A stretch of 64,000 nucleotides of DNA, from positions 6,688,785-6,752,784 of the forward strand of contig OZ244950.1 in NCBI GenBank assembly GCA_965222435.1, in the 5' to 3' direction. Position 1 is the first letter of the stretch, and each line of letters starts with the position of its first letter. Of the stretch, positions 1-64,000 are shown piece after piece. Under the pieces are notes generated by a model. The model had not been told where the DNA came from. It ran no database searches and saw only the letters and a program-made list of their open reading frames with translations. The stretch is from Candidatus Poribacteria bacterium. GTDB lineage: Bacteria > Poribacteria > WGA-4E > PCPOR2b. The translations under genes and the position numbers were made by a program.

Positions 1-61
1 AGTCCTAAAGAGCAGCATCGGCGGTTGAACGGCACCCTAAGCCGAGCAAGCGAAAAGGGAA

Positions 62-2056
62 GTGCCAATGGAAAATTGGAACGCGGGAAAACGCTCTGAC
101 TCTCGGTCACAAGCAGGAGAACAGGAGAGAAAACCGAACGCTTTTGGTCCCAATCGAACCCAAGGGATTTCATGGAAAGCTGTCGTCTTTGCTGTTGTGC
201 TCATCCCACCCAACATCTACTGGATCGCCGTGGCAGAAATGGTGTGGACCGGATTGCATTTCACCGCTGTATCACTCCCGTTGAATGTAATCTTCATTCT
301 GTTTTGGCTCATCGGTTATAACGCGGTTGCGCGTCGAATCTCCCCTCGGTTAGCGTTCTCACAGCAGGATCTATTGGTGATTTACATCATCCTAGCAACA
401 TCGAGCGCAGTTGCGGGCTACGATAGCCTTGTTGGGCTGATAGGTGTTATGCCACACATAACATGGTATGCAACGCCCGAAAACGATTGGGGAAATCTGT
501 TTGCTGGACATCTGCCGCCATGGCTAATCATAACCAACAGAGAAGCCGTGCATGATTTTTACGTTGGAGAGGTCGATTTTTACGGGGCGAGTTATTGGCA
601 ATACTGGTTAATTCCCGCTATCAGTTGGACATTTCTTGTGTTAACTATAACCATCTTGCTGCTCTGTATCACCGTCGTCCTGCGGCGTCCTTGGACGGAA
701 CAGGAGAAACTGACCTATCCGATCATACAACTGCCGCTTTCGATGAGCAACCCCAGAACCCGACTGTTTCACAGCCGGTTGTTCTGGATCGGCTTCGCGG
801 TGGCAGCGGTTGTTGACATTATCAACGGGCTAAACTACCTCTATCCTAGCGTCCCCTATATACCGGTGCGGGGTATCCGACTCGATCACTATTTCACAGA
901 AAAACCGTGGAACGCCATCGGATGGACCCCCATCCGTTTCCGCTTCTTCATGATCGGCATGACCTATCTGCTGCCACTGGATCTGTCCATCTCCTGCTGG
1001 TTCTTCTACATACTCCGCAAAGTTGAACGGATTACCGGTGCTGTCACCGGGTGGTCAAATATTCCGGGATACCCTTTTTTGGGACAACAATCAATGGGGG
1101 CTGTGCTAGGAATCTGCATAATTGGCCTAGTCTCTATCAACCGTCATCTGCGGGATGTGGTCAAAAAAGTCTGCTTGGGTACAGGAATAGACGATTCTCG
1201 CGAACCGTTGCGGTATCGCGGCGCAGTTTTTGGTATTGTGATTTGCAGCGTACTGCTCGGTATTTTTGCACAACAGATGGGATTATCGCTTTGGGTGGTT
1301 GTCGCCTTCTTCCTCCTTTTTCTGATGATGTGCATTGCTATGGCACGCATCCGCGCTGAATCCGGCGTACCGGAGCATATCATGCACGTGGTCTCTCCGC
1401 AAGATTCGCTCGTGAGTTTGTTGGGAACTCGCAGCTTCGGTCCCCGTAACCTTTCGGGCTTATCCCTTTTCGTGTGGTTCAGCTATCGCAAGAGAAACTA
1501 CTTGATGCCGCATCAACTCGAAGGTTTCAAGATTGCCGAACAGACCGGTTTTTCAAGCCGCCCTGTCTTTTGGTTTCTGATCCTTGCAACCGGAGTGGGA
1601 CTCCTTTCAGCATTCATCATTTTTCCGCAGGCTCTCTATCGCTACGGTGCCGAAGCGCGCGCCGGTGGGATGAGGGCAGTTGGGTGGGATGCCTTCAACC
1701 GATTGTCCGACTGGTTGCAGCACCCTCGCTCACCGGATTGGATTGGCAATGGCTTTTTGCTTTTGGGACTGTTACTGACATTTGTCTTGACTTTCTTACG
1801 TCGCACGTTACTCTGGTGGCCATTTCACCCAGCGGGCTATGCGTTAGCGACGAGCCGTTGCATCGATGATTACTGGTTTACGATAGTTTTTGCCTCGACG
1901 CTGAAGTGGATAATTTTGCGGAGTGGCGGTGCCCGGGCATATCGCCGATCGCTTCCGTTTTTTCTGGGACTGATTGTGGGAGATTATATCTTCGCGTGCG
2001 GATGGTCGCTGCTTGGGATCATCTTAGATCGCCCCATGTATACGGTATGGGTGTGA
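62..2056 (+). CDS. Polytopic membrane protein, DUF6785/DUF6784-like (putative peptide/OPT-like transporter)
   Basis: 664 aa with many hydrophobic segments and the motifs 'YATPENDW', 'W..QEKL.YPIIQLP' and 'WWPFHPAGY'; clear paralog of 2111..4084. Confidence 0.7.
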   Translation: MPMENWNAGKRSDSRSQAGEQERKPNAFGPNRTQGISWKAVVFAVVLIPPNIYWIAVAEMVWTGLHFTAVSLPLNVIFILFWLIGYNAVARRISPRLAFSQQDLLVIYIILATSSAVAGYDSLVGLIGVMPHITWYATPENDWGNLFAGHLPPWLIITNREAVHDFYVGEVDFYGASYWQYWLIPAISWTFLVLTITILLLCITVVLRRPWTEQEKLTYPIIQLPLSMSNPRTRLFHSRLFWIGFAVAAVVDIINGLNYLYPSVPYIPVRGIRLDHYFTEKPWNAIGWTPIRFRFFMIGMTYLLPLDLSISCWFFYILRKVERITGAVTGWSNIPGYPFLGQQSMGAVLGICIIGLVSINRHLRDVVKKVCLGTGIDDSREPLRYRGAVFGIVICSVLLGIFAQQMGLSLWVVVAFFLLFLMMCIAMARIRAESGVPEHIMHVVSPQDSLVSLLGTRSFGPRNLSGLSLFVWFSYRKRNYLMPHQLEGFKIAEQTGFSSRPVFWFLILATGVGLLSAFIIFPQALYRYGAEARAGGMRAVGWDAFNRLSDWLQHPRSPDWIGNGFLLLGLLLTFVLTFLRRTLLWWPFHPAGYALATSRCIDDYWFTIVFASTLKWIILRSGGARAYRRSLPFFLGLIVGDYIFACGWSLLGIILDRPMYTVWV

Positions 2057-2110
2057 AAAGCCCGATAAAACCTTCGGAAGATTCATTTGACGTTTGAGGT
2101 TGGCAACAAA

Positions 2111-4084
2111 TCACCCGGGCAACGCACCGCGATAGTCCACCCCTGTAAAAATGCCGACGACCATCCACAAACCGACGATGCCATATTCACCGAGAATCAA
2201 CCCTATGAACAACGGTCTGAGTTTACGGTAACTCCCAACCCCTCCGGTTTTCATAATTAAATACTTCAGAAGCCAACCGATAAACATTGACGCCCAAAGA
2301 AAATACGATGAATAGACGGCCCCCATCACATAGCCGATTGGATGCAATTTCCACCAAATAAATTGATGGCGCATCACGAGGAGAAAAGAGATAATTCCGG
2401 TGCCGACAAGCATGCTGTAAATTTCAGCCCATTTTGCTCCCTTTGGATACTGAATCACCGAGGCTATATGGTTAAAATATCTGGGTGACCTGACGAAGGG
2501 ACCCTGCTGTAAGTTTAGCGCACCTTTGTCATAAATCAGCGGTAGCGACGCAACATAGGAAACGCCTATCGAAAAGAGAATGGCGAGTGCTATCGCCCAA
2601 GATAGGCTTTTTCGATTGAGTTTCACAGGATCAGCGGCTTTGAATCCGTGTAGAATACTCGGCATCAAAATCCCACCCCAATCGCGCATCATAACCCGTT
2701 GGAATCCCAAGAGGCTCCAACTGTTCGCGCCGATGATTCTCGTCCCAACTGTAGTCTCGAAATATTCGGAGGGGTACATTGGGGCTTGGATGAGCAATAG
2801 TCCGCCGTTGACGACCATCCATGTCAGGGCGGTAGAGACGATTAGAAAAAGAGCGATAATGCTCAGCGCAACCCAGAACGTCATCCCGGCGTAGGCACAG
2901 AGGAGGCCCAGTAGGAGAAATCCAAAAACCAATCCTAGCAACGCCCATCTGTAAGGGAGCGGTTCGTTGGAATCGTCAATTGCTTTGGCTGTGTGTCTTT
3001 CGGAGAACGTCTTTTTCAGTATATCCCTTAGATGGTAGCGACTGTTGTATATGAAAGCCAATACAAGCACTACGTAGACCGCCATGGTTTGTCCCCGTGC
3101 ACAGATCCAGGGATTGATCGGGATCGAAAAACCGTTGATGATCAGATACTGAACCTTGAAAAAAAGAAAGAAGAACCAGCAACTAAAAGAGACCTCCATG
3201 CTGAGAAGATATGTGATACCGATCACGGAGAAATAGAGGAACAAGCGGAGTTGGGGCCACCAGCGCATCACGATCCACGGTCTTTCGGTGAATGGTCCGT
3301 AAAGATCGTAGCGGTTCGGAATGCGAGGAAATGCGGGAAAGTATTCATGGAAGCCGTTGAGCAGATGAAATGCGGCGGCAATTGTGAATCCTATCCACAT
3401 CGCTCTGTTCTTGAAAAAGCCGCTGAGCAGGGCGTTGGGCTGTGTACGCTGAACCATTTCGGCGGACACGGCAACAAGCGGGAATATGAATCGTTCGTGT
3501 TCAACCCACTGCTTCCGCAGAATAACCGATAAACAGATTGTGACAAAATACAAAACGATGATAAATATCGTCCAAGCGATAAGCGGCTTTGCCCACACCG
3601 CCCATGGAACGAACGCTTCGCCGGTGTAGAAATCTGAAGCTGCTTGTTTGTCCCATACAACAAGCCAATCTGGAAGGTGAGGGTAGAGTGCCTCAGCCCA
3701 TTCGTTTTCTGGCGTAGCGAAATAGCGTGGCGCGACCAGATAGGGAAGCAGATACCCCATCATGCCTTTGGAAGGAATAGCGGAAGTCACGACTAGCATC
3801 ACCCACACGATCATCAATTCACCGGGATTCAACTCCGCTTTCGGTGTTATCTTTTTGAGGATGGGATTAATGCCTAGGGTGAGGATAATTAGCGCAAATA
3901 GTGCCCCCAGAGGGAAATGACTGCCGGAAATATCCGTTCCTTGAAGATAATAGTCATTATACGGCGTGACCGCTGTTTGTATGATGACCAAGGCGATGCC
4001 GATGATAATCGCTCTTAAAGACATATCATTCTCGCTGACCGGCGTTCCTGCTGGACGGTTCGATGACGAAGCGAGTTTGACCAT
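2111..4084 (-). CDS. Polytopic membrane protein, DUF6785/DUF6784-like; convergent paralog of the previous gene
   Basis: 657 aa; shares 'YFATPENEW', 'QWVEHERFIFPL', 'WWKLHPIGY' and 'FIGLILGEY' with 62..2056. Confidence 0.7.
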   Translation of the reverse strand: MVKLASSSNRPAGTPVSENDMSLRAIIIGIALVIIQTAVTPYNDYYLQGTDISGSHFPLGALFALIILTLGINPILKKITPKAELNPGELMIVWVMLVVTSAIPSKGMMGYLLPYLVAPRYFATPENEWAEALYPHLPDWLVVWDKQAASDFYTGEAFVPWAVWAKPLIAWTIFIIVLYFVTICLSVILRKQWVEHERFIFPLVAVSAEMVQRTQPNALLSGFFKNRAMWIGFTIAAAFHLLNGFHEYFPAFPRIPNRYDLYGPFTERPWIVMRWWPQLRLFLYFSVIGITYLLSMEVSFSCWFFFLFFKVQYLIINGFSIPINPWICARGQTMAVYVVLVLAFIYNSRYHLRDILKKTFSERHTAKAIDDSNEPLPYRWALLGLVFGFLLLGLLCAYAGMTFWVALSIIALFLIVSTALTWMVVNGGLLLIQAPMYPSEYFETTVGTRIIGANSWSLLGFQRVMMRDWGGILMPSILHGFKAADPVKLNRKSLSWAIALAILFSIGVSYVASLPLIYDKGALNLQQGPFVRSPRYFNHIASVIQYPKGAKWAEIYSMLVGTGIISFLLVMRHQFIWWKLHPIGYVMGAVYSSYFLWASMFIGWLLKYLIMKTGGVGSYRKLRPLFIGLILGEYGIVGLWMVVGIFTGVDYRGALPG

Positions 4085-4518
4085 CTACGCTCAGTCAACC
4101 GATCACCCGAATGCTGAAGGAAGCGCAGGAGCAACCCCCTTTCTTCTAATCTTCCTATCTTCGATTTGATACCATCAAAGTAATGCGGCATTGCAATTAT
4201 AGCACTTTTCCCGCTAAACACAGCGATAAAAAATACTTAACTGAGAGTGGCATATATGGTGAATTCTAAAAATAAATAGACATTAAAAGTAGTAGGCACA
4301 TGGGTTTGCATCCCGATCTATCGGGGTTGCTTTGAATCCCGATGGAATCGGGAGATTCAACTTGCCGGAACTACAAAGCCCCAGCGGGGTGATAGGTATA
4401 TAGAACATCGGTAAACCAGCCTCATCAAGGCGATAGGTGTGTCGTAAATTTGATTATTTCTGATATGTGTCGATCATGAAAACTCGACCTACAGACTGTC
4501 TGGCAACTTGGGTTATTG

Positions 4519-4665
4519 GCTCATGTTAAAAGAAAGTGCGAAGTGCGAAGATAAACGCGCCTCCGTACCCCCCTTAATCCCCCCGCAAGCAGGGGGAGAG
4601 TCACCCCCTGATAAATCGGGCTGTAAGTGCCTGTGATTTCTGTTGCACTAATTCTTTACATGAGC
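4519..4665. mobile_element. MITE-like element, copy 1
   Basis: Terminal inverted repeats GCTCATGTTAAAAGAA / TTCTTTACATGAGC and an internal CCCCCCTTAATCCCCCC core; aligns along its length with the reverse complement of 45943..46113. Confidence 0.75.
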
Positions 4666-4749
4666 GGGGTTATTTTAATGGCGACATGCGGAATGGAGAA
4701 GTCGCGATCTTTATGAAATGAAAACTCTAACCATAGAAGGATACAACGA

Positions 4750-6105
4750 ATGAGGCATCATTTAACTTCCATGGCTTTTGCCGTAAAATTGTTGCGTATC
4801 GGTTGCGTATATCTCATATCAGTCTCCCTTTGCGCTGCACAGGAGACAAGACAAGAAAGCGTTGCCGAACTTATGGTCAAACTTTTTTCTGACAACGAAG
4901 AGATATGGCGTCCCACTGTACAGGCTGTTGCTCGGCTAGAGGATAAAGTCGTTCTAACTTTAGCTGAAGAAGCAAGAAGGAAACCGCTACGTTCCTACAG
5001 AGTGAGGTTAGTCTTTGAAAACTTTACGAGTGCAGCGGCAAAAAAAGAACTTATCGCGCTTCTCGACGCTCAAGATGAGCGAATTTGCCAGATAGCAGCT
5101 GAAGCCTTGATGAAGCATGGTGATAGTTCTGCCGCTCCAGCATTGACGAAAGCGATGAAACGGGTTCAGGACGATCACATACGGTGGAACATCGCCCGTG
5201 CATTATGGAAAGTCGGGGCGAATGACCAATCTGCTGAAGCAATTTTAAACGTCGCCAGAAACAAAGGACAATCCAAGGACGCATTGTTTGAGATTGTAGA
5301 TAATCCGATTGGTCACAGACACATGACTGAAGCAGAAAGGTTAAATTTTCTGCTTAATTACAAATTGGGAATGATCGTTGGGGTTCCTGAAGCCCTAGAG
5401 ATTAGTCTGGATCCCCCGAAAGAATATGAACGGGAATTATTGGCCGATAATGATGATCGGTTTTTCTTGGAGAAACACCGGTCTCAGGTGGTTGATATTA
5501 TGCTTGTCCGACTGCGTGATAGAGGTTCAACAGTGGCGGCCTTGCTACTCGGCTACTTTAAGGAACCAAAGGCACTTCCAGACCTCAAAAAGTGGTTTAT
5601 TGAATCCGACAGTTTCTATGGGTGGGAAGGCGCTTGGAATGTACTGAACTACTATCAATTCCCCTCCCATCATTGCTATGAGGAAGCCATCAAGCACATC
5701 ACGGGAAAACCGATCAACGAGGTCATCAAGTTAACAGATGAACAGGTGACGCAACTGGTCCAAGGATACCGTCAAGCAAAGTCTTATGGTCAGGTATCTG
5801 AACTCTACGTGTTGTTTCGGTTAAAACCGCATATTGCTCGCGAGGAAGCGACTCGGAAATTCAGGAATTTAACGAAGGACGAGCGTTTTCTCCCTTGTCA
5901 CACTATAACTAATTTCTTGTCAAAGGGGCTTTTGCAAACGGAAGTCCGTAGGCTATTGGGAGCACCGGACAGAGTTCGGGAGTCATCATGGTTTTACGAC
6001 TGTGGAAACAGCCCGGTTGACGGTCCCAATGTTTTGACGATTACTTTTGACAATGATAGGGTTATAAAAATAAATGTGGGGCCATACAAAGATGAGCAGA
6101 AATAA
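4750..6105 (+). CDS. Secreted HEAT-repeat protein with a C-terminal SmpA/BamE-like segment
   Basis: Signal-peptide-like N-terminus; HEAT repeats ('LIALLDAQDERICQIAAEALMK', 'IRWNIARALWKVG'); C-terminal 'EVRRLLGAPD...WFY'. Confidence 0.6.
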   Translation: MRHHLTSMAFAVKLLRIGCVYLISVSLCAAQETRQESVAELMVKLFSDNEEIWRPTVQAVARLEDKVVLTLAEEARRKPLRSYRVRLVFENFTSAAAKKELIALLDAQDERICQIAAEALMKHGDSSAAPALTKAMKRVQDDHIRWNIARALWKVGANDQSAEAILNVARNKGQSKDALFEIVDNPIGHRHMTEAERLNFLLNYKLGMIVGVPEALEISLDPPKEYERELLADNDDRFFLEKHRSQVVDIMLVRLRDRGSTVAALLLGYFKEPKALPDLKKWFIESDSFYGWEGAWNVLNYYQFPSHHCYEEAIKHITGKPINEVIKLTDEQVTQLVQGYRQAKSYGQVSELYVLFRLKPHIAREEATRKFRNLTKDERFLPCHTITNFLSKGLLQTEVRRLLGAPDRVRESSWFYDCGNSPVDGPNVLTITFDNDRVIKINVGPYKDEQK

Positions 6106-6256
6106 CGGCGCATTTGAAAGAGAAATATCAGTTTGTGCGTATTGGTATGCAAACTCACAGTTTGCGTGACTTAAAATCGCGTTGCGAGAAAGGAAATTAA
6201 AAAATAATCTTAACATTTTTGAATTAATCTTCCACAGGCTAGTGCAGCCCCATCGC

Positions 6257-6293
6257 AAAAAAAAGCCCTCAGTCGAATCTAAGACTGAGGGCT
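6257..6293 (-). terminator. Rho-independent terminator of the DUF1800-DUF1501-NHL operon
   Basis: On the minus strand, AGCCCTCAGTC-loop-GACTGAGGGCT followed by T8, just after the NHL gene stop. Confidence 0.85.
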
Positions 6294-6317
6294 AAACAGA
6301 TAACCTATAAACTCAAA

Positions 6318-7313
6318 CTACTCTTGATGAAGCGTCGGTGACCGCCTCGGGGGACCGAGCTCTAGCTCCGTCAGCGGAATGGCGTGCTTCTTATAAACCT
6401 GTACCCGATAGGAGCAATTGTCCGCTATAAACAGTAGCCCATCTCCATTGATCGTCACCGATGTTGGACGCCTCAACAATTTCTGTGGCTCAAGATTCGC
6501 CATATCCCGTAGACGATTAGGACTAGCGTTTGTCATCATATAATCGATCGCGGTCTCTGACAGCGTTGCGTCTCCTAGGAATTTTTCCACGTACCTTGGT
6601 TCCGAATTGAACAGTTGTACGCGATTATTTCCACAGTCAGCCACGTAAATATCGCCGTGCTCGTCTACTGCGATATCAGTAGGTCTGCTGAACTCGCCAT
6701 CCTCGCAGCCGGACTTGCCGAATGCGAAGATAAACTTGCCCTCGGAATTGAACTTCTGCACCCTGTCGTTGCGCCAATCTACGACGTAAACATCTCCCAA
6801 CTCATCCACGGTTATGCCCCAAGGCATATTGAATTCGCCTTCTCCATCGCCGTAGCTGCCCCACTTCGAGATAAACTCGCCGTCCTTGGTAAGCTTCTGG
6901 ACTCTGTGATTCATGCTATCGGCGACGTAGATATTTTCTTCAGCGTCAAAGGCGATACCTGCGGGAGCATTGAGTTGCCCATCTCCGTCTCCATACTCTC
7001 CCCAACTGCCGAGGGACTCACCGTCTGAGTTGAACGATGCAATACAATGCTTCGCTTCGTCGGAGATGTAAAGATTCTCCTCACTGTCGGCAATAATTGC
7101 AACTCCCCACGTCGCCACACCACCAATTTCACCCAAGTTATCCTCATCCACGGAGTACTTTCTAATCATCGATGCGTCGCCATTTCGACACAATATGTAT
7201 AGGCGGTTTTCCTGTCCAAGTGCAACATCAACAGGAAAGTTGGTGTGTCGCCGCATACCTACAGTCTTGAAAAATGGGAATCCTGCGCGTAGCAGCCCAT
7301 ACGGTCTACCCAT
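6318..7313 (-). CDS. NHL-repeat beta-propeller protein
   Basis: Repeats 'G.GDGQLNAPAGIAFD..NIYVADSMNHRVQK' and 'GEFNMPWGITVD..GDVYVVDWRNDRVQKF'. Confidence 0.9.
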   Translation of the reverse strand: MGRPYGLLRAGFPFFKTVGMRRHTNFPVDVALGQENRLYILCRNGDASMIRKYSVDEDNLGEIGGVATWGVAIIADSEENLYISDEAKHCIASFNSDGESLGSWGEYGDGDGQLNAPAGIAFDAEENIYVADSMNHRVQKLTKDGEFISKWGSYGDGEGEFNMPWGITVDELGDVYVVDWRNDRVQKFNSEGKFIFAFGKSGCEDGEFSRPTDIAVDEHGDIYVADCGNNRVQLFNSEPRYVEKFLGDATLSETAIDYMMTNASPNRLRDMANLEPQKLLRRPTSVTINGDGLLFIADNCSYRVQVYKKHAIPLTELELGPPRRSPTLHQE

Positions 7314-7413
7314 GATTCACCTCCTGAAATCTGTGACGAGTGATGAGAAGGAGCGGGGAAGCCAGAGAGTTCTGACACATCTACCACTGTCCACCGCTCC
7401 ACTATCTCTTGTC

Positions 7414-8553
7414 TTATCTGCTACCAAAAGGATGGATCTGTTCAAATGTTCCATCTACGATTGGGGTGGGGTCAAGTCCCATCCACTGCTCAAGGACCGT
7501 TCCGTATATGCCACGGAAATCTATCGTATGTTCAAGGTCTTCGCCGTTTGCCCACCGAGCGGGGTCAAGGGATGGATACTCTGCGTATAGTCCTCCTTGG
7601 ACATGATCGCCAACGATGAACGCACCACCACCTGTGCCGTGGTCAGTGCCACTGGCGTTGTCCCTGATGCGTCGTCCGAACTCTGAGAAGACGAGCATAA
7701 CCACTTCGTCAGAGGCGTTGTGGTCGCGCAAATCCTTGAAGAAATCGCGAATCGCCCCCGATAACTCTTTGAGCAGCTTCGGATGCGACGGCACCTCATT
7801 TGCATGGTGGTCGTAGCCGCCGTGCTGCGTGTAAAACACCCTTGTTCCGAGGTCGGCAAAGTGAACCCGTGCGACGTCCCGCAAGCTCTTGGCAATCGGG
7901 TTACTTTCGTACTCAACTTCAGACGTATACATCGCTGGGGCTTTCTTCAGCTCGTCGGAGCCTTTAATGACATCGAGACCCGTTTGCGACAGGTAATCCA
8001 TTACGATACCGGTGCCGATAGCAGGACTGTACATCTCCTTGAATATCTCAAGGGCTTGGAGCCGCTGCGGATCAGCCTCAATATCGGTCATCAACCCATA
8101 GGTGTCAAGGTTATCAATAGAGGTAGCCGGTACGCCGGAGAGGGCGAGTGCTCTCGGTAGCCCCTTTCCGAAGGAGACACCCGTTAAGACGTTTTCCCCA
8201 TTGGGATCAAGTTCCCGAATCACTCTACCGACCCAACCCTCCGTGCCGATTTCTATCGGTTCGCAGGTGTGCCATACATCCATCGCCCGGAAATGGGAAC
8301 GGCTAGAGTCGGGATAACCGATGCCTTGCACAATAGCAACTTCACCTTGGTCGTACATATCCTTGAGGGGCTCGACATTTGGATTCCAGGCTAAGGTATC
8401 GTTGAGAGGGAGGACTTCTTCTGCCGTGAGCCCTACCACTGGCCGGGAATCGTAGTACACGCCCTCAGTATAGGGAACAATTGTGTTCATGAAGTCGTTG
8501 CCACCCTTCAGTTCAACAACGACAAGGACGGGATCTTTCTTACTGACAGCCAT
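7414..8553 (-). CDS. DUF1501 domain protein
   Basis: Motifs 'LVVVELKGGND', 'SRSHFRAMDVW', 'GGYDHH' and 'SEFGRR...GTDHG'; start moved to ATG 8553 after a GAAGGAG RBS; no Tat signal. Confidence 0.85.
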   Translation of the reverse strand: MAVSKKDPVLVVVELKGGNDFMNTIVPYTEGVYYDSRPVVGLTAEEVLPLNDTLAWNPNVEPLKDMYDQGEVAIVQGIGYPDSSRSHFRAMDVWHTCEPIEIGTEGWVGRVIRELDPNGENVLTGVSFGKGLPRALALSGVPATSIDNLDTYGLMTDIEADPQRLQALEIFKEMYSPAIGTGIVMDYLSQTGLDVIKGSDELKKAPAMYTSEVEYESNPIAKSLRDVARVHFADLGTRVFYTQHGGYDHHANEVPSHPKLLKELSGAIRDFFKDLRDHNASDEVVMLVFSEFGRRIRDNASGTDHGTGGGAFIVGDHVQGGLYAEYPSLDPARWANGEDLEHTIDFRGIYGTVLEQWMGLDPTPIVDGTFEQIHPFGSR

Positions 8554-8653
8554 GTGACTTACTCCTTCCCCGCAGGGTATACAACCCTGCAGCATATAAA
8601 ATCCGATCGTCAATTGCACGGATTAAAATCCGCCAAACCCACTTCATCCGTGA

Positions 8654-10042
8654 TTAGGCAAATTGATACTCTCTCGAAGATACAATCAGCTGCAGCATAC
8701 GCACCACTCGAGCGTTGTTCTCTTCCGCAGCATCGTCAGACCCTATGTTGAGATCGCCCTGAGACGCCGCAAACCGGGTCAGGGACTCGCGCGTCGTTCC
8801 ACCGACATCCAGCGGACCGACCAGTTCAAGGCATCTATCCACAAACTCATCGGGAGAGAGCGGGCTCCCGTTCGCTTTAAGCCGACTGATAATCTGCTCA
8901 ACACCCGGCTTGCTGGGATCGCTGAGTTCACCAACGGAGAAGTTAATGCGCTCGGTAAGCGTACCGCCATCAATCCATTCTTTGCCGGTATGCCAACCTT
9001 CTACAGTTGGGGGATTCAATAACTCCTGTCCCATCAAAGCGGTGGCTCCCGGATATTTGCCCATGCCCAGTTCGGGCTTTTGATAAGCCCCTATCAGCTT
9101 CAGGATACCTGTGACAAGCTCAGTAGGACTCTTAACCTTTTTGAATTGCGCTTCCTTGAAGAAGTTGGAGTTAAAGAGCGTTCTGAGTATATGGCGTATA
9201 TCCCCATCTGACTCCATGAAAGCGTTTGACAGCGTATCAATGGCGTCCGGATCTTGTGGCGGGGTCACGTTCCAAGATGGGACCTGCGGCTCGTCTGCGA
9301 CGAAGAAGTTGTATAGGTGTCTGGATATAAACTTCGCACAGGCAGGCTGCTGCGCGATGATGTCGATTATATCATCACCGTTCAAATTGCCTGTGTGACC
9401 CAAGAACGTCTTTTCACCATTGTCGTGTTCCTCTTCGATGAAAACGAAGTGTGCAGGATAGAAACCTTGTGGGTATAAGGGCGGAGGCTGGGTGAATGTC
9501 CATCCGGTAAAAGCGCGGGCACAATCCTTAATATCGTCCTCTGTGTAATTACCGACGCCCATTGAGAACAGTTCTAACAGCTCCCTGCCGTAGTTCTCAT
9601 TCGGTTCACCTTTCCGGTTATCGTTATTGTCGAGCCAGAAAATCATCGCTGGATCTTTTGATAGCACGAGCAGGATCTCACGCATGTTTGAAAGGCCCAC
9701 ACGCCGGAACATATCAATCTGGTTGGCAGAAGAGAGCATATGCTGATTTTTCCCAACACCCGTGGCGAACACATGGTGCCAGAACAGTGCCATTTTTTCT
9801 TCAAGCGGGCGTGGACTATTAATCATACGATACATCCACGTCGTCCTATACCCACCCTCAGATTCACCGAAGTAACGTACCAAGATATCCTCGTCAATAG
9901 GCGGGCAACGTTCTGGTTCTACCAAGTCTTCAACAACATTTTCGTAGCCCTTCTTGACGTACTCCTCTAACTCTGCTAGCGTTGTGCCAAACGCTGCACG
10001 ACGCATCAGATGGGCGGTTAAAGCAACATCGGCCTTCGACAT
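8654..10042 (-). CDS. DUF1800 domain protein
   Basis: Motifs 'HLMRRAAFG', 'EKMALFWHHVFAT', 'PNENYGRELLELFSMGVG' and 'PPTVEGW'; usual partner of DUF1501. Confidence 0.9.
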   Translation of the reverse strand: MSKADVALTAHLMRRAAFGTTLAELEEYVKKGYENVVEDLVEPERCPPIDEDILVRYFGESEGGYRTTWMYRMINSPRPLEEKMALFWHHVFATGVGKNQHMLSSANQIDMFRRVGLSNMREILLVLSKDPAMIFWLDNNDNRKGEPNENYGRELLELFSMGVGNYTEDDIKDCARAFTGWTFTQPPPLYPQGFYPAHFVFIEEEHDNGEKTFLGHTGNLNGDDIIDIIAQQPACAKFISRHLYNFFVADEPQVPSWNVTPPQDPDAIDTLSNAFMESDGDIRHILRTLFNSNFFKEAQFKKVKSPTELVTGILKLIGAYQKPELGMGKYPGATALMGQELLNPPTVEGWHTGKEWIDGGTLTERINFSVGELSDPSKPGVEQIISRLKANGSPLSPDEFVDRCLELVGPLDVGGTTRESLTRFAASQGDLNIGSDDAAEENNARVVRMLQLIVSSREYQFA

Positions 10043-10296
10043 TTTCTCCTCCTTTGATTGACGAACAATTATCGCCCCAAAATATTAAGACTCTGGATAA
10101 AAGTCACCCCTTGACATCCCCTCCGACACTAAAGCGTGGGCTGCTTACCCCGGCTCAGTGGGAAATTACACCATCAGCGAGCCCTGATCCGGGCATCGAG
10201 GCAACAAAACCTGTTTTTAGATGACAATCTCAAATCACAACCTTGGGGACTTTGGCTGATGCAGTCCAATCATATTTGAGTGAAAAAGGTTTTTTC

Positions 10297-10325
10297 ATTT
10301 TATCGCAGTTACCAAAAGCTGTCAA
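10297..10325 (-). promoter_or_regulatory. sigma70-type promoter reading toward a structured leader and DUF1800
   Basis: Minus strand TTGACA-17 nt-TAAAAT. Confidence 0.7.
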
Positions 10326-10339
10326 CCCTTTTCTTATAT

Positions 10340-10500
10340 TTATTTCATCTTTGGTCAGTCAACTACCCCGCCCTGAAGGACGGTGCTTGTGATACCGTCC
10401 ACGGGGGCTTACGGGTTTCGCGCTTCTTTCCGTTACCGGTTTTTCGGGGGTGTTTGCTACCACCGCACCTCCACGCAAGGCTATAGCAGCCTTTTTGATA
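10340..10500 (-). ncRNA. Predicted omegaRNA (reRNA) of TnpB element 1, guide starting TGACCAAAGATGAAAT
   Basis: Overlaps the tnpB 3' end and right end; blocks GCCTTGCGTG, GAAGCGCG and CCGTCCTT.AGGGCGGGGTA..TGAC are conserved with element 2; boundaries approximate. Confidence 0.65.
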
Positions 10501-11717
10501 TTTATTGCAGCGTTGTGGTCACGGTCTAACTGGAGACCACAATCTGGACAATCGTGTATTCTAATAGATAGCGACTTCTTGACAAGCGTATCACAACCTG
10601 AGCATTTCTGAGAGGTATACTTGGGATTCACTTTCTTCAACTGTTTGCCAGCGTTTGCAGCTTTGCTTTGCAGTATCAATTGAAAGTTTCCCCAACCCGC
10701 GTCAGAAATACTCTTAGCGAGGTGAGGGTTTTGCACCATGTTACGGATTTTCAAGTCCTCAACGGCAACTTCCTCACATTGTGAAAACAGCCGATGGGCC
10801 GTTTTGTAGTGGAAATCACGGCGTTGGTTGGCAATATGTTCATGTATTTTAGCAACAATTGCTCTTTGTTGTTGATAGCGCGTGCTTCCCTTATCACGAC
10901 GAGATAGTATCCGTTGGGCTTTACTGAGTTGTTTTTCTGATTCACGGAAGTGGCGGGGGTTATGAACCTTATCACCGTCAGAAGTGGTCAGAAATGATTC
11001 AAGACCAACATCAACACCGGTAGTTATTTGAACTTCAACCTCGGGTACCTCGGCAACCTTAACAGTGATATTCGCATACCAACCACTTGCCTTGCGTTGG
11101 ATAGTTAAATGCTTGATTTTTCCATTGGGGAGTGGACGGTGATAGCGGATAGCAACATGCCCCATTTTCGGCACCACTATCCGAGCCATACGATTACGGA
11201 TATTACGAATCAGTTGTTTAGACAAATGGCTAAAGGTCATTGAGCGGTAACGTCCCTTACCCTTAAAGCGTGGGAAGCCGGGGTCTTGACCTGCCTTGGC
11301 ACGTCGAAAGAACGCTTGATACGCTTTATCCAGACGGCGTAAGGTGTCTTGAAGCACGTCAATATGAATAGATGACCAGAAACAGGACTCTTGACGCAAG
11401 GGAGTTAGGTGATTGGCTTGTATCTTGTAACTCAAGGGTTCACCATGCTTTTCGTAGGCTTGTTTCCGCATAGCGAGAGCTTGGTTGTAAAGCGTTTGAC
11501 AGGCTCCAAGAATAGTCTCAAGCCTCTTACGTTGTTTAGTAGTCGGATAGATACGGTATTGGTATGTTTTAACCATCGCGATTCAACTTTCTGGTTCCGT
11601 AAGCACTCTTCCACGAAAGCCAATGCGATTGTATCCGATTCACACTGTTTATTCAACAAAAAAGAGGCGCAGTTTCCTCCCCGCTCTAAAGAACGGGATC
11701 TCCACTGCGAAGATTTG
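10358..11717 (-). mobile_element. IS200/IS605-family (IS1341-like, no intact tnpA) element 1
   Basis: Left-end hairpin GCAGTGGAGATCCCGTTCTTTAGAGCGGGGAGGAAACTGC, with TTCAT immediately 5' of the left end; right end CCGTCCTTCAGGGCGGGGTAGTTGAC; possible tnpA relic 'IGY...RVLT' at about 11580-11650. Confidence 0.85.
10359..11576 (-). CDS. tnpB: RNA-guided endonuclease TnpB
   Basis: HTH 'YQYRIYPT', 'GFPRFK', RuvC motifs GVDVG / VEDL / DRDHNAA, zinc finger CSGC..CPDC; catalytic D-E-D intact. Confidence 0.95.
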   Translation of the reverse strand: MVKTYQYRIYPTTKQRKRLETILGACQTLYNQALAMRKQAYEKHGEPLSYKIQANHLTPLRQESCFWSSIHIDVLQDTLRRLDKAYQAFFRRAKAGQDPGFPRFKGKGRYRSMTFSHLSKQLIRNIRNRMARIVVPKMGHVAIRYHRPLPNGKIKHLTIQRKASGWYANITVKVAEVPEVEVQITTGVDVGLESFLTTSDGDKVHNPRHFRESEKQLSKAQRILSRRDKGSTRYQQQRAIVAKIHEHIANQRRDFHYKTAHRLFSQCEEVAVEDLKIRNMVQNPHLAKSISDAGWGNFQLILQSKAANAGKQLKKVNPKYTSQKCSGCDTLVKKSLSIRIHDCPDCGLQLDRDHNAAINIKKAAIALRGGAVVANTPEKPVTERSAKPVSPRGRYHKHRPSGRGS

Positions 11718-11881
11718 ATGAAAAAGTGGACGGGGCGTAGCGCAATCTCTCATGCGTAATTATACCTCCTCCATGCTCCCGTTAGATCGAGCAGACTGAC
11801 AAATTCTGTAGACCTGCTGATGCCATTGTGCTATAATGGCTTTAGAGCATTCCACTGAAACACAGTAAGGAGGGGTCATTC

Positions 11882-12970
11882 ATGGCTGAACCCAAATATA
11901 CCGTTGCGATTATTGGTTGCGGACGCCTCGGTCAGCACTACGCGGAAGTGTATCAGACACTGCCCAATACCGAGTTAGTCGCCATTGTCGAACACAACCC
12001 AGAGCGGCGGCGCGCTGTCGGTGAACGTTTCGGCATCAAGGCACTTTACCCAGACGCGGAAGCGATGTATCGGGAAATTGTCCCCGACATTGCTGTTGTC
12101 GTTTTGCCCGGCAAGTACATAAAAGATGCGGTGATTGCAAGTGCTGAAGCGGGTGTCAAAGGCGTGTCCACCGACAAACCGATTGGGGCGTGTCTGGCAG
12201 ATGTCGATGAAATGGTAGATGTATGTGAGGAGCGCGGTGTGGTCTTTGCTGGCGGCAACCTCCAGCGCGCGCTTTCGGAGGTCCAAGAGGCAGCCGGTTG
12301 GCTCCGCGCTGGCAACTACGGCGAACTACGCGGCGCCTGCGTCCACCGCTGGGGCGGCGAGATATCGGGCGGTGGGTGTCAGCATATCGCCGTGCTACGA
12401 CTTCTAGCACAAGCAGAGATCACCGAGGTAATCGCTTGGGGCACACCCGAAGCAGCCCTCCAAAGCGACAACGACGACGGTTTGATCATCAACGGACAAT
12501 TTCAGCTGAGTAACGGCCTTATCTGCCCAGTTTTCGGCGAAGAGACCCCTTACCGAGGCGTTGACGTATGGACTGATGATACGCTCATTCGATGGGATTG
12601 GGCGCCCCCCGAAATCTACCGCGGCTTCGATCAGAACGGGGCACGGATCAGGGTGGAAACTTCCTACACACCGGTGCAATATCCCCGCTATACCTATATG
12701 GCAACGTCGATCATGTCCTTTCTCGACGTAGTGTCAAACGGAGGAGAGCTGGCTATATCCGGGCATGACCTACGGCAGTCCCTCGAAGCGGCGGTTGCTG
12801 CGAAGTATTCCGCCCTATGGGGCAGTGTCCCACTGAAGCTACCGCTGGAAGACCGCTCACTAACGCTCTATCCGAGGCCATACCGATGGCTCGGCGGTGA
12901 TCAGTCCGGACGACGGCAAACCTATCAGGAGGCGTTGTCGGACCCACTATTCCCTAAGTCTAGTGGCTAG
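11882..12970 (+). CDS. Gfo/Idh/MocA family oxidoreductase
   Basis: Rossmann 'VAIIGCGRLG' and 'DKP' in place of EKP; RBS AAGGAGG; extended -10 TGCTATAAT upstream. Confidence 0.85.
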   Translation: MAEPKYTVAIIGCGRLGQHYAEVYQTLPNTELVAIVEHNPERRRAVGERFGIKALYPDAEAMYREIVPDIAVVVLPGKYIKDAVIASAEAGVKGVSTDKPIGACLADVDEMVDVCEERGVVFAGGNLQRALSEVQEAAGWLRAGNYGELRGACVHRWGGEISGGGCQHIAVLRLLAQAEITEVIAWGTPEAALQSDNDDGLIINGQFQLSNGLICPVFGEETPYRGVDVWTDDTLIRWDWAPPEIYRGFDQNGARIRVETSYTPVQYPRYTYMATSIMSFLDVVSNGGELAISGHDLRQSLEAAVAAKYSALWGSVPLKLPLEDRSLTLYPRPYRWLGGDQSGRRQTYQEALSDPLFPKSSG

Positions 12971-13020
12971 CGGCTCGCACCCCGTATCGTGAGATCACGT
13001 CGGAAACTTCTGGCGCGGAT

Positions 13021-14229
13021 TTAATCGAACTGCTCTTTACTCTGGCGACACGCTTTGCCTTTGCCTCGAATAATGTCCTCACGGTGCCATGTGTGGATGG
13101 CGTGACAGATATAGTTGCTATCACCAAGCATCTGTCTCACACGGTCTTTTGTAAACCAATCGCAGTGACCGTTGGTGAATGATTTAGCCCCCAACGACGA
13201 ATCGGAGTAACCGTACACACGACAGATACCGTCTTCCTGTTCAACGTCCTCAATATAGGACATCCACGGAACCTCCAATTCGAGCCCCGTTTTTGTGAGA
13301 TCTTGCAGAGCAGCGATCCGTGCACCGACGTCCCAGCCGACCCCCTCTTCTTCTTCCCAGCCTTCTCCGCCGGGCAATTCCCAACGGTCGTTCTCATCGT
13401 CGTGCAGAAGCAGGTATTTCGATTCACCGCTAGACGGACATTCGATGAGCAAGCGTGTCGTCGTGATGGGCTTGTCGAAACAGACAGGGATCAGGCGTTT
13501 ACCTGCATCGCTCAGTGCGTCGAGAGCCTCGGAATTGTACGGATAGTAGCCTGCGGACGGAGGTGCGTTGACCGCACAATATTTATGGAAAATCCCGCAA
13601 CGGTCGTCCGTAGCCGTGCCAGCGGGTGCCCTATGCCACGTATGCTGGTTTGTGATCAGCAAGTCGCCTGCCTTGAGTTCCGGATCGATAAAGGGCGCGA
13701 GTTGCTTGGCATCGGGACGGGTGAAATCCAAGATATGCGCGTCCTCGTCGATAACCTGAGCCAACTTATGAGATCCGGGGGACACCATAAAGGGACCATA
13801 TACCTCATCGAAATCGGTCAGCGGAATGATAGCGAACACCCAGTTCATGGATGAGCCGACTGGACGCCAACGTTTGTAGTCACAGTGCCCTCCAGAGCCA
13901 CGATCGCCCGGACTCCGCAGGTAGGCAACGAAAGCGGTTAGATGCGCTGGCTGACCGAGCGCGCATTCAACAGCATTCACAACTGTCGGATGTTCAGCAA
14001 TGGAGGCAAGGCTTGATTCAGCCATCTTATTGCCGGCGATCGTATATTTCCCCGGTTCAGGATACTTCAGCGAAGCCGGGTAGGAATTGCATTGCGCTTG
14101 TTCTTGGACAATAGGACGAAATTTATCCACTTCTTCAGGAGACAGTACATTGCGAACAATCGCATAGCCGTTCTCATGGAAGTCAGCTATCTGTTGATCG
14201 TTGAGAATTGGAGTGTTAATGGTAGTCAT
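13021..14229 (-). CDS. PhyH-family Fe(II)/2OG dioxygenase fused to a C-terminal NUDIX-like domain
   Basis: 'FHENGYAIVRNVLS', HCD, 'SPGSH', 'LKAGDLL...WH'; C-terminal 'KYLLLHD..RWELPGG'; start set at ATG 14229. Confidence 0.75.
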   Translation of the reverse strand: MTTINTPILNDQQIADFHENGYAIVRNVLSPEEVDKFRPIVQEQAQCNSYPASLKYPEPGKYTIAGNKMAESSLASIAEHPTVVNAVECALGQPAHLTAFVAYLRSPGDRGSGGHCDYKRWRPVGSSMNWVFAIIPLTDFDEVYGPFMVSPGSHKLAQVIDEDAHILDFTRPDAKQLAPFIDPELKAGDLLITNQHTWHRAPAGTATDDRCGIFHKYCAVNAPPSAGYYPYNSEALDALSDAGKRLIPVCFDKPITTTRLLIECPSSGESKYLLLHDDENDRWELPGGEGWEEEEGVGWDVGARIAALQDLTKTGLELEVPWMSYIEDVEQEDGICRVYGYSDSSLGAKSFTNGHCDWFTKDRVRQMLGDSNYICHAIHTWHREDIIRGKGKACRQSKEQFD

Positions 14230-14316
14230 AATGGATAGCACCTCACAACAAAAAGTGGTGAAACAGTGTAGTGGCCTCTTTCGAGGGTAGTGACAGCACA
14301 ACCGCCTGCACCCTCG

Positions 14317-15192
14317 TTAGGCTGCCGCTGCTAAATCCCGATACTTCTCATAGAGTTGATAACAGTTCACAATTGGCACGTTCTCTTCCCGCGCCATCTC
14401 GATCAACCGTTCGATGTGCTTTAGCTCCGGATCGAAACGGTACACCGACCACGGATGCATCGCCGGCGAATAAACGAGATTATGCTCGATAGCGTACTGA
14501 AATTCTTTTTTTCGTGCTTGAAACCCCTCCTCTACCGTTGCAGGCAGTGTTTCCAGAATTGTTCCGTCCGCAAATCCGGGGGCAGGTTTCCAGCCATCGC
14601 TCTGGTGTCCCGTATTGAACAGTAGATTGCAATGCCAGCCAGTTACCGGTATTTCAAACAGTTCCGAGTATCCATCCTCAACGTACCAATACGGCTGGGT
14701 AAAAGGGGCGGGCATCGGCTGCTCCGGCGGTCCCACACCATCGGTAATAATGAACTGGTATCTCTGTTCCGATAGAATACCGAGCTGCTTTGGATGACCC
14801 TGTAGTCCTTTGTAAAAACCGCCGGGCGCGCAAAAACCGATTGGACCTGTCCCAAAATATCGCGCGATGAGATCTGATGTCTGCTCCAACTCTATGCTGA
14901 ACTGTCGAAGCACCGCGGGTTCGGTACTTGAGATTCCCATGTGGCTGTAGGTATGCGACGCTATGTCGAACAGTGGATTGTCTTTCAGTAAGCCAGCGAG
15001 ATCATCGCCTGCTCTTTCGAGCACTTTTCCCACGATACAAAAGGTTGCCGGCGCATCATACCGCCCCAAAACCCGCGTGATCTGTTCAACGCTAGCAAGG
15101 GTTTCCTCCAGCCAGATTTGCCAGTTCTCGTCGGATTCAATACTTGGGTGGAGCGCGTACGCACTTTCAACATCAAATCTAAGAATAAACAT
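14317..15192 (-). CDS. Polysaccharide deacetylase family protein
   Basis: 'RFDVE', 'ATFCIVG', 'IASHTYSH', 'GFCAPGG', 'MHPW'; start at ATG 15192 after GGAGG. Confidence 0.85.
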   Translation of the reverse strand: MFILRFDVESAYALHPSIESDENWQIWLEETLASVEQITRVLGRYDAPATFCIVGKVLERAGDDLAGLLKDNPLFDIASHTYSHMGISSTEPAVLRQFSIELEQTSDLIARYFGTGPIGFCAPGGFYKGLQGHPKQLGILSEQRYQFIITDGVGPPEQPMPAPFTQPYWYVEDGYSELFEIPVTGWHCNLLFNTGHQSDGWKPAPGFADGTILETLPATVEEGFQARKKEFQYAIEHNLVYSPAMHPWSVYRFDPELKHIERLIEMAREENVPIVNCYQLYEKYRDLAAAA

Positions 15193-15328
15193 ATCTCTTC
15201 CTCCGATACTTTCCCCAATTGTATCACGATTCCTCCAAAAATTAAACATAATATTTAAGCCGTTGTGTGTGATATGCGTCTCATTAAGAAACATTGAACG
15301 GCATTTCCAACCGATAAGGAGTCCCTCC

Positions 15329-16228
15329 ATGGCACCATGGAATTGTGTCCTAGAACTCAACACAGCACGCCATAAGGTGACGGGCAGCGAAAAAGCCCTC
15401 GCCGATGCCGTAAGACGTGGCTGTGATTTGCGGATCTACACCGAATTTATCCACAATGAGCACATTGATGTTACCTCTGACAGCACCGAGCGTATACGCG
15501 AAGTTGCCGAATTTGGCATCACCTACCTGCTTGAGGATTCTTGGGCAGCGGGCATAATGAGCCTACGTCAGCCCGTTTCGCTGCCTGACGGTTTCGGTCC
15601 CCGTGCGTCAATGTCGTTTTTCCTCTACAACCAGAACGGGCAGCAAGCGATTGCCCGCCCCCATCTTGACGAACAAGGGACAACGCAAGCCCCTAGTGCC
15701 CTGCACATTGACGACCATACAGATATGCCAAAATACCATCCACAAGATAGTTGGGATGGGCAGACCAATGCACCGAGCCAGAATTTTATCTACGATTTCG
15801 ATCTATATCGTTTCTACGTGCGGGACGAATGGCGCGAAGTGCTCTCACACGACGCCGAAGGTGCCGTCCAGTCCGGATCGATCCGCGCCCTAGCCGATGC
15901 CTTCTCACAAGGCTGCGAAGTGAAGGTCGGGGTTCGGGGTTTGTGTGCGGATTTGGCAGAAGACCCCACCACAGCGATAGGCCATGAGATGTTTGTGCAG
16001 ACCGGATCCTGCTACTACTATACAGCGCAGCAGCTTTTTATCGCCGGGACACACCCAACCATCCGTGTCAAGCCTGCCGTGCCCTTGGTATACACAAGTC
16101 GGGGTTGGGATTTTGGCTGGCTGATGGTGCGAACGGACGGGCTGGTCGTATACAGACGCTGCGATCCTTACACATTGGCGTTTGAAGATATTGAGGGCAA
16201 CTATGCTATGCGTTGGTTCGTACGCTAA
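15329..16228 (+). CDS. Conserved hypothetical protein with a two-fold internal repeat
   Basis: RBS AAGGAG; 'W..VL....GSEKALADAVRRGC' repeated as 'WREVL....GSIRALADAFSQGC'. Confidence 0.65.
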   Translation: MAPWNCVLELNTARHKVTGSEKALADAVRRGCDLRIYTEFIHNEHIDVTSDSTERIREVAEFGITYLLEDSWAAGIMSLRQPVSLPDGFGPRASMSFFLYNQNGQQAIARPHLDEQGTTQAPSALHIDDHTDMPKYHPQDSWDGQTNAPSQNFIYDFDLYRFYVRDEWREVLSHDAEGAVQSGSIRALADAFSQGCEVKVGVRGLCADLAEDPTTAIGHEMFVQTGSCYYYTAQQLFIAGTHPTIRVKPAVPLVYTSRGWDFGWLMVRTDGLVVYRRCDPYTLAFEDIEGNYAMRWFVR

Positions 16229-16333
16229 CATGAAGTGACAGAACGGTAATTCTGCGCTGAACAAGGGGGTTCCTTATCATAAAGCATCAGAAAAACATTC
16301 ACTTAAGGCATATTGGCGTATCATGGCATACTA

Positions 16334-17250
16334 ACCACTGGTGCTAGTATAATTTATGGGTCATGAGTCGTTTTCCTCACTAGTATCGTTAATCGGGGTA
16401 ACAAACCATCTCAATTAACGGGAGGAAAGCGAAACTCATGACCACGATAGATTTTATCACAGACTTGTTCTGTTGTGTAGATGATAAACTGACACAAGAC
16501 AATATAAATCACAAGCATACTCAAGCCAAACTGTATCCGTCTGAAGTTATTACGCTTGCGTTGCTTTTTTCGCTCAAAGGGGTAGGCAATCGTGCCTTTT
16601 ATCGGTGGATAGAAAGCAATTACACCGGGTTGTTCCCGCATTTACCAAAACGGACTCGCTTGTTCCGGCTTTTCAACAGCCATAGGCATCTGACCGATAT
16701 TTTCATGGCAACCCCGTCACTGATTGGCGTGATTGACACTTATGGTATTGAGTTGATTCACCCCCGTCGAGAAGGTCGGTCTGAGCGACAAATCGGCAAA
16801 AAAGGTATATCCAACCAACGATGGATTGTCGGAGGCAAACTGTGCATATTGGTCAACCATCTGGGGGAGATTGTCGATTGGGAGTGTGACACTGCCAATG
16901 TCTATGATGGTAGTCAGTTCCAACACATAGTTGAAGGCGTCAGTGACCAGATGGTTGTCTTTGCTGATGAAGGGTTTACCAAAGTGGACTGGTTCCCTGA
17001 CAACTTGCGTATCTGCAAACGCGGACAGTGGAACGACAGGATGGTGATAGAGACTATTTTATCTATGTTGACCCGCGTCTGCCATTTGAAGAAAGTCGGG
17101 CATCGGTGTTGGGACTATTTCAAGACACGACTTGCTTTCACAATGGCGATGTTTAATTTGCTAGTGCAATGGGACGGATTACCCGTTGATGACGATGGAT
17201 TTGTCCCTTTATCTATTGCACAATTTGCTCTCTAAACTAGCACCAAAGGT
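16334..17250 (+). mobile_element. IS982-family insertion sequence
   Basis: Terminal inverted repeats ACCACTGGTGCTAGT / ACTAGCACCAAAGGT, flanked by a 5-bp direct repeat TACTA (16329-16333 and 17251-17255). Confidence 0.85.
16438..17235 (+). CDS. IS982-family DDE transposase
   Basis: 'LFCCVDD', 'KLYPSEVITL', 'IDTYGI', 'ANVYD', 'ADEGF', 'R.VIET'. Confidence 0.85.
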   Translation: MTTIDFITDLFCCVDDKLTQDNINHKHTQAKLYPSEVITLALLFSLKGVGNRAFYRWIESNYTGLFPHLPKRTRLFRLFNSHRHLTDIFMATPSLIGVIDTYGIELIHPRREGRSERQIGKKGISNQRWIVGGKLCILVNHLGEIVDWECDTANVYDGSQFQHIVEGVSDQMVVFADEGFTKVDWFPDNLRICKRGQWNDRMVIETILSMLTRVCHLKKVGHRCWDYFKTRLAFTMAMFNLLVQWDGLPVDDDGFVPLSIAQFAL

Positions 17251-17309
17251 TACTATGGTATAATTACTTTGACTTTCCTATATTCTGATGGTGCTAAAGG
17301 AGACTGAAG

Positions 17310-17513
17310 ATGAATCAAACCTTAACAATCGAACAAATTATTAGTGCTATTAAACAAATGCCGCAGAAAGATAGGCGTATAATACTATCTGCGCTTGCAA
17401 ATACAGAAGATGCTGATATAGAAGTTTCAGTTCGCGACACGACTCATCTTTCTGAATCGGTCTTTATGCAAGTTTGGGATAATCCAGAGGATGCTGTCTA
17501 CGATGAGCTATGA
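17310..17513 (+). CDS. Small putative antitoxin of a MazF/PemK-type module
   Basis: 67 aa ending 'LSESVFMQVWDNPEDAVYDEL', a tail typical of antitoxins preceding PemK/MazF toxins; overlaps the start of the toxin relic. Confidence 0.6.
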   Translation: MNQTLTIEQIISAIKQMPQKDRRIILSALANTEDADIEVSVRDTTHLSESVFMQVWDNPEDAVYDEL

Positions 17514-17565
17514 ATGAGGTGACGTGGCTCTTGTTCGATTTCCTTTCACGGATTTAACAACAATA
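17503..17565 (+). pseudogene. PemK/MazF toxin relic (N-terminus only)
   Basis: Reads MSYE*GDVALVRFPFTDLTT (PemK-type GD(I/V)VLV.FPF(T/S)D) with an in-frame stop; breaks off just before a REP doublet. Confidence 0.7.
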
Positions 17566-17585
17566 GGAGTTAGCGCACTTGAGTT

Positions 17586-17643
17586 TGTGGTAGCGCGATT
17601 CATTGCGCGTCCAGACGGGCGATAAATCGCCCTACTACAAACC
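17586..17643. repeat. GTAG-type REP doublet
   Basis: GTAGCGCGATTCATTGCGCG and inverted CGGGCGATAAATCGCCCTAC; relatives at 25087-25110, 27181-27208 and 41276-41305. Confidence 0.75.
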
Positions 17644-17696
17644 TAAGACCTTAGAGCCGGTTTGAAAAGTCATTTTGGGTAAAGTGATTTGCCATG

Positions 17697-17925
17697 AAAC
17701 CGAGTTTTTTCTTCAAAACTCGGTTTCTTCCCTAATCCACTATTCAACCGTATATTCTCACTATAATTGAGGAAACCGTGTCAGGTCAATGGTAAGTGCT
17801 TGGTATCGTAGCCCATTGACCAACGCGGGTTGAAAACCCCAAACCATACGGGTTGAGTTGATTGACAGCAGTTCAAAATCGTCTATGATGTATGACCAAA
17901 GGGTTGGGAAACCCAACCCCTACAA
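17697..17925. repeat. Cluster of short palindromic REP-like repeats
   Basis: GAAACCGAGTTTTTTCTTCAAAACTCGGTTTC and AGGGTTGGGAAACCCAACCCCTAC hairpins in non-coding DNA. Confidence 0.55.
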
Positions 17926-18056
17926 AGGACCATGTGTTTGTGCACGCCTCTCGACTATCTGATTGCGATGAAATGTCAACAGAACCTAGTTAAAGCACTA
18001 GGATTAACAACTATCAATACACTTCCGTAAGAAATTCCAAAACACACTAAAAAGTA

Positions 18057-18085
18057 TTGACAAATTACCCATCAATCTGTATACT
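18057..18085 (+). promoter_or_regulatory. sigma70-type promoter for the IPT/LysM lipoprotein operon
   Basis: TTGACA-17 nt-TATACT. Confidence 0.75.
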
Positions 18086-18288
18086 AGAGGGAGTTATTGC
18101 CTAATTTATCTTTCGTGTTAAGAGTTTTGAATTTCAGCTCATACTACAATGTCATCCCCCACGCAGTGAAAGTCCTCACAACGGCGAGATTCTTCGTCTC
18201 AATGAGAATGATAGCCTGAGTCTTGACTGCCCCCAGCATTTCAATAAATGACTTGATATTGTAGTCCAAACGTTCAGGAGAATGACCT

Positions 18289-19194
18289 ATGAAAACACTC
18301 AGAAATATCTCAACAGTTATCGCATTTGCATTTATATTGGCAGGGATCTCCGGATGCAGTGGCTGCAATCCGCCCCCTGAACCGGCAAGCTTCAGCCCAA
18401 TGGAAGGTCCCGAAACCGGTGGGACAACCATCCGAATTGCGGGCGACAAGTTCGATATGAAAAATGGTGTTACGGTAAAAGTGGGTGGGAAGAATGCTAC
18501 CAGCGTAAATGTCCCCAGTAAAATGGAGATTACGGCAGTGACACCGTCGGGGATGGCAGGCGAATCGGTTTCAGTTGTTGTCACCAACAACGGCAACACG
18601 AAACCGGAGGGCACTGTCACAATGAGCCAGCAGTTCGCCTACACCGACGCAACCGCCCCAACAATCACGGGTGTCAGTCCTGCAGATGGAACGGTCATAT
18701 CGGAGTATGAAGATTCATTGAGTGTGAGTGTTCCTATATCAGTCACCTTCAGTGAAGATGTCGATAGTGCAGCTGGCTCTTTAACCGTTTCCGTTGAGTC
18801 AACACCGGATTCGGGTACACAACAATCTGGCGAGATCGCTGGCACTGTTTCTGGCAGCGGAAACACAATTATGTTTACTCCCAACGAACCGTATCGGTCA
18901 GGGCGTATGTACACTGTCAACATATCAGGTGTCAAAGACACCGCCGCTGCTGGTAATACCCTTGCATCGGGCAGCACCTTTAGCTTTACAATCGCTTCCC
19001 CGGAGAAGGTCAGCCGATACCTCGTGAAGGAAGGGGATACGCTTCCAATAATTGCTTCACGTCCGGAAGTATATGACGATGCCGAACTTTGGCCCCGACT
19101 TGCCGAAGCAAATCAGGACGATTACGATTTCGATCGTGCGCGGCTCTATCCAGGGCGGCAATGGTTATGGGTGCCGCGTGGATCTGCGTGGTAA
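18289..19194 (+). CDS. Lipoprotein with IPT/TIG, Ig-like (Big_5) and LysM domains
   Basis: Lipobox 'ISGC'; 'SFSP.EGPETGGTTIRIAG'; 'DATAPTITGVSPADG...ISVTFSE'; 'YLVKEGDTL..IA....YDDAELWP.LAEAN'. Confidence 0.8.
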   Translation: MKTLRNISTVIAFAFILAGISGCSGCNPPPEPASFSPMEGPETGGTTIRIAGDKFDMKNGVTVKVGGKNATSVNVPSKMEITAVTPSGMAGESVSVVVTNNGNTKPEGTVTMSQQFAYTDATAPTITGVSPADGTVISEYEDSLSVSVPISVTFSEDVDSAAGSLTVSVESTPDSGTQQSGEIAGTVSGSGNTIMFTPNEPYRSGRMYTVNISGVKDTAAAGNTLASGSTFSFTIASPEKVSRYLVKEGDTLPIIASRPEVYDDAELWPRLAEANQDDYDFDRARLYPGRQWLWVPRGSAW

Positions 19195-19230
19195 GACTAA
19201 TCTGTCATCTTGACGAAATGGGAGGCTATC

Positions 19231-19767
19231 ATGAAACTTCATTTTCACGCTGTGCTGGTAGTTTCACTTGCAGCCATGTTTTTGGCGGGGTGCAGCGTTC
19301 GCACAGTACCTCTTGAAGAGGAACGGATGGTCTATGAAGATGAGTATTACCGAGGATATGATAGCTTCCCGCCAAGTTTCGTCTATGACGCTTGGCAGCT
19401 GTCTCAGTATCGTCAATATTACGGCGATGCGTCTGAATTGGGCTATCGAATGAATATCGATCCAAATCCGAATGATAGCTACCGTGCAGATGAGACGCCC
19501 CTTCAACGTGCCCCCGCTCGAACGTCAATCCAAGGGACAACTCCGAATCGCCGCGTTGGTGAACGTCAGGATCGAACCCCAACTCAACGGACAATCAACC
19601 GAAGCCGGCACACTCGCTCGAATCGTATAGCGGCTGAATCCGCAGATAGCAGGAACCGCCTACGGAGGCAATTGGAACAACGTCACCGCCAACGGACGAC
19701 AAACAGGGTGGAGGATGAAGACCGGGAGGCTCAACGCCGAACCACCCGTCGCCGTGCTAGACGGTAG
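19231..19767 (+). CDS. Hypothetical lipoprotein with an Arg-rich disordered tail
   Basis: RBS GGGAGG; lipobox 'LAGC'; basic C-terminal half. Confidence 0.65.
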   Translation: MKLHFHAVLVVSLAAMFLAGCSVRTVPLEEERMVYEDEYYRGYDSFPPSFVYDAWQLSQYRQYYGDASELGYRMNIDPNPNDSYRADETPLQRAPARTSIQGTTPNRRVGERQDRTPTQRTINRSRHTRSNRIAAESADSRNRLRRQLEQRHRQRTTNRVEDEDREAQRRTTRRRARR

Positions 19768-19800
19768 ATTTCCCAAATTTTGAAAGAAGTTCATGCAATT

Positions 19801-19840
19801 AAAAAAGCCATGTAGAATATTCTACATGGCTTTTTTATTT
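19801..19840. terminator. Bidirectional rho-independent terminator
   Basis: AAAAAAGCCATGTAGAA-TA-TTCTACATGGCTTTTTT, a perfect palindrome between convergent genes. Confidence 0.85.
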
Positions 19841-19861
19841 TTAGGACTTACGCAGCCAACT

Positions 19862-19884
19862 GTAGGCGGGGCATCTTGCCCCGC
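19862..19884. repeat. GTAG-type REP at the left edge of the defence island
   Basis: GTAGGCGGGGCATCTTGCCCCGC; near-identical copy at 48045-48068. Confidence 0.7.
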
Positions 19885-19967
19885 ACTCTGCGGTCATCTG
19901 AATCAAACGATTCTTGTCAAAAAACTCGGTTCCTGTTGTGCGATTTTTGAACATAATCAGAGGGGCG

Positions 19968-20345
19968 TTAAGACGATTCCAGAAGTGTCTTGATGTACTC
20001 TTCAATCCTCACCGCATGATTGACTAGCCTTGTGACCTCTTGAGGTTCGTGAGTATCCTCCTCATATCGTGCCTGTATGCTCGCCATGTATAGTGCAGAA
20101 TACTCTCTGCGTATACGTCCAAGATGGTTCTGGACCTGTTGACCTCTTGTCTTGTGCCTTTTATCGTGCCCTTCGCGGTCAATCCCCTGTTTTGCAAAAT
20201 AAGCATCAACGGCGTGTAAAGCTTTGTAGAAAGCGAGCGTTACAATCCAATCACCATGTTGAGGCCTATTTTGAGATTGTTGAAGATCGGAAAGGGCAAG
20301 TTGTGTTCTGTTTTGCTTATCTATATGTGCTTCCGCTGTTGGCAT
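19968..20345 (-). CDS. HEPN-domain protein (putative toxin/RNase)
   Basis: 'DWIVTLAFYKALHAVDAYF...H..R' and 'Y..LY..S..ARYE', a HEPN-like pattern; start set at ATG 20345. Confidence 0.6.
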   Translation of the reverse strand: MPTAEAHIDKQNRTQLALSDLQQSQNRPQHGDWIVTLAFYKALHAVDAYFAKQGIDREGHDKRHKTRGQQVQNHLGRIRREYSALYMASIQARYEEDTHEPQEVTRLVNHAVRIEEYIKTLLESS

Positions 20346-20431
20346 GTGGGTAATTCCTGTTTTCATCCCTCCTCAACAGGGAGTTTAGAAGGAATCGGGG
20401 AATATAGAGAGGCTAGGGTCTAGGTAAAAGT

Positions 20432-21016
20432 TTAATAAAAACGGTCAAAATCGTCCAGTTCAAGATCCTTTTCTGAGCGTTTATATTCTACATGAAAATA
20501 CAGCGGGCGAAATTTCAGATTTATCTCCAGGTCAATTCCAGCTAACTGCTCAATTCGATCCACAGAATATTCTGAAATTACAATTATCACATCTGCGTCC
20601 TTGCCATTAATTTTTATGTAACCTTCTTGGACATAAGGGATTTTTTCCAATCTCTCTTTATAAAGTTGTTTCAGTTCTTGCCAAGCCGGGGGTTCAACCT
20701 CCTGAATAATCTGTTTGAGGAACTTATATTCCTGAGATTTTGCAGCACTTCCCCCCAATTCCTCATAACGGGCAACAATTTTTTCACACAAGTCTGATAC
20801 TGCCGCTTTCACGCTGTCACCCATGCCACATAGCTCGATATCATCGTAGGTAGCGGTCACAGTATCATCCGCTCTTTCGATTAAGATCGGGATTGGCTGG
20901 CGCAATTGGTAAGAGGGATGTCGAAGATTTTGGACCCAACGGGTTTCAGGAAGTTGACGAAACTCTGAACGAATTATTTCCTTTACTTGTAAAGGTTTCA
21001 AATCCTCAAGTGTCAC
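20432..21016 (-). CDS. Putative antitoxin: HicB-like N-terminal module plus a degenerate MNT-like C-terminus
   Basis: 'TVTATYDDIELCGMGDSVKAAVSDL' (HicB-like) and 'DVIIVISEYS...I..KF..LYFHVEY'; lies directly upstream of the HEPN gene. Confidence 0.45.
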   Translation of the reverse strand: MTLEDLKPLQVKEIIRSEFRQLPETRWVQNLRHPSYQLRQPIPILIERADDTVTATYDDIELCGMGDSVKAAVSDLCEKIVARYEELGGSAAKSQEYKFLKQIIQEVEPPAWQELKQLYKERLEKIPYVQEGYIKINGKDADVIIVISEYSVDRIEQLAGIDLEINLKFRPLYFHVEYKRSEKDLELDDFDRFY

Positions 21017-21083
21017 TGTTGCCTCCTAATTATGATTCATCTCGCCACTGTATGCGGCTTTAGAGCAGAGGTTGAGGTGCCTG

Positions 21084-21677
21084 CTATGGCCAATCCAGAG
21101 GACGGCCGCAGTAGCCCGTATCGTTGAGACTGCGAACCCAAGCAATCAATTCTGTAACAGCATCTTCTAGAAAATTACACTTATGCCCCCGCCAATTATA
21201 GCAAAAATTAACCCCGCAAAACATAGGAAGTCTTGGTCCGCCTTCCCCCCAGTAAATGAAATCATCGCTGACTAGGACTCGGTCTACCTGTGTGTCATGG
21301 CACATGTTATTATGATTCGGAGTTCCATCACCATGGCTGTGATGAGAATCTATCTGGCACCATTCATTTGAGACAGGAACCGTATAATAAATGTTGTCGC
21401 CGAAGGCTTTTTTTAGACTAGCATACATATCAGGACGTTTGTTAAAAAAACGAGGATCATTCCAGTATTCATCAAACGAAATTGTCTCGGTCACACGCAT
21501 GGCGTAGACAAGATATCCATTCCGTTGTTTGGTTTTTGACCCGGTGCCAATGACCCAGTCGCCACCTGAGGCGGTCTTGCGAATTTTGGGTTTGCAAGTT
21601 GCTAGTGTGCAGAAGCCATAGAATGGGTTCGGAGCGAAGCCGAAGTCTCTTGCCACTATGTATGAATATAGTTTCAC
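21084..21677 (-). CDS. Nmad2 (nucleotide modification associated domain 2) protein
   Basis: Signature 'LYSY.VARDFGFAPNPF.G.CTLATCKP.IR..A..GDWV.G', 'GDNIY', 'VLVSDDFIYWG'. Confidence 0.8.
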   Translation of the reverse strand: MKLYSYIVARDFGFAPNPFYGFCTLATCKPKIRKTASGGDWVIGTGSKTKQRNGYLVYAMRVTETISFDEYWNDPRFFNKRPDMYASLKKAFGDNIYYTVPVSNEWCQIDSHHSHGDGTPNHNNMCHDTQVDRVLVSDDFIYWGEGGPRLPMFCGVNFCYNWRGHKCNFLEDAVTELIAWVRSLNDTGYCGRPLDWP

Positions 21678-21698
21678 GGTCCGATAGCCCCCTTACAC

Positions 21699-22172
21699 CT
21701 AACAAGAATGTCGCTTAATGATACGAGACCCCTGTCTTGATCCATCAGGTTGGTGCCACGCGTTGGATTCGCCGTTGATAGCGTCTATGATGCTCTCCCC
21801 GTTCCATCCTACAACTGCGTCGGCATAGTCTTCGAGGGCTTTCGGTAGTTCGCAATCTTTTGCCCCCTGTTCCCATACTCCAACTATTCTTTTTCCTTGC
21901 TTCTGTGCGTACTCGATTTCCCAATTCACCCACCAACTGTGTTTTGTATCCGGGGATACATAGACAACGAGCACACTTGCCCACTTTATACGTGGGGCAA
22001 GTATCTGGTACTTTATGTAGTTTTCAGCCTCGGCCGAGTTGGGACTGTCAGAAGTGACGGAGTCGTTTCGGACAGCCATCCCGTGTTCACCTGCAAGACT
22101 TTTGATTCGATTGATGCCTGCATCATCCTCGTGTATATGACTGATGAAGACGTTCCTGATTTGTTCCGGCAT
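21699..22172 (-). CDS. TIR-like protein (DUF1863/MTH538, Thoeris ThsB-like)
   Basis: 'RNVFISHIHEDD', 'I..RIKWASVLVV.VS..T..SWWVNWEI..A...GKRIVGV' with the catalytic Glu. Confidence 0.85.
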   Translation of the reverse strand: MPEQIRNVFISHIHEDDAGINRIKSLAGEHGMAVRNDSVTSDSPNSAEAENYIKYQILAPRIKWASVLVVYVSPDTKHSWWVNWEIEYAQKQGKRIVGVWEQGAKDCELPKALEDYADAVVGWNGESIIDAINGESNAWHQPDGSRQGSRIIKRHSC

Positions 22173-22175
22173 TGC

Positions 22176-22721
22176 TTACCTATCCTCCTCTGTTTTCTCT
22201 AGGTCTGTCAAGTCTTCCACTTCGGCGATATATGCCAATATACGGTTGTAGTTTTGCAACATCTCCTGCAAATTTTTCAAGTCGTCACGAAATTCCTCTC
22301 GTTTAGCCTCGTAATCGAAAGCACCGGCCAAGGATTCTTTATGCCACTTTGCGGTAAATGGCCGAACGACCTGATTCAGCACAGGTATGGCAACCTTGCT
22401 GAACGCTACAATCTTTCGCCCACGCCGGCGTAGAATTTCACGGGTAGTAGGAAAAAGCGAATATACACTGTCCAAGGCTGTTTGTTCATCTCCCTCTTTG
22501 GATGGTAATGCCTGAGTAGTGATTCTAGTTAGCATCTCAATATACAATTCCCAAGCTGCATCTCTGTCATCATCTTCAAACGATAGTTCAACATCAGCAA
22601 CCTTCAAATCTGTATCTTCGTCGGTCTTTTTGAACGATACTCCGGCTGCCACAACCGCCAAATTCACCTTCAGGTCAATGCGTTCCACCTTAAAGTCTTT
22701 GAATAGCTTCCTAAGATTCAT
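22176..22721 (-). CDS. Conserved helical hypothetical protein, first gene of the TIR-Nmad2 cassette
   Basis: 181 aa, 'DRDAAWELYIEMLTRITTQ...ALDSVYSLFPTTREIL...LNQVVRPFTAKWH'; 3-bp gap to the TIR gene. Confidence 0.7.
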   Translation of the reverse strand: MNLRKLFKDFKVERIDLKVNLAVVAAGVSFKKTDEDTDLKVADVELSFEDDDRDAAWELYIEMLTRITTQALPSKEGDEQTALDSVYSLFPTTREILRRRGRKIVAFSKVAIPVLNQVVRPFTAKWHKESLAGAFDYEAKREEFRDDLKNLQEMLQNYNRILAYIAEVEDLTDLEKTEEDR

Positions 22722-22834
22722 GTTTCAAGTCCTCCTCGAATAATGCAGAATAAGTGCAGAGTAACGTTTTAATGTAACTCTGATACCGGAAACCCGATAG
22801 CATATCAAATCCAACCACATTATGATCTATCTAA

Positions 22835-22928
22835 TACGCTCCGACAAACTCTCCACAATCCCAACCGTCTCCAAATTGACCGCAATGATCTTTCCAATCA
22901 ACTAGACAATGTATCGCGGGTCATTGGC
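22835..22928 (-). repeat. Degenerate copy of the 3' end of the RM gene
   Basis: Translates ANDPRYIV*LIGKIIAVNLETVGIVESLSE versus the RM C-terminus ANDPQYIVRLIGKVIAVSLETVGIVEELPE. Confidence 0.85.
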
Positions 22929-23490
22929 GAAACATATAGGGATATTTTCGATCGAGAGATTCATAGAATTGCTGCGTCGTAGTTGTTATTCGACGCTCTT
23001 TGCGCCAATTTTCTAAGTCTGTCATATCTGTTAGAACAGGCCATTTCCACAGATAAGATGGGAAATCCCGTTTCGTGTAAACAGATGTTAAGACTAAGAA
23101 CGTGCCCAAGTGTAACCCTTTTTCCATAGCGATACCAATTTCCAAAGGAACCCACCAAGAACGAACAGTGTTGTGAGAAACTACGGCGATTAAGCTATCA
23201 CAACACCCAATGATAGTATTTATGTAATCCACCAATTCCGGACCATCACCAGTAATATTAGAATCCAAAACATCCAGATATGCCGTCAATCCAGACTTTG
23301 CCAGTGTCTCTGCCACTTCCTGAGCAATGTATGTGTCATCACTTTTATGAGACACAAAGACATCCAGTTTTTCAACAGAAAGTTTAAGGCGCAACTCATT
23401 TATACGTCTTTCAAAATTATATTCTGTTAGATCTATTGTACTTCTAGTATAATCCCTGTAACCACTAGGGGTATAGATAGCTCGATTCAT
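22921..23490 (-). CDS. Stand-alone TIR domain protein (TIR_2-like)
   Basis: 'DVFVSHKSDD', 'GLTAYLD', 'LIAVVS.NT..SWWVPLEIGIA' with the catalytic Glu; RBS AGGAG. Confidence 0.85.
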   Translation of the reverse strand: MNRAIYTPSGYRDYTRSTIDLTEYNFERRINELRLKLSVEKLDVFVSHKSDDTYIAQEVAETLAKSGLTAYLDVLDSNITGDGPELVDYINTIIGCCDSLIAVVSHNTVRSWWVPLEIGIAMEKGLHLGTFLVLTSVYTKRDFPSYLWKWPVLTDMTDLENWRKERRITTTTQQFYESLDRKYPYMFRQ

Positions 23491-23559
23491 CGTATTTCTC
23501 CTGTCTTTATAGGTTTGTTTTTGCTTTGCTTACCACGAGGGTGTTGCCAGAAAATTTTG

Positions 23560-23615
23560 TAGATTTGACAAGATTTCCACAATCGCCAAACTGACCGCAA
23601 TCGCCTTTCAAATTA
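23560..23615 (-). repeat. Second, more decayed copy of the RM gene 3' end
   Basis: Translates I*KAIAVSL-AIVEILSNL versus IGKVIAVSLETVGIVEELPEL; shares CCAAACTGACCGCAATC and TCCACAATC with 23750-23790. Confidence 0.7.
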
Positions 23616-23716
23616 TCATGTGGATGTGATCAATGTCAGGTTTCTATGGATTCTTCGGCACTGCGGTTAATTTTGTTTTGGAAGCCTTCCCTTAGACGTT
23701 TCTTCATTTCTTGGGT

Positions 23717-26700
23717 TTAATGAGAAGGTGCCCGCAACTCTGGCAGTTCCTCCACAATCCCAACCGTTTCCAAACTGACCGCAATCACCTTACCAATTAG
23801 CCTGACAATATACTGCGGGTCGTTTGCACGGTTCGGGTCGTTGACGATGCCGCTGCGTTTGTCCGTCTTGATGCAATACTGGTTTATCACCCATTCCAAC
23901 GCAGACCGATTCCCAAGCTGATAATCAAACGCCTTCGCGGGTATCCCGTCGAGGGTCAGGAAATCGTTGTACACCAGCTGCGTTTTGTCTTTGGACAGCT
24001 TCATCTTCTCCACACGCCAATCGAGCGGCACTTCACGGTTTTCGATGAATACGAGCTCATATTCGGGTACCGCCTCATAGCCGATGTGGATTTCCCCTAA
24101 CTGTTGCCCTGCTTTAGCAAACCCCCAGAAGTCCGGCGCATGCGGTAGACGCGGCAGATCCCGCTTGAGGTTGGCTTCATATCGATCTCGATAATTGGGG
24201 TGATGTAGGAGACCGTAGACGTAATGGAAGATGTCCCACTTGGTGATTGCCTTGTCTCGGTAATGTGCGCGGAATTGTGCTAACGCCCAATCGGTGATGT
24301 TCTCGCGGCGGTTTGTCCCATCCTCATCGTAGGTATAGAAGGGAAAGCATTGGGTCTTTTCAAATGCCAGATCTATGTCGGGAATCATATTTGTTGTAAG
24401 ACAACCAAAACCTTTTCTATTACCAATACCAGCAACACAAATCACCCGATTTTCCGTTTCCGGTGTAGGGGAGATGGAGGGAAAGACATATACAACATCG
24501 TTCATCATTCTGTCAAAGTAGAGATTCAATTTCGTAAATGGCCGATAGAGGGATATTCTCCCCTTGTGGGCGGCATATTTGGTTGTTCGCTCTCGTTTCA
24601 GCTTCGCCTTTAAGTCGCGACTCCACTTGATTTTCTCGTCATCATAATTCACAAAATCATCAACGTTTGCGTTCTGATTTTCTCGATGTTGCCACTTGAG
24701 GACCTGTTCATTGTAGGTATCAATCATCCCGCTTATGCTTTCAGTTAGAACGTTTCGATTGAAGTTGTACGCCCACGCATCGCGATTAGTTTTAACACCG
24801 TTGCTATAAATCTTAAAAATCACATCCACCGCCTCACCTTTTGCTGCCTTCGCTTTCTTGGTTCCCATCGGGATGAAGGTTTCAAATTCGGCGTGAAGCC
24901 CTTCGGTCAGCCATGTATAACGTGTGTCAGGTTGAATGGTTTGCCAGTCTATATTACCGATGTGTTTGCGTTCATTCAGAAAATCGAATTTCTGTTTTTT
25001 GCTCCATAGATCATCGGTACGATAGTAAAAGATACGGGCAGAGACAGGGCTATCCCCGTGTGGGAGGGGCATCCCTGCCCCGATTATAGTAGGGCGATTT
25101 ATCGCCCGTCCGGTTTTCACAAATAGGTTGATGCTCACACCGACCCGTATCCCGAACACATTGGCATCCGAGACCTTCAATCCCCTCCGGGCATTTCCGC
25201 CTAAGTCCAGAATGTAAACCGCATCGAAATAGTCTGCGAGGTGTTTCCGCATCCCGTCAAACGCCACACCGTCAAGAAAGCTGTTGTTGGTCACAAAGGC
25301 GACAATACCCTCCTCTCCTATCCGGTCCGATGCCCACCGAATTGCCTTCACATAGGAATCGGAGAGTTTATTTTTATTTGTCGCTGCAGAATCTTTCGCA
25401 TAGGTATCCGCAACCCGCGCATCCATCGTTGGGTATTTCCGGTTTTTGTTATTGTCGTTCTCGTTGACCTGACCGACGTTATAGGGTGGATTGCCGATAA
25501 CCACAAACATCGGGGTACCCTTTTGGCTCTCAACACGCTGGGTGTTCTCCGGCGCGAAAAGCGGCAACTGTCGGTCCTCTGCCAATTCAAATGTATCCAC
25601 GAGGCAGATGCCCTCAAAGGAACGATACGTCCCCATTGTCTCATAAAATTCATGCTCAATGTTCATCGACGCGATGTAGTACGGCAGCAACATCACCTCA
25701 TTGCAGTGAAGTTCTGTTGCGTATTTATCCGCAAGCGCGGTTGGGCGAATCTCGCGCATCATCCGCACAATGAAATTGCCAGTTCCCACAAACGGATCGA
25801 TAATGTGGACATCTCTATCCGAAACCGTAGGGGCAGCCCTCGTGGCTGCCCGTTCTCCGTGTCCATTGCCAAATTCGGTCTTTAATATCTGATTCACGCT
25901 TCTCACCATGAAATCGACAATCGGCTGCGGCGTGTAGACCACCCCATGCGTATCGGCGACCTCCACCGAAAAGCCTTGAAAAAACTGCTCGTAGATCGTG
26001 TTGAGGAAACTCTGTTTTTGAGAGAAGTCGTTGATGGTCGCAGCTGCCCGTTCAATTGCGAGGTAAAAACGATCCAGGCTACGGAGAAAATCGTCACGGC
26101 TAAACGCCTGCTCTGTGAGTGTCTTGATAACGGCCTCGATCTCACGGGCGATGATATTGCGATCGGTGAAATCGGGGTTGCTAAACACGGTTCGGAAAAT
26201 CCGCTCGGTCAACAGATGCTGGATCAACATCTCCTCAACCGCCGCTTCGGAGAGGTTGGGATTGATCGATTGGCGACATTTCGCATAAAAATCCTCAAAC
26301 GCGGTGGTAAAGTGGGGGTTGGCAGCCCGTTCATTTTGGATTAGGGTTGCTAAACTGTCTCCAAGTGCAGGCACCTTGTTTTTGAACTGCGAAACCGCCT
26401 CCTCCCATTCGGTGTATTCTTGCGGACGGTGGGAAAAGAAGGTTTCGAGGACCCCTATCAGTTCCATCGGGTCATTCAGATCGACATCAAGTACCTCCTG
26501 ACCATTCTGCCAAAGGATGGCGCGTTGTGGGGTTTGGAAAAGGATGTTGTCGCGGGGGTAGCCTGCCGCAAACTTGCGCTGGACTTGCATTGGCAGGTTG
26601 TCGTGGATATCCTTCGCCTCCCAATAGCCGTGAGGTAATTGGAAATCGTCGATCAATACACCATCAACCACAATCCGCTTGTTTCGATTGACAGTTATCG

Positions 26701-26872
26701 AATGTTCAGGCACCAGGGTCAAGTTAAACTGCCGTGCACAGTATTCAAGCAGGGATTGAAATGCCGATCGGACAGCAGTTTCGTGCGTCACGTCAAGCCG
26801 GTCGAATTGCTTGAGTGCGGCGCGGTAGGCTTTGATTGGTTTGTGGGTGGGTTTGAGGGTAAGGGATGGCAT
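23717..26872 (-). CDS. Single-chain restriction-modification enzyme: nuclease + N6-adenine MTase + Type ISP-like C-terminal TRD, no helicase
   Basis: N-terminal 'VDG...GYWEAKD'; 'HGVVYTP', motif I 'DPFVGTGNF', motif IV 'GNPPY'; 'GVKTNRDAW', 'YRPF', 'Y...L+RDLPR'; start set at ATG 26872. Confidence 0.85.
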   Translation of the reverse strand: MPSLTLKPTHKPIKAYRAALKQFDRLDVTHETAVRSAFQSLLEYCARQFNLTLVPEHSITVNRNKRIVVDGVLIDDFQLPHGYWEAKDIHDNLPMQVQRKFAAGYPRDNILFQTPQRAILWQNGQEVLDVDLNDPMELIGVLETFFSHRPQEYTEWEEAVSQFKNKVPALGDSLATLIQNERAANPHFTTAFEDFYAKCRQSINPNLSEAAVEEMLIQHLLTERIFRTVFSNPDFTDRNIIAREIEAVIKTLTEQAFSRDDFLRSLDRFYLAIERAAATINDFSQKQSFLNTIYEQFFQGFSVEVADTHGVVYTPQPIVDFMVRSVNQILKTEFGNGHGERAATRAAPTVSDRDVHIIDPFVGTGNFIVRMMREIRPTALADKYATELHCNEVMLLPYYIASMNIEHEFYETMGTYRSFEGICLVDTFELAEDRQLPLFAPENTQRVESQKGTPMFVVIGNPPYNVGQVNENDNNKNRKYPTMDARVADTYAKDSAATNKNKLSDSYVKAIRWASDRIGEEGIVAFVTNNSFLDGVAFDGMRKHLADYFDAVYILDLGGNARRGLKVSDANVFGIRVGVSINLFVKTGRAINRPTIIGAGMPLPHGDSPVSARIFYYRTDDLWSKKQKFDFLNERKHIGNIDWQTIQPDTRYTWLTEGLHAEFETFIPMGTKKAKAAKGEAVDVIFKIYSNGVKTNRDAWAYNFNRNVLTESISGMIDTYNEQVLKWQHRENQNANVDDFVNYDDEKIKWSRDLKAKLKRERTTKYAAHKGRISLYRPFTKLNLYFDRMMNDVVYVFPSISPTPETENRVICVAGIGNRKGFGCLTTNMIPDIDLAFEKTQCFPFYTYDEDGTNRRENITDWALAQFRAHYRDKAITKWDIFHYVYGLLHHPNYRDRYEANLKRDLPRLPHAPDFWGFAKAGQQLGEIHIGYEAVPEYELVFIENREVPLDWRVEKMKLSKDKTQLVYNDFLTLDGIPAKAFDYQLGNRSALEWVINQYCIKTDKRSGIVNDPNRANDPQYIVRLIGKVIAVSLETVGIVEELPELRAPSH

Positions 26873-26894
26873 GGTGTAGGTTTCTGCAAATTCT

Positions 26895-27113
26895 TTAATT
26901 CGATAAATCCGCACTTGGGGTTTCTATCTGCTCATAGGACAGATCCGGCAGACTTGCCTGTTGATGGGCATGTTCGATGGTCATTGCCACCAGATTGCCA
27001 AAAGCATCCAGATCGATATAAATATTCTCGTTAATCTCTTTTGTCTCGGTCACTTCACGCTTTGAGAACTCAACTAGGGCAGTATCCGTATCATGAAAAT
27101 ATTTGACTTTCAT
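26895..27113 (-). CDS. DUF2283 family protein (putative antitoxin)
   Basis: 'MKVKYFHDTDTALVEFS....ETKEINENIYIDLD..GNLVAMTIEHA'. Confidence 0.8.
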   Translation of the reverse strand: MKVKYFHDTDTALVEFSKREVTETKEINENIYIDLDAFGNLVAMTIEHAHQQASLPDLSYEQIETPSADLSN

Positions 27114-27160
27114 TGATCCTCTCCTGTGAAACTTCTATCGAAGAAAGCGTTTGGACTGCA
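27110..27160 (-). pseudogene. C-terminal relic of the toxin normally upstream of DUF2283
   Basis: Reads ..NAFFDRSFTGEDQ* with an ATGA overlap into DUF2283; the rest of the gene is absent and REPs lie upstream. Confidence 0.55.
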
Positions 27161-27180
27161 CCTAGTAACATCATTGATCT

Positions 27181-27268
27181 AACGCGCAATAAACGCGCTA
27201 CTACAAACATGCGAGGATTCGTAAGTGACAGGTTTGTAGATGGGCAGGTTAGAAACCTGCCCCTACAG
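27181..27268. repeat. REP cluster at the right edge of the defence island
   Basis: ACGCGCAATAAACGCGCTACTAC and GGGCAGGTTAGAAACCTGCCCCTAC. Confidence 0.65.
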
Positions 27269-27287
27269 AGTGAATTATCTTACCTAT

Positions 27288-29924
27288 CTAGGACTCATCA
27301 GCGATGGCAGCTTGCGCCGCAGCGAGTCGGGCAACCGGCACACGGAACGGAGAACAGGAAACATAGTCCAAACCTGAGTCGTGGCAGAAGATAACGGAAC
27401 TCGGCTCACCACCGTGTTCACCGCAGATACCGACTTTAAGATCTGCGCGAGTTTCGCGTCCTCTGTTTGTGCCGATCTGTACCAACTGACCGACACCGCT
27501 TTGATCCAGCACTTGGAATGGGTCATGTTCAAGGATGCCGCCATCCACATAGTCGCCCAAGAATTTGCCGGCATCATCGCGGCTCATCCCGAAGGTGGTC
27601 TGCGTAAGATCGTTCGTCCCGAAGGAGAAAAAATCCGCCTCCTGCGCGATTTCATTCGCGGTGAGTGCGGCTCTCGGCAATTCGATCATCGTCCCGACAA
27701 GGTATTCGACCTCAGTGCCAGTCTCCTCAAACACCTTCTTCGCAGCATCAACGACCACCTCACGCTGCAGCGCTAGCTCCTGCACATGCCCAACTAGGGG
27801 GATCATAATCTCAGGGATCGCCTTAACGCCGCGTTTGGTGACCTCGACAGCCGCCTCAAAGATTGCCCGCGCTTGCATCTCCGTGATTTCCGGATAGATA
27901 ATACCGAGACGACATCCACGGTGCCCCAGCATCGGGTTAAATTCGTGCAACGCTTCCCTTTGCTGGTACAATGTCTCAGCGGGAACACCGATTTTATCCG
28001 CAAGCTCCTGGACATCCTCATCGGTATGGGGCAGGAACTCATGGAGCGGTGGATCGAGTGTCCGAATGGTGACAGGGTAGCCGTCCATCGCTTCAAAGAT
28101 GCCGACGAAGTCCTCACGTTGGTAAGGAAGTAGCTTGTCGAGTGCTGCCTTGCGTCCTACCTCATCCTTTGCGAGAATCATCTCACGGACAGCATCAATC
28201 CGCTCTCCTTCAAAGAACATGTGCTCGGTACGGCAGAGACCGATCCCCTCCGCGCCGAACTCTCTCGCGGTACTTGAGTCGCTTGGGGTATCTGCGTTTG
28301 TGCGGACCCCAAGTTTACGGAACTCATCCGCCCATTCCATGAGTGTGCCAAAGTCACCACTCAGTTCAGGGTCAATCAACTGAACAGCTCCCTCAATCAC
28401 CTCGCCGGTGGAGCCGTTGAGCGTGATGTAGTCTCCCTCTGTCAGCCGAAGTCCGCCAGCCTGAAACTCCTTCGATGCTTCATTGACGATGATATTACTG
28501 CACCCTGCAACGCAGCATTTTCCCATACCCCTCGCGACAACCGCAGCGTGTGAAGTCATCCCGCCACGCGCCGTTAAAATGCCTTCTGCGGCGTGCATTC
28601 CGCCGATATCCTCTGGAGATGTTTCAGTGCGGACCAGAATCACCTTTTCACCGTCAGCCGCGAGTTCTTCGGCACGATCCGCTGTGAAGACCACTTTACC
28701 CACAGCAGCGCCGGGTGAGGCAGGTAGCCCCTTTGCAATCGACTCCACCGCTACCGCAGGATCGATCATCGGGTGGAGGAGTTGCTCCAGATCGTCCGGT
28801 GGGATGCGGGTCAGAGCGGTTGCTTTGTCAATGAGACCTTCGCTTACCATTTCAACAGCAGTGCGCACGGCAGCCGCACCGGTCCGTTTGCCGCTACGGG
28901 TTTGGAGCATATAAAGATGCCTGTCCTGAATCGTGAACTCGACATCCTGCATATCGCGGTAATGCGCCTCTAGGGTGTCCCCAATCCCCGTCAACTGTTC
29001 ATAGGCTGCCGGCATGACCCCCTGAAGTTCATCGATGGGGAGTGGTGTACGAATCCCCGCCACAACATCTTCGCCTTGGGCATTCATCAGAAATTCGCCG
29101 TAAAACGAGTTCTCGCCGGTTGAGGGATCTCGTGTGAACGCGACTCCGGTTCCCGACGTTTCGCCCATATTCCCAAAAACCATGGCTTGGACGTTGACCG
29201 CCGTCCGTCCGAGTTCTTCAGAGATGTTGTTCAATCGACGGTAGATGGTCGCCCGTTCATTGTTTGACGATTCAAAGACCGCGTCACGCGCCATGTCGAG
29301 CTGTCGCCGCGGTTCATCGGGGAAATTTGCTCCCGTTTCCTCTTTGACGAGTGTTTTGAACTCGGAAACCAACTCTGCCAGATCGTTCGCATCTAAGTCC
29401 GTATCAAGCGTGACGCCTTTGGCTGCTTTCTTCGCTTCCAAGAGATGCTCAAACGCCTCGTGTTCGACACCAAGCACGACATCGCCAAACATCTGCACAA
29501 ATCGGCGATAGGCGTCGTAGGCGAAACGTTCGTTCCCAGATTTTGCAGTCAGTCCCTTGACCGCATCGTCGTTCAAGCCGAGGTTGAGGATGGTGTCCAT
29601 CATACCGGGCATCGAAACCGCAGCTCCGGATCTAACAGAAACGAGCAGTGGATTTTCGGTGTCACCGAACCTTGCATCCATCGCGGCTTCTAGCTTTCGC
29701 AGATTCTCATCAATCTGTTCGTCAAGTCCATCGGGATATTGGTTACTGTTTTCATAGTATAGCTTACCAACTTCCGTCGATATTGTGAAACCGGGCGGAA
29801 CCGGAATGCCTAAACTGGTCATTTCGGCGAGGTTGGCACCCTTACCACCGAGCAGGCTTCTCATCTCCGCGCTGCCGTCGGTTTGATCGCCGCCAAAGAA
29901 GTAAACGTGTTTATCTTGAGCCAT
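27288..29924 (-). CDS. ppdK: Pyruvate, phosphate dikinase
   Basis: '[12 protein letters not shown]', '[14 protein letters not shown]', '[13 protein letters not shown]', '[11 protein letters not shown]', 'SFGTNDLTQ', 'GICGEHGG'. Confidence 0.98.
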
Positions 29925-30138
29925 TCAAGACCTCCTTAAAAGAATAATGCGTAACGAGTAATACGTAAGAGACTATTTATACAACCATGGTCACTTCGTC
30001 CTCAGGATTATCATTTCCTCAACAATGCGATTACACAAGAGATTGAACAAAGAAAATCCCTCCACGAAGGGAGGGATACTTGTAAATGAACCTACCTGCA
30101 CATCAGCTAGGCGAACCACTGCTGTGATACCGAAAGGG

Positions 30139-30608
30139 CTAGTTATTCTCAGCACCTTCATTGATCCAATCAATGATGAGTTGAATCTGGGCTGCATCCA
30201 AGGGTTCGATAGGAGGAGGGGGCATTCTACCTTGGACAATCTGTTTTACGACTTCGCTTTCTCTTACATCGCCTGCAATAACGATAGCCCCATTGTCCCC
30301 TCCCGCACTGAGGGTGTCATACGTGCGGAGATCAACGCCGTGTGGTCCCCCAGCGACATGGCAACCTGAAATGGCACATCGGTTTGTCAGGATAGGCGAA
30401 ATATCAGCACTAAAAGAGGGGATCGGTCTGCCAGCAGCCACCGGGTCGTCAAATACCAATCCGAGATTAGTGGCAGCATCATCAAATTCGTTGCCCTCCT
30501 CGGCATGCACGTGGTCATGACCATCGTCTGTTGCTGTATCATCACCTCCGCAGCCAAACTCAGTCCAATGATGAGTAGCAACACCATTCCTACGTTTAAC
30601 TGCTTCAT
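30139..30608 (-). pseudogene. Planctomycete-type cytochrome c lipoprotein, frameshifted in the signal peptide
   Basis: ATG 30608 gives MKQLNVGMVLLLIIGL; a missing base near 30559 shifts the frame before FGCGG; downstream 'CAISGCH' and 'RMPP...I.LI.DWINEGA'; could be a sequencing error. Confidence 0.65.
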
Positions 30609-30657
30609 ATTCCACTTGCCAGAGGGTTGTATAGACAGGCAGCCTTTTTTATACGGT

Positions 30658-31068
30658 TTAATTATTCTTGGCGCCCTCATTAATCCAATCAATGATAAGT
30701 TGGATCTGGGCTGCATCCAAAGGCGGTCCTTCAGGGGGCATCTTGCCCTCCGCAATCTCTTCCACCATTTCGCTCTCCATTGCATCGCCTGCAATAACGA
30801 TAGCCCCTTCGTCTCCACCCTTTATGACGCTGTCATAGGTGCGGAGATCAATATCATGAGGACCATCAACGACATGGCACTTTGCAATGGCACATCGGTT
30901 TGCCAGGATGGGGGCAATATCAGCGTTAAAAGAGGGACTTGGTCTGCCAGCATCCACAGGATTGTCAAATACCAAGCCGAGTTCCTTGATAGCACTTCCA
31001 CATCCAAACATGAGTCCAGCGATGAGTACAAACACTGTTCCTATTTTTACTGTATACCTAGGCGTCAT
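30658..31068 (-). CDS. Planctomycete-type cytochrome c lipoprotein
   Basis: Lipobox 'MFGC'; 'SFNADIAPILANRCAIAKCH', 'KMPPEGPPL...IQLIIDWINEGAKNN'. Confidence 0.8.
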   Translation of the reverse strand: MTPRYTVKIGTVFVLIAGLMFGCGSAIKELGLVFDNPVDAGRPSPSFNADIAPILANRCAIAKCHVVDGPHDIDLRTYDSVIKGGDEGAIVIAGDAMESEMVEEIAEGKMPPEGPPLDAAQIQLIIDWINEGAKNN

Positions 31069-31240
31069 TTTCTTACCTCCATAGCGAGAAAGCTTTTAAC
31101 AACAGGCGGCATCATAACGAATGTAACAGTTTGCCAGCGCATCTGAGGAAAACTTATTAGGGTAGGTTATAATCCTTCTGTAGGCTGACATCACTTCTTT
31201 TGGGTGGCGGTGGCAATCGGTTATGAAGTCGAATCTCACA

Positions 31241-32599
31241 CTAAATCGAATAAATCATCCGGCTGGCTTCTTCATATTCGGCTTGTAGGGGATCCGTGGA
31301 GAGGAAGAGTTTTTGGTAGGGTTCGTAAAGCTGGATATAGCTCCAATTAACACCGCACAGAATCTTTCGCTCATTTGCCAGCTTTACAAAACGACCGCGA
31401 AACTTTGCACGGGTGGTTTCCGGTGGGTGGTGCATCGCATGCTCAATCGCGTCATCGCTGACAATTCGTTCAACGTGCCCCTCTTTTTCGAGCTTGTAAT
31501 ACAATCCTAACTCCGGTCGAATATTGTGGTACTGTAAGTCAAGCATCAGAACCTTGGCGGAGTTCCACTTGAGTTGTCGACTCGCCACATAGGTTTCAAT
31601 CAATTTCTTCTTGATGACCCAATCGAGCTCTCGGTCAAGCTGCATCGGATCGGTTTCCAAACAGGTCAGCACATATTCCCACCGCGCCATAATCTGATCG
31701 GTGACTGGATCCGATTCTGCCTGCTCGAAATACTGTTTGGCGCATTCAAGGTATTCCCACTGCATCTCGACGCCTGAAAGCCGTTTACCGTTTTCTAATT
31801 CGATTTTACGGGTGCAGGTGATATCCTCTGAAATCTGCTGAATCGCCCGGACGGAATCGCGTAACGCAAGACGCTGCTTGATAAAGTTATCCTCGATCAT
31901 CCGCAAGATGATTGCCGTCGTACCGATCTTGAGGTAGGTAGCGAACTCCGACATATTGGAGTCACCGACGATTACGTGCAGTCGCCGATACTTTTCTCGG
32001 TCCGCATGCGGCTCGTCACGCGTGTTGATGATGCCCCGTGCCGTTGTCGTTGCAATTGAGATTTCTTCACGGATATGTTGCGCCCGTTGGGAGATTGCGT
32101 ATCCGCCCCGGTTGGTGGATTTGACTTTTCCTGCCCCGGCGAAAACTTGGCGCGTCACAAAGAAGGGAATGAGTTGCGAAGCGAGTTGGCGAAAGCTTAC
32201 ACGGCGATCCATCAGATAGTTCTCATGACAGCCGTATGTGTTGCCGGGCGTATCGGTATTATTCTTGAAAACCGAAATCCGTCCAAGAAATCCGTCGGCT
32301 TGCATTTTCCGCTCTGCCGCAACAGAAAGTCGATCAATAATCCGCTCGCCGGCTTTATCGTGGCTAACGAGGTCGCTCACGTTATCACATTCGGGCGTTG
32401 CATATTCGGGGTGGCAACCGATGTCCTGATAAAATCGAGCACCGTTCTCCAGAAAAACATCTGGATACATCCGTCCGGAAATAATCTCCCGAAAAAGATA
32501 CATTACTGCATTTTGGATCGACAACGCTTTACCACCGCGCCGATCCGACGTGCAGATGATCCCATATTCGTTTTCTAGACCATAGATCCTTCGGTTCAT
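31241..32599 (-). CDS. pafA: Pup--protein ligase
   Basis: 'RRIYGLENEYG', 'FLENGARFYQDIGCHPEYATPEC', 'GCHENYL', 'INTRDEPHAD..KYRRLHVIVGDSNMSE'. Confidence 0.93.
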   Translation of the reverse strand: MNRRIYGLENEYGIICTSDRRGGKALSIQNAVMYLFREIISGRMYPDVFLENGARFYQDIGCHPEYATPECDNVSDLVSHDKAGERIIDRLSVAAERKMQADGFLGRISVFKNNTDTPGNTYGCHENYLMDRRVSFRQLASQLIPFFVTRQVFAGAGKVKSTNRGGYAISQRAQHIREEISIATTTARGIINTRDEPHADREKYRRLHVIVGDSNMSEFATYLKIGTTAIILRMIEDNFIKQRLALRDSVRAIQQISEDITCTRKIELENGKRLSGVEMQWEYLECAKQYFEQAESDPVTDQIMARWEYVLTCLETDPMQLDRELDWVIKKKLIETYVASRQLKWNSAKVLMLDLQYHNIRPELGLYYKLEKEGHVERIVSDDAIEHAMHHPPETTRAKFRGRFVKLANERKILCGVNWSYIQLYEPYQKLFLSTDPLQAEYEEASRMIYSI

Positions 32600-33306
32600 G
32601 CGCTCAAGATCTCACTCAGTTCATCGGGGAGCAAACGTCTAAATTTGCGCCGATTTCGAGTTTCGTCGAGTACGGCTGCTTCTATTGTCTCAGCCGTCAC
32701 TTGGTATCGCTCTGCTTCGTCGACCTCTGCTTCGATCGTTTCAAAGGTCCTTGCTGCGAGTCTCACAGCACCGTTCAAATCCAAATCGTCGCTATACTGA
32801 TTTTCAAGGATGCCTGCGATTTCGTCTGCCCTCCCGCCGATGACGGTATATTCACTGTCTTCCCAGAACGTACCATCAAAAGACAGATGATAGATTCTGT
32901 TGTTCGACGAAGAGTCTTCGCGGATCTCACATAGGAGAATTTCCACTTCAAGCGGCTTCGCATCAGGTTGCCTATATATTGCACCAATCTGCTGCGAATA
33001 CTGATTTGCGAGCCATCGCGCCGTAACATCTTCACGGTTGAAAGTAAACCCTTTGATTTCGGCACCTTGAATCCCGGCATATCGTAGGGCTTCGTAGTCA
33101 GGATAAAGTCCAGTCGCTGCAAGTGCGATCCGATCATAGATTTCCGAGATCTTAAAGACCGTCGCCAACGGATTTTCTGCGACCATCAGAATACCATAAC
33201 GGTATTCTAGAACAATAACCTCTTTTGCCTTCTCGATCCCCTTCCGAGCAAAATCCTCTTTTTCCTGCATGATTTGCTCAGGCGACACGTAATACGGTGC
33301 GGGCAT
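32596..33306 (-). CDS. prcA: 20S proteasome alpha subunit
   Basis: 'PYYVSPEQIM..K..FARKGI', 'KISEIYDRIA', 'KPLEVEILL', 'IEAAVLD..R.RRKFRR'. Confidence 0.93.
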   Translation of the reverse strand: MPAPYYVSPEQIMQEKEDFARKGIEKAKEVIVLEYRYGILMVAENPLATVFKISEIYDRIALAATGLYPDYEALRYAGIQGAEIKGFTFNREDVTARWLANQYSQQIGAIYRQPDAKPLEVEILLCEIREDSSSNNRIYHLSFDGTFWEDSEYTVIGGRADEIAGILENQYSDDLDLNGAVRLAARTFETIEAEVDEAERYQVTAETIEAAVLDETRNRRKFRRLLPDELSEILSA

Positions 33307-33368
33307 CTACTCCCCCCTCAAATTGCAGATGTCGTTATCAGTAACCCTCAAAGCTGCTTCATCGGGAT

Positions 33369-34223
33369 TCAATTGCGGAGTCTGTCAAGTAGCTCGGTGT
33401 AGAGTTCCTTGACATCTGCATCCGGTATATCTGAGATTCCCGTTGAATCAATAACCTTAATTGTTGGGAATATCTCCCGAATAAAATCCGGCCCCCCTGT
33501 AGCCACATCTTCATCGGCAGCATCCCAGAGCGCCTCGGCAACTAACCGCAAGGCACCATCGCGGGATATATCGGGGCTATACAACTTTTTCAGTGTCGCT
33601 TGTGCATCCTTACCGCCGGATCCGGTTGCATAGTATTCGCTTTCTTCGTATTGCCCCCCTATTGCGTCGTATTTGAAGATCTTTGCCTGTTTTCGTTTGA
33701 AGTCATAGCCCACGAAAATTGGAACAACCACCAATCCTTGCATCGCCATAGGCAAGTTGGATTTGACCATGTTTGACAGCGAATTGGCTTTGCCATCTAG
33801 GCTTAACGGCGAGCCTTCTATCTTTTCATAGAATTCCACCTGGACCTGGAAAAGCTTTGCCATTTCCATCGCTGGTCCGGCGACACCTGCAATAGCAATA
33901 GCCGAATAGGTATCTACCTCATAGACTTTCTGGATACGCCGTTCCCCCACTTGAAATCCCGCCGTTGCCTGACGGTCCCCGGCGATGATAACCCCCTCGT
34001 TATAAACAGTAGCTAATATAGTTGTGCCTTCAAGCAGGTTATCATAAAGATTCATCAAACTGGGAGTTGACACGCGTTGTCCTTTCCAGCTTGCAGCGGG
34101 TGAGTCTGGCAGGGGCGTTGTACCAAAAGCCCCTGTACCAAACCTTGATAGAAGCTCCGGGCGTTCCCTTTGCAGCATCTCAAGGAAATCGGAGGTTCTA
34201 TGATCGGAGCCGCTAAAGACCAC
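33369..34223 (-). CDS. prcB: 20S proteasome beta subunit
   Basis: Propeptide then 'EG|TTILA....GVIIAGDRQAT.G', 'ATGSGG', 'DAADEDVATGGPD'. Confidence 0.95.
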   Translation of the reverse strand: MVFSGSDHRTSDFLEMLQRERPELLSRFGTGAFGTTPLPDSPAASWKGQRVSTPSLMNLYDNLLEGTTILATVYNEGVIIAGDRQATAGFQVGERRIQKVYEVDTYSAIAIAGVAGPAMEMAKLFQVQVEFYEKIEGSPLSLDGKANSLSNMVKSNLPMAMQGLVVVPIFVGYDFKRKQAKIFKYDAIGGQYEESEYYATGSGGKDAQATLKKLYSPDISRDGALRLVAEALWDAADEDVATGGPDFIREIFPTIKVIDSTGISDIPDADVKELYTELLDRLRN

Positions 34224-34420
34224 TACTCTCCTCCTCGTTGGATGTAATTCTCGACAAATTCTTCTGAGTCTTCTTCCAAGATTTCGTCGATTTCATCAAG
34301 GATTTGATCGAGATCTTCTTTAATCTCTTCACCTTGCTCTACCACTTCTTGATCCGGTTGAACTTCCTCAGTATCCTGAGTCCGTTTGTCTCTTTGTTCC
34401 TGTTGCTTTTCGGCTGGCAT
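34223..34420 (-). CDS. pup: Prokaryotic ubiquitin-like protein Pup
   Basis: 65 aa, acidic, 'LDQILDEIDEILEEDSEEFVENYIQRGGE'; lies between dop and prcB. Confidence 0.93.
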   Translation of the reverse strand: MPAEKQQEQRDKRTQDTEEVQPDQEVVEQGEEIKEDLDQILDEIDEILEEDSEEFVENYIQRGGE

Positions 34421-34435
34421 GTTGCTTCCCTCCTT

Positions 34436-35926
34436 CTAATGGTTGGATGTGAGAATGGCTTGAACCAGTTCTGCAGCCGTGCAGTCTCTCAACAGATCGC
34501 CAGTCATCTCCTGCGTTCCGAAGTGCGGACGATCCATTAAGATTTTATCTAAAGAAGAGTCGTCAGTACAAAAAATCATTGAATTCCAGCTCGCGCTGTG
34601 AATCTCGTTGGGATATTTTTGTAAACACATACCACGAAAATAGGCACGTGTATCAACAGGTGGATTGTTAATCGCTTGAACAATCTCCTCATGTTTGAGG
34701 AGTCGTTCAACACGTCCATTTTTCAACAACCTCGCGTAAAGTCCCTTATTCGGGCGGATGTCGTGATATTGCAAGTCTAACATCCGAGCTTGGTGATCTG
34801 AATGAGCTAAATTGTGGCGTCGCAGGTACGCATCAATCAGCCGTTTCTTAATCACCCAATCGAGGTGTCGATCCAGGCTCATCGGATCCTCGTCGAGACG
34901 GTCGAGAACAAATTCCCATGTCTTCATCACATCGCGCACTACCTCAGACAAATCTTCTGTAGGAATATGCTTGTGAGCTAGCTCAAGATATTCGCGCTGA
35001 ACCTCAATGGGTGTCCATTTCCGACCATCCTCTAAAACCACAGGTTCTTTACAGGAAAGATCGCGTGATACCGTCTTGATCGCCAAAACAGGGTCAGAGA
35101 GTCTGAACTGATCCCCTACAACACCGTGCTCGATGAGCTGCAGCACAACCGCCGTAATTCCCATCTTCAAATAGATGGAAAATTCAGACATGTTGGAATC
35201 GCCGACGATCACGTGCAACCGACGGTATAACATCTCATCAGCGTGCGGCTCATCCCGCGTATTGATAATTGGACGCGCCACCATTGTGCTCAATCCGACT
35301 TCAGTCTCAAAAAAATCTGCACGCTGGGAGATTTGATAATCTGTTTCCGCTGCGCCATTTTCAGCACCAACCTTACCACTCCCTGTGATAGGCTGCCGCG
35401 TCACGAGAAAAGGCGTTAATCCATCAACGATATCTTGGAAGGGGACATTCCGCGACATCAGATAATTTTCGTGGGCACCGTAGCTGTGACCTTTATAATC
35501 GCTGTTGTTCTTATAGATAAGAATCTCTTGATTTGTGGGCAACAGCTCTTGGGCAGCCAGACGGCTCAAATCTAATATCAGTTCCCCCGCCTTCTCATAT
35601 TTGACCAGATCGCGCGCATTAGTACATTCTGGGGTACAATACTCTGGGTGTGCGTGATCGACATAGTACCGTCCGCCATTGGCGAGGACATCGTTGATGA
35701 GACTATTATTCTCCTGATCTGGGATGTCCGTTTCCCCTTCAGAAACGAATCCCCTAGCATCCATCAACGGACTTTCCTGATCATAGTCCCAAATGATCCC
35801 CTTGATTCCACGGTCTTTATAGATATTGACGACAAGCGTTGATGCCGCAACCGGATCCGGATCTCGTGCATTTTTGACCGAGATGCCATATTCGGTTTCG
35901 GTCCCCATAATCGTTGGTACGGTCAT
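34436..35926 (-). CDS. dop: Pup deamidase/depupylase
   Basis: 'IMGTETEYGI', 'WDY..ESPL.DARGF', 'NGGRYYVDHAHPEY', 'YQISQRADFFE.EVGL'. Confidence 0.93.
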   Translation of the reverse strand: MTVPTIMGTETEYGISVKNARDPDPVAASTLVVNIYKDRGIKGIIWDYDQESPLMDARGFVSEGETDIPDQENNSLINDVLANGGRYYVDHAHPEYCTPECTNARDLVKYEKAGELILDLSRLAAQELLPTNQEILIYKNNSDYKGHSYGAHENYLMSRNVPFQDIVDGLTPFLVTRQPITGSGKVGAENGAAETDYQISQRADFFETEVGLSTMVARPIINTRDEPHADEMLYRRLHVIVGDSNMSEFSIYLKMGITAVVLQLIEHGVVGDQFRLSDPVLAIKTVSRDLSCKEPVVLEDGRKWTPIEVQREYLELAHKHIPTEDLSEVVRDVMKTWEFVLDRLDEDPMSLDRHLDWVIKKRLIDAYLRRHNLAHSDHQARMLDLQYHDIRPNKGLYARLLKNGRVERLLKHEEIVQAINNPPVDTRAYFRGMCLQKYPNEIHSASWNSMIFCTDDSSLDKILMDRPHFGTQEMTGDLLRDCTAAELVQAILTSNH

Positions 35927-35934
35927 AATCTGTC

Positions 35935-37758
35935 TTAGAGGTAAGCGCCACCTTTGACGGTTTTCACATCCCGTCTTTTCGGCTCTTGCTCGTGGGTCAA
36001 CGCCTTAATGTTGACGATTCGATCACCTTTCCGTCCCGATATTTTCGCCCAATCGTCGGGATTGGTGGTGTTAGGCAGATCTTCGTTCTCTTTATATTCT
36101 TCTTGGATCGCCATATCAAGGTCATCAAAGGTAATGCCCTTCTCTTTCCCTTCAGAATCAATCAGTCGTTTGATTGCCATCTTCTTGACACGATCAACAA
36201 TGTTTTCAATCATCGCACCACTTGCAAAATCCTTGAAGTAAAGGGTCTCACGTTCCCCACGATTGTAAGTAACCTCGATAAATTTGTTTTCATCGGTGGT
36301 CGCATACATCCTCTCAATCGCCCGTTCCACGAGAGACTCAGCCGCTTTTTCTCGATCGCCATCAAACTGTTCCAACACTGAAGAGGCAATCGGCAGGCCA
36401 GGTGTCAGGTATATGGCAAAAATGTCCTTGGCACCGTCAGCTTCGGGGCGATCGATCTTGATCTTGATGTCCAACCGACCGGGACGCAAAACGGCGGGAT
36501 CTAGGAGATCTTGGCGGTTGCTTGCACCAATCACAACCACATCTCTGAGCCCTTCGACACCGTCGATCTCAGCGAGGAATTGGGGCACAACTGTTGACTC
36601 CATATCGGACGAAATGCCCATGCCTCTGGATCGGAAAAGCGAGTCCATCTCATCAAAGAAGATAATGACAGGAACCCCTTCTTTGGATTTGTCTTTGGCT
36701 TTCTGGAAGACTTCTCGAATCTTTCGCTCCGTTTCGCCAACATACTTATTGAGTAGCTCTGGGCCCTTGATATTGATAAAATAACTTTCAACATCATCTC
36801 TACCTGTCTGTTCTCTGACCCTAGCAGCCAAACTGTTGGCGACTGCCTTGGCGATTAACGTTTTTCCACAGCCGGGGGGACCGTAGAGCAGCACACCTTT
36901 CGGAGGCTTTAACTGGAACTCTTTGTATTCATTAGGATAGAGATAAGGCGTTTCAATAGCGTCCCGAATCGCCTCAATCTGTTCATTCAACCCACCAATA
37001 TCCGAGTATTTGATGTCTGGCACTTCTTCGAGTAGCAGGTCTTCAACTTCAAGTTTGGGTAGTTTCTCCATAACCATCCCGGTAATCGGGTTCAACATAA
37101 CATTATCCCCAAACTTAAGTTCCTCCTCCTTACTGATCGGATCTGATATTTCCACAACCCGTTCTTCATCGGCGCGTAGATTCACAAGCACACGGTTATC
37201 GCCAAGCATCTCCTTGACCTTGACCACTTCACCTTGCCGCTCGAATTCCCTAACACTCACAACATTCATCACACCGTTGACGATGACCTCTTGACCTTTT
37301 TGGAGCTGATCGGTGTCAATCTCCGGATCCGCATTGACGCGCCACCGTTTGCCCCCAAGGTCAATGTCAAGAGTGCCGTCATCGTTTGATTGAAGGTAAA
37401 CGCCGTAGTTATTCGGTGGGGCACTGAGTTGTTCAACCTTCTCCTTCAACTGCTCTAACTTCTCTTTCGCTTCTTGAAGGGTGCTGGTCAACTTCCGATT
37501 CCTACGGTGTGCGTGCATTAAGTCGCGGGTCATTTCGTAGAGGCGAACTTCAACATCGTCGGAAGGTGCAGCGTTTAAGCGCCTTCTCAAATCATCAATT
37601 TCGCTCTCCAACGACTCGATAGTGAATGTTAGCTCGCGAATCTTTCTCTCGTAAGAAATCCGCTCGGAGGAGGGTGCAGATAGATTCTCCTGATCCTGCA
37701 CTTCTTCAAAGGAACTTCCTGAATCTGTCTTTTCGGATGGATTCTTGATGGTAGCCAT
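35935..37758 (-). CDS. arc: Proteasome-associated AAA ATPase (ARC/Mpa)
   Basis: N-terminal coiled coil, OB domains, 'GPPGCGKT', 'NIKGPELLNKYVGETER', 'FFDEMD', 'EDLPNTTNPDDWA.ISG', C-terminal GAYL. Confidence 0.95.
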   Translation of the reverse strand: MATIKNPSEKTDSGSSFEEVQDQENLSAPSSERISYERKIRELTFTIESLESEIDDLRRRLNAAPSDDVEVRLYEMTRDLMHAHRRNRKLTSTLQEAKEKLEQLKEKVEQLSAPPNNYGVYLQSNDDGTLDIDLGGKRWRVNADPEIDTDQLQKGQEVIVNGVMNVVSVREFERQGEVVKVKEMLGDNRVLVNLRADEERVVEISDPISKEEELKFGDNVMLNPITGMVMEKLPKLEVEDLLLEEVPDIKYSDIGGLNEQIEAIRDAIETPYLYPNEYKEFQLKPPKGVLLYGPPGCGKTLIAKAVANSLAARVREQTGRDDVESYFINIKGPELLNKYVGETERKIREVFQKAKDKSKEGVPVIIFFDEMDSLFRSRGMGISSDMESTVVPQFLAEIDGVEGLRDVVVIGASNRQDLLDPAVLRPGRLDIKIKIDRPEADGAKDIFAIYLTPGLPIASSVLEQFDGDREKAAESLVERAIERMYATTDENKFIEVTYNRGERETLYFKDFASGAMIENIVDRVKKMAIKRLIDSEGKEKGITFDDLDMAIQEEYKENEDLPNTTNPDDWAKISGRKGDRIVNIKALTHEQEPKRRDVKTVKGGAYL

Positions 37759-37973
37759 AGTAACCTTACCTCGGTATATATCTTTAGAATTACGGGATGG
37801 TTCCTATCAATATACTGGTGAGAAATAGTACACCATCTCGTCTTATTATTTCCCAAAGGATTTTACTTCTAAGATCTGAATCTGTAACCGATAATTCCTC
37901 CGGGTTTTGAGTCAATCAACTTCTATCACAATCTCGCTCCCGGGCGTCACCATACTGCTCAAGAATAGGGTAG

Positions 37974-38002
37974 ATTATAGCATTCGGCTATAAGGGTGTC
38001 AA
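37974..38002 (-). promoter_or_regulatory. Consensus sigma70 promoter of the Pup-proteasome operon
   Basis: Minus strand TTGACA-17 nt-TATAAT, about 215 nt upstream of arc. Confidence 0.8.
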
Positions 38003-38060
38003 GTAAAATACTGCCATATCAAGGTCAAACGTGAGTTCAAGCCTTTATTAGACCTGAATC

Positions 38061-38915
38061 TTACCCCTCTGTGTTGAATACTTCATGCAGAAACTGAATC
38101 GATTGAGGCACTTCCTTATCAAAATCCCTAAAGTTGCATTCCACAGAGACCCGTTTGTTGTATCCGGCATCAGTAAGGCTTCTGGCAAAAAGCTGATAAT
38201 CGTATTTGCCGCTGCCCGGATAGAGCCGATCGGTGTCTGCGACATGCACATGTGCAATCCGCTCCCCCGCGTGGACAATCTCATCGAACCCCTCACCTTC
38301 AAGCATCTGGTGATAAAAGTCAACCAACACTTGGACTTCCGGTCGCCTAAGTTCATCGGCAAACAGTACCGCCTCGGCGATACTGTTAATCACGTTTGTC
38401 TCTGAACGGTTCAGGGGTTCTATGGCGATGACAAGCCCGTGTTCCCTTGCATAATTCGCGGCAGTCTCCAAGAACTCAAGGATCTGATCGTGCGCCCGCT
38501 TGCGAGAAAAACCGTCCGGCACATGACGCGCGTCGCCGCTCCCGAACACAATAATCTCACCGTTAAGCTCAGACGCCCGTTCAGTAGCAGCAGCCAAGTA
38601 GTTGTCTAGCCGGACCTTGTCAACATCTGGTCCTGTCACCTTTAAGTCGGCAGGGATAAAGCTATTAAAGCATTCCGCCTGAAGAGGGTAATCGGATACC
38701 AGATCCTTGAGTCCCTCAAAGAGGGATTTTGGGGATTCAGGGCAGAGCATTCCCACACCGAACTCGAAAAAATCACACCCAGCATCTGACAAGGTTTTAA
38801 GGGTTGCCGGTGCTTTCTCCAGCTTCGCTTTGTAGAGTGAGCCTGTGTCCAACTGCTTGGCATCAGCCGTTTGTGGAACAAAGGAAGCGAGTCCTGCACA
38901 GCAGCTTAGTTTCAT
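38061..38915 (-). CDS. Sugar phosphate isomerase/epimerase (xylose isomerase-like TIM barrel)
   Basis: 'IIVFGSG', 'IAIEPLNRSETN', 'LVDFYH', 'HVHVAD.DR.YPG', 'GY...VSVEC'; start ATG 38915 after AAGGAG. Confidence 0.88.
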   Translation of the reverse strand: MKLSCCAGLASFVPQTADAKQLDTGSLYKAKLEKAPATLKTLSDAGCDFFEFGVGMLCPESPKSLFEGLKDLVSDYPLQAECFNSFIPADLKVTGPDVDKVRLDNYLAAATERASELNGEIIVFGSGDARHVPDGFSRKRAHDQILEFLETAANYAREHGLVIAIEPLNRSETNVINSIAEAVLFADELRRPEVQVLVDFYHQMLEGEGFDEIVHAGERIAHVHVADTDRLYPGSGKYDYQLFARSLTDAGYNKRVSVECNFRDFDKEVPQSIQFLHEVFNTEG

Positions 38916-38931
38916 GGGTAGGTCTCCTTTA

Positions 38932-39690
38932 TCACGCAGTTTTCCCAATAAGGTGATCCCACATTTCCATACGCAACCCGCGTTCCTTGTAGTGATCGGA
39001 TTGGGAACAGGCACACGCCCGCTCGGAGGAAAAGCGACGCATCGAGGCGGCAGCCTCCGCCGGATGGTGGTTCCAACTTGGCGATTTTGGTTCGCTACCG
39101 CGGCTGAAGAGGAACTTAAGCATGTAGCGTGTCTTCGTGCCACGATTCGCGGCTGCGGCGTGCCAGATGTCGTAGTGCGCGATCGCTACCGTCCCCGCCT
39201 TGACGGTGAGGGGAATCTGCTCACGGAAATTGGCGTATGTCGCCATGCGATCGGTCGGGGCATTACGGAAGTGTGTTCCGGGCATAATCACCGTCGGTCC
39301 CAATTCTGCAGAGACATCTTGGGGATAGTACATCGCCAAAACGGTTTGGATGCGATGATGCCGCTTGTTAGTTCCATCTTGATGCCATGTCTGACTCCGC
39401 GTACCGGGCGGATTTACGTGGCAGTGGCGGTGACCGTTCATCTGAACATCTTCGCCGAGCAGACTTGCCAATGCGCCGTGCACCTTGGGATGGTCGTAGA
39501 CCTGATAGAGCTTCGGGACTTTGTCCAGAATTCCATCGCCCGGATTATTCTGCTGGATATCCAACGCCTCAAGTTCCTCGTAAATTGACTCGTTGAAGCC
39601 TTCGGGAAAATCTGGCTCAACAATATGCGAACCATGGATGATAAAAGAGATAATTTCGTCGTCGCTCAATAGATACGGTTTGTCAGCCAT
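38932..39690 (-). CDS. PhyH-family dioxygenase
   Basis: 'WHQDG', 'YYPQDV...GPT...PGTH', 'AGTV....YDIWH'. Confidence 0.85.
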   Translation of the reverse strand: MADKPYLLSDDEIISFIIHGSHIVEPDFPEGFNESIYEELEALDIQQNNPGDGILDKVPKLYQVYDHPKVHGALASLLGEDVQMNGHRHCHVNPPGTRSQTWHQDGTNKRHHRIQTVLAMYYPQDVSAELGPTVIMPGTHFRNAPTDRMATYANFREQIPLTVKAGTVAIAHYDIWHAAAANRGTKTRYMLKFLFSRGSEPKSPSWNHHPAEAAASMRRFSSERACACSQSDHYKERGLRMEMWDHLIGKTA

Positions 39691-40078
39691 TGTAAGCCTC
39701 CAATTTTTGTAGGATAAATTCGTAGCCTAAGATGTCAATTTCCCGGTCATCAAATTCTGTCCGCTGATTCGGAAAGTGGATGACCTGCCATCCGTCCAGA
39801 ATTGCGTCGTGTACCGTATTATAGGGCCAATCCTGCTCCGCTGTCACAATCTCTGTCACCGAACCCTCTATCGGTTCGTGTAACGCCATCCCGATGACTT
39901 GAGAGCGGATGCCCGGGGTCGCCGCATGGAGATAGAGCAGCCACTGTCGCGTGTGCACCCGGTTTGCGCTGATAATCCGGTGGAGCTGATCCAGATCTCC
40001 CCCCTGAATCCCGCCATCTTTTAGCTTGGTGCGTGCCTCGTCAATCCATCTATCGATTGCTTCAAAAGCGGTTGGCAT
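39683..40078 (-). CDS. Conserved hypothetical protein coupled to PhyH
   Basis: Overlaps the PhyH start; 'WPY.TVHDAI.DGWQVIHFP...GYEFIL.K'. Confidence 0.65.
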   Translation of the reverse strand: MPTAFEAIDRWIDEARTKLKDGGIQGGDLDQLHRIISANRVHTRQWLLYLHAATPGIRSQVIGMALHEPIEGSVTEIVTAEQDWPYNTVHDAILDGWQVIHFPNQRTEFDDREIDILGYEFILQKLEAYNG

Positions 40079-40122
40079 AGTTTTCTCTTCCTCACCAAAT
40101 ACAACTCGCAAAGCCCGATGAA

Positions 40123-40344
40123 TCAGGCAAGGTTTGTAATAGGTCTCGGACTCTCGGAACGGAGGCGATTCATCACCCGTCCTAACGCTTTTTTCTGAAG
40201 TTCAAGGGCAGTATACTGGTCCCGAAATTCTTTTAAGCTACCAGCCCAATCTAATTTCAGTTCCTTTTTTCGCTTTGAAACCTTCACCTCTTCATGGAGA
40301 TCGGGTGGCAGTTGGTTGAATTTTTCAACGATGTTAGATTTCAT
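40123..40344 (-). CDS. DUF2281-like antitoxin, probably degenerate; no toxin follows
   Basis: 'EKFNQLPPDLHEEV', 'LKLDWAGSLKEFRDQYTALELQKKAL'; the usual DF..FL segment is missing. Confidence 0.55.
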   Translation of the reverse strand: MKSNIVEKFNQLPPDLHEEVKVSKRKKELKLDWAGSLKEFRDQYTALELQKKALGRVMNRLRSESPRPITNLA

Positions 40345-40354
40345 ATTACGTATC

Positions 40355-40687
40355 CTACTCAACTGCGTATCCTGTGTACTGTCGAACATCTGGGGGACGG
40401 AATCCCAAGACGATGTGCTCTTTGGGAACACCGTATCGCTCCAAATCTGGCGCGATGCCTTCGGTATTGTCGTGTTGAACCCACAACTTTCCATTGATGA
40501 TATCAATACGGACGACACAAGCGTGAATTCGTTTGTGTTTCTGGTATCCTCTAACCATCCACAGATAGTGGTCTGCTTCACGGTCAACGATGATTTCGTC
40601 TTCCAAATCTCCGTGAGCGACGGGCACTCCTGTATACTCACGAAAGACTTGTAATATAATTTCCCGATACTTTTCTACGAGTGCCAT
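40355..40687 (-). CDS. xisI: XisI family protein
   Basis: 'D.E.DHYL....G.....RIH...+.IDI.NGK.W.Q.DNTE.IA.DL...GVPKE.IVLGF.PP..RQYT.YAV'. Confidence 0.9.
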   Translation of the reverse strand: MALVEKYREIILQVFREYTGVPVAHGDLEDEIIVDREADHYLWMVRGYQKHKRIHACVVRIDIINGKLWVQHDNTEGIAPDLERYGVPKEHIVLGFRPPDVRQYTGYAVE

Positions 40688-41091
40688 TTGACAATCACCT
40701 CCTCGGTTTTGCTAAAGATAAGCAGCTTGAGATGATTTTTTCGGATTAGCATCTGTCCTAGAGATTCCTCGAAAATGGTTGCAAAAACCTCCTCGTGGAC
40801 AGCGAGATATAGCGTCCGGTCGGGTTCAAGTTCCTCAATAATATTCCGATACAGGATATATTGTCCCAGTGCGTTTTCGAGGTCTGCCATGTTGGAGTAA
40901 CTAACGAAACTTTTGACTTCGATGGCGATTTTTCGATCTTCTTTTTTCGCTGTCAAAAGTTGCTCTGCGCCCAGATCTACATACAAAAGATTATTGCCCC
41001 ACTTCAAACGGAGTGGGTCATGTGTAATAGTCCAACCGTCCTTGATCAGGGCGTTCTTCACGGTGTCGTGATAGATGTCTTTAGCCGGCAT
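40675..41091 (-). CDS. xisH: XisH family protein
   Basis: 'MPAKDIYHDTVKNALIKDGWTITHDPL', 'DLGAE', 'KIAIEVKSF', 'ALGQY..YR'. Confidence 0.92.
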   Translation of the reverse strand: MPAKDIYHDTVKNALIKDGWTITHDPLRLKWGNNLLYVDLGAEQLLTAKKEDRKIAIEVKSFVSYSNMADLENALGQYILYRNIIEELEPDRTLYLAVHEEVFATIFEESLGQMLIRKNHLKLLIFSKTEEVIVKWHS

Positions 41092-41296
41092 TGGTTGTTC
41101 CCTTCTCCCACAGAACCCCTTTTCCGTGAATTTCATTCAAAGAAATTCAGTACCACACTGCCTCAATCTTTTCTTAGTATCATTTTCATCAGGTAGAATT
41201 TACGCATCTGGCTGATGATTCGTAGTAGGTTTGGGACTCTCGGTCGTAGACCGGAGACGGTTCATCGCTCGTCTTGACGCGCAATAAATTGCGCTA

Positions 41297-41491
41297 CTAC
41301 AAACCCTGACTTTTGCTAGAATACTCCGCCCTTCTTGCCCGAATTTCATTCAAAGAAATCAGATATCGCGCTTCAATCTTTTCTTTCGGGCTCGTCTGTT
41401 CGGCTGAATTCTGGATAATATAGAGTTCGGGCTGCGTCGCAGCGTTGAGAAGAACATAAAGGAAATAATCCGATACCGCTGCCTTCAGCAA
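41297..41491 (-). pseudogene. C-terminal relic of a DUF3883/NO VEIN-like domain gene
   Basis: 'DYFLYVLLNAATQPELYIIQN' with no N-terminus; part of its 3' end (GAATTTCATTCAAAGAAAT) is repeated at 41128-41146. Confidence 0.5.
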
Positions 41492-41530
41492 CAGTTTTTG
41501 ATATTCATATCAAAGTCTACCCCATTGGAT

Positions 41531-42271
41531 TTACGCATTAGTATTCGGCATAGAATCAAAGCCGATCAACCGCTTCAACGTCGGCGTCGCGCGGGCGATA
41601 ACCTCCTCAGAAACGATTTTCTGCTGATCTTGCTGCGGCTTCATAAAAGCGCGACAGAAGAAACCGAGCAAGCAGACGCGAGCGCGATCGGTGTGGTTCG
41701 CGGATGAGGCGTGCCACAGGGATCCGTTGATAATCATTACAGAACCCTTCGGACCGGTAATCTGCAGTTCGTCGTCATAACTGACACCCGGTTCAGGACG
41801 GGATTCAAGTCGGCGGTGACTGCCGGGGACACAACGGGTCGCGCCGTTCTCAAGCGTAAAATCATCAAGGAACCAGACGCTGTTGGCAGAAAGGGCAAAA
41901 CTCGGACGGGGCGTCGGCATCCCACTCAAGGGGTGATCAATGTGAAGCCCTCCATCCGGCGCACCGGGTCCGATAATGTTCACAGTGAACGAACTGAGCG
42001 TACAGTCCTCGCCGAGTAGATACTCTATCCCGTTGAGCATACGTGGATACTGGATTGCGTTTTCAAACAACTCGTCTTTGTCCACCAGATTCCAAACCCG
42101 TTGCGCCTTGTCATCCAGATACACATGCTCTCCTAACACCTCTCGCTCCTGTTCGGCGAGAGCGATCGATCGCTCTCGCAGTGCGTCCGCTTGAGCGGTT
42201 GTGATAGCATTCTCCAAAAGTACAAAACCGTGTTCATCAAGGTGGGCTTTTTCTGCATCTGTAAGCATCAA
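41531..42271 (-). CDS. PhyH-family dioxygenase
   Basis: 'DEHGFVLLENA', 'LHIDH', 'LDDFT.ENGAT..VPGSH', 'LWHAS.AN'. Confidence 0.9.
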   Translation of the reverse strand: MMLTDAEKAHLDEHGFVLLENAITTAQADALRERSIALAEQEREVLGEHVYLDDKAQRVWNLVDKDELFENAIQYPRMLNGIEYLLGEDCTLSSFTVNIIGPGAPDGGLHIDHPLSGMPTPRPSFALSANSVWFLDDFTLENGATRCVPGSHRRLESRPEPGVSYDDELQITGPKGSVMIINGSLWHASSANHTDRARVCLLGFFCRAFMKPQQDQQKIVSEEVIARATPTLKRLIGFDSMPNTNA

Positions 42272-42311
42272 TATCTCCTTATATCACGTCCGCGCATCAT
42301 GTCGTTTCGCT

Positions 42312-43118
42312 TCAAGGTTGATGATCCGTATTTACCGGCGGTTCATCGTTACCCATAAAACGTTCAATTGTATTAATAGTTGCGGGAGATGTTCGGAAAT
42401 CAGCGACCCACGGTTCACGGAAATAAACCTGCTTTTCACGCGGCAAGCCCGCCATCACCTCCGGTGGAATCTTCAGACGATGCCAGTGGGTGGCAAGATG
42501 CGCATACGCATGAAGAATGGCAACACGCGGCGTATCTCGCTTCCAGATGGGTCCCGCATGACAGAGGTTCTCCGTAAAAAAGATGGCACTGCCCGCAGGA
42601 CATTCGTAGCGCACCAAAAACTCGCTCTCTTTCCCGTCCTCCCACGACATATGATCCGGGTGCATCGGGAAGTTTGCCTTGTGGCTGCCAACGATGAAGC
42701 AGGTCGCACCGTCCTCTTTCTTCACATCGGTCAGTTCAAAGACCACCCGCACCATCCCCGCGTGAATCCGATCATTCTGAACACGATAGCCGAAGATGGG
42801 ATCTCCCTGTCCCCGTCCACCACCGTGCAGTTCACCGTGCGATTCCCCCTTCAATCGCCAAGTTAATCCACAAGCCTCCAGTCGGACATCGGGACCGATG
42901 ATTTCGTGCAGCACCTCAATTACTTTTGGGTGATCGATCAACAGACTTGCTGCGCCTCCCGGAATCGCTCGATGCTCCGGCGACAGGGACTCAGGATTGT
43001 GCCGAATCCGGTCGGCTTGGTCAACGATTGCAGCAACTTCATCGGGCGTCAAAATCGCCGGACGGACTAAAAAACCGGTTAAGTCAAACCGGAAACGTTC
43101 CTCTTCGGTCATTGCCAT
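42312..43118 (-). CDS. PhyH-like Fe/2OG enzyme with an HGG motif
   Basis: 'FDLTGFLVRPAIL', 'ELHGGG', 'DGATCFIVGSHK', 'AGSAIFFTENLCHAG'. Confidence 0.8.
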   Translation of the reverse strand: MAMTEEERFRFDLTGFLVRPAILTPDEVAAIVDQADRIRHNPESLSPEHRAIPGGAASLLIDHPKVIEVLHEIIGPDVRLEACGLTWRLKGESHGELHGGGRGQGDPIFGYRVQNDRIHAGMVRVVFELTDVKKEDGATCFIVGSHKANFPMHPDHMSWEDGKESEFLVRYECPAGSAIFFTENLCHAGPIWKRDTPRVAILHAYAHLATHWHRLKIPPEVMAGLPREKQVYFREPWVADFRTSPATINTIERFMGNDEPPVNTDHQP

Positions 43119-43148
43119 ATCACTTCCTCCATATCCACCTTTTCGGGT

Positions 43149-43955
43149 TCAGGGACGGTGATCGGTATTCACCGACGACTCATCGTTGTCAACAAAGCGT
43201 TCCATTGTGTTGTGAGTCGCTGGACGGGTACGGAAATCAGCAATCCACGGTTCACGGAAATATGCTTGTTTTTCTCGTGGCAGTCCGGCTATCACTTCAG
43301 GTGGAATCGTCAGTCGATGCCAATGGGTTGCAAGATGGGCGTAAGCGTTGAGCACCGTTACGCGCGGTTCTTCCCGTTGCCACACGGGTCCGGCGTGACA
43401 AAGGTTTTCCGTGAAAAAGACCGCACTACCGGCTGGGCAGTCGTAGCTCATCAAGAACGGGCTCTGCTTTCCCGGTTCCAACGACATATGATCCGGGTGC
43501 ATCGGGAAATTCGCTTTGTGGCTGCCGACAATGAAATGGGTCCCGCCATCCTCTTTGCCGACATCGGTCAGTTCAAAGACAACGCGCACCATCCCCGCAT
43601 GAATCCGTCCATACCTGACACGATAGCCAAAAATGGGGTCTGCCTGTTGGGGCCCGCCACCATGAAGATCGCCGTGCGCCTCCCCTTTCCGACGCCAGAC
43701 ACAGTAGCTATTCTCAAGCCGAATATCGGGACCGATAATTTCGCGCAGCACTTCAATGACCTTCGGATGATCAATCAGCACACTCGACGGACCACTCGGC
43801 ACAGCGCGATGTTCTGGCGGCAATGATTCCGCATCGTGCCTGATATGGTATATCTGATCTCTAATCGCAGCAATCTCCTCCGGCGTAAGGATAGCCGGGC
43901 GTATCAGAAAACCGGTTAAATCGAAACGGAAACGTTCCTCTTCAGTCAACCCCAT
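43149..43955 (-). CDS. PhyH-like Fe/2OG enzyme with an HGG motif; tandem paralog
   Basis: Highly similar to 42312..43118; 'DLHGGG'; start ATG 43955 after GAAGGAG. Confidence 0.8.
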   Translation of the reverse strand: MGLTEEERFRFDLTGFLIRPAILTPEEIAAIRDQIYHIRHDAESLPPEHRAVPSGPSSVLIDHPKVIEVLREIIGPDIRLENSYCVWRRKGEAHGDLHGGGPQQADPIFGYRVRYGRIHAGMVRVVFELTDVGKEDGGTHFIVGSHKANFPMHPDHMSLEPGKQSPFLMSYDCPAGSAVFFTENLCHAGPVWQREEPRVTVLNAYAHLATHWHRLTIPPEVIAGLPREKQAYFREPWIADFRTRPATHNTMERFVDNDESSVNTDHRP

Positions 43956-44817
43956 AGTTCTCTCCTTCATCTACATTAGTTGATGCGTTAATCAGCATCT
44001 CAATCTCGGTGATAAGGGTTTCTAGTTCACGAATAGCTCGCTGCATCCCGTTCTTATCGAAGGGTCCCTCAAGGAGTTTGGTGTATCTCTCAAGAAAATT
44101 GGGAGGTAATAGACTCAACTTTTCGTACGCAACCTCAGATCGTTTGACCGCTGGATCATATTTTTCATTAACAGCGAACAGAAGTATGTGAAGTGCATCA
44201 CGCATTCTGTGAAAAAAGAAATGGAAAAATGTAAGACCAAACCCTCTTTTGACCCCGTCTTTAAGTTCCGCGTGACAATCTTTCAGAGTATGCAGACTGT
44301 CTGAAATCAACCGCTGCTTGAGTTGAGCTGGATAAGGATAGAGGCGACTGATAAGGTCGTCTAAGAATGAGCAGGGATCGTACAGAATGATTCCATCTTC
44401 CAAAAGCCCAAGCATCGTATAAGGGCGGAATTTTTGTTCAGGAATAGATATTGCACCCTCCTGTGTAACTCGCCTGACAACGGTTCTAATCCAGTCCATT
44501 GTGTTGTACGAAATTTCAAACAGATCCTCGTTCACACGGAAAGAATCGCTTTGTGGAGACCACTGGGAGTCCCACCCCACGGCGGTGTCACTCTCCTCAA
44601 AGTGGCTTATACCTTGAACGCTCTCTAAGACTTGCCGCCTCTCCGCCGCCGAAACAACCTCAGGTTCACAAAACACGAAAAGATCGAGATCCGAGTATTC
44701 ATCAAACGTGCCCATCGCATACGAACCGAAACAGAAGATAGCCCGCACATCTTCCAGCCTTGCGAGGCTCTCGACGACAGGGGCAGTTTTGTTGTGGATG
44801 AGATCGATTGATTTCAT
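43942..44817 (-). CDS. Nucleotidyltransferase-fold protein with a DUF4037-like C-terminus
   Basis: 'FGSYAMG..DEYSDLDLFVF', 'ILYDP', 'YP..LK', 'LFAVN..Y.P..KR'. Confidence 0.75.
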   Translation of the reverse strand: MKSIDLIHNKTAPVVESLARLEDVRAIFCFGSYAMGTFDEYSDLDLFVFCEPEVVSAAERRQVLESVQGISHFEESDTAVGWDSQWSPQSDSFRVNEDLFEISYNTMDWIRTVVRRVTQEGAISIPEQKFRPYTMLGLLEDGIILYDPCSFLDDLISRLYPYPAQLKQRLISDSLHTLKDCHAELKDGVKRGFGLTFFHFFFHRMRDALHILLFAVNEKYDPAVKRSEVAYEKLSLLPPNFLERYTKLLEGPFDKNGMQRAIRELETLITEIEMLINASTNVDEGENYGVD

Positions 44818-44884
44818 ACTCAACCCGATTCAGGCGATGCGACCATGCACTCCCAATCTCTTAGAGGGATTGACTCATTTTCCA

Positions 44885-45775
44885 TTACCCTTCGGTGTAG
44901 GGACGGAAGCCGCGAATCATCAACCCACGCTGTTCATTTGTCTTCTTCGCTTCGGCAGCACGTTTCTCCGCCTCTGCGCGATTTGCGGTGGTGGTCCCAC
45001 CAATAACAACGTAATCGTCCACCCGTCGGTAACGGTTAATGAACACCGGGCGCGGCTTGTCTGAGTGGTTCTGCTTGGATCCGTGAATCATCTTGACGTG
45101 GAAAAAGATGGAGTCCCCCGCTTCACCGACGATCGGCAGTGCTCGCTCCCAGGGCCACTCATCATCATCTAAGCCGAGATGCGAAAAGGTGTCAATATGT
45201 TTGAGTTGACCGAGCCGATGTGAGCCGGGGACGATGTGCAGCGCACCATTTACCAAATCCGTATCCACCACATAGTTCAGAATCCCCACAGGGCCCTCGT
45301 AGCGGTGTTCAAAGTAGGCGGAATCCTGATGCAGATGTTTCGGATGCCCGCCGACCGGTTCTTTATAAAGGCACTGTCCATTGCCGTAAACCTCAATATT
45401 CTCCCCTAGAACCGCCTCAACGATATCCAACGCACGTTCATCAAGCGCGGAGCGGAAAAACGCAGCACTGGTAAAGTAGTTGATTGCCAAGACCATGATC
45501 TGTTTATCACGGGAGTAGCCGGATGGTGCAGGCAGAAATAGCGTACCGTTTGGTGTTCGCCAGCCCTCCACAATCTTCTCCGCAGAATCAAGTGAAGCGA
45601 TTGATTCTGCGGCAGCCGCCTCAATGTCCCGGTGGATTTCATCAATGTACGGTTTCATTAACCCACGGACGACAAGCGCGCCGTGCTTCTTAAACGTTTC
45701 TGCAGCCGCTTGGGGGTTTAGGTCGTCCGCAAATACCTCAATATCTTCAACTGTTACAGTCGAATCTGTTGCCAT
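44885..45775 (-). CDS. PhyH-family dioxygenase
   Basis: 'YKEP..G....LHQDSAYF', 'NGAL..VPGSH', 'AGDSIFFH...IHGS..N.S..PR'. Confidence 0.9.
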   Translation of the reverse strand: MATDSTVTVEDIEVFADDLNPQAAAETFKKHGALVVRGLMKPYIDEIHRDIEAAAAESIASLDSAEKIVEGWRTPNGTLFLPAPSGYSRDKQIMVLAINYFTSAAFFRSALDERALDIVEAVLGENIEVYGNGQCLYKEPVGGHPKHLHQDSAYFEHRYEGPVGILNYVVDTDLVNGALHIVPGSHRLGQLKHIDTFSHLGLDDDEWPWERALPIVGEAGDSIFFHVKMIHGSKQNHSDKPRPVFINRYRRVDDYVVIGGTTTANRAEAEKRAAEAKKTNEQRGLMIRGFRPYTEG

Positions 45776-45942
45776 AGGTGGGTCTCCGTGTTGAAACGAG
45801 AATGCTGTTATCAGGTCAAGACAAGAGCATAGCATACCCAGCCCAATTTGTCAAAATTCCAATCTTTTTTTGAGAACTTCAAGTAGGTAGGACGTTTTCC
45901 GATATTATACCAATTCCGCATTGAGATGTGTTAAAAATAAAC

Positions 45943-46113
45943 GCTCATGTAAAGAATGAGTGCAACAGCAGCCACAGATGCTTGCATCCCAGTTTATCGG
46001 GGAGTTACTTTCCCCCCGCTTGTGCTTGCATCCCGATCCTTCGGGGCGGGGGGATTAAGGGGGGTCTGGAGGTGCACTTCACTTCGCGTTTTGCACTTTC
46101 TTTTTACATGAAC
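45943..46113. mobile_element. MITE-like element, copy 2 (inverted, with a nested insert of about 24 bp)
   Basis: Terminal inverted repeats GCTCATGTAAAGAA / TTTTTACATGAAC; homologous to 4519..4665 plus an extra GCTTGCATCCCGATCCTTCGGG. Confidence 0.75.
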
Positions 46114-46194
46114 CAAAATAAAAAGCGTTGCTTTTTAACTGACTTTGTGGCATTTTAATCACTCCGGTATGTATTTGGCTGATTCACTATCCGT

Positions 46195-48048
46195 TTGTCC
46201 GAAGAAAGGAACCTCTTATTGATTATCGAAGCAATCCATAGAACAATCGACAATTTGTTTAATCGAGGAAGCAAAATACAGGACGATGCCCCAGATAACC
46301 TTTTAGATCCATCCCTAGCGTTGAAAGCACATTTCGGATATGATGACTTCCGTGAAGGGCAGCGTGAGGTAGTTGAGAAACTTCTATCCGGTAAGAGTCT
46401 GCTCGGCGCGTTTCCAACTGCGTTTGGCAAATCCATCTGTTATCAGTTGCCGGGGCTGATGTTACCGGGGCTTACGGTGATTATTTCGCCGTTAATCTCG
46501 TTGATGAAAGATCAGGTAGATACCTTGCGAGAGAAGGAGATTAACTCCATAGGCTTACTGAATAGCAGCTTGACCCCTGAAGAATATCAACAGGAACTGA
46601 AACGATTAGTGGACGGTGAAGTTAAATTGTTGTATGTGTCGCCCGAGCGGTTCCGGAGCCGTCGATTCCTAAACACCTTAAAATCCCATAAGATTTCGCT
46701 GTTCGTGGTTGATGAGGCACACTGCATCTCTCAGTGGGGACACGATTTCCGACCGGACTATCTCGCACTTCGGACTGCTATCCAAGGGGTGAAGCCCTAT
46801 TCAGTCGCGCTATTCACAGCGACCGCAACGCCGGAGGTGCGGGAGGACATCGTAAAACAACTCCAAGTCAGTAGGTGCGATACCTTAATCCAGAGTGTAG
46901 AGCGTCCCAATCTAAAGTTTAGTGTCTGTGAGGTGCCGGGCGAACCGGAGAAGTATCAGTTACTTACAAAACAGTTGGAACAACTCACCGGGAAAGGGAT
47001 TGTGTATGCCGGCACTCGGCGGCAGACTGAGGAGATTGCGGAACATCTCAAAAAGCAGGGATATCGTGTGGATTTCTATCATGGTGCTAGGGCGGAATCG
47101 GAACGGACGCGAGTACAAGATGCGTTTTTCGACGATACAGCGGCGGGGATCGAAATCGTGGTTGCGACCAACGCATTCGGGATGGGGATTGATAAGCCTG
47201 ACATCCGATATGTTATCCATTGGACAATTGCGGGTTCGCTTGAACACTATTATCAGGAAGCAGGACGCGCGGGGCGGGATGGTAAGGATTCAGAGTGTAT
47301 CCTGTTCTTCTGTTCAGGCGACCGGCGGTTACAGGAACATTTTATGGAGGAGAGCGCGCCGAACAAGCCAGACCTCTTAAAGTTGCTAAAACTGATCGAG
47401 GACTCGTCATCGGTCGGCAAGTTCCGGCTAGTCAAAGTGCAGGCGATGGAATCCGCCCCGATAGGATCGGGATTTTCAACAAGCGAAATTGATGAGAGCA
47501 AAATTCGGGTGGGGACTAGTTATCTCGAAAAACTTGGCTTCCTCCAAAGGATGTATAACATCCCATCGAGCATATCTGTGAAGCTTATTAAGGATTCAAA
47601 TGGTATGTCGAGGGTACTAGACAGCCTACGAGATCAGCCAAAAATCCGAGTCATAGATTTCTGCCAAGAACACAACCTACATCCAAACCAATTGATAGAG
47701 GAGTTGACCGACCTGCAAAGCGATGGGTATTTAAAATACACCGGTGCAGAGGATACGATGTTGATTGAATTGTATCACGGGAGCAAACTGTTTGAGAATA
47801 TCTCTGAGGAGAAGATAGGAGGGAAGCAGTATATCCAAAACAAGCGATATCAACTCGACCAGATGATTCTCTATGCAAGAACAAACAGCTGCCGGGGCAA
47901 GTTGGTACGTCAGTATTTCGGGGAACATGCCGATAACGATTATCGCTGCAACATCTGTGACATTTGCGATCCAAGTCTCCTCAGTGTCTACAATTCGCTT
48001 ATCGAAGAAGTTACCAATGATGGAGATCAGAACCACCACACCCGGTAG
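46195..48048 (+). CDS. recQ: RecQ-family ATP-dependent DNA helicase
   Basis: 'PTAFGKSICYQLP', 'SPLISLMKDQV', 'VDEAHCISQWGHDFRPDY', 'ATNAFGMGIDKPDIR', 'YYQEAGRAGRDG', Zn site 'CR...C..CDIC'; exact start uncertain. Confidence 0.9.
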   Translation: MSEERNLLLIIEAIHRTIDNLFNRGSKIQDDAPDNLLDPSLALKAHFGYDDFREGQREVVEKLLSGKSLLGAFPTAFGKSICYQLPGLMLPGLTVIISPLISLMKDQVDTLREKEINSIGLLNSSLTPEEYQQELKRLVDGEVKLLYVSPERFRSRRFLNTLKSHKISLFVVDEAHCISQWGHDFRPDYLALRTAIQGVKPYSVALFTATATPEVREDIVKQLQVSRCDTLIQSVERPNLKFSVCEVPGEPEKYQLLTKQLEQLTGKGIVYAGTRRQTEEIAEHLKKQGYRVDFYHGARAESERTRVQDAFFDDTAAGIEIVVATNAFGMGIDKPDIRYVIHWTIAGSLEHYYQEAGRAGRDGKDSECILFFCSGDRRLQEHFMEESAPNKPDLLKLLKLIEDSSSVGKFRLVKVQAMESAPIGSGFSTSEIDESKIRVGTSYLEKLGFLQRMYNIPSSISVKLIKDSNGMSRVLDSLRDQPKIRVIDFCQEHNLHPNQLIEELTDLQSDGYLKYTGAEDTMLIELYHGSKLFENISEEKIGGKQYIQNKRYQLDQMILYARTNSCRGKLVRQYFGEHADNDYRCNICDICDPSLLSVYNSLIEEVTNDGDQNHHTR

Positions 48049-48115
48049 GCGGGGCATCCTGCCCCGCCCTATGTCGGCATCAATTTTGCCGGCAGATAGG
48101 GTTATCTGCCCTACC
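48045..48115. repeat. GTAG-type REP doublet overlapping the recQ stop codon
   Basis: GTAGGCGGGGCATCCTGCCCCGCC, whose TAG is the recQ stop, and GGCAGATAGGGTTATCTGCCCTAC. Confidence 0.7.
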
Positions 48116-48256
48116 ATGCGACAGATAGTCACCGGTCAAGTGCTAAAAAAAGCGTTGACTTACAACTGATTTTATAGTATTTTGACCGTCGCAGTCTCCG
48201 CAGCAAGGCAAGGAGGTCCCTTACACATACCCCGTCTTAAAAAGGAATCAAAATTC

Positions 48257-51200
48257 ATGAAAAGAGAAATTCTTTATTTCACCTTTTTCCTACTGATTTG
48301 CCTTATCTTTTCGCTGCCCGTAACGGCACAAGTTGTAAACATCCCTGACCCCAACCTCCGTGCTGCCATTGAAGCAGAACTTGGCAAAGCGTCAGGTACC
48401 ACCATCACCGCAGGTGAGATGGCAACCTTGACGGAGCTTAACGCGAGAGACGCTTCCATTAGCGATTTAACCGGACTCGAGTTTGCAACCAATTTGATAA
48501 CACTACGTCTTCACAACAATCGCATCACAGACATCTCAGCACTTTCAAGATTGACCCTACTGAGAGGACTGTTCCTTGACAACAACGACATCGCAGACAT
48601 CTCAGCACTTTCAGGCTTAATCCAGCTGGGAGTACTAGGGCTTGGAGGTAACAGGATATCGAACATTTCAGTACTTTCAAGATTGACCCTACTGATAAGA
48701 CTGCGGCTGGATCGTAACAACATTACAGATCTCTCACCCCTAGTAGCCAATACGGGATTGGGAAGTGGAGACGAGGTTAATGTGCGAGAAAACCCCCTCA
48801 ACTACACCTCCATAAACACCCATATTCCCGCCCTCCAAAGCAGAGGGATTGCGGTTGAGTTTAGCGATACGACGAATTTGAACGTTGATGAACCGCGCAC
48901 GGTTGATCTTGACAACACAAAGAATTTGAATGTCGGCGAACCACATACGGTACGGTTAATCTACTTTCTCCCAAGCGACCGTTCTCCCCAGCAGGACATA
49001 GACACAAAACTAGATACCTTGATAAAAGACGCCCAGCAGTTTTACGCCGATGAGATGGAACGCTACGGCTTCGGGGGGAAAACTTTTGCTTTTGAAACCG
49101 ATGCGACTGGAAAGGCAACGGTGCATCACGTAGACGGGGAGTTTACCGATTCATACTATCGCCGGAATACTTTTCGCAAAGTCTGGGACGAAATCCGTGA
49201 ACAGTTTTACACACCACAGAATATCTACTTCATTGCGATAGATATCGGTAACGAACATGTGGGTCGCGGCTATAACGAAGTGTGTGGCGTAGGTGACTCC
49301 CATGGAGCAAGTGGAGGCCATGTACTCATCCCCGCCTCTGGAGACTGTTTTAATCTCAAAACTACTGCCCACGAACTAGGACATGCTTTCGGACTACAAC
49401 ACGATTTTCGCAACGATACCTACATCATGTCCCTCGGCAGAGAACCAGACAAGCTGTCCGAATGCGCTGCTGAATGGTTAGATGCCCAACGCTATTTCAA
49501 CACCAATCAACTTCAAACTCACTTTGATAATCCCACAACAATTCAGATGCTTCCCCCACTTGCATCTCCACCGTATGCTATCCGTTTCCGCTTTGAGGTA
49601 ACCGATCCCGATGGCATCCACCAAGCACAACTACTAACGCCAGCTACTATTAGGAAACAGGATCAAGGACAACTCAAGTTTCTCAGTTGTAAACGATTAA
49701 ACGGCGAGACCGACACGATTGCAACTGAGCTTATCACAAACCAATTAACAGTGGAAAGCGATGAAGTAATCCTTAGTGTTATTGATGTGTATGGAAATTT
49801 CACATCGCAGATATATCCCATCGATATTACCACCATTTTTCCAACCGAAATAGTGTCAATACCAGATAAGAATCAGACAATTAACATTCCCGAACCCGTT
49901 CCGCTTCCGCTTACTGTCCGTGATGCTTTTGAACTGGATCCGCTTTACCAGCAGTGGATTAACGTAGAAGGATTACCTGTTGTGGCATCAGCACAGGTCA
50001 ATCCTTATGCCATAAAGGAAGCTGCATGGCTGATTCAGCAGATGATTGGACATCGTCCAGATGTGCTACAAGCCCTAGTACAAAACAGGGCACGTTTTTC
50101 CTTAATAATCCACAACGAGATTCCAACACAGATTCCCGAATACAGCGATGGCCGTCCCAATTTTCTTGCATACTTGATGCGTGGTTTTGGAGGGGGGCTA
50201 CGGGGACATCCAACGGTCACGTTAAGTGAGGAACATCTGCTTCCTGATCCGGACCATCCTCATTTCTACAACGCTGCGATTCATGGGTTTGCACATAGCA
50301 TACACCTATCCGGATTGAATACGATTGACCCAACGTTTGATAGCCGTCTCAAGATTGCGTATGATGCAGCAATGGAGAAAGGATTGTGGCAAGGCACCTA
50401 TGCTGCTTCGGACAGAAGGGAATACTGGGCTGAAGGTACACAAGGTTGGTTTCACCCCAAGGGTGGAAGCAGCAGCTTCAATGGCAACACGCGGCAAGCG
50501 TTGAAAGCGTATGATCCAGGGCTCGCGGCATTGCTTGCCGAAGTCTATGGCGATGACGGATGGCAATATACACTGCCCACAGCTCGAACTCATCTGCCAC
50601 ATCTTCAGGGGTTTTCTCTACAGGATTTACCGACATTTCAATTGCCCCCTGAGTTAGAAGAGCTGAAACGACAATTCAGAGACCCAGACAGCGATGGCGG
50701 AGACAACTGGGTGGACTTGAGACCGTATGATCCGAGTCTGCTTCCAATTCTAAACGAATCAAGAACTGTTGGTAATCTTACTGAGATTGCCTTCTTCAAT
50801 CTTACCCAAGCGAATGTCTTATTGTATGAGGTGGGCTATGATGGCACAGAATCGTTCTGGTTTCGAGTGGCTCCGGGGGTTATTCGCTCGAGACGGGCAT
50901 TTGCCCATTCGCTATGGCTCATCAAAGACTCTAACGGTAAGAACCTCGCTGTATTTCAAGCTGTAGAAAAAGTAGGACGTTTTCTCATTGAGGAAGTGCT
51001 TTATTTGATAACGCCCGGACTTTCAAAAGTTTCAGGTGATAACCAGACGAGCGTCTCCGGTATGGTCCTGGGGACCCCATTTGTCGTTGAAGTACGAGAT
51101 GAGAACGGTTCGGCGCTTGAAGGGATTTCGGTCACGTTTACCCTTACCGCAGGCGATGGAACACTCAGTGTAACAAGCACAACCACCGATTCCAATGGTA

Positions 51201-51934
51201 GAGCAGAGAGTACGCTCACGCTGGGACCGAACCTAGGAACAAACACCGTCTCTGCGTCTGCCGCTGGAATTGAGAGTACGGTCACTTTTCACGCTATCTC
51301 CGATACTGAATCACCACCGATTACAGCGGATGTCAACAACGACGGCAGCGTGAATATCTTGGATCTGATCTTGATTGCGTCCGAGCTCGGGAACGCAGGA
51401 ACCAATCTAGCAGTGGATGTCAACAGAGATGGGGTTGTCAGTATTCTGGATTTGGTATTGGCTGCAGGCATGTTTGAGGAGGCAGCAGCCGCACCTCCAG
51501 CGCAGCCACAAGCACCTGAGACACTTACAGCGGTAGAGGTTCAGGGTTGGCTAACTGATGCAAGGGCACTTGAGGTTAGCGATCCAACCGTGAAACGGGG
51601 GTTTGTAGTGCTTGAACAGCTCTTGGTGTTCCTGACGCCAAGAGAGACGGAACTACTCGCAAACTACCCGAACCCCTTTAATCCAGAGACGTGGATACCG
51701 TATCGGTTGGCGGAGGATGCTTTCGTTACGTTGACCATCTATGACTTGAGCGGGCGGGTTGTCCGTGCCCTTGAGGTTGGGCATCGGATCGCATCGGCTT
51801 ACGAGAATCGGTCGAAGGCAATTTACTGGGACGGGAGAAACGGATTGGGCGAGCGGGTGGCAAGCGGTGTGTTTTTCTATAATCTGTCTGCCGGTAAGTA
51901 TTCCGCCACGCGGAAGATGGTGATCCTCAAGTAG
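48257..51934 (+). CDS. Large secreted protein: LRRs, zinc metallopeptidase, second peptidase-like domain, Ig-like (Big_1), dockerin, FlgD/T9SS-like C-terminal domain
   Basis: Signal peptide; 'IPDPNLRAAI'; LRR 'L.L.NN.I.DIS.LS.L'; 'AHELGHAFGL.H'; 'HGFAHSIH...EYWAEG'; 'SGDNQ'; 'DVNNDGSVNILDL'; 'NYPNPFNPETWIP'. Confidence 0.85.
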   Translation: MKREILYFTFFLLICLIFSLPVTAQVVNIPDPNLRAAIEAELGKASGTTITAGEMATLTELNARDASISDLTGLEFATNLITLRLHNNRITDISALSRLTLLRGLFLDNNDIADISALSGLIQLGVLGLGGNRISNISVLSRLTLLIRLRLDRNNITDLSPLVANTGLGSGDEVNVRENPLNYTSINTHIPALQSRGIAVEFSDTTNLNVDEPRTVDLDNTKNLNVGEPHTVRLIYFLPSDRSPQQDIDTKLDTLIKDAQQFYADEMERYGFGGKTFAFETDATGKATVHHVDGEFTDSYYRRNTFRKVWDEIREQFYTPQNIYFIAIDIGNEHVGRGYNEVCGVGDSHGASGGHVLIPASGDCFNLKTTAHELGHAFGLQHDFRNDTYIMSLGREPDKLSECAAEWLDAQRYFNTNQLQTHFDNPTTIQMLPPLASPPYAIRFRFEVTDPDGIHQAQLLTPATIRKQDQGQLKFLSCKRLNGETDTIATELITNQLTVESDEVILSVIDVYGNFTSQIYPIDITTIFPTEIVSIPDKNQTINIPEPVPLPLTVRDAFELDPLYQQWINVEGLPVVASAQVNPYAIKEAAWLIQQMIGHRPDVLQALVQNRARFSLIIHNEIPTQIPEYSDGRPNFLAYLMRGFGGGLRGHPTVTLSEEHLLPDPDHPHFYNAAIHGFAHSIHLSGLNTIDPTFDSRLKIAYDAAMEKGLWQGTYAASDRREYWAEGTQGWFHPKGGSSSFNGNTRQALKAYDPGLAALLAEVYGDDGWQYTLPTARTHLPHLQGFSLQDLPTFQLPPELEELKRQFRDPDSDGGDNWVDLRPYDPSLLPILNESRTVGNLTEIAFFNLTQANVLLYEVGYDGTESFWFRVAPGVIRSRRAFAHSLWLIKDSNGKNLAVFQAVEKVGRFLIEEVLYLITPGLSKVSGDNQTSVSGMVLGTPFVVEVRDENGSALEGISVTFTLTAGDGTLSVTSTTTDSNGRAESTLTLGPNLGTNTVSASAAGIESTVTFHAISDTESPPITADVNNDGSVNILDLILIASELGNAGTNLAVDVNRDGVVSILDLVLAAGMFEEAAAAPPAQPQAPETLTAVEVQGWLTDARALEVSDPTVKRGFVVLEQLLVFLTPRETELLANYPNPFNPETWIPYRLAEDAFVTLTIYDLSGRVVRALEVGHRIASAYENRSKAIYWDGRNGLGERVASGVFFYNLSAGKYSATRKMVILK

Positions 51935-52054
51935 GGGAAGAGATTAATGTCCTTGCAAGGGACGGGGCAAGTCCGAGAGGATCCCGTGACCGGGGATGCC
52001 CCGCCTACGGGGGTTGGATTGCATTAAGCGCGGGGGCAGGATGCCATTAACAGT

Positions 52055-52396
52055 TTATTCCCAAGATGAACGGCGAGTTTTTAGTTTTTCGAGATATTCC
52101 GTTGTGCGTTTAACCTCTCGGTGTGCAGCATCATCGGCTTTGCGTTTTGCCGATGTTTTCTTGTTGTACTCAAGTCCCCACGAACCTTTTCTGAGACGTT
52201 TGAGGGTAAACTCTCCACCCGCCTGTCGGTTCACGTAGTCAAGCAGGTTTCGCAAGGTCCAATAGACATCTGTTGCAGCGTATTGAAGATCGCTATCAGA
52301 TCCCTGTTCCCCGATAAAATCTAGGGCGAGTTTCGCGAATTCAGTAACCTCTTTTGCGGTGTAGCTTTTGTCGCCGTCTAACTGAATTGTCACCAT
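52055..52396 (-). CDS. Hypothetical protein
   Basis: 113-aa ORF with a GAGG RBS, 18 bp after the XdhC gene. Confidence 0.55.
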   Translation of the reverse strand: MVTIQLDGDKSYTAKEVTEFAKLALDFIGEQGSDSDLQYAATDVYWTLRNLLDYVNRQAGGEFTLKRLRKGSWGLEYNKKTSAKRKADDAAHREVKRTTEYLEKLKTRRSSWE

Positions 52397-52414
52397 CGTT
52401 CTGCCTCGTAACGG

Positions 52415-53578
52415 TTACGTGCCGACCTTAATCGTGGGCATTCTCGCCGGCTGTGCATCAAAGTGGAGGTCTGGCTTTATACTATTGCGGACCTGGATAA
52501 GTTGCGCAGCGATGCTTACGGCAATCTCCGGCACCGTTTTGGAGTTGATATCCAATCCGATCGGCGCGTACACTTTTGCTAGTCTTTCTTCGGGGATCCC
52601 CGCGTCTCTCAAATCATCGTAGATCAGTTTAATCTTCCGACGGCTGCCAATTAGACCGACATAACGCGCATTTGACTCAACGACGCTGTGGAGTGCCTCC
52701 TCATCGTGCTGGTGTCCCCGTGTAACAATGACGGCGTAAGTCAGATGGTCAACGGGATACTTACGCAACTCCTCCGCAATATCGCCGATGATGATCTCGT
52801 CGGCTTCGGGGAGCCGTTCTTCAGAGGCGAAATCAGTACGGTCATCAACGATTGCGATGTCAAAACCGAGCCATTTTCCGAGATGGCATAGGGCTTGCCC
52901 GACATGTCCTGCGCCGGCAATGAGCAACGTGGGACGTGGCTGCACCGCATCCATGAAAACCCAGACTGCCCCCTCTCCGTTCCGATCCCGATTCTCGTGG
53001 ACTCCGATTCCATCGGAGGACTCTTCGACCTGCCACCGAAACACACCGGGCGCATCCTTCTCTAGTACCTCCATCAGTTCATCTTGGACTGCTGCCTCCA
53101 ACGCCGTATCTCCTAACGAACCGACCTTTTCGCCATTCGCTGCGAACAGCATCTTCGCGCCAACTTGGATATGGTCTACCTCACTTTGAACCACCGTAGT
53201 AGAGACGAGGGGAATTTTTGCTTCCGAGAGTTCCTGCAATCGGGTTAATATCAATGACTCCTCTTTGGTTTGGGGTAGGTCAATGAAAATCTTCATATTC
53301 CCACCGCAAATGAGACCGTCGTCCCACCCGTAGTCGCTGTCTAACTGAAAATCGAGCAGACGTGGGGCGCCACCCTGCATCAACCCGATTGCCTGCCGTC
53401 GTGCCTCCGCTTCCACGCAGCCGCCGCCGAGCGTCCCGAAATTGCGCAGGTCTGGCAAAATTAGCAACTTAGCCCCCGGCTTTTGTGGCGTAGATCCTTT
53501 CGTTTCTACAACTGTACAATAGGCACCCATCTCTTCGGACTCAATTAGTTCTATAACTTTTTGGTATATCTCTCTCAT
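52415..53578 (-). CDS. xdhC: XdhC/CoxI family molybdoenzyme maturation factor
   Basis: 'GSTPQKPGAKL', 'GTLGGGCVE', 'GLICGG', 'GAGHVG', 'VTRGH.HD', 'Y+GLIGSRRK', 'PIGLDI...TVPEIA.SI.AQ'. Confidence 0.9.
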   Translation of the reverse strand: MREIYQKVIELIESEEMGAYCTVVETKGSTPQKPGAKLLILPDLRNFGTLGGGCVEAEARRQAIGLMQGGAPRLLDFQLDSDYGWDDGLICGGNMKIFIDLPQTKEESLILTRLQELSEAKIPLVSTTVVQSEVDHIQVGAKMLFAANGEKVGSLGDTALEAAVQDELMEVLEKDAPGVFRWQVEESSDGIGVHENRDRNGEGAVWVFMDAVQPRPTLLIAGAGHVGQALCHLGKWLGFDIAIVDDRTDFASEERLPEADEIIIGDIAEELRKYPVDHLTYAVIVTRGHQHDEEALHSVVESNARYVGLIGSRRKIKLIYDDLRDAGIPEERLAKVYAPIGLDINSKTVPEIAVSIAAQLIQVRNSIKPDLHFDAQPARMPTIKVGT

Positions 53579-53602
53579 TTTTTCCCCCTCGCATCAGGTC
53601 AG

Positions 53603-54502
53603 CTAAAATATTCGTTGTTCTTTAACGCTCTTTGCTACCAATTGGGTGAACTGTTCCCGCTGAACGTCAGTCAAATCGAGTTGAAGAGTCAATTCCGCTC
53701 CACCCTGACCAACTTGGGTCGGAACATTGAGATAAACTTGCGCCGTGCTCGATTGAATCAGGGAGCTGACGCACATGATTCGCTTCTTATCTAGGGCAAT
53801 TGCTGTGACAATCTGTGAGATCCAAGTAGCCAGCGTATATGGCGCATCTATGGTGCTAGATTTCTTATGCGTATCCTGCACTGCCTCCGTCAACGCATCG
53901 ATCTTCCTTGCGTCTAATAACTCCCCCAACGGTATACCATTCACACGACAATATTGCGGAAGCGGGTAGATGGTCTCGTCATTCCCGATGGCAAGAACTG
54001 TGACATCTTGCACAGAAACGCTCAGTTGGTGGGCAATTTGGGCTTTCAGATACGCACACCCCATCCCGCCAGAAAGTCCGATGACTTGGCTTGCTTCCGC
54101 CTCAAGCTCACGGTAAACGTAAGAAGCGAGCGAACATGCCAAAGGCATTGCGGCAATGACCCGTGCCTTCGGTGCATGACGTTTGATGTGCCGAGCAAAA
54201 TGTTGTGCTAGCAAGGCATTTGATCGGCGTTGTGCTTGAATAGGGCGTGATGCGTGGGGAAGTAGAACTACAATCTGTGAACCTGCCAGTGCCGACCAAT
54301 CGTGAGTCACGCGCAGTTCAGTGTCAACTCCTCCAATTGCAGCTGCTTGTTTTAGATCTTGCAGCGTATCGCGGAGTGGCACTGGCTTATCGTCTACCCA
54401 AACGACTTCAGAGAAGATGTTTAAGTGACAAATTGTTGATGCAACAGGAGCAATACAACTTCCCCCTCCGAGGAGGCTTATCTTCATCTCAATGGCGACC
54501 AT
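53603..54502 (-). CDS. Lactate/malate dehydrogenase-fold protein with a degenerate active site
   Basis: 'KISLLGGG', 'DW.ALAGSQIVV', 'IA.QL.VSVQDV.VL.IG', 'VNGIPL.EL', 'I..D.KRI', 'YLNVP..VG..G'; catalytic residues altered. Confidence 0.65.
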   Translation of the reverse strand: MVAIEMKISLLGGGSCIAPVASTICHLNIFSEVVWVDDKPVPLRDTLQDLKQAAAIGGVDTELRVTHDWSALAGSQIVVLLPHASRPIQAQRRSNALLAQHFARHIKRHAPKARVIAAMPLACSLASYVYRELEAEASQVIGLSGGMGCAYLKAQIAHQLSVSVQDVTVLAIGNDETIYPLPQYCRVNGIPLGELLDARKIDALTEAVQDTHKKSSTIDAPYTLATWISQIVTAIALDKKRIMCVSSLIQSSTAQVYLNVPTQVGQGGAELTLQLDLTDVQREQFTQLVAKSVKEQRIF

Positions 54503-54538
54503 CCAACAGTTGGGGCTTGAAACCGTCTCAAAGCAGGC

Positions 54539-57415
54539 TCATAAAAGCGTTTCAACCAGCGTCTGGAAGTTTTCTTCTAGCAATTCGCGCTGTTTATTCA
54601 TCTCAGATTCAGGGGCGAGCTTTGTTTCTAATAACCGCTCGTAGCGCTCAACATATTCTAGGAGTACTTCGACCTCCTTTTCGTAACAGATTAGCGAGGA
54701 TAACACCTTCTCTTTGATCAGGATTGGCAACTCTGTTTCTGTAATCTGTGTTAGTTCCCATCGCCACAACTTTTCAGAAATGTAGCCTGCATATTGTTGC
54801 AGCGCATCGCCCTCATAGCCGGCGTCTTGGAGAACTCTTAACTCTAGGAGTAGGTCTACGGCGATATTAAACACATTCACCGAAGCATCCCCCGCATCGG
54901 CGGGGTCAGGAAAAATCCTTCTCAACTTTGTCAATGCACGCCCGGTGGTGGAGATAGGCAACTTATTTTCAAACAGGAATGCGCGCAAGTTTGGATACTC
55001 ATCGGGAGATTTCACGTTCTCCAGCCATGTATCTTCAATGGGTGGCAGCGATTGCAGGTCAAAATTCAGTACCTGATGCTCCCGTATCTGATTGATTTGC
55101 TGAGCATGCGGAGTTATCGCTGTCTCCAGCAACGTTAATGGCGCATTGGTATAGGAATTCAGGAACTCTATAAGTTCAGCGATCTTCGGTTTTTCCTCTT
55201 CAATTGCCGCTATCACTTTTGCAGCGGATTCGGGAGATTGCCCCTTTTTCCGCCCCTTTTTCCCTTTGCCCTGCTTTTTGGAGGCTTTGGGATTCGCTGC
55301 GCGTGCCAGTTGCTTATCAAGCGTCTGCTGATATGTTAGCAACTCCTCGCGAAGTGTACACAAGGTGGTATCGCTATGAATTTGCAGCATAGCAGGTGTA
55401 CTAATTTCCTGTAACCCACGACCAATTTTCGCTTGTAAGGCACGGTCAAGATTCCGTTTCAGGGTGTTTAAATCTTTCTCATTGCGTATAACAATTTTTC
55501 CACCAAGCACAAGATCCATCAACCTCTTCGTTTCTAGCGGGAGACTGAGATTGATGTCGAAAATTGGCTGAAAATCTTCGCAAAGATGCTCTCGAACTAG
55601 CCCCTCGGTGAGTATTGTCCACAATGTCCTATAATAGGGTTCATGTCCGCTCCGTTCTTCAGGAGTATTCTGAATCCAACGTTTAATCACAGGGAAATTA
55701 TCGTGGAGGCGACTCAGGACCTCTTCAAATATCTTCTCCGAAATTCCAAATCCTTCAAACGTATTCCCTCTTCGGAGCGAGATGTTGCGTGTCCCCGTAT
55801 TCCCCCCTGAAGAAGCAGAATGCTTAGGCATTAACAGAACGTCAGACAGCGGTTTGAGAATGGATTCAAATTGTTGCTGATGCCTGTCCGCAAAATTCGC
55901 AATCTCTAGCAATTTTATCCATAAGTCCCGAAGCCTTTCAATCTGTTTGGGATGGGTAGCCGGATTCAACGTAAGGCGGTAAATTCGGTCGCGTACTGTT
56001 TTGTCTGTCCAGCTTGGCAAGCGAATTTCATCTAGCAGCTCTCCCTCCTCAAGTACCATTAATTCAACTGTGCGAAGCAGCCCAGTCTCAATAAAGTCCT
56101 TTTCAAATACAAGATCGTAGAAAAGTCCAGTCGCTTGATCCAACACTTGATTCGCCAATTTGTAGCCAGCTAGGATGAGGTGTCTGATAGTGGTTTGGCG
56201 CGAGTCCTGAAGTTGCCATGTTTCGATGATTGAATCAATACTGTTTCTAAGCGATTCTTTCCTAGATTCCACCTTATCTTCATCTAGGTGTTCACCGATA
56301 TATTTGCCAAAAAATTCGCTGAATTCAAATAGCTGATTTCGCAGCTCGTCAATGGCTAGATCATCCCAAACTCTCTCATAAATCCGTTGCCCCGGTTGGA
56401 GCGTGAGTGCTTGAAGCCGACCATCAATACGCTCTTGGAAATTCGTCATGATTTCGTGTGCACGTTGATTCGCCTGCGACACGTACTCATCAATAATCGC
56501 AGAGGATGCGGTAACGGCTTCACGGATCGCATCGTAGTCACCATTGAGAGCGGTAACAACGAATTCGATACTGTCCGGAGACAATGGATTATAGACTGCC
56601 GCCGTTGGAAATATCCCTATCGGTTTTAAGCCTTGTACAGGCTGAGGCAATTTGCTCTGCCCCTCCTCTTCCTGTGTCGGTTTACCCTGGAAATACTCAC
56701 TAAGCCTTAAACAGTAGTTAACGTCGAGCAGATCGGGATAGTGTTTGATGTGCGTACGATGAATAACCAAGAGCCGATCGTAGTCACTGTTGGTAACTGA
56801 ATCGATCAGCTCATCCTCGTTCAGATGCACACCGTGAATATTCGTCTGTTCTGGAATAACGACCTTCGCTAATCCGGATGCGGTTTCTTGAGATGACGCG
56901 AGGACATAGCCGCCGGTTTTGACAGTGGTTGGTATTGTGAACTCAACTTTCAAAACCTCTTGCACCATCTCTGACATCGTGAGGGATTTGCCTAGATGCA
57001 CGGTGGTAATATCTTTGAGAACACCATCGGCGAAGTCCGTCACTTGACGTGTGTTACGCTCTAGCTCTTGCACACTCCTGCGAACACGATCATGGTCATC
57101 CTTGGCTTCCGTCGCAACTTTGGCTTCGTCAATCCAAGAAATCCAAGCACCGGGTCGCGGTCTCATTTTGAGTGTGAGGTCACCGTCTTCTGAGTCGAAG
57201 CCGGGGAGGATTTGCCCTTCGGACGATTTCTTTGGCGTCCAAATGAGCAAGTATTTGTCATTCTTCGTGCCAAGTCCCATTCCAAAGGTGTCACCCCAAC
57301 TGATCCGTCCTTCAACACTCGCTTTTATCTTATCTGTTAAAGCGAAAAGAGAATCTGAACTAAAGTTTAGGGATAGGTCTTGAATCTGATTCGGTTGGTC
57401 TTTGTCCAAAATCAT
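54539..57415 (-). CDS. Large hypothetical protein
   Basis: 958-aa uninterrupted ORF, largely helical, with a Lys-rich patch; no family recognised. Confidence 0.7.
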   Translation of the reverse strand: MILDKDQPNQIQDLSLNFSSDSLFALTDKIKASVEGRISWGDTFGMGLGTKNDKYLLIWTPKKSSEGQILPGFDSEDGDLTLKMRPRPGAWISWIDEAKVATEAKDDHDRVRRSVQELERNTRQVTDFADGVLKDITTVHLGKSLTMSEMVQEVLKVEFTIPTTVKTGGYVLASSQETASGLAKVVIPEQTNIHGVHLNEDELIDSVTNSDYDRLLVIHRTHIKHYPDLLDVNYCLRLSEYFQGKPTQEEEGQSKLPQPVQGLKPIGIFPTAAVYNPLSPDSIEFVVTALNGDYDAIREAVTASSAIIDEYVSQANQRAHEIMTNFQERIDGRLQALTLQPGQRIYERVWDDLAIDELRNQLFEFSEFFGKYIGEHLDEDKVESRKESLRNSIDSIIETWQLQDSRQTTIRHLILAGYKLANQVLDQATGLFYDLVFEKDFIETGLLRTVELMVLEEGELLDEIRLPSWTDKTVRDRIYRLTLNPATHPKQIERLRDLWIKLLEIANFADRHQQQFESILKPLSDVLLMPKHSASSGGNTGTRNISLRRGNTFEGFGISEKIFEEVLSRLHDNFPVIKRWIQNTPEERSGHEPYYRTLWTILTEGLVREHLCEDFQPIFDINLSLPLETKRLMDLVLGGKIVIRNEKDLNTLKRNLDRALQAKIGRGLQEISTPAMLQIHSDTTLCTLREELLTYQQTLDKQLARAANPKASKKQGKGKKGRKKGQSPESAAKVIAAIEEEKPKIAELIEFLNSYTNAPLTLLETAITPHAQQINQIREHQVLNFDLQSLPPIEDTWLENVKSPDEYPNLRAFLFENKLPISTTGRALTKLRRIFPDPADAGDASVNVFNIAVDLLLELRVLQDAGYEGDALQQYAGYISEKLWRWELTQITETELPILIKEKVLSSLICYEKEVEVLLEYVERYERLLETKLAPESEMNKQRELLEENFQTLVETLL

Positions 57416-57625
57416 TTCCTAAATACATTTAACAAAAAATGGGCAATTCTTTCCCGTACTGTACCTCAGAGGTATGGAAAGCCTTGCCCTAAAAGTTCAT
57501 GCCAAGATGTGCGTACTTTCTGTTTAAGTATCTGACTAAAAATCTCTGCACATTCTATCGGGTAGAATCTACGCCCACGCGCTTAGTGGGTTGCCACTAC
57601 CCCAAGTAAACTCATGTTCGGGTAC

Positions 57626-58171
57626 TTACGCATCCGGATGAAGTCCTTGTTCGGGAATATCATTATTAGCTATCAGCATCTCTCGATCAAAGATGAAATC
57701 TTTCCGCGAACCGCCGAGAACTTCACCCTCTTTTTGTTTTTCTCTAAAGTATTGCGGGAGTGTAATTCCTGTCATCTGGATTGCATCCTCCGGACACGCT
57801 TCAACACAGTATCCACAGAAGATGCATCGCAGCATATTGATCTCAAAAACTTCGGGATATTTTTCGCGTTGATAACCTTCTTTCGTTTTCCAGCCTTCGG
57901 GCGCGGGACCACCTTGAATGGTAATACAATCTGCCGGACAGGCTGTTGCACACATAAAACATGCCACACATTTGACATTGCCTTCCGGGTCTAACGGCAG
58001 CTTATGGAGGCCACGATAGCGGTCATTGCGCTCTTCAACACTACGTGGATCTTCGGGATACTGATAAGTAAATTTCCTCTTGGGAATATGTTTTAGTGTC
58101 GTGAGCATACCCTTAATAAGTCCAGGGATATAAAGCCTGTCCCAAAACGACATTTCTTCATTTACTCTCAT
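57626..58171 (-). CDS. nuoI: NADH-quinone oxidoreductase subunit I
   Basis: 'T.QYPE', 'YRGLH.L', 'CVACFMCATACP', 'FEINMLRCIFCGYCVEACPEDAI'. Confidence 0.92.
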   Translation of the reverse strand: MRVNEEMSFWDRLYIPGLIKGMLTTLKHIPKRKFTYQYPEDPRSVEERNDRYRGLHKLPLDPEGNVKCVACFMCATACPADCITIQGGPAPEGWKTKEGYQREKYPEVFEINMLRCIFCGYCVEACPEDAIQMTGITLPQYFREKQKEGEVLGGSRKDFIFDREMLIANNDIPEQGLHPDA

Positions 58172-58353
58172 AGGAACGCTGTCGCGGCTTTGATTATTGA
58201 GCGTGAAAACCTCTGCTGGAAAGCCGTTCTCCTTTCGATAATAAAGTTCAAATCGAATAGTAGCACAATTTCAATATTAATGCAACAACTATTTTTTTAC
58301 AATTGCCGCCTCATGGGTGGCAAACCCTTTACATTGACATGGTATAATAGCAG

Positions 58354-59235
58354 TTACTCTGATGGATACTCCCTTTTCAACCCTTCAGGAAACCCATAGG
58401 GCAGATCAGTTCGGGGTACAGGTAATGGAAAGCTCTGGCCCCCTAAGTTTTGGAATATCTCATGTTTACCACATAACCATAGAAACGTCTCTGCCACCTT
58501 CACTGCACTTCGGAATTGTTCAACAAGATTAGAGGCAGGGCTGTCATAGTCAGCAGTGGCAAAATCGAAGTTAGGGTCAACCGTCCAATCCCTTTTAGGT
58601 GGACTGGTTCTCCAATAGAAATACTTCAACAAGTTACGGGTTGCAGTTATAGTCGATGACGGGCGACGATGCCAGATATGATAGATTGTGATGAACACAG
58701 AACCTGCTGGCGCATCAGTTGATACTGTGTTCTGGATATTCCCTAAATGCCCCATTAACCTTGACTTCTGCCGTACAAGATGTGTGCCGGGTACAAGTTG
58801 CGTCGGTCCCATTTCTATGGGTGTGTCCTGTGGATAATAGAACACCTGAAGGAAGTTTAACTCATGGGTATAGTTGTAGTTCCCATCAATATGCCAACCC
58901 CCCACTGATGCGATAGGGCATTCAACACGATGGTTCACCATCTGGACGGGCAGATGGAAATCTTTGCCCAACAATGACCGCACAGCACCTGCAACTTCAG
59001 TATTCTTCATCACCCCCTCAACAAACCATTCCTCATATAAGATGTCATTCATATAGAGCAGGTCAGGATTTGCATCACAATACTTCAGAACACGCTGGTT
59101 AATATCATCAGGCACAACCCCTTCAAGCCTGAGATACCCATTTTTTAGAAACTCAAGCACCTCTGTGTCTGATAAGGTTGGTTTGCAGTCATGTGTGCTA
59201 GGGTGAATCAATGTCTTTTCTGAAAAGGTATTCAT
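58354..59235 (-). CDS. PhyH-family dioxygenase
   Basis: 'F.KNGYL.LEGVVP', 'WHIDG', 'YYPQDTP..MGPT.LVPGTH', 'AGSV......IWHR'. Confidence 0.85.
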   Translation of the reverse strand: MNTFSEKTLIHPSTHDCKPTLSDTEVLEFLKNGYLRLEGVVPDDINQRVLKYCDANPDLLYMNDILYEEWFVEGVMKNTEVAGAVRSLLGKDFHLPVQMVNHRVECPIASVGGWHIDGNYNYTHELNFLQVFYYPQDTPIEMGPTQLVPGTHLVRQKSRLMGHLGNIQNTVSTDAPAGSVFITIYHIWHRRPSSTITATRNLLKYFYWRTSPPKRDWTVDPNFDFATADYDSPASNLVEQFRSAVKVAETFLWLCGKHEIFQNLGGQSFPLPVPRTDLPYGFPEGLKREYPSE

Positions 59236-59379
59236 AACTCAAATCTGCCCATATCACATCTTTGTCGATGTTGATGAAGTTGTCTGCAAGGATTCTGATA
59301 ACATCATCCTTGATTATAGGAAAGTCATTCTCAAATGCCATCCGCCTTCCGTTGAATTCTCAAACACTGACTCACGGTT

Positions 59380-62239
<2,860 letters not shown>

Positions 62240-62379
62240 GTGAACCAAAGATGTTAAATCTTGAAGAATAGATAGGTAAAAAAAAAGAGGAAAATTATTT
62301 AGATAAGATGTTATCACATCACAAGTACATTGTCAAAAGAAATCCTATTCCTAAATACCTATAAATTTTCGACACATAT

Positions 62380-63999
62380 TCAGCTTCCATCTCGCTCTCG
62401 CGCCATCTCGTTTCCTTCAAGCAGATCGTAGGCAATGGTGCCCTGACTTTGTGCCGGTGGAGCGGTGCCGAGAACATGACAAAATGTGGGAACAACATCA
62501 GCGGCGTGGATGTAACCCTGTGAATCATAATCACGCTCATACCCCTTTTTAATTCCCGGTCCAGCCAATAAAAATGTTCCAAAGCTAGAGGAGATGTCCT
62601 CGTTTCGGGTGGGGAGGAAGCCGCCGTGATGTGCGCCATACACTTCGGGCGCACCGACCGCTCCGCCACCGACAATCCCTTTCCACTGACCGTAGTAGCC
62701 ACTGACGTAGCCGTGGTCCCATGCAAAGATGACATCACCGCACTGATCACCCCACTGACCGAGGAGGTAGGCATCACGTTTCGGCAGCGCAATGGCGATG
62801 GGGGTACGTCCAACCCCTTCATCAACCCAAGTGCGGAGTGCCAATAGCAGTTCACGCTCAATTACGTCGAACGCCGGTCCCACTTCAGCATTGATGTAGA
62901 TATCAAAGCCTTTGTCATCCTTGAGATAGGCACGGGTCTTTTCCCAATCTATATCCTTCTCCAGGACCTCATCGCGCTCGACGCCTTCCGCACCGTCTTT
63001 AAGCACGGTGAACTCCTGATCGACGAGGAACTTACGGATGTTGGCAATCCGAATGTCGGGGTAAGCCCCATGGTCACCGAGGACACCGACGCAAGTCTCA
63101 TCATCGGCAGCCTCCCAGATGCGTCCCAAAACCCGGTCACCGACCTGATATGCCCGACGGAAGTAGTCCATCGCTGTGTCTGCATTGTTTGGGTCGTAGC
63201 CCGGACAAACAGGATCTACATCGTTGAGGTGGATGTGGTTCAGATAGTCGAAAAGATGCCAATGGCAAATAAAAAAAGAACACCCATGCTCATGCAGCAT
63301 GTGGTTGGCGACATCGGCGAACCAGAGTCCTTGATATTCGCACTCCTCAAGAGCCGTATCAAAATCCGCCATGCCCGACGTATAAGGTGTCATAGAGGCG
63401 TGCTCCTGATAGGGGCCAAAACGTTCTATTAGCTCCGCTGCGAGGCCATCCGGGTAGGTGAATCCGTTGGCGTAGGTGACCTGTGAACGGTAGAGTTTCA
63501 GATTTTTTCCGTCGGGCGTGAGTTCCGTCAGCTTAAACCGAATCGACGCATCCTGCTTTTGACCATCGATCTGGAAGGGGGCAATTGCCCAATCGCTCCA
63601 TTGACCGACCACTGTCTCAGCAATTTGTGTATTCCCATCCTTCTCCCGGCAGATCTGTACACAATCATATCCTTTCCCACGACTGTCAACCACAAGGAGA
63701 TGAAAGGTGTTGACATCGCCGCCGAGACGCGCATGGATTTCGATTATGGACTCAAGGGGTGGTGACTGGCTCGGTGGAAGGTTCTCCCAACCGACGGCGG
63801 GACGCAAGGCTGGAATCGGTTGAACGCTGCGTTGTGTCCGACGCACAGCCGTTCCATCATGGTCCATCTCGACGGTAGCGACCTCATCGCTCGTCGTGTA
63901 GGCTTGACAGGACGCCACTTCGTAGTCGGTGCTGGCGTGTCCGGGGTGACCAAAACCGTCCACAACAAAGCCGGATTTGATGCCCGACGGATGGGCTGC
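62380..63999 (-). CDS. Alkaline phosphatase superfamily (nucleotide pyrophosphatase/phosphodiesterase) protein, 5'-truncated by the window edge
   Basis: 'DYLNH', 'GDHG', 'IDWEKTRAY', 'GAHHG', 'GPGIKKG', 'DVVPT...LG...P.QSQG'; the frame stays open to the window end. Confidence 0.8.
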   Translation of the reverse strand, partial: AAHPSGIKSGFVVDGFGHPGHASTDYEVASCQAYTTSDEVATVEMDHDGTAVRRTQRSVQPIPALRPAVGWENLPPSQSPPLESIIEIHARLGGDVNTFHLLVVDSRGKGYDCVQICREKDGNTQIAETVVGQWSDWAIAPFQIDGQKQDASIRFKLTELTPDGKNLKLYRSQVTYANGFTYPDGLAAELIERFGPYQEHASMTPYTSGMADFDTALEECEYQGLWFADVANHMLHEHGCSFFICHWHLFDYLNHIHLNDVDPVCPGYDPNNADTAMDYFRRAYQVGDRVLGRIWEAADDETCVGVLGDHGAYPDIRIANIRKFLVDQEFTVLKDGAEGVERDEVLEKDIDWEKTRAYLKDDKGFDIYINAEVGPAFDVIERELLLALRTWVDEGVGRTPIAIALPKRDAYLLGQWGDQCGDVIFAWDHGYVSGYYGQWKGIVGGGAVGAPEVYGAHHGGFLPTRNEDISSSFGTFLLAGPGIKKGYERDYDSQGYIHAADVVPTFCHVLGTAPPAQSQGTIAYDLLEGNEMARERDGS

Positions 64000-64000
64000 T

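Follow-up and report, generated by a model that had tools for sequence, protein, structure and literature searches.

Defence islands are usually ascribed to integrase-bearing mobile elements or to fixed chromosomal hotspots. Genomic islands and tycheposon-like elements target the 3′ end of a tRNA or protein gene, where tandem islands come to be separated by partial copies of that gene. A further route, insertion with long target duplication, is said to have been described by Nobusato et al. in 2000. The account in PMC2853133 is of long direct repeats (>30 bp and up to ~400 bp), variable in length, that flank a gene unit, align with a single copy in an insert-free related genome, can extend over a gene's 3′ end and are accompanied by neither transposase nor integrase. 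Gene fusions at the junction and allelic substitution of the TRD in a Type IIG gene are reported there too (PMC2853133; Furuta, Abe & Kobayashi 2010, NAR 38:2428).

The loci considered here, one of which lies in the window (the whole 64,000-nucleotide stretch of Candidatus Poribacteria DNA that was analysed), resemble Kobayashi's insertion with long target duplication in their flanking repeats of variable length, their empty relatives and the lack of mobility genes in what was scanned. Unlike the cases presented in PMC2853133, in which the RM system is the cargo and the targets are scattered, the 3′ end of an RM gene is here the recurrent target. Likewise, the cargo consists of other defence genes (TIR, SIR2-STAND and ThsB-Nmad2), the insertions stack into a tail-punctuated array, and two phyla are involved. 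Where that paper screens for inserted units with both R and M genes, the units found here hold TIR, SIR2+STAND, ThsB+Nmad2 and unknowns.

Islands of the kind that enter gene 3′ ends share with these loci the partial copies of the target's end between cargo units, the insert supplying or duplicating that end and the target gene staying intact. Such islands depend on a fixed att core and a recombinase of the tyrosine or serine type, whereas here no recombinase was found in the ORFs scanned, the repeats vary and the junctions show microhomology. As in integrons (attI, attC and IntI), promoterless or compact single-gene cassettes pile up in one orientation at one locus; unlike integrons, the loci examined revealed no IntI, no attC-like hairpin and no cassette-borne site, and the repeats copy the target, not the cassette. 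Defence-island hotspots also have variable defence cargo between conserved genes and empty and filled states among relatives (PMC10121019). Such hotspots mostly hold mobile elements with integrases, whereas the present hotspot tracks a gene family (any paralogue, in two phyla) and not a position.

The RM enzyme of the window is predicted to be a Type IIG-like methyltransferase/restriction fusion with a Type ISP coupler and a C-terminal specificity domain (Pfam, PADLOC); its N6-adenine methylase core, ISP coupler and Type_ISP_C, all in one polypeptide, place it in Type IIG / Type ISP-C. It had been predicted that the 3′ end of this gene recurs twice downstream in direct orientation, once as a shorter, decayed copy with a 9-bp deletion, and both copies were recovered (Table 1). 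A repeat search of the window returned a 78-nt direct repeat between 22851-22928 and 23750-23827 (82% identity) and a third, 31-nt copy at 23583-23613 (81-84%). A DNA profile of the RM 3′ end (258 nt, aligned from 10 genes) was searched with nhmmer over both strands of the window and 79 loci (547 kb); it matched tail 2 with E 5.1e-17 and tail 3 with E 6.4e-5, the one further match in the window (E 0.097) being noise. In that search no locus gave an antisense match, and every extra tail copy lay in direct orientation downstream of an RM gene. The minus strand of tail 2 reads ANDPRYIV*LIGKIIAVNLETVGIVESLSERIR*, the peptide originally given, and that of tail 3 reads KAIAVSLA---IVEILSNL, the 9-nt gap being relative to the RM gene.

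Table 1. Features of the RM locus and its surroundings, in positions of the window
Feature	Position	Strand	Description
Upstream backbone ppdK	27288-29924	-	Pfam; relatives' loci
Upstream backbone DUF2283	26895-27113	-	overlaps RM start
Resident RM gene	23717..26914	-	1065 aa; Pfam Type_ISP_C 5e-106, ISP_coupler, N6_Mtase, Eco57I; PADLOC REase_MTase_IIG 4e-238
Tail 1	23750..23830	-	conserved terminal ~30 codons of resident RM gene (…ANDPQYIVRLIGKVIAVSLETVGIVEEL…)
Native spacer after RM stop	23665..23716	-	52 nt; common to G003 orthologous locus; ends …AAAATTAACC
Inserted block	21088..23664	-	~2.58 kb: tail 3, TIR1, tail 2, p181, ThsB, Nmad2
Tail 3	23573..23628	-	decayed copy, profile 163-227; 9-nt deletion
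TIR1 leader	23491..23572	-	ribosome-binding site; weak likeness to G176 TIR cassette leader (local alignment z 3.3)
TIR1	22921..23490	-	189 aa, intact, TIR-domain (ThsB-like); Pfam TIR_2 2e-10; PADLOC ThsB 1e-11
Tail 2	22838..22927	-	90-nt copy, profile 149-238; in-frame TAG; begins at TIR1 stop codon
Spacer tail 2-p181	22722..22837	-	116 nt
Three-gene cassette	21084..22721	-	p181 + ThsB-type TIR + Nmad2; Pfam/PADLOC
p181	22176-22721	-	family: none assigned
ThsB-type TIR	21699-22172	-	Pfam/PADLOC
Nmad2	21084-21677	-	Pfam/PADLOC
Backbone p194	20432-21016	-	Pfam scan, comparison with orthologous loci
Backbone HEPN	19968-20366	-	Pfam scan, comparison with orthologous loci

Tail 2 shares 82% identity with tail 1 and 89% with the RM tail of G011. 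Tail 3, of which ~30 nt are alignable, is 90% identical to tail 1 and 81% to tail 2, and an alignment test gave no RM-like sequence upstream of it (z -0.8 and -0.6). Mismatches between tails 1 and 2 are of all kinds in the pairwise alignment, and identical runs between paralogue tails are short, about 18-20 nt. Tail 2 is taken as non-coding because a related strain has 8 nt inserted within it. An origin of the copies as assembly artefacts, foreseen as something that would undo the prediction, is ruled out by unitigs with 0 differences in the probable source run, X11, and by its even depth (143-171 over the cargo and 156-163 in the flanks); one unitig (22674-23479) crosses tail 2 and another (23450-23855) crosses tail 3, the RM stop and the RM tail.

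The two orphan tails belong to a block that was inserted beyond the RM stop, so they came in with it and were not left as scars by the resident gene. This ~2.58-kb block is missing from 7/7 orthologous loci of genus relatives, and TIR1, p181, ThsB and Nmad2 are each found in none of the seven; the expectation that cargo at orthologous loci would vary is borne out, in that it is variable or none. The left junction falls between AACC and GCAG, 52 nt past the resident stop, and the right one inside a CCATA microhomology at the Nmad2 stop, without long target duplication. The native spacer was followed by blastn to 23692 and extended by the G003 alignment (local score z 5.0), its fine boundary being set by eye. 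Backbone p194 comes after the RM gene in six of the seven loci, directly in five and beyond a 4.8-kb insertion in G008; G011's p194, directly after the RM gene, is truncated. The 116-nt spacer that follows tail 2 shows no relation to the native spacers found downstream of the RM gene in G003, G005, G014 and G017 (z 0.0 to 2.1).

Tail 2 had been thought to supply the stop codon of the TIR gene. A TGA does lie within its first bases, but the C terminus of TIR1, ...YPYMFRQ-stop, is its native end, the same in 15 aligned homologues, and the gene is whole, tail 2 beginning at its stop codon. TIR1 is single-copy in the source genome and was found in none of the other 175 genomes sampled from the phylum; its homologues P0001-P0004 are 88% identical. 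A sponge-metagenome contig from another study has ThsB-p181-tail 2-TIR1-tail 3 at ~93% identity. ThsB and Nmad2 are adjacent in five other genomes of the phylum (G167, G073, G092, G138 and G152), each time close to a p181 homologue whose order and orientation vary. A Thoeris system (ThsA + ThsB) was rejected, as Pfam and PADLOC matched no ThsA effector near the window's two ThsB-like TIR genes, whose neighbours are p181 and Nmad2.

Elsewhere, filled sites can be set beside empty ones. In a Latescibacteria MAG, G176, of another phylum, the RM gene is followed by a 68-nt leader, a TIR1 homologue (61% aa), a tail copy (profile 158-241, E 6e-18) and a C5-methylase, the repeats being 82 nt long (75/82 identical). 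The RM frame exits the left copy and continues into the insert (…GLPELEGVGNKNNQSEAKRTEK*), and the right copy retains …GLPRLDIREVCHD*, its stop overlapped by the methylase ATG. The arrangement is exactly the same in G267, whose site is empty and whose 1160-aa RM frame runs up to a methylase 91% identical to that of G176. In the window, tail, leader, TIR and tail follow one another in the order seen in G176. The same junction holds 4.2 kb of cargo between 215-nt repeats (198/215) in G314; G260 has this cargo (89% over 4.1 kb; 854+498-aa) with a 30-nt repeat (29/30), and G321 has SIR2 and a PDC-M54A STAND protein there, without a repeat. In the window's own family, G042 has the order RM, SIR2_2, 1350-aa STAND, tail fragment (profile E 0.002-0.007), degraded ThsB-like gene, Nmad2 (73% to the window's Nmad2), 96-nt copy and DUF2806, the 6.2 kb of SIR2-STAND and Nmad2 cargo lying between 96-nt repeats (92/96). 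Four empty sites correspond to it (G023, G043 and two loci of G044), in which a single tail continues into DUF2806. The right copies of G176 and G042 align with the single tail of their empty-site relatives. Repeats in G176, G042 and G314 thus exceed the 30 bp of the published description, and that of G260 is only 30 nt.

These empty-site comparators prove target duplication upon defence-gene insertion into the RM 3′ end at loci other than the window. The events documented with repeats are the TIR insertion at G176, the 854+498-aa cargo at G314/G260, and G042; independent events are few because the two loci of G176 are one recent 6-kb duplication (96-97%) and G314 and G260 represent one event. 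Between phyla, cargo and RM genes have diverged about equally (55-61% and 66-68% aa), and the 91-97% identity of the repeats beside them would require recent insertion or gene conversion, which tells against target duplication. Direct downstream copies are rare, at 4 loci in 30 fully listed genomes (3 loci in 20 genus genomes, 1 in 5 further family genomes and 0 in 5 paralogue-rich genomes). In G012, tail-plus-spacer units form tandem arrays at two different RM loci, without cargo. An orphan tail in G008 sits between two SDR genes, a separate insertion in that genome carrying IS genes, and G007 has a 120-aa Type_ISP_C fragment.

Orphan tails are probably, then, target duplications that arose when defence genes were inserted at RM 3′ ends, those of the window having been imported with a 2.58-kb piece of an array. 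In this family the RM 3′ end abuts or overlaps the start region of the next gene, and foreign defence genes would enter that junction by illegitimate joining, without a recombinase, so that copies of tens to hundreds of nt of RM terminal sequence come to flank the insert. The left copy would complete the RM reading frame and the right copy would keep the native RM end and the next gene's upstream sequence; selection would keep both flanking genes intact. Repeated events and unequal recombination between copies would give cargo arrays punctuated by tails. In the window, tail 3-TIR1-tail 2 may have formed beside another RM gene that was followed by p181-ThsB-Nmad2, and a piece of that array may later have been joined, through short microhomologies, to the site 52 nt beyond the resident gene, both orphan tails now being, on this account, non-coding and decaying passengers. 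Tail 3 may be the left partner of tail 2, but by analogy only, since it is alignable over ~30-56 nt, is no closer to tail 2 than to tail 1 and has no RM-like sequence upstream. The seven genus relatives are empty for the 2.58-kb block, the empty-site pairing being confined to G176 and G042, and neither donor locus nor empty site for the tail 3-TIR1-tail 2 module was found in the genomes compared.

It is unlikely, though worth weighing, that the orphan tails are instead remnants of tandem full-length RM paralogues whose bodies were deleted or overwritten by cargo, with no mechanistic tie between the two. The RM family is large, with up to 19 matches in one genome, and it is decaying, with many fragments of both ends; full-length paralogues do stand head to tail (G073 has four tails at ~3.4-kb intervals, and the genomes examined have five more pairs or triples), some orphans, such as those in G008 and G007, are plain remnants, and the window itself has no empty site to set against this reading. 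Against it, the right copies in G176 and G042 align with the relatives' single tail, the RM frame runs from the left copy into the insert, and the copy pairs within these two loci are 91-96% identical when paralogue tails reach 74-83%. The G314 copy matches its own RM end at 92% and that of G267 at 79%. Decay would not predict that cargo stop codons abut the copy, or that extra copies near RM genes are all direct and downstream.

The mechanism of the original prediction, if acting in place, would have new RM/TRD alleles recombine upstream, the right end joining illegitimately near the old gene's end, and leave the old tail with its cargo downstream. The RM gene is indeed mosaic, sliding identity against 9 alleles/paralogues showing variable blocks near aa 345-365, 590-660 and 720-850, and TRD exchange between lineages is evident: aa 661-826 of the G011 allele are 94-99% identical to the window's RM, the remainder being 62-98%, mostly 74-92%, and in G017 the C-terminal half is 67% identical against 88% for the N-terminal half. 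The best match of tail 2 is the orthologous tail of G011, and the X1 contig, which shares the window's cargo and tails, diverges at 23679, just below the RM stop, so that the RM end may differ among strains sharing cargo. The exchange itself is thus real, but on its 3′ side the exchanged block ends near aa 841-856, some 200 codons upstream of the tail and outside the last 30 codons. Against such a role for the tail as a recombination anchor in the window, the breakpoints relative to the seven genus relatives fall elsewhere, in the RM-p194 spacer and at the Nmad2 stop. The resident gene retains its 52 nt of native spacer and backbone sequence starts again right at the Nmad2 stop, so that the cargo looks like a single insertion into the RM-p194 spacer; the spacer after tail 2 does not resemble the locus's native ones. 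Empty sites, moreover, show cargo inserted into the 3′ end of an unchanged RM gene in G176 and G042, with the target duplicated. We regard abandonment of the tail by an incoming allele as quite unlikely, although the claim that tail copies punctuate defence cargo stands, the pattern recurring in these same two genomes.

Still less probable, and in our view very unlikely, is that homologous recombination between tails, whether by loop-out and Campbell-type re-entry or by unequal crossing-over, carries cargo with one tail from one RM paralogue or genome to another, with the tails as the active anchor and not a by-product. The G012 arrays at two RM loci are more alike (85-90% for the best array-to-array matches) than the RM genes (81%), orphans resemble the local RM tail (left and right copies of G176 are 91% identical, its right copy and tail 2 74%), and the same cargo types (TIR1 and SIR2-STAND) occur at RM tails in two phyla. 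Yet none of the 15 listed joints, out of 53 in four runs, has both ends in tail copies, the window's block entered elsewhere than at a tail, the identical runs shared by paralogue tails are short, and the two loci of G176 arose by the 6-kb duplication and not through a moving cassette.

No integrase or recombinase was matched by Pfam among 32 of the window's 52 ORFs (those at 62-39143, the other 20 lying beyond 39683), in keeping with the earlier remark that none was in view, nor in the cargo of G042, G176, G314 and G321; the same 32 ORFs include no reverse transcriptase. A TnpB and a DDE fragment, 6-13 kb distant, are the only mobile-element genes, and Pfam gave no others in window ORFs 18289-27113, the flanks to 39143, or the cargo of G042 and G314/G321. 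No tRNA gene is present, folds of four tails on both strands gave no excess DNA structure or hairpin (z -0.75 to +0.5), and junction comparisons revealed no shared cassette-end sequence. Repeat length varies from 0 to 215 nt (0, 30, 82, 96 and 215), and the junctions differ by several nt and show microhomology. The description "integron-like" does not hold against these observations. An integron was rejected for want of IntI in the ORFs scanned, attC-type palindromes and shared cassette ends, and an integrative island with an att site in the gene's 3′ end for the lack of recombinase, the variable repeats and the shifting junctions. A diversity-generating retroelement was rejected on the absence of reverse transcriptase from the scanned ORFs and the mismatches of all kinds, not confined to adenines, between tails 1 and 2, and a phase-variable specificity shufflon on the copies being all direct and of the conserved tail only, without the variable aa 720-850 block. 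That the tail is an att site for a recombinase encoded elsewhere is highly improbable on the same grounds, even though the right-copy 5′ edges cluster and the left junctions of three different cargos fall within ~2 nt after …GLPEL(E/D/G), the latter because the gap between the essential RM end and the start of the next gene is narrow.

The clustering of right-copy 5′ edges at profile ~142-163 (G000, G042, G002, G012 and G176) is not predicted by random joining, a point against the target-duplication reading. A doubtful extension of insertion with target duplication would make the last ~95 nt of the RM family a dedicated landing pad, with breaks or template switches favoured near aa 1030 and aa 1060, perhaps via the RM enzyme or host repair; defence genes of any kind might be taken up there, the pad being duplicated in the process, and the resulting pad-flanked cassettes might pass among paralogues and even phyla. 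If true, this would be integrase-free, family-borne cassette accretion, an integron-like function with coding sequence as the site.

Insertion with duplication of the RM end would mean that the hotspot moves with a gene family, the junction between RM gene and neighbour repeatedly acquiring TIR, SIR2-STAND and ThsB-Nmad2 with no recombinase found in the ORFs and cargo scanned. The duplication would explain the survival of both flanking genes after insertion, and Kobayashi's "long target duplication", so far an oddity of RM mobility, would become a means of assembling composite defence loci. Natural pairs of filled and empty sites make cooperation between the RM enzyme and its neighbours testable, and an orphan RM tail directly after a gene's stop codon may serve as a searchable signature for new defence genes in uncultured symbionts.

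Direct repeats of the 3' end of a restriction-modification (RM) gene flank inserted defence genes, and the empty site in relatives holds a single copy. The resident RM gene of the window ends …NRANDPQYIVRLIGKVIAVSLETVGIVEELPELRAPSH-stop on its coding (minus) strand. As originally predicted, a repeat search of the window found this end again downstream in direct orientation, as a 78-nt repeat of 82% identity (22851-22928 versus 23750-23827) and a third copy of 31 nt (23583-23613). On the minus strand copy 2 reads ANDPRYIV-stop-LIGKIIAVNLETVGIVESLSERIR-stop and copy 3, which lacks 9 nt, reads KAIAVSLA---IVEILSNL. Scored against a 258-nt DNA profile of the last part of the gene, built from 10 alleles and paralogues, copy 2 gave E 5e-17 (profile 149-238) and copy 3 gave E 6e-5 (profile 163-227); no antisense tail match was found in the window and 79 loci scanned on both strands (547 kb). 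The repeats are not an assembly artefact, an outcome that would have overturned the prediction: unitigs of the probable source run, X11, cross both copies with 0 differences (22674-23479 and 23450-23855), and the depth of the cargo equals that of its flanks. The positions of the tails and genes are collected in the table.

Features at and around the RM locus of the window
Feature	Position	Strand	Description
TnpB gene	10359-11576		
DDE-transposase fragment	16438-17235
Palindrome	19797-19840		22+22 nt (95%, no loop), perfect-looking
HEPN protein	19968-20366	same as RM gene
p194	20432-21016	same as RM gene	no family
Nmad2	21084-21677	same as RM gene
ThsB-type TIR gene	21699-22172	same as RM gene
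p181	22176-22721	same as RM gene	no family
Tail 2 (copy 2)	22838-22927	minus
TIR1	22921-23490	same as RM gene	TIR_2/ThsB-like
Tail 3 (copy 3)	23573-23628	minus
RM gene	23717-26914	minus	1065 aa, Type IIG-like; N6-methylase, ISP-coupler and Type_ISP_C specificity domains; its own end is tail 1
DUF2283 gene	26895-27113		20-nt overlap with RM start
Pup-proteasome cluster	31241-37758		complete; 4 kb from the island

The clearest filled and empty sites were reached through TIR1, which is intact and single-copy in the window's genome; its …YPYMFRQ-stop end recurs in the 15 homologues aligned with it, which are 183-204 aa long. The homologues P0001-P0004 are 82-88% identical to TIR1. None of the 175 other phylum genomes sampled has TIR1 at E <= 1e-25, and the sole relative in 28 other family genomes is 36% identical (in G005). 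A scan of metagenomes with the TIR alignment gave 14 loci, each at most 47% identical. A TIR scan of species-representative genomes also gave 14 loci, the two closest (61-64% aa) lying in G176, a Latescibacteria MAG from a different phylum. Both G176 loci consist of an RM gene (68-70% aa), a 68-nt leader with AAGGAGG, the TIR gene, a tail copy (profile 158-241, E 8e-18) and a C5-methylase gene; they arose by a recent segmental duplication (96-97% over ~6.3 kb), not as independent events, and were counted once. The left and right tail copies agree at 75 of 82 positions. The RM frame leaves the left copy into the insert (…GLPELEGVGNKNNQSEAKRTEK-stop), and the right copy keeps …GLPRLDIREVCHD-stop, where the RM stop and the methylase ATG overlap. 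The empty state is seen in G267, where a full RM gene (1160-aa frame) ending …GLDIREVRHD-stop has one tail, no TIR gene and the same RM-stop overlap into the methylase, at 91% identity. Judged by this comparison, the anatomy in G176 is diagnostic of a filled site.

The same junction holds other cargo elsewhere in the Latescibacteria, for which the list of tails is complete (54 rows from 39 of 168 genomes). With that list and a longer sequence, G314, once taken for a second empty site, proved to be filled: 4.2 kb encoding an 854-aa ORF of no family and a 498-aa ORF with an LmuA-like C terminus lie between 215-nt repeats, which are 92% identical to the genome's own RM end versus 79% to that of G267. 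The same cargo (89% over 4.1 kb) is present in G260 with a repeat of 30 nt only (29/30), G321 carries a SIR2_2 protein and a 1354-aa PDC-M54A STAND NTPase with no repeat, and in G305 the RM gene is degraded. The left junctions of three different cargos fall within ~2 nt, after …GLPEL(E/D/G).

A further case comes from the window's own family. Homologues of Nmad2 occur at E <= 1e-20 in 7 of 175 other phylum genomes. In G042 one of them (73% aa to the window's) lies in an island that runs from an RM gene whose frame ends …ENLPDLGIQEFSRDIGG-stop through SIR2_2 (390 aa), a NACHT/STAND PDC-M54A protein (1350 aa), a piece of decayed tail (profile 190-237, E 0.002-0.007), ThsB-like sequence in a degraded state and Nmad2 to a tail copy of 96 nt, which matches the RM gene's own tail at 92 of 96 positions and has a native-looking end …ENLPELG-stop, followed by DUF2806. 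The Nmad2 stop is a TGA in the first bases of the copy, like that of TIR1 in the window. Three congeners provide four empty sites (G023, G043 and, twice, G044), each with one tail, the stop, AAGGAGG and the DUF2806 start; the right copy of G042 aligns with them through the tail and past it, and the left copy diverges right after …TTGGGA. This amounts to proof that the outer tail pair is a target duplication, and the predicted punctuation of cargo units by tails is seen here as well. In this genus, g5, a DUF2806 gene regularly lies ~20 nt after the RM stop (4 loci in 3 genomes; L137 11852-12751, L149-L155); several of these genes hold internal stop codons, and DUF2806 may act as an accessory to the RM family.

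The ThsB-type TIR gene and Nmad2 directly adjoin in five other phylum genomes (G167, G073, G092, G138 and G152; 57-61% aa). Each of these loci (L138-L142), the counterparts of 21084-22721 in the window, also has a p181 homologue (52-60% aa) nearby, in an order and orientation that vary between genomes; a Type ISP-like enzyme is encoded immediately upstream of the set in G152. ThsA is absent, PADLOC has a model for neither p181 nor Nmad2, and p181-ThsB-Nmad2 is a candidate for a Thoeris-like defence system in which the effector is a different one.

The window's locus, with DUF2283 and ppdK upstream of the RM gene, is common to seven genus relatives, which have the Ig-domain genes p185/Big5 downstream in 7/7 and ppdK upstream in 6/7. 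The interval between the RM gene and p185 contains p194 alone in G014, G003 and G017, p194 and HEPN in G005, a truncated p194 in G011, a 4.8-kb stretch with IS-type genes and a 432-aa ORF ahead of p194 in G008, and tandem tail arrays without p194 in G012; TIR1, p181, ThsB and Nmad2 are absent from all seven. The DUF2283 gene is kept in 5/7 of these loci (93-96% aa) and is absent beside the RM paralogues examined (L052, L053); it may be a partner of the resident RM gene. The content of the locus is therefore variable, as the original prediction had it, but the break in the window lies at 23664, beyond tail 1, and not in the tail itself. Homology by blastn breaks at ~21061 and ~23692. By eye, on printed spacers, the native spacer extends for 52 nt beyond the RM stop, up to …AAAATTAACC (23665; local score versus G003 z 5.0) and resumes at ATAG…, the end of Nmad2 (CCA TAG, 21089-21084), the right junction falling within a 5-nt microhomology (CCATA) with the backbone's AACCATAA. 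Because five other Nmad2 cassettes end alike, with …DW(S/L)N(S/T)P-stop and CCATAA or CCATGA, the Nmad2 end of the window is native; with the microhomology, this rejects a precise cassette boundary lacking its own stop. The 2.58-kb stretch between ~23664 and 21088 has the boundaries of a single insertion in the spacer between the RM gene and p194; it is made up of ~36 nt of unassigned sequence, tail 3, a leader, TIR1, tail 2, a 116-nt spacer, p181, ThsB and Nmad2.

The 116-nt spacer is unlike the native spacers of the locus (z 0 to 2.1), and tail 2 is closer to the tail of G011 (64/72, 89%) than to resident tail 1 (64/78, 82%); tail 3, alignable over ~30 nt (90% to tail 1, 81% to tail 2), is too short to assign. 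Together with the single-insertion boundaries, the foreign spacer and the affinity of tail 2 suggest that the orphan tails are passengers of an imported block, and, with the native 52-nt spacer, they argue against the idea that the tails are scars of the resident gene. For the window alone, no donor or empty state of the tail 3-TIR1-tail 2 module was found, which leaves some room for two other origins. Decay of formerly tandem paralogues we hold to be unlikely. In-place replacement of RM alleles, as first proposed, is decidedly unlikely given the native 52-nt spacer and the foreign spacer after tail 2. An extension of tail 3 as decayed RM coding sequence to the edge of the block had no support (z -0.8 and -0.6), with nothing RM-like upstream. 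A search of 40 relatives with the cargo DNA matched p181 and tails only, and p181 homologues in genus relatives (57-60% aa) have no RM, ThsB or Nmad2 match within ~1.5 kb either side. By analogy, the imported module of the window would join the documented cases of target duplication.

Evidence from sequencing runs consists of contigs rather than raw reads, and runs X13 and X3 are thin over the cargo, their uncovered parts being uninformative. In a different study, a sponge metagenome yielded a contig of 1951 nt that aligns with 21796-23679 at ~93% identity (128 differences, 26 gap letters). It carries ThsB, p181, tail 2, TIR1 and tail 3, and goes on for 61 nt that do not resemble the window; the cargo-tail arrangement therefore persists in a diverged strain. 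A variant in another run has an 8-nt insertion within tail 2, so this copy is free of coding constraint. Homologous shuffling from tail to tail is improbable as the main driver, and none of 15 joints examined, out of 53, joins tail to tail. Joints at 21033->23752 in X11 (depth 134, side 40) and 19842->26881 in X3 (side 31) are better explained by relatives present in the same sample, whose site is empty or which lack the island altogether, than by excision. An X3 contig of a related organism connects DUF2283/RM-start with the p185 terminator across 36 other letters and lacks the 7 kb that hold the RM gene, the entire cargo, p194 and HEPN, so the RM gene is itself a variable island at the locus. 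At what looks like the island's far edge, region 19797-19886, which includes the palindrome, has a contig depth 6- to 770-fold above the 19500-19760 bin (4/4 runs; X11 6-fold) and many loose contig ends at 19841/19842 and 19875-19886, and looks like a dispersed palindromic repeat. On the other side, the Pup-proteasome cluster comprises two Pup-ligase family genes, two proteasome subunits and an AAA ATPase; such systems are unusual outside Actinobacteria and Nitrospirae-like groups.

The RM family is greatly expanded, with matches at E <= 1e-50 in 32 of 41 relatives and up to 19 per genome, many of them fragments; 146 of 176 phylum genomes have a tail match. In the window's genome (G000), a single 6.96-Mb contig, the enzyme is represented by three full paralogues (100, 75 and 74%), beside which there are a Type ISP relative of 1624 aa and another orphan tail, at 6.286 Mb. 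Some phylum genomes hold 17-25 copies, a striking expansion for a single-polypeptide RM enzyme; up to four full-length paralogues stand head to tail ~3.4 kb apart at G073:C1:1233071-1243568, and such arrays occur at five other places. In the specificity region (aa 661-826) the alleles of G000 and G011 (L046) are 94-99% identical, the rest of the gene being 62-98% (mostly 74-92%), and other alleles fall to 43-70% in this region, a pattern which indicates that the target-recognition block was exchanged recently between lineages.

Tail copies of other kinds are also found. In G012 the ppdK-locus gene and a paralogue are each trailed by tandem arrays with periods of 165-343 nt, in which each unit, joined through microhomology, is a tail fragment with ~100 nt of non-coding DNA and no ORF cargo. 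Each unit closes with ~43 nt in which AATCC repeats abound (…TTATCCTGAAAATCC…GATTCAGACAA; L074 4540-4622), a small dispersed repeat with nine hits in G000 (86-100% identity, 7/9 spanning 41-45 nt; for example G000:C1:5639647, 6060467 and 5642157, with 6 more). Orphan tails lie between two SDR genes in G008, as a plain remnant, and after a PD-T4-4/AriA-like ATPase and a 167-aa ORF in G002; G007 has a 120-aa Type_ISP_C fragment. The second orphan of G000 (L114 7336-7554 = G000:C1:6286335-6286553; profile 121-256, 49-53% aa) follows a 310-aa ORF of no family, overlapping its last ~38 nt, and precedes a 193-aa ORF, also of no family; no full RM gene matched within ~7 kb either side. Frequencies rest on 30 genomes, the phylum-wide search covering the best 150 of 893 matches. 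The complete genus list of 91 matches in 20 genomes comprises 65 in frames of 942-1155 aa, 21 below 900 aa and five in ISP-type genes, with extra direct copies downstream of a full gene at three loci (G000; G012 twice). Five further family genomes (28 matches) gave one such locus, G042, and five paralogue-rich genomes (101 matches) gave none.

These arrangements recall the 'insertion with long target duplication' defined by Furuta, Abe and Kobayashi (PMC2853133) as inserted gene units with long, variable direct target repeats, no mobility genes and an empty site for comparison; nine such cases among RM loci came from one screen and more from a second, and TRD substitution in a Type IIG gene is also reported. 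The present cases agree with three of the four criteria. The fourth, an insert holding R and M genes, does not apply because the RM gene is here the target. The literature searched describes neither RM-gene ends that repeatedly serve as targets for other defence genes, nor tail-punctuated arrays, nor RM-tail copies flanking such genes. Three separate events with repeats are documented, kin not being independent.

A site-specific system is very improbable. Right-copy 5' edges do cluster at profile 142-163 (G000 tail 2, G042, G002, G012 and probably G176), but others start at profile 10-121 (G314, the long units of G012, G007, G008 and the second orphan of G000); repeat length varies (0, 30, 82, 96 and 215 nt), junctions differ by several nt with short microhomologies, and no recombinase, conserved cassette ends or hairpin, attC-like or other, was found (hairpin z -0.75 to +0.5). 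No integrase was present among the 32 of 52 window ORFs scanned and no tRNA gene in the window; TnpB and the DDE fragment lie 6-13 kb from the left end of the block (21088) and ~2.7-8.4 kb from the HEPN gene. Other readings of the tails were rejected or found no support: a DGR-type VR/TR pair (mismatches of all kinds, no RT found), promoters or terminators of the next gene (4 promoter-like sites versus 2.9 +/- 2.0 expected; 0 terminators), and an extension of copy 2 into the 3' end of TIR1, a spurious 49-aa tblastn match with paralogue B, the TIR1 end being native.

We propose instead that selection would shape these sites. In this family the RM stop would overlap the start of the next gene or sit ~20 nt before it, placing that gene's ribosome-binding site in or just past the RM tail. 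Unless it duplicated the segment that the two genes share, an insertion there would kill one of them, and the survivors would be illegitimate insertions that carry such a duplication, which would account for the narrow clustering of left junctions. The clustering of right edges is left unaccounted for by this idea, so a hot-spot mechanism may still contribute. The repeats are 91-97% identical, and between the two phyla the cargo is 55-61% and the RM genes 66-68% identical (aa); because the repeats are far less diverged, either the insertions are recent and drawn from a shared cargo pool, or the copies have been kept alike by conversion.
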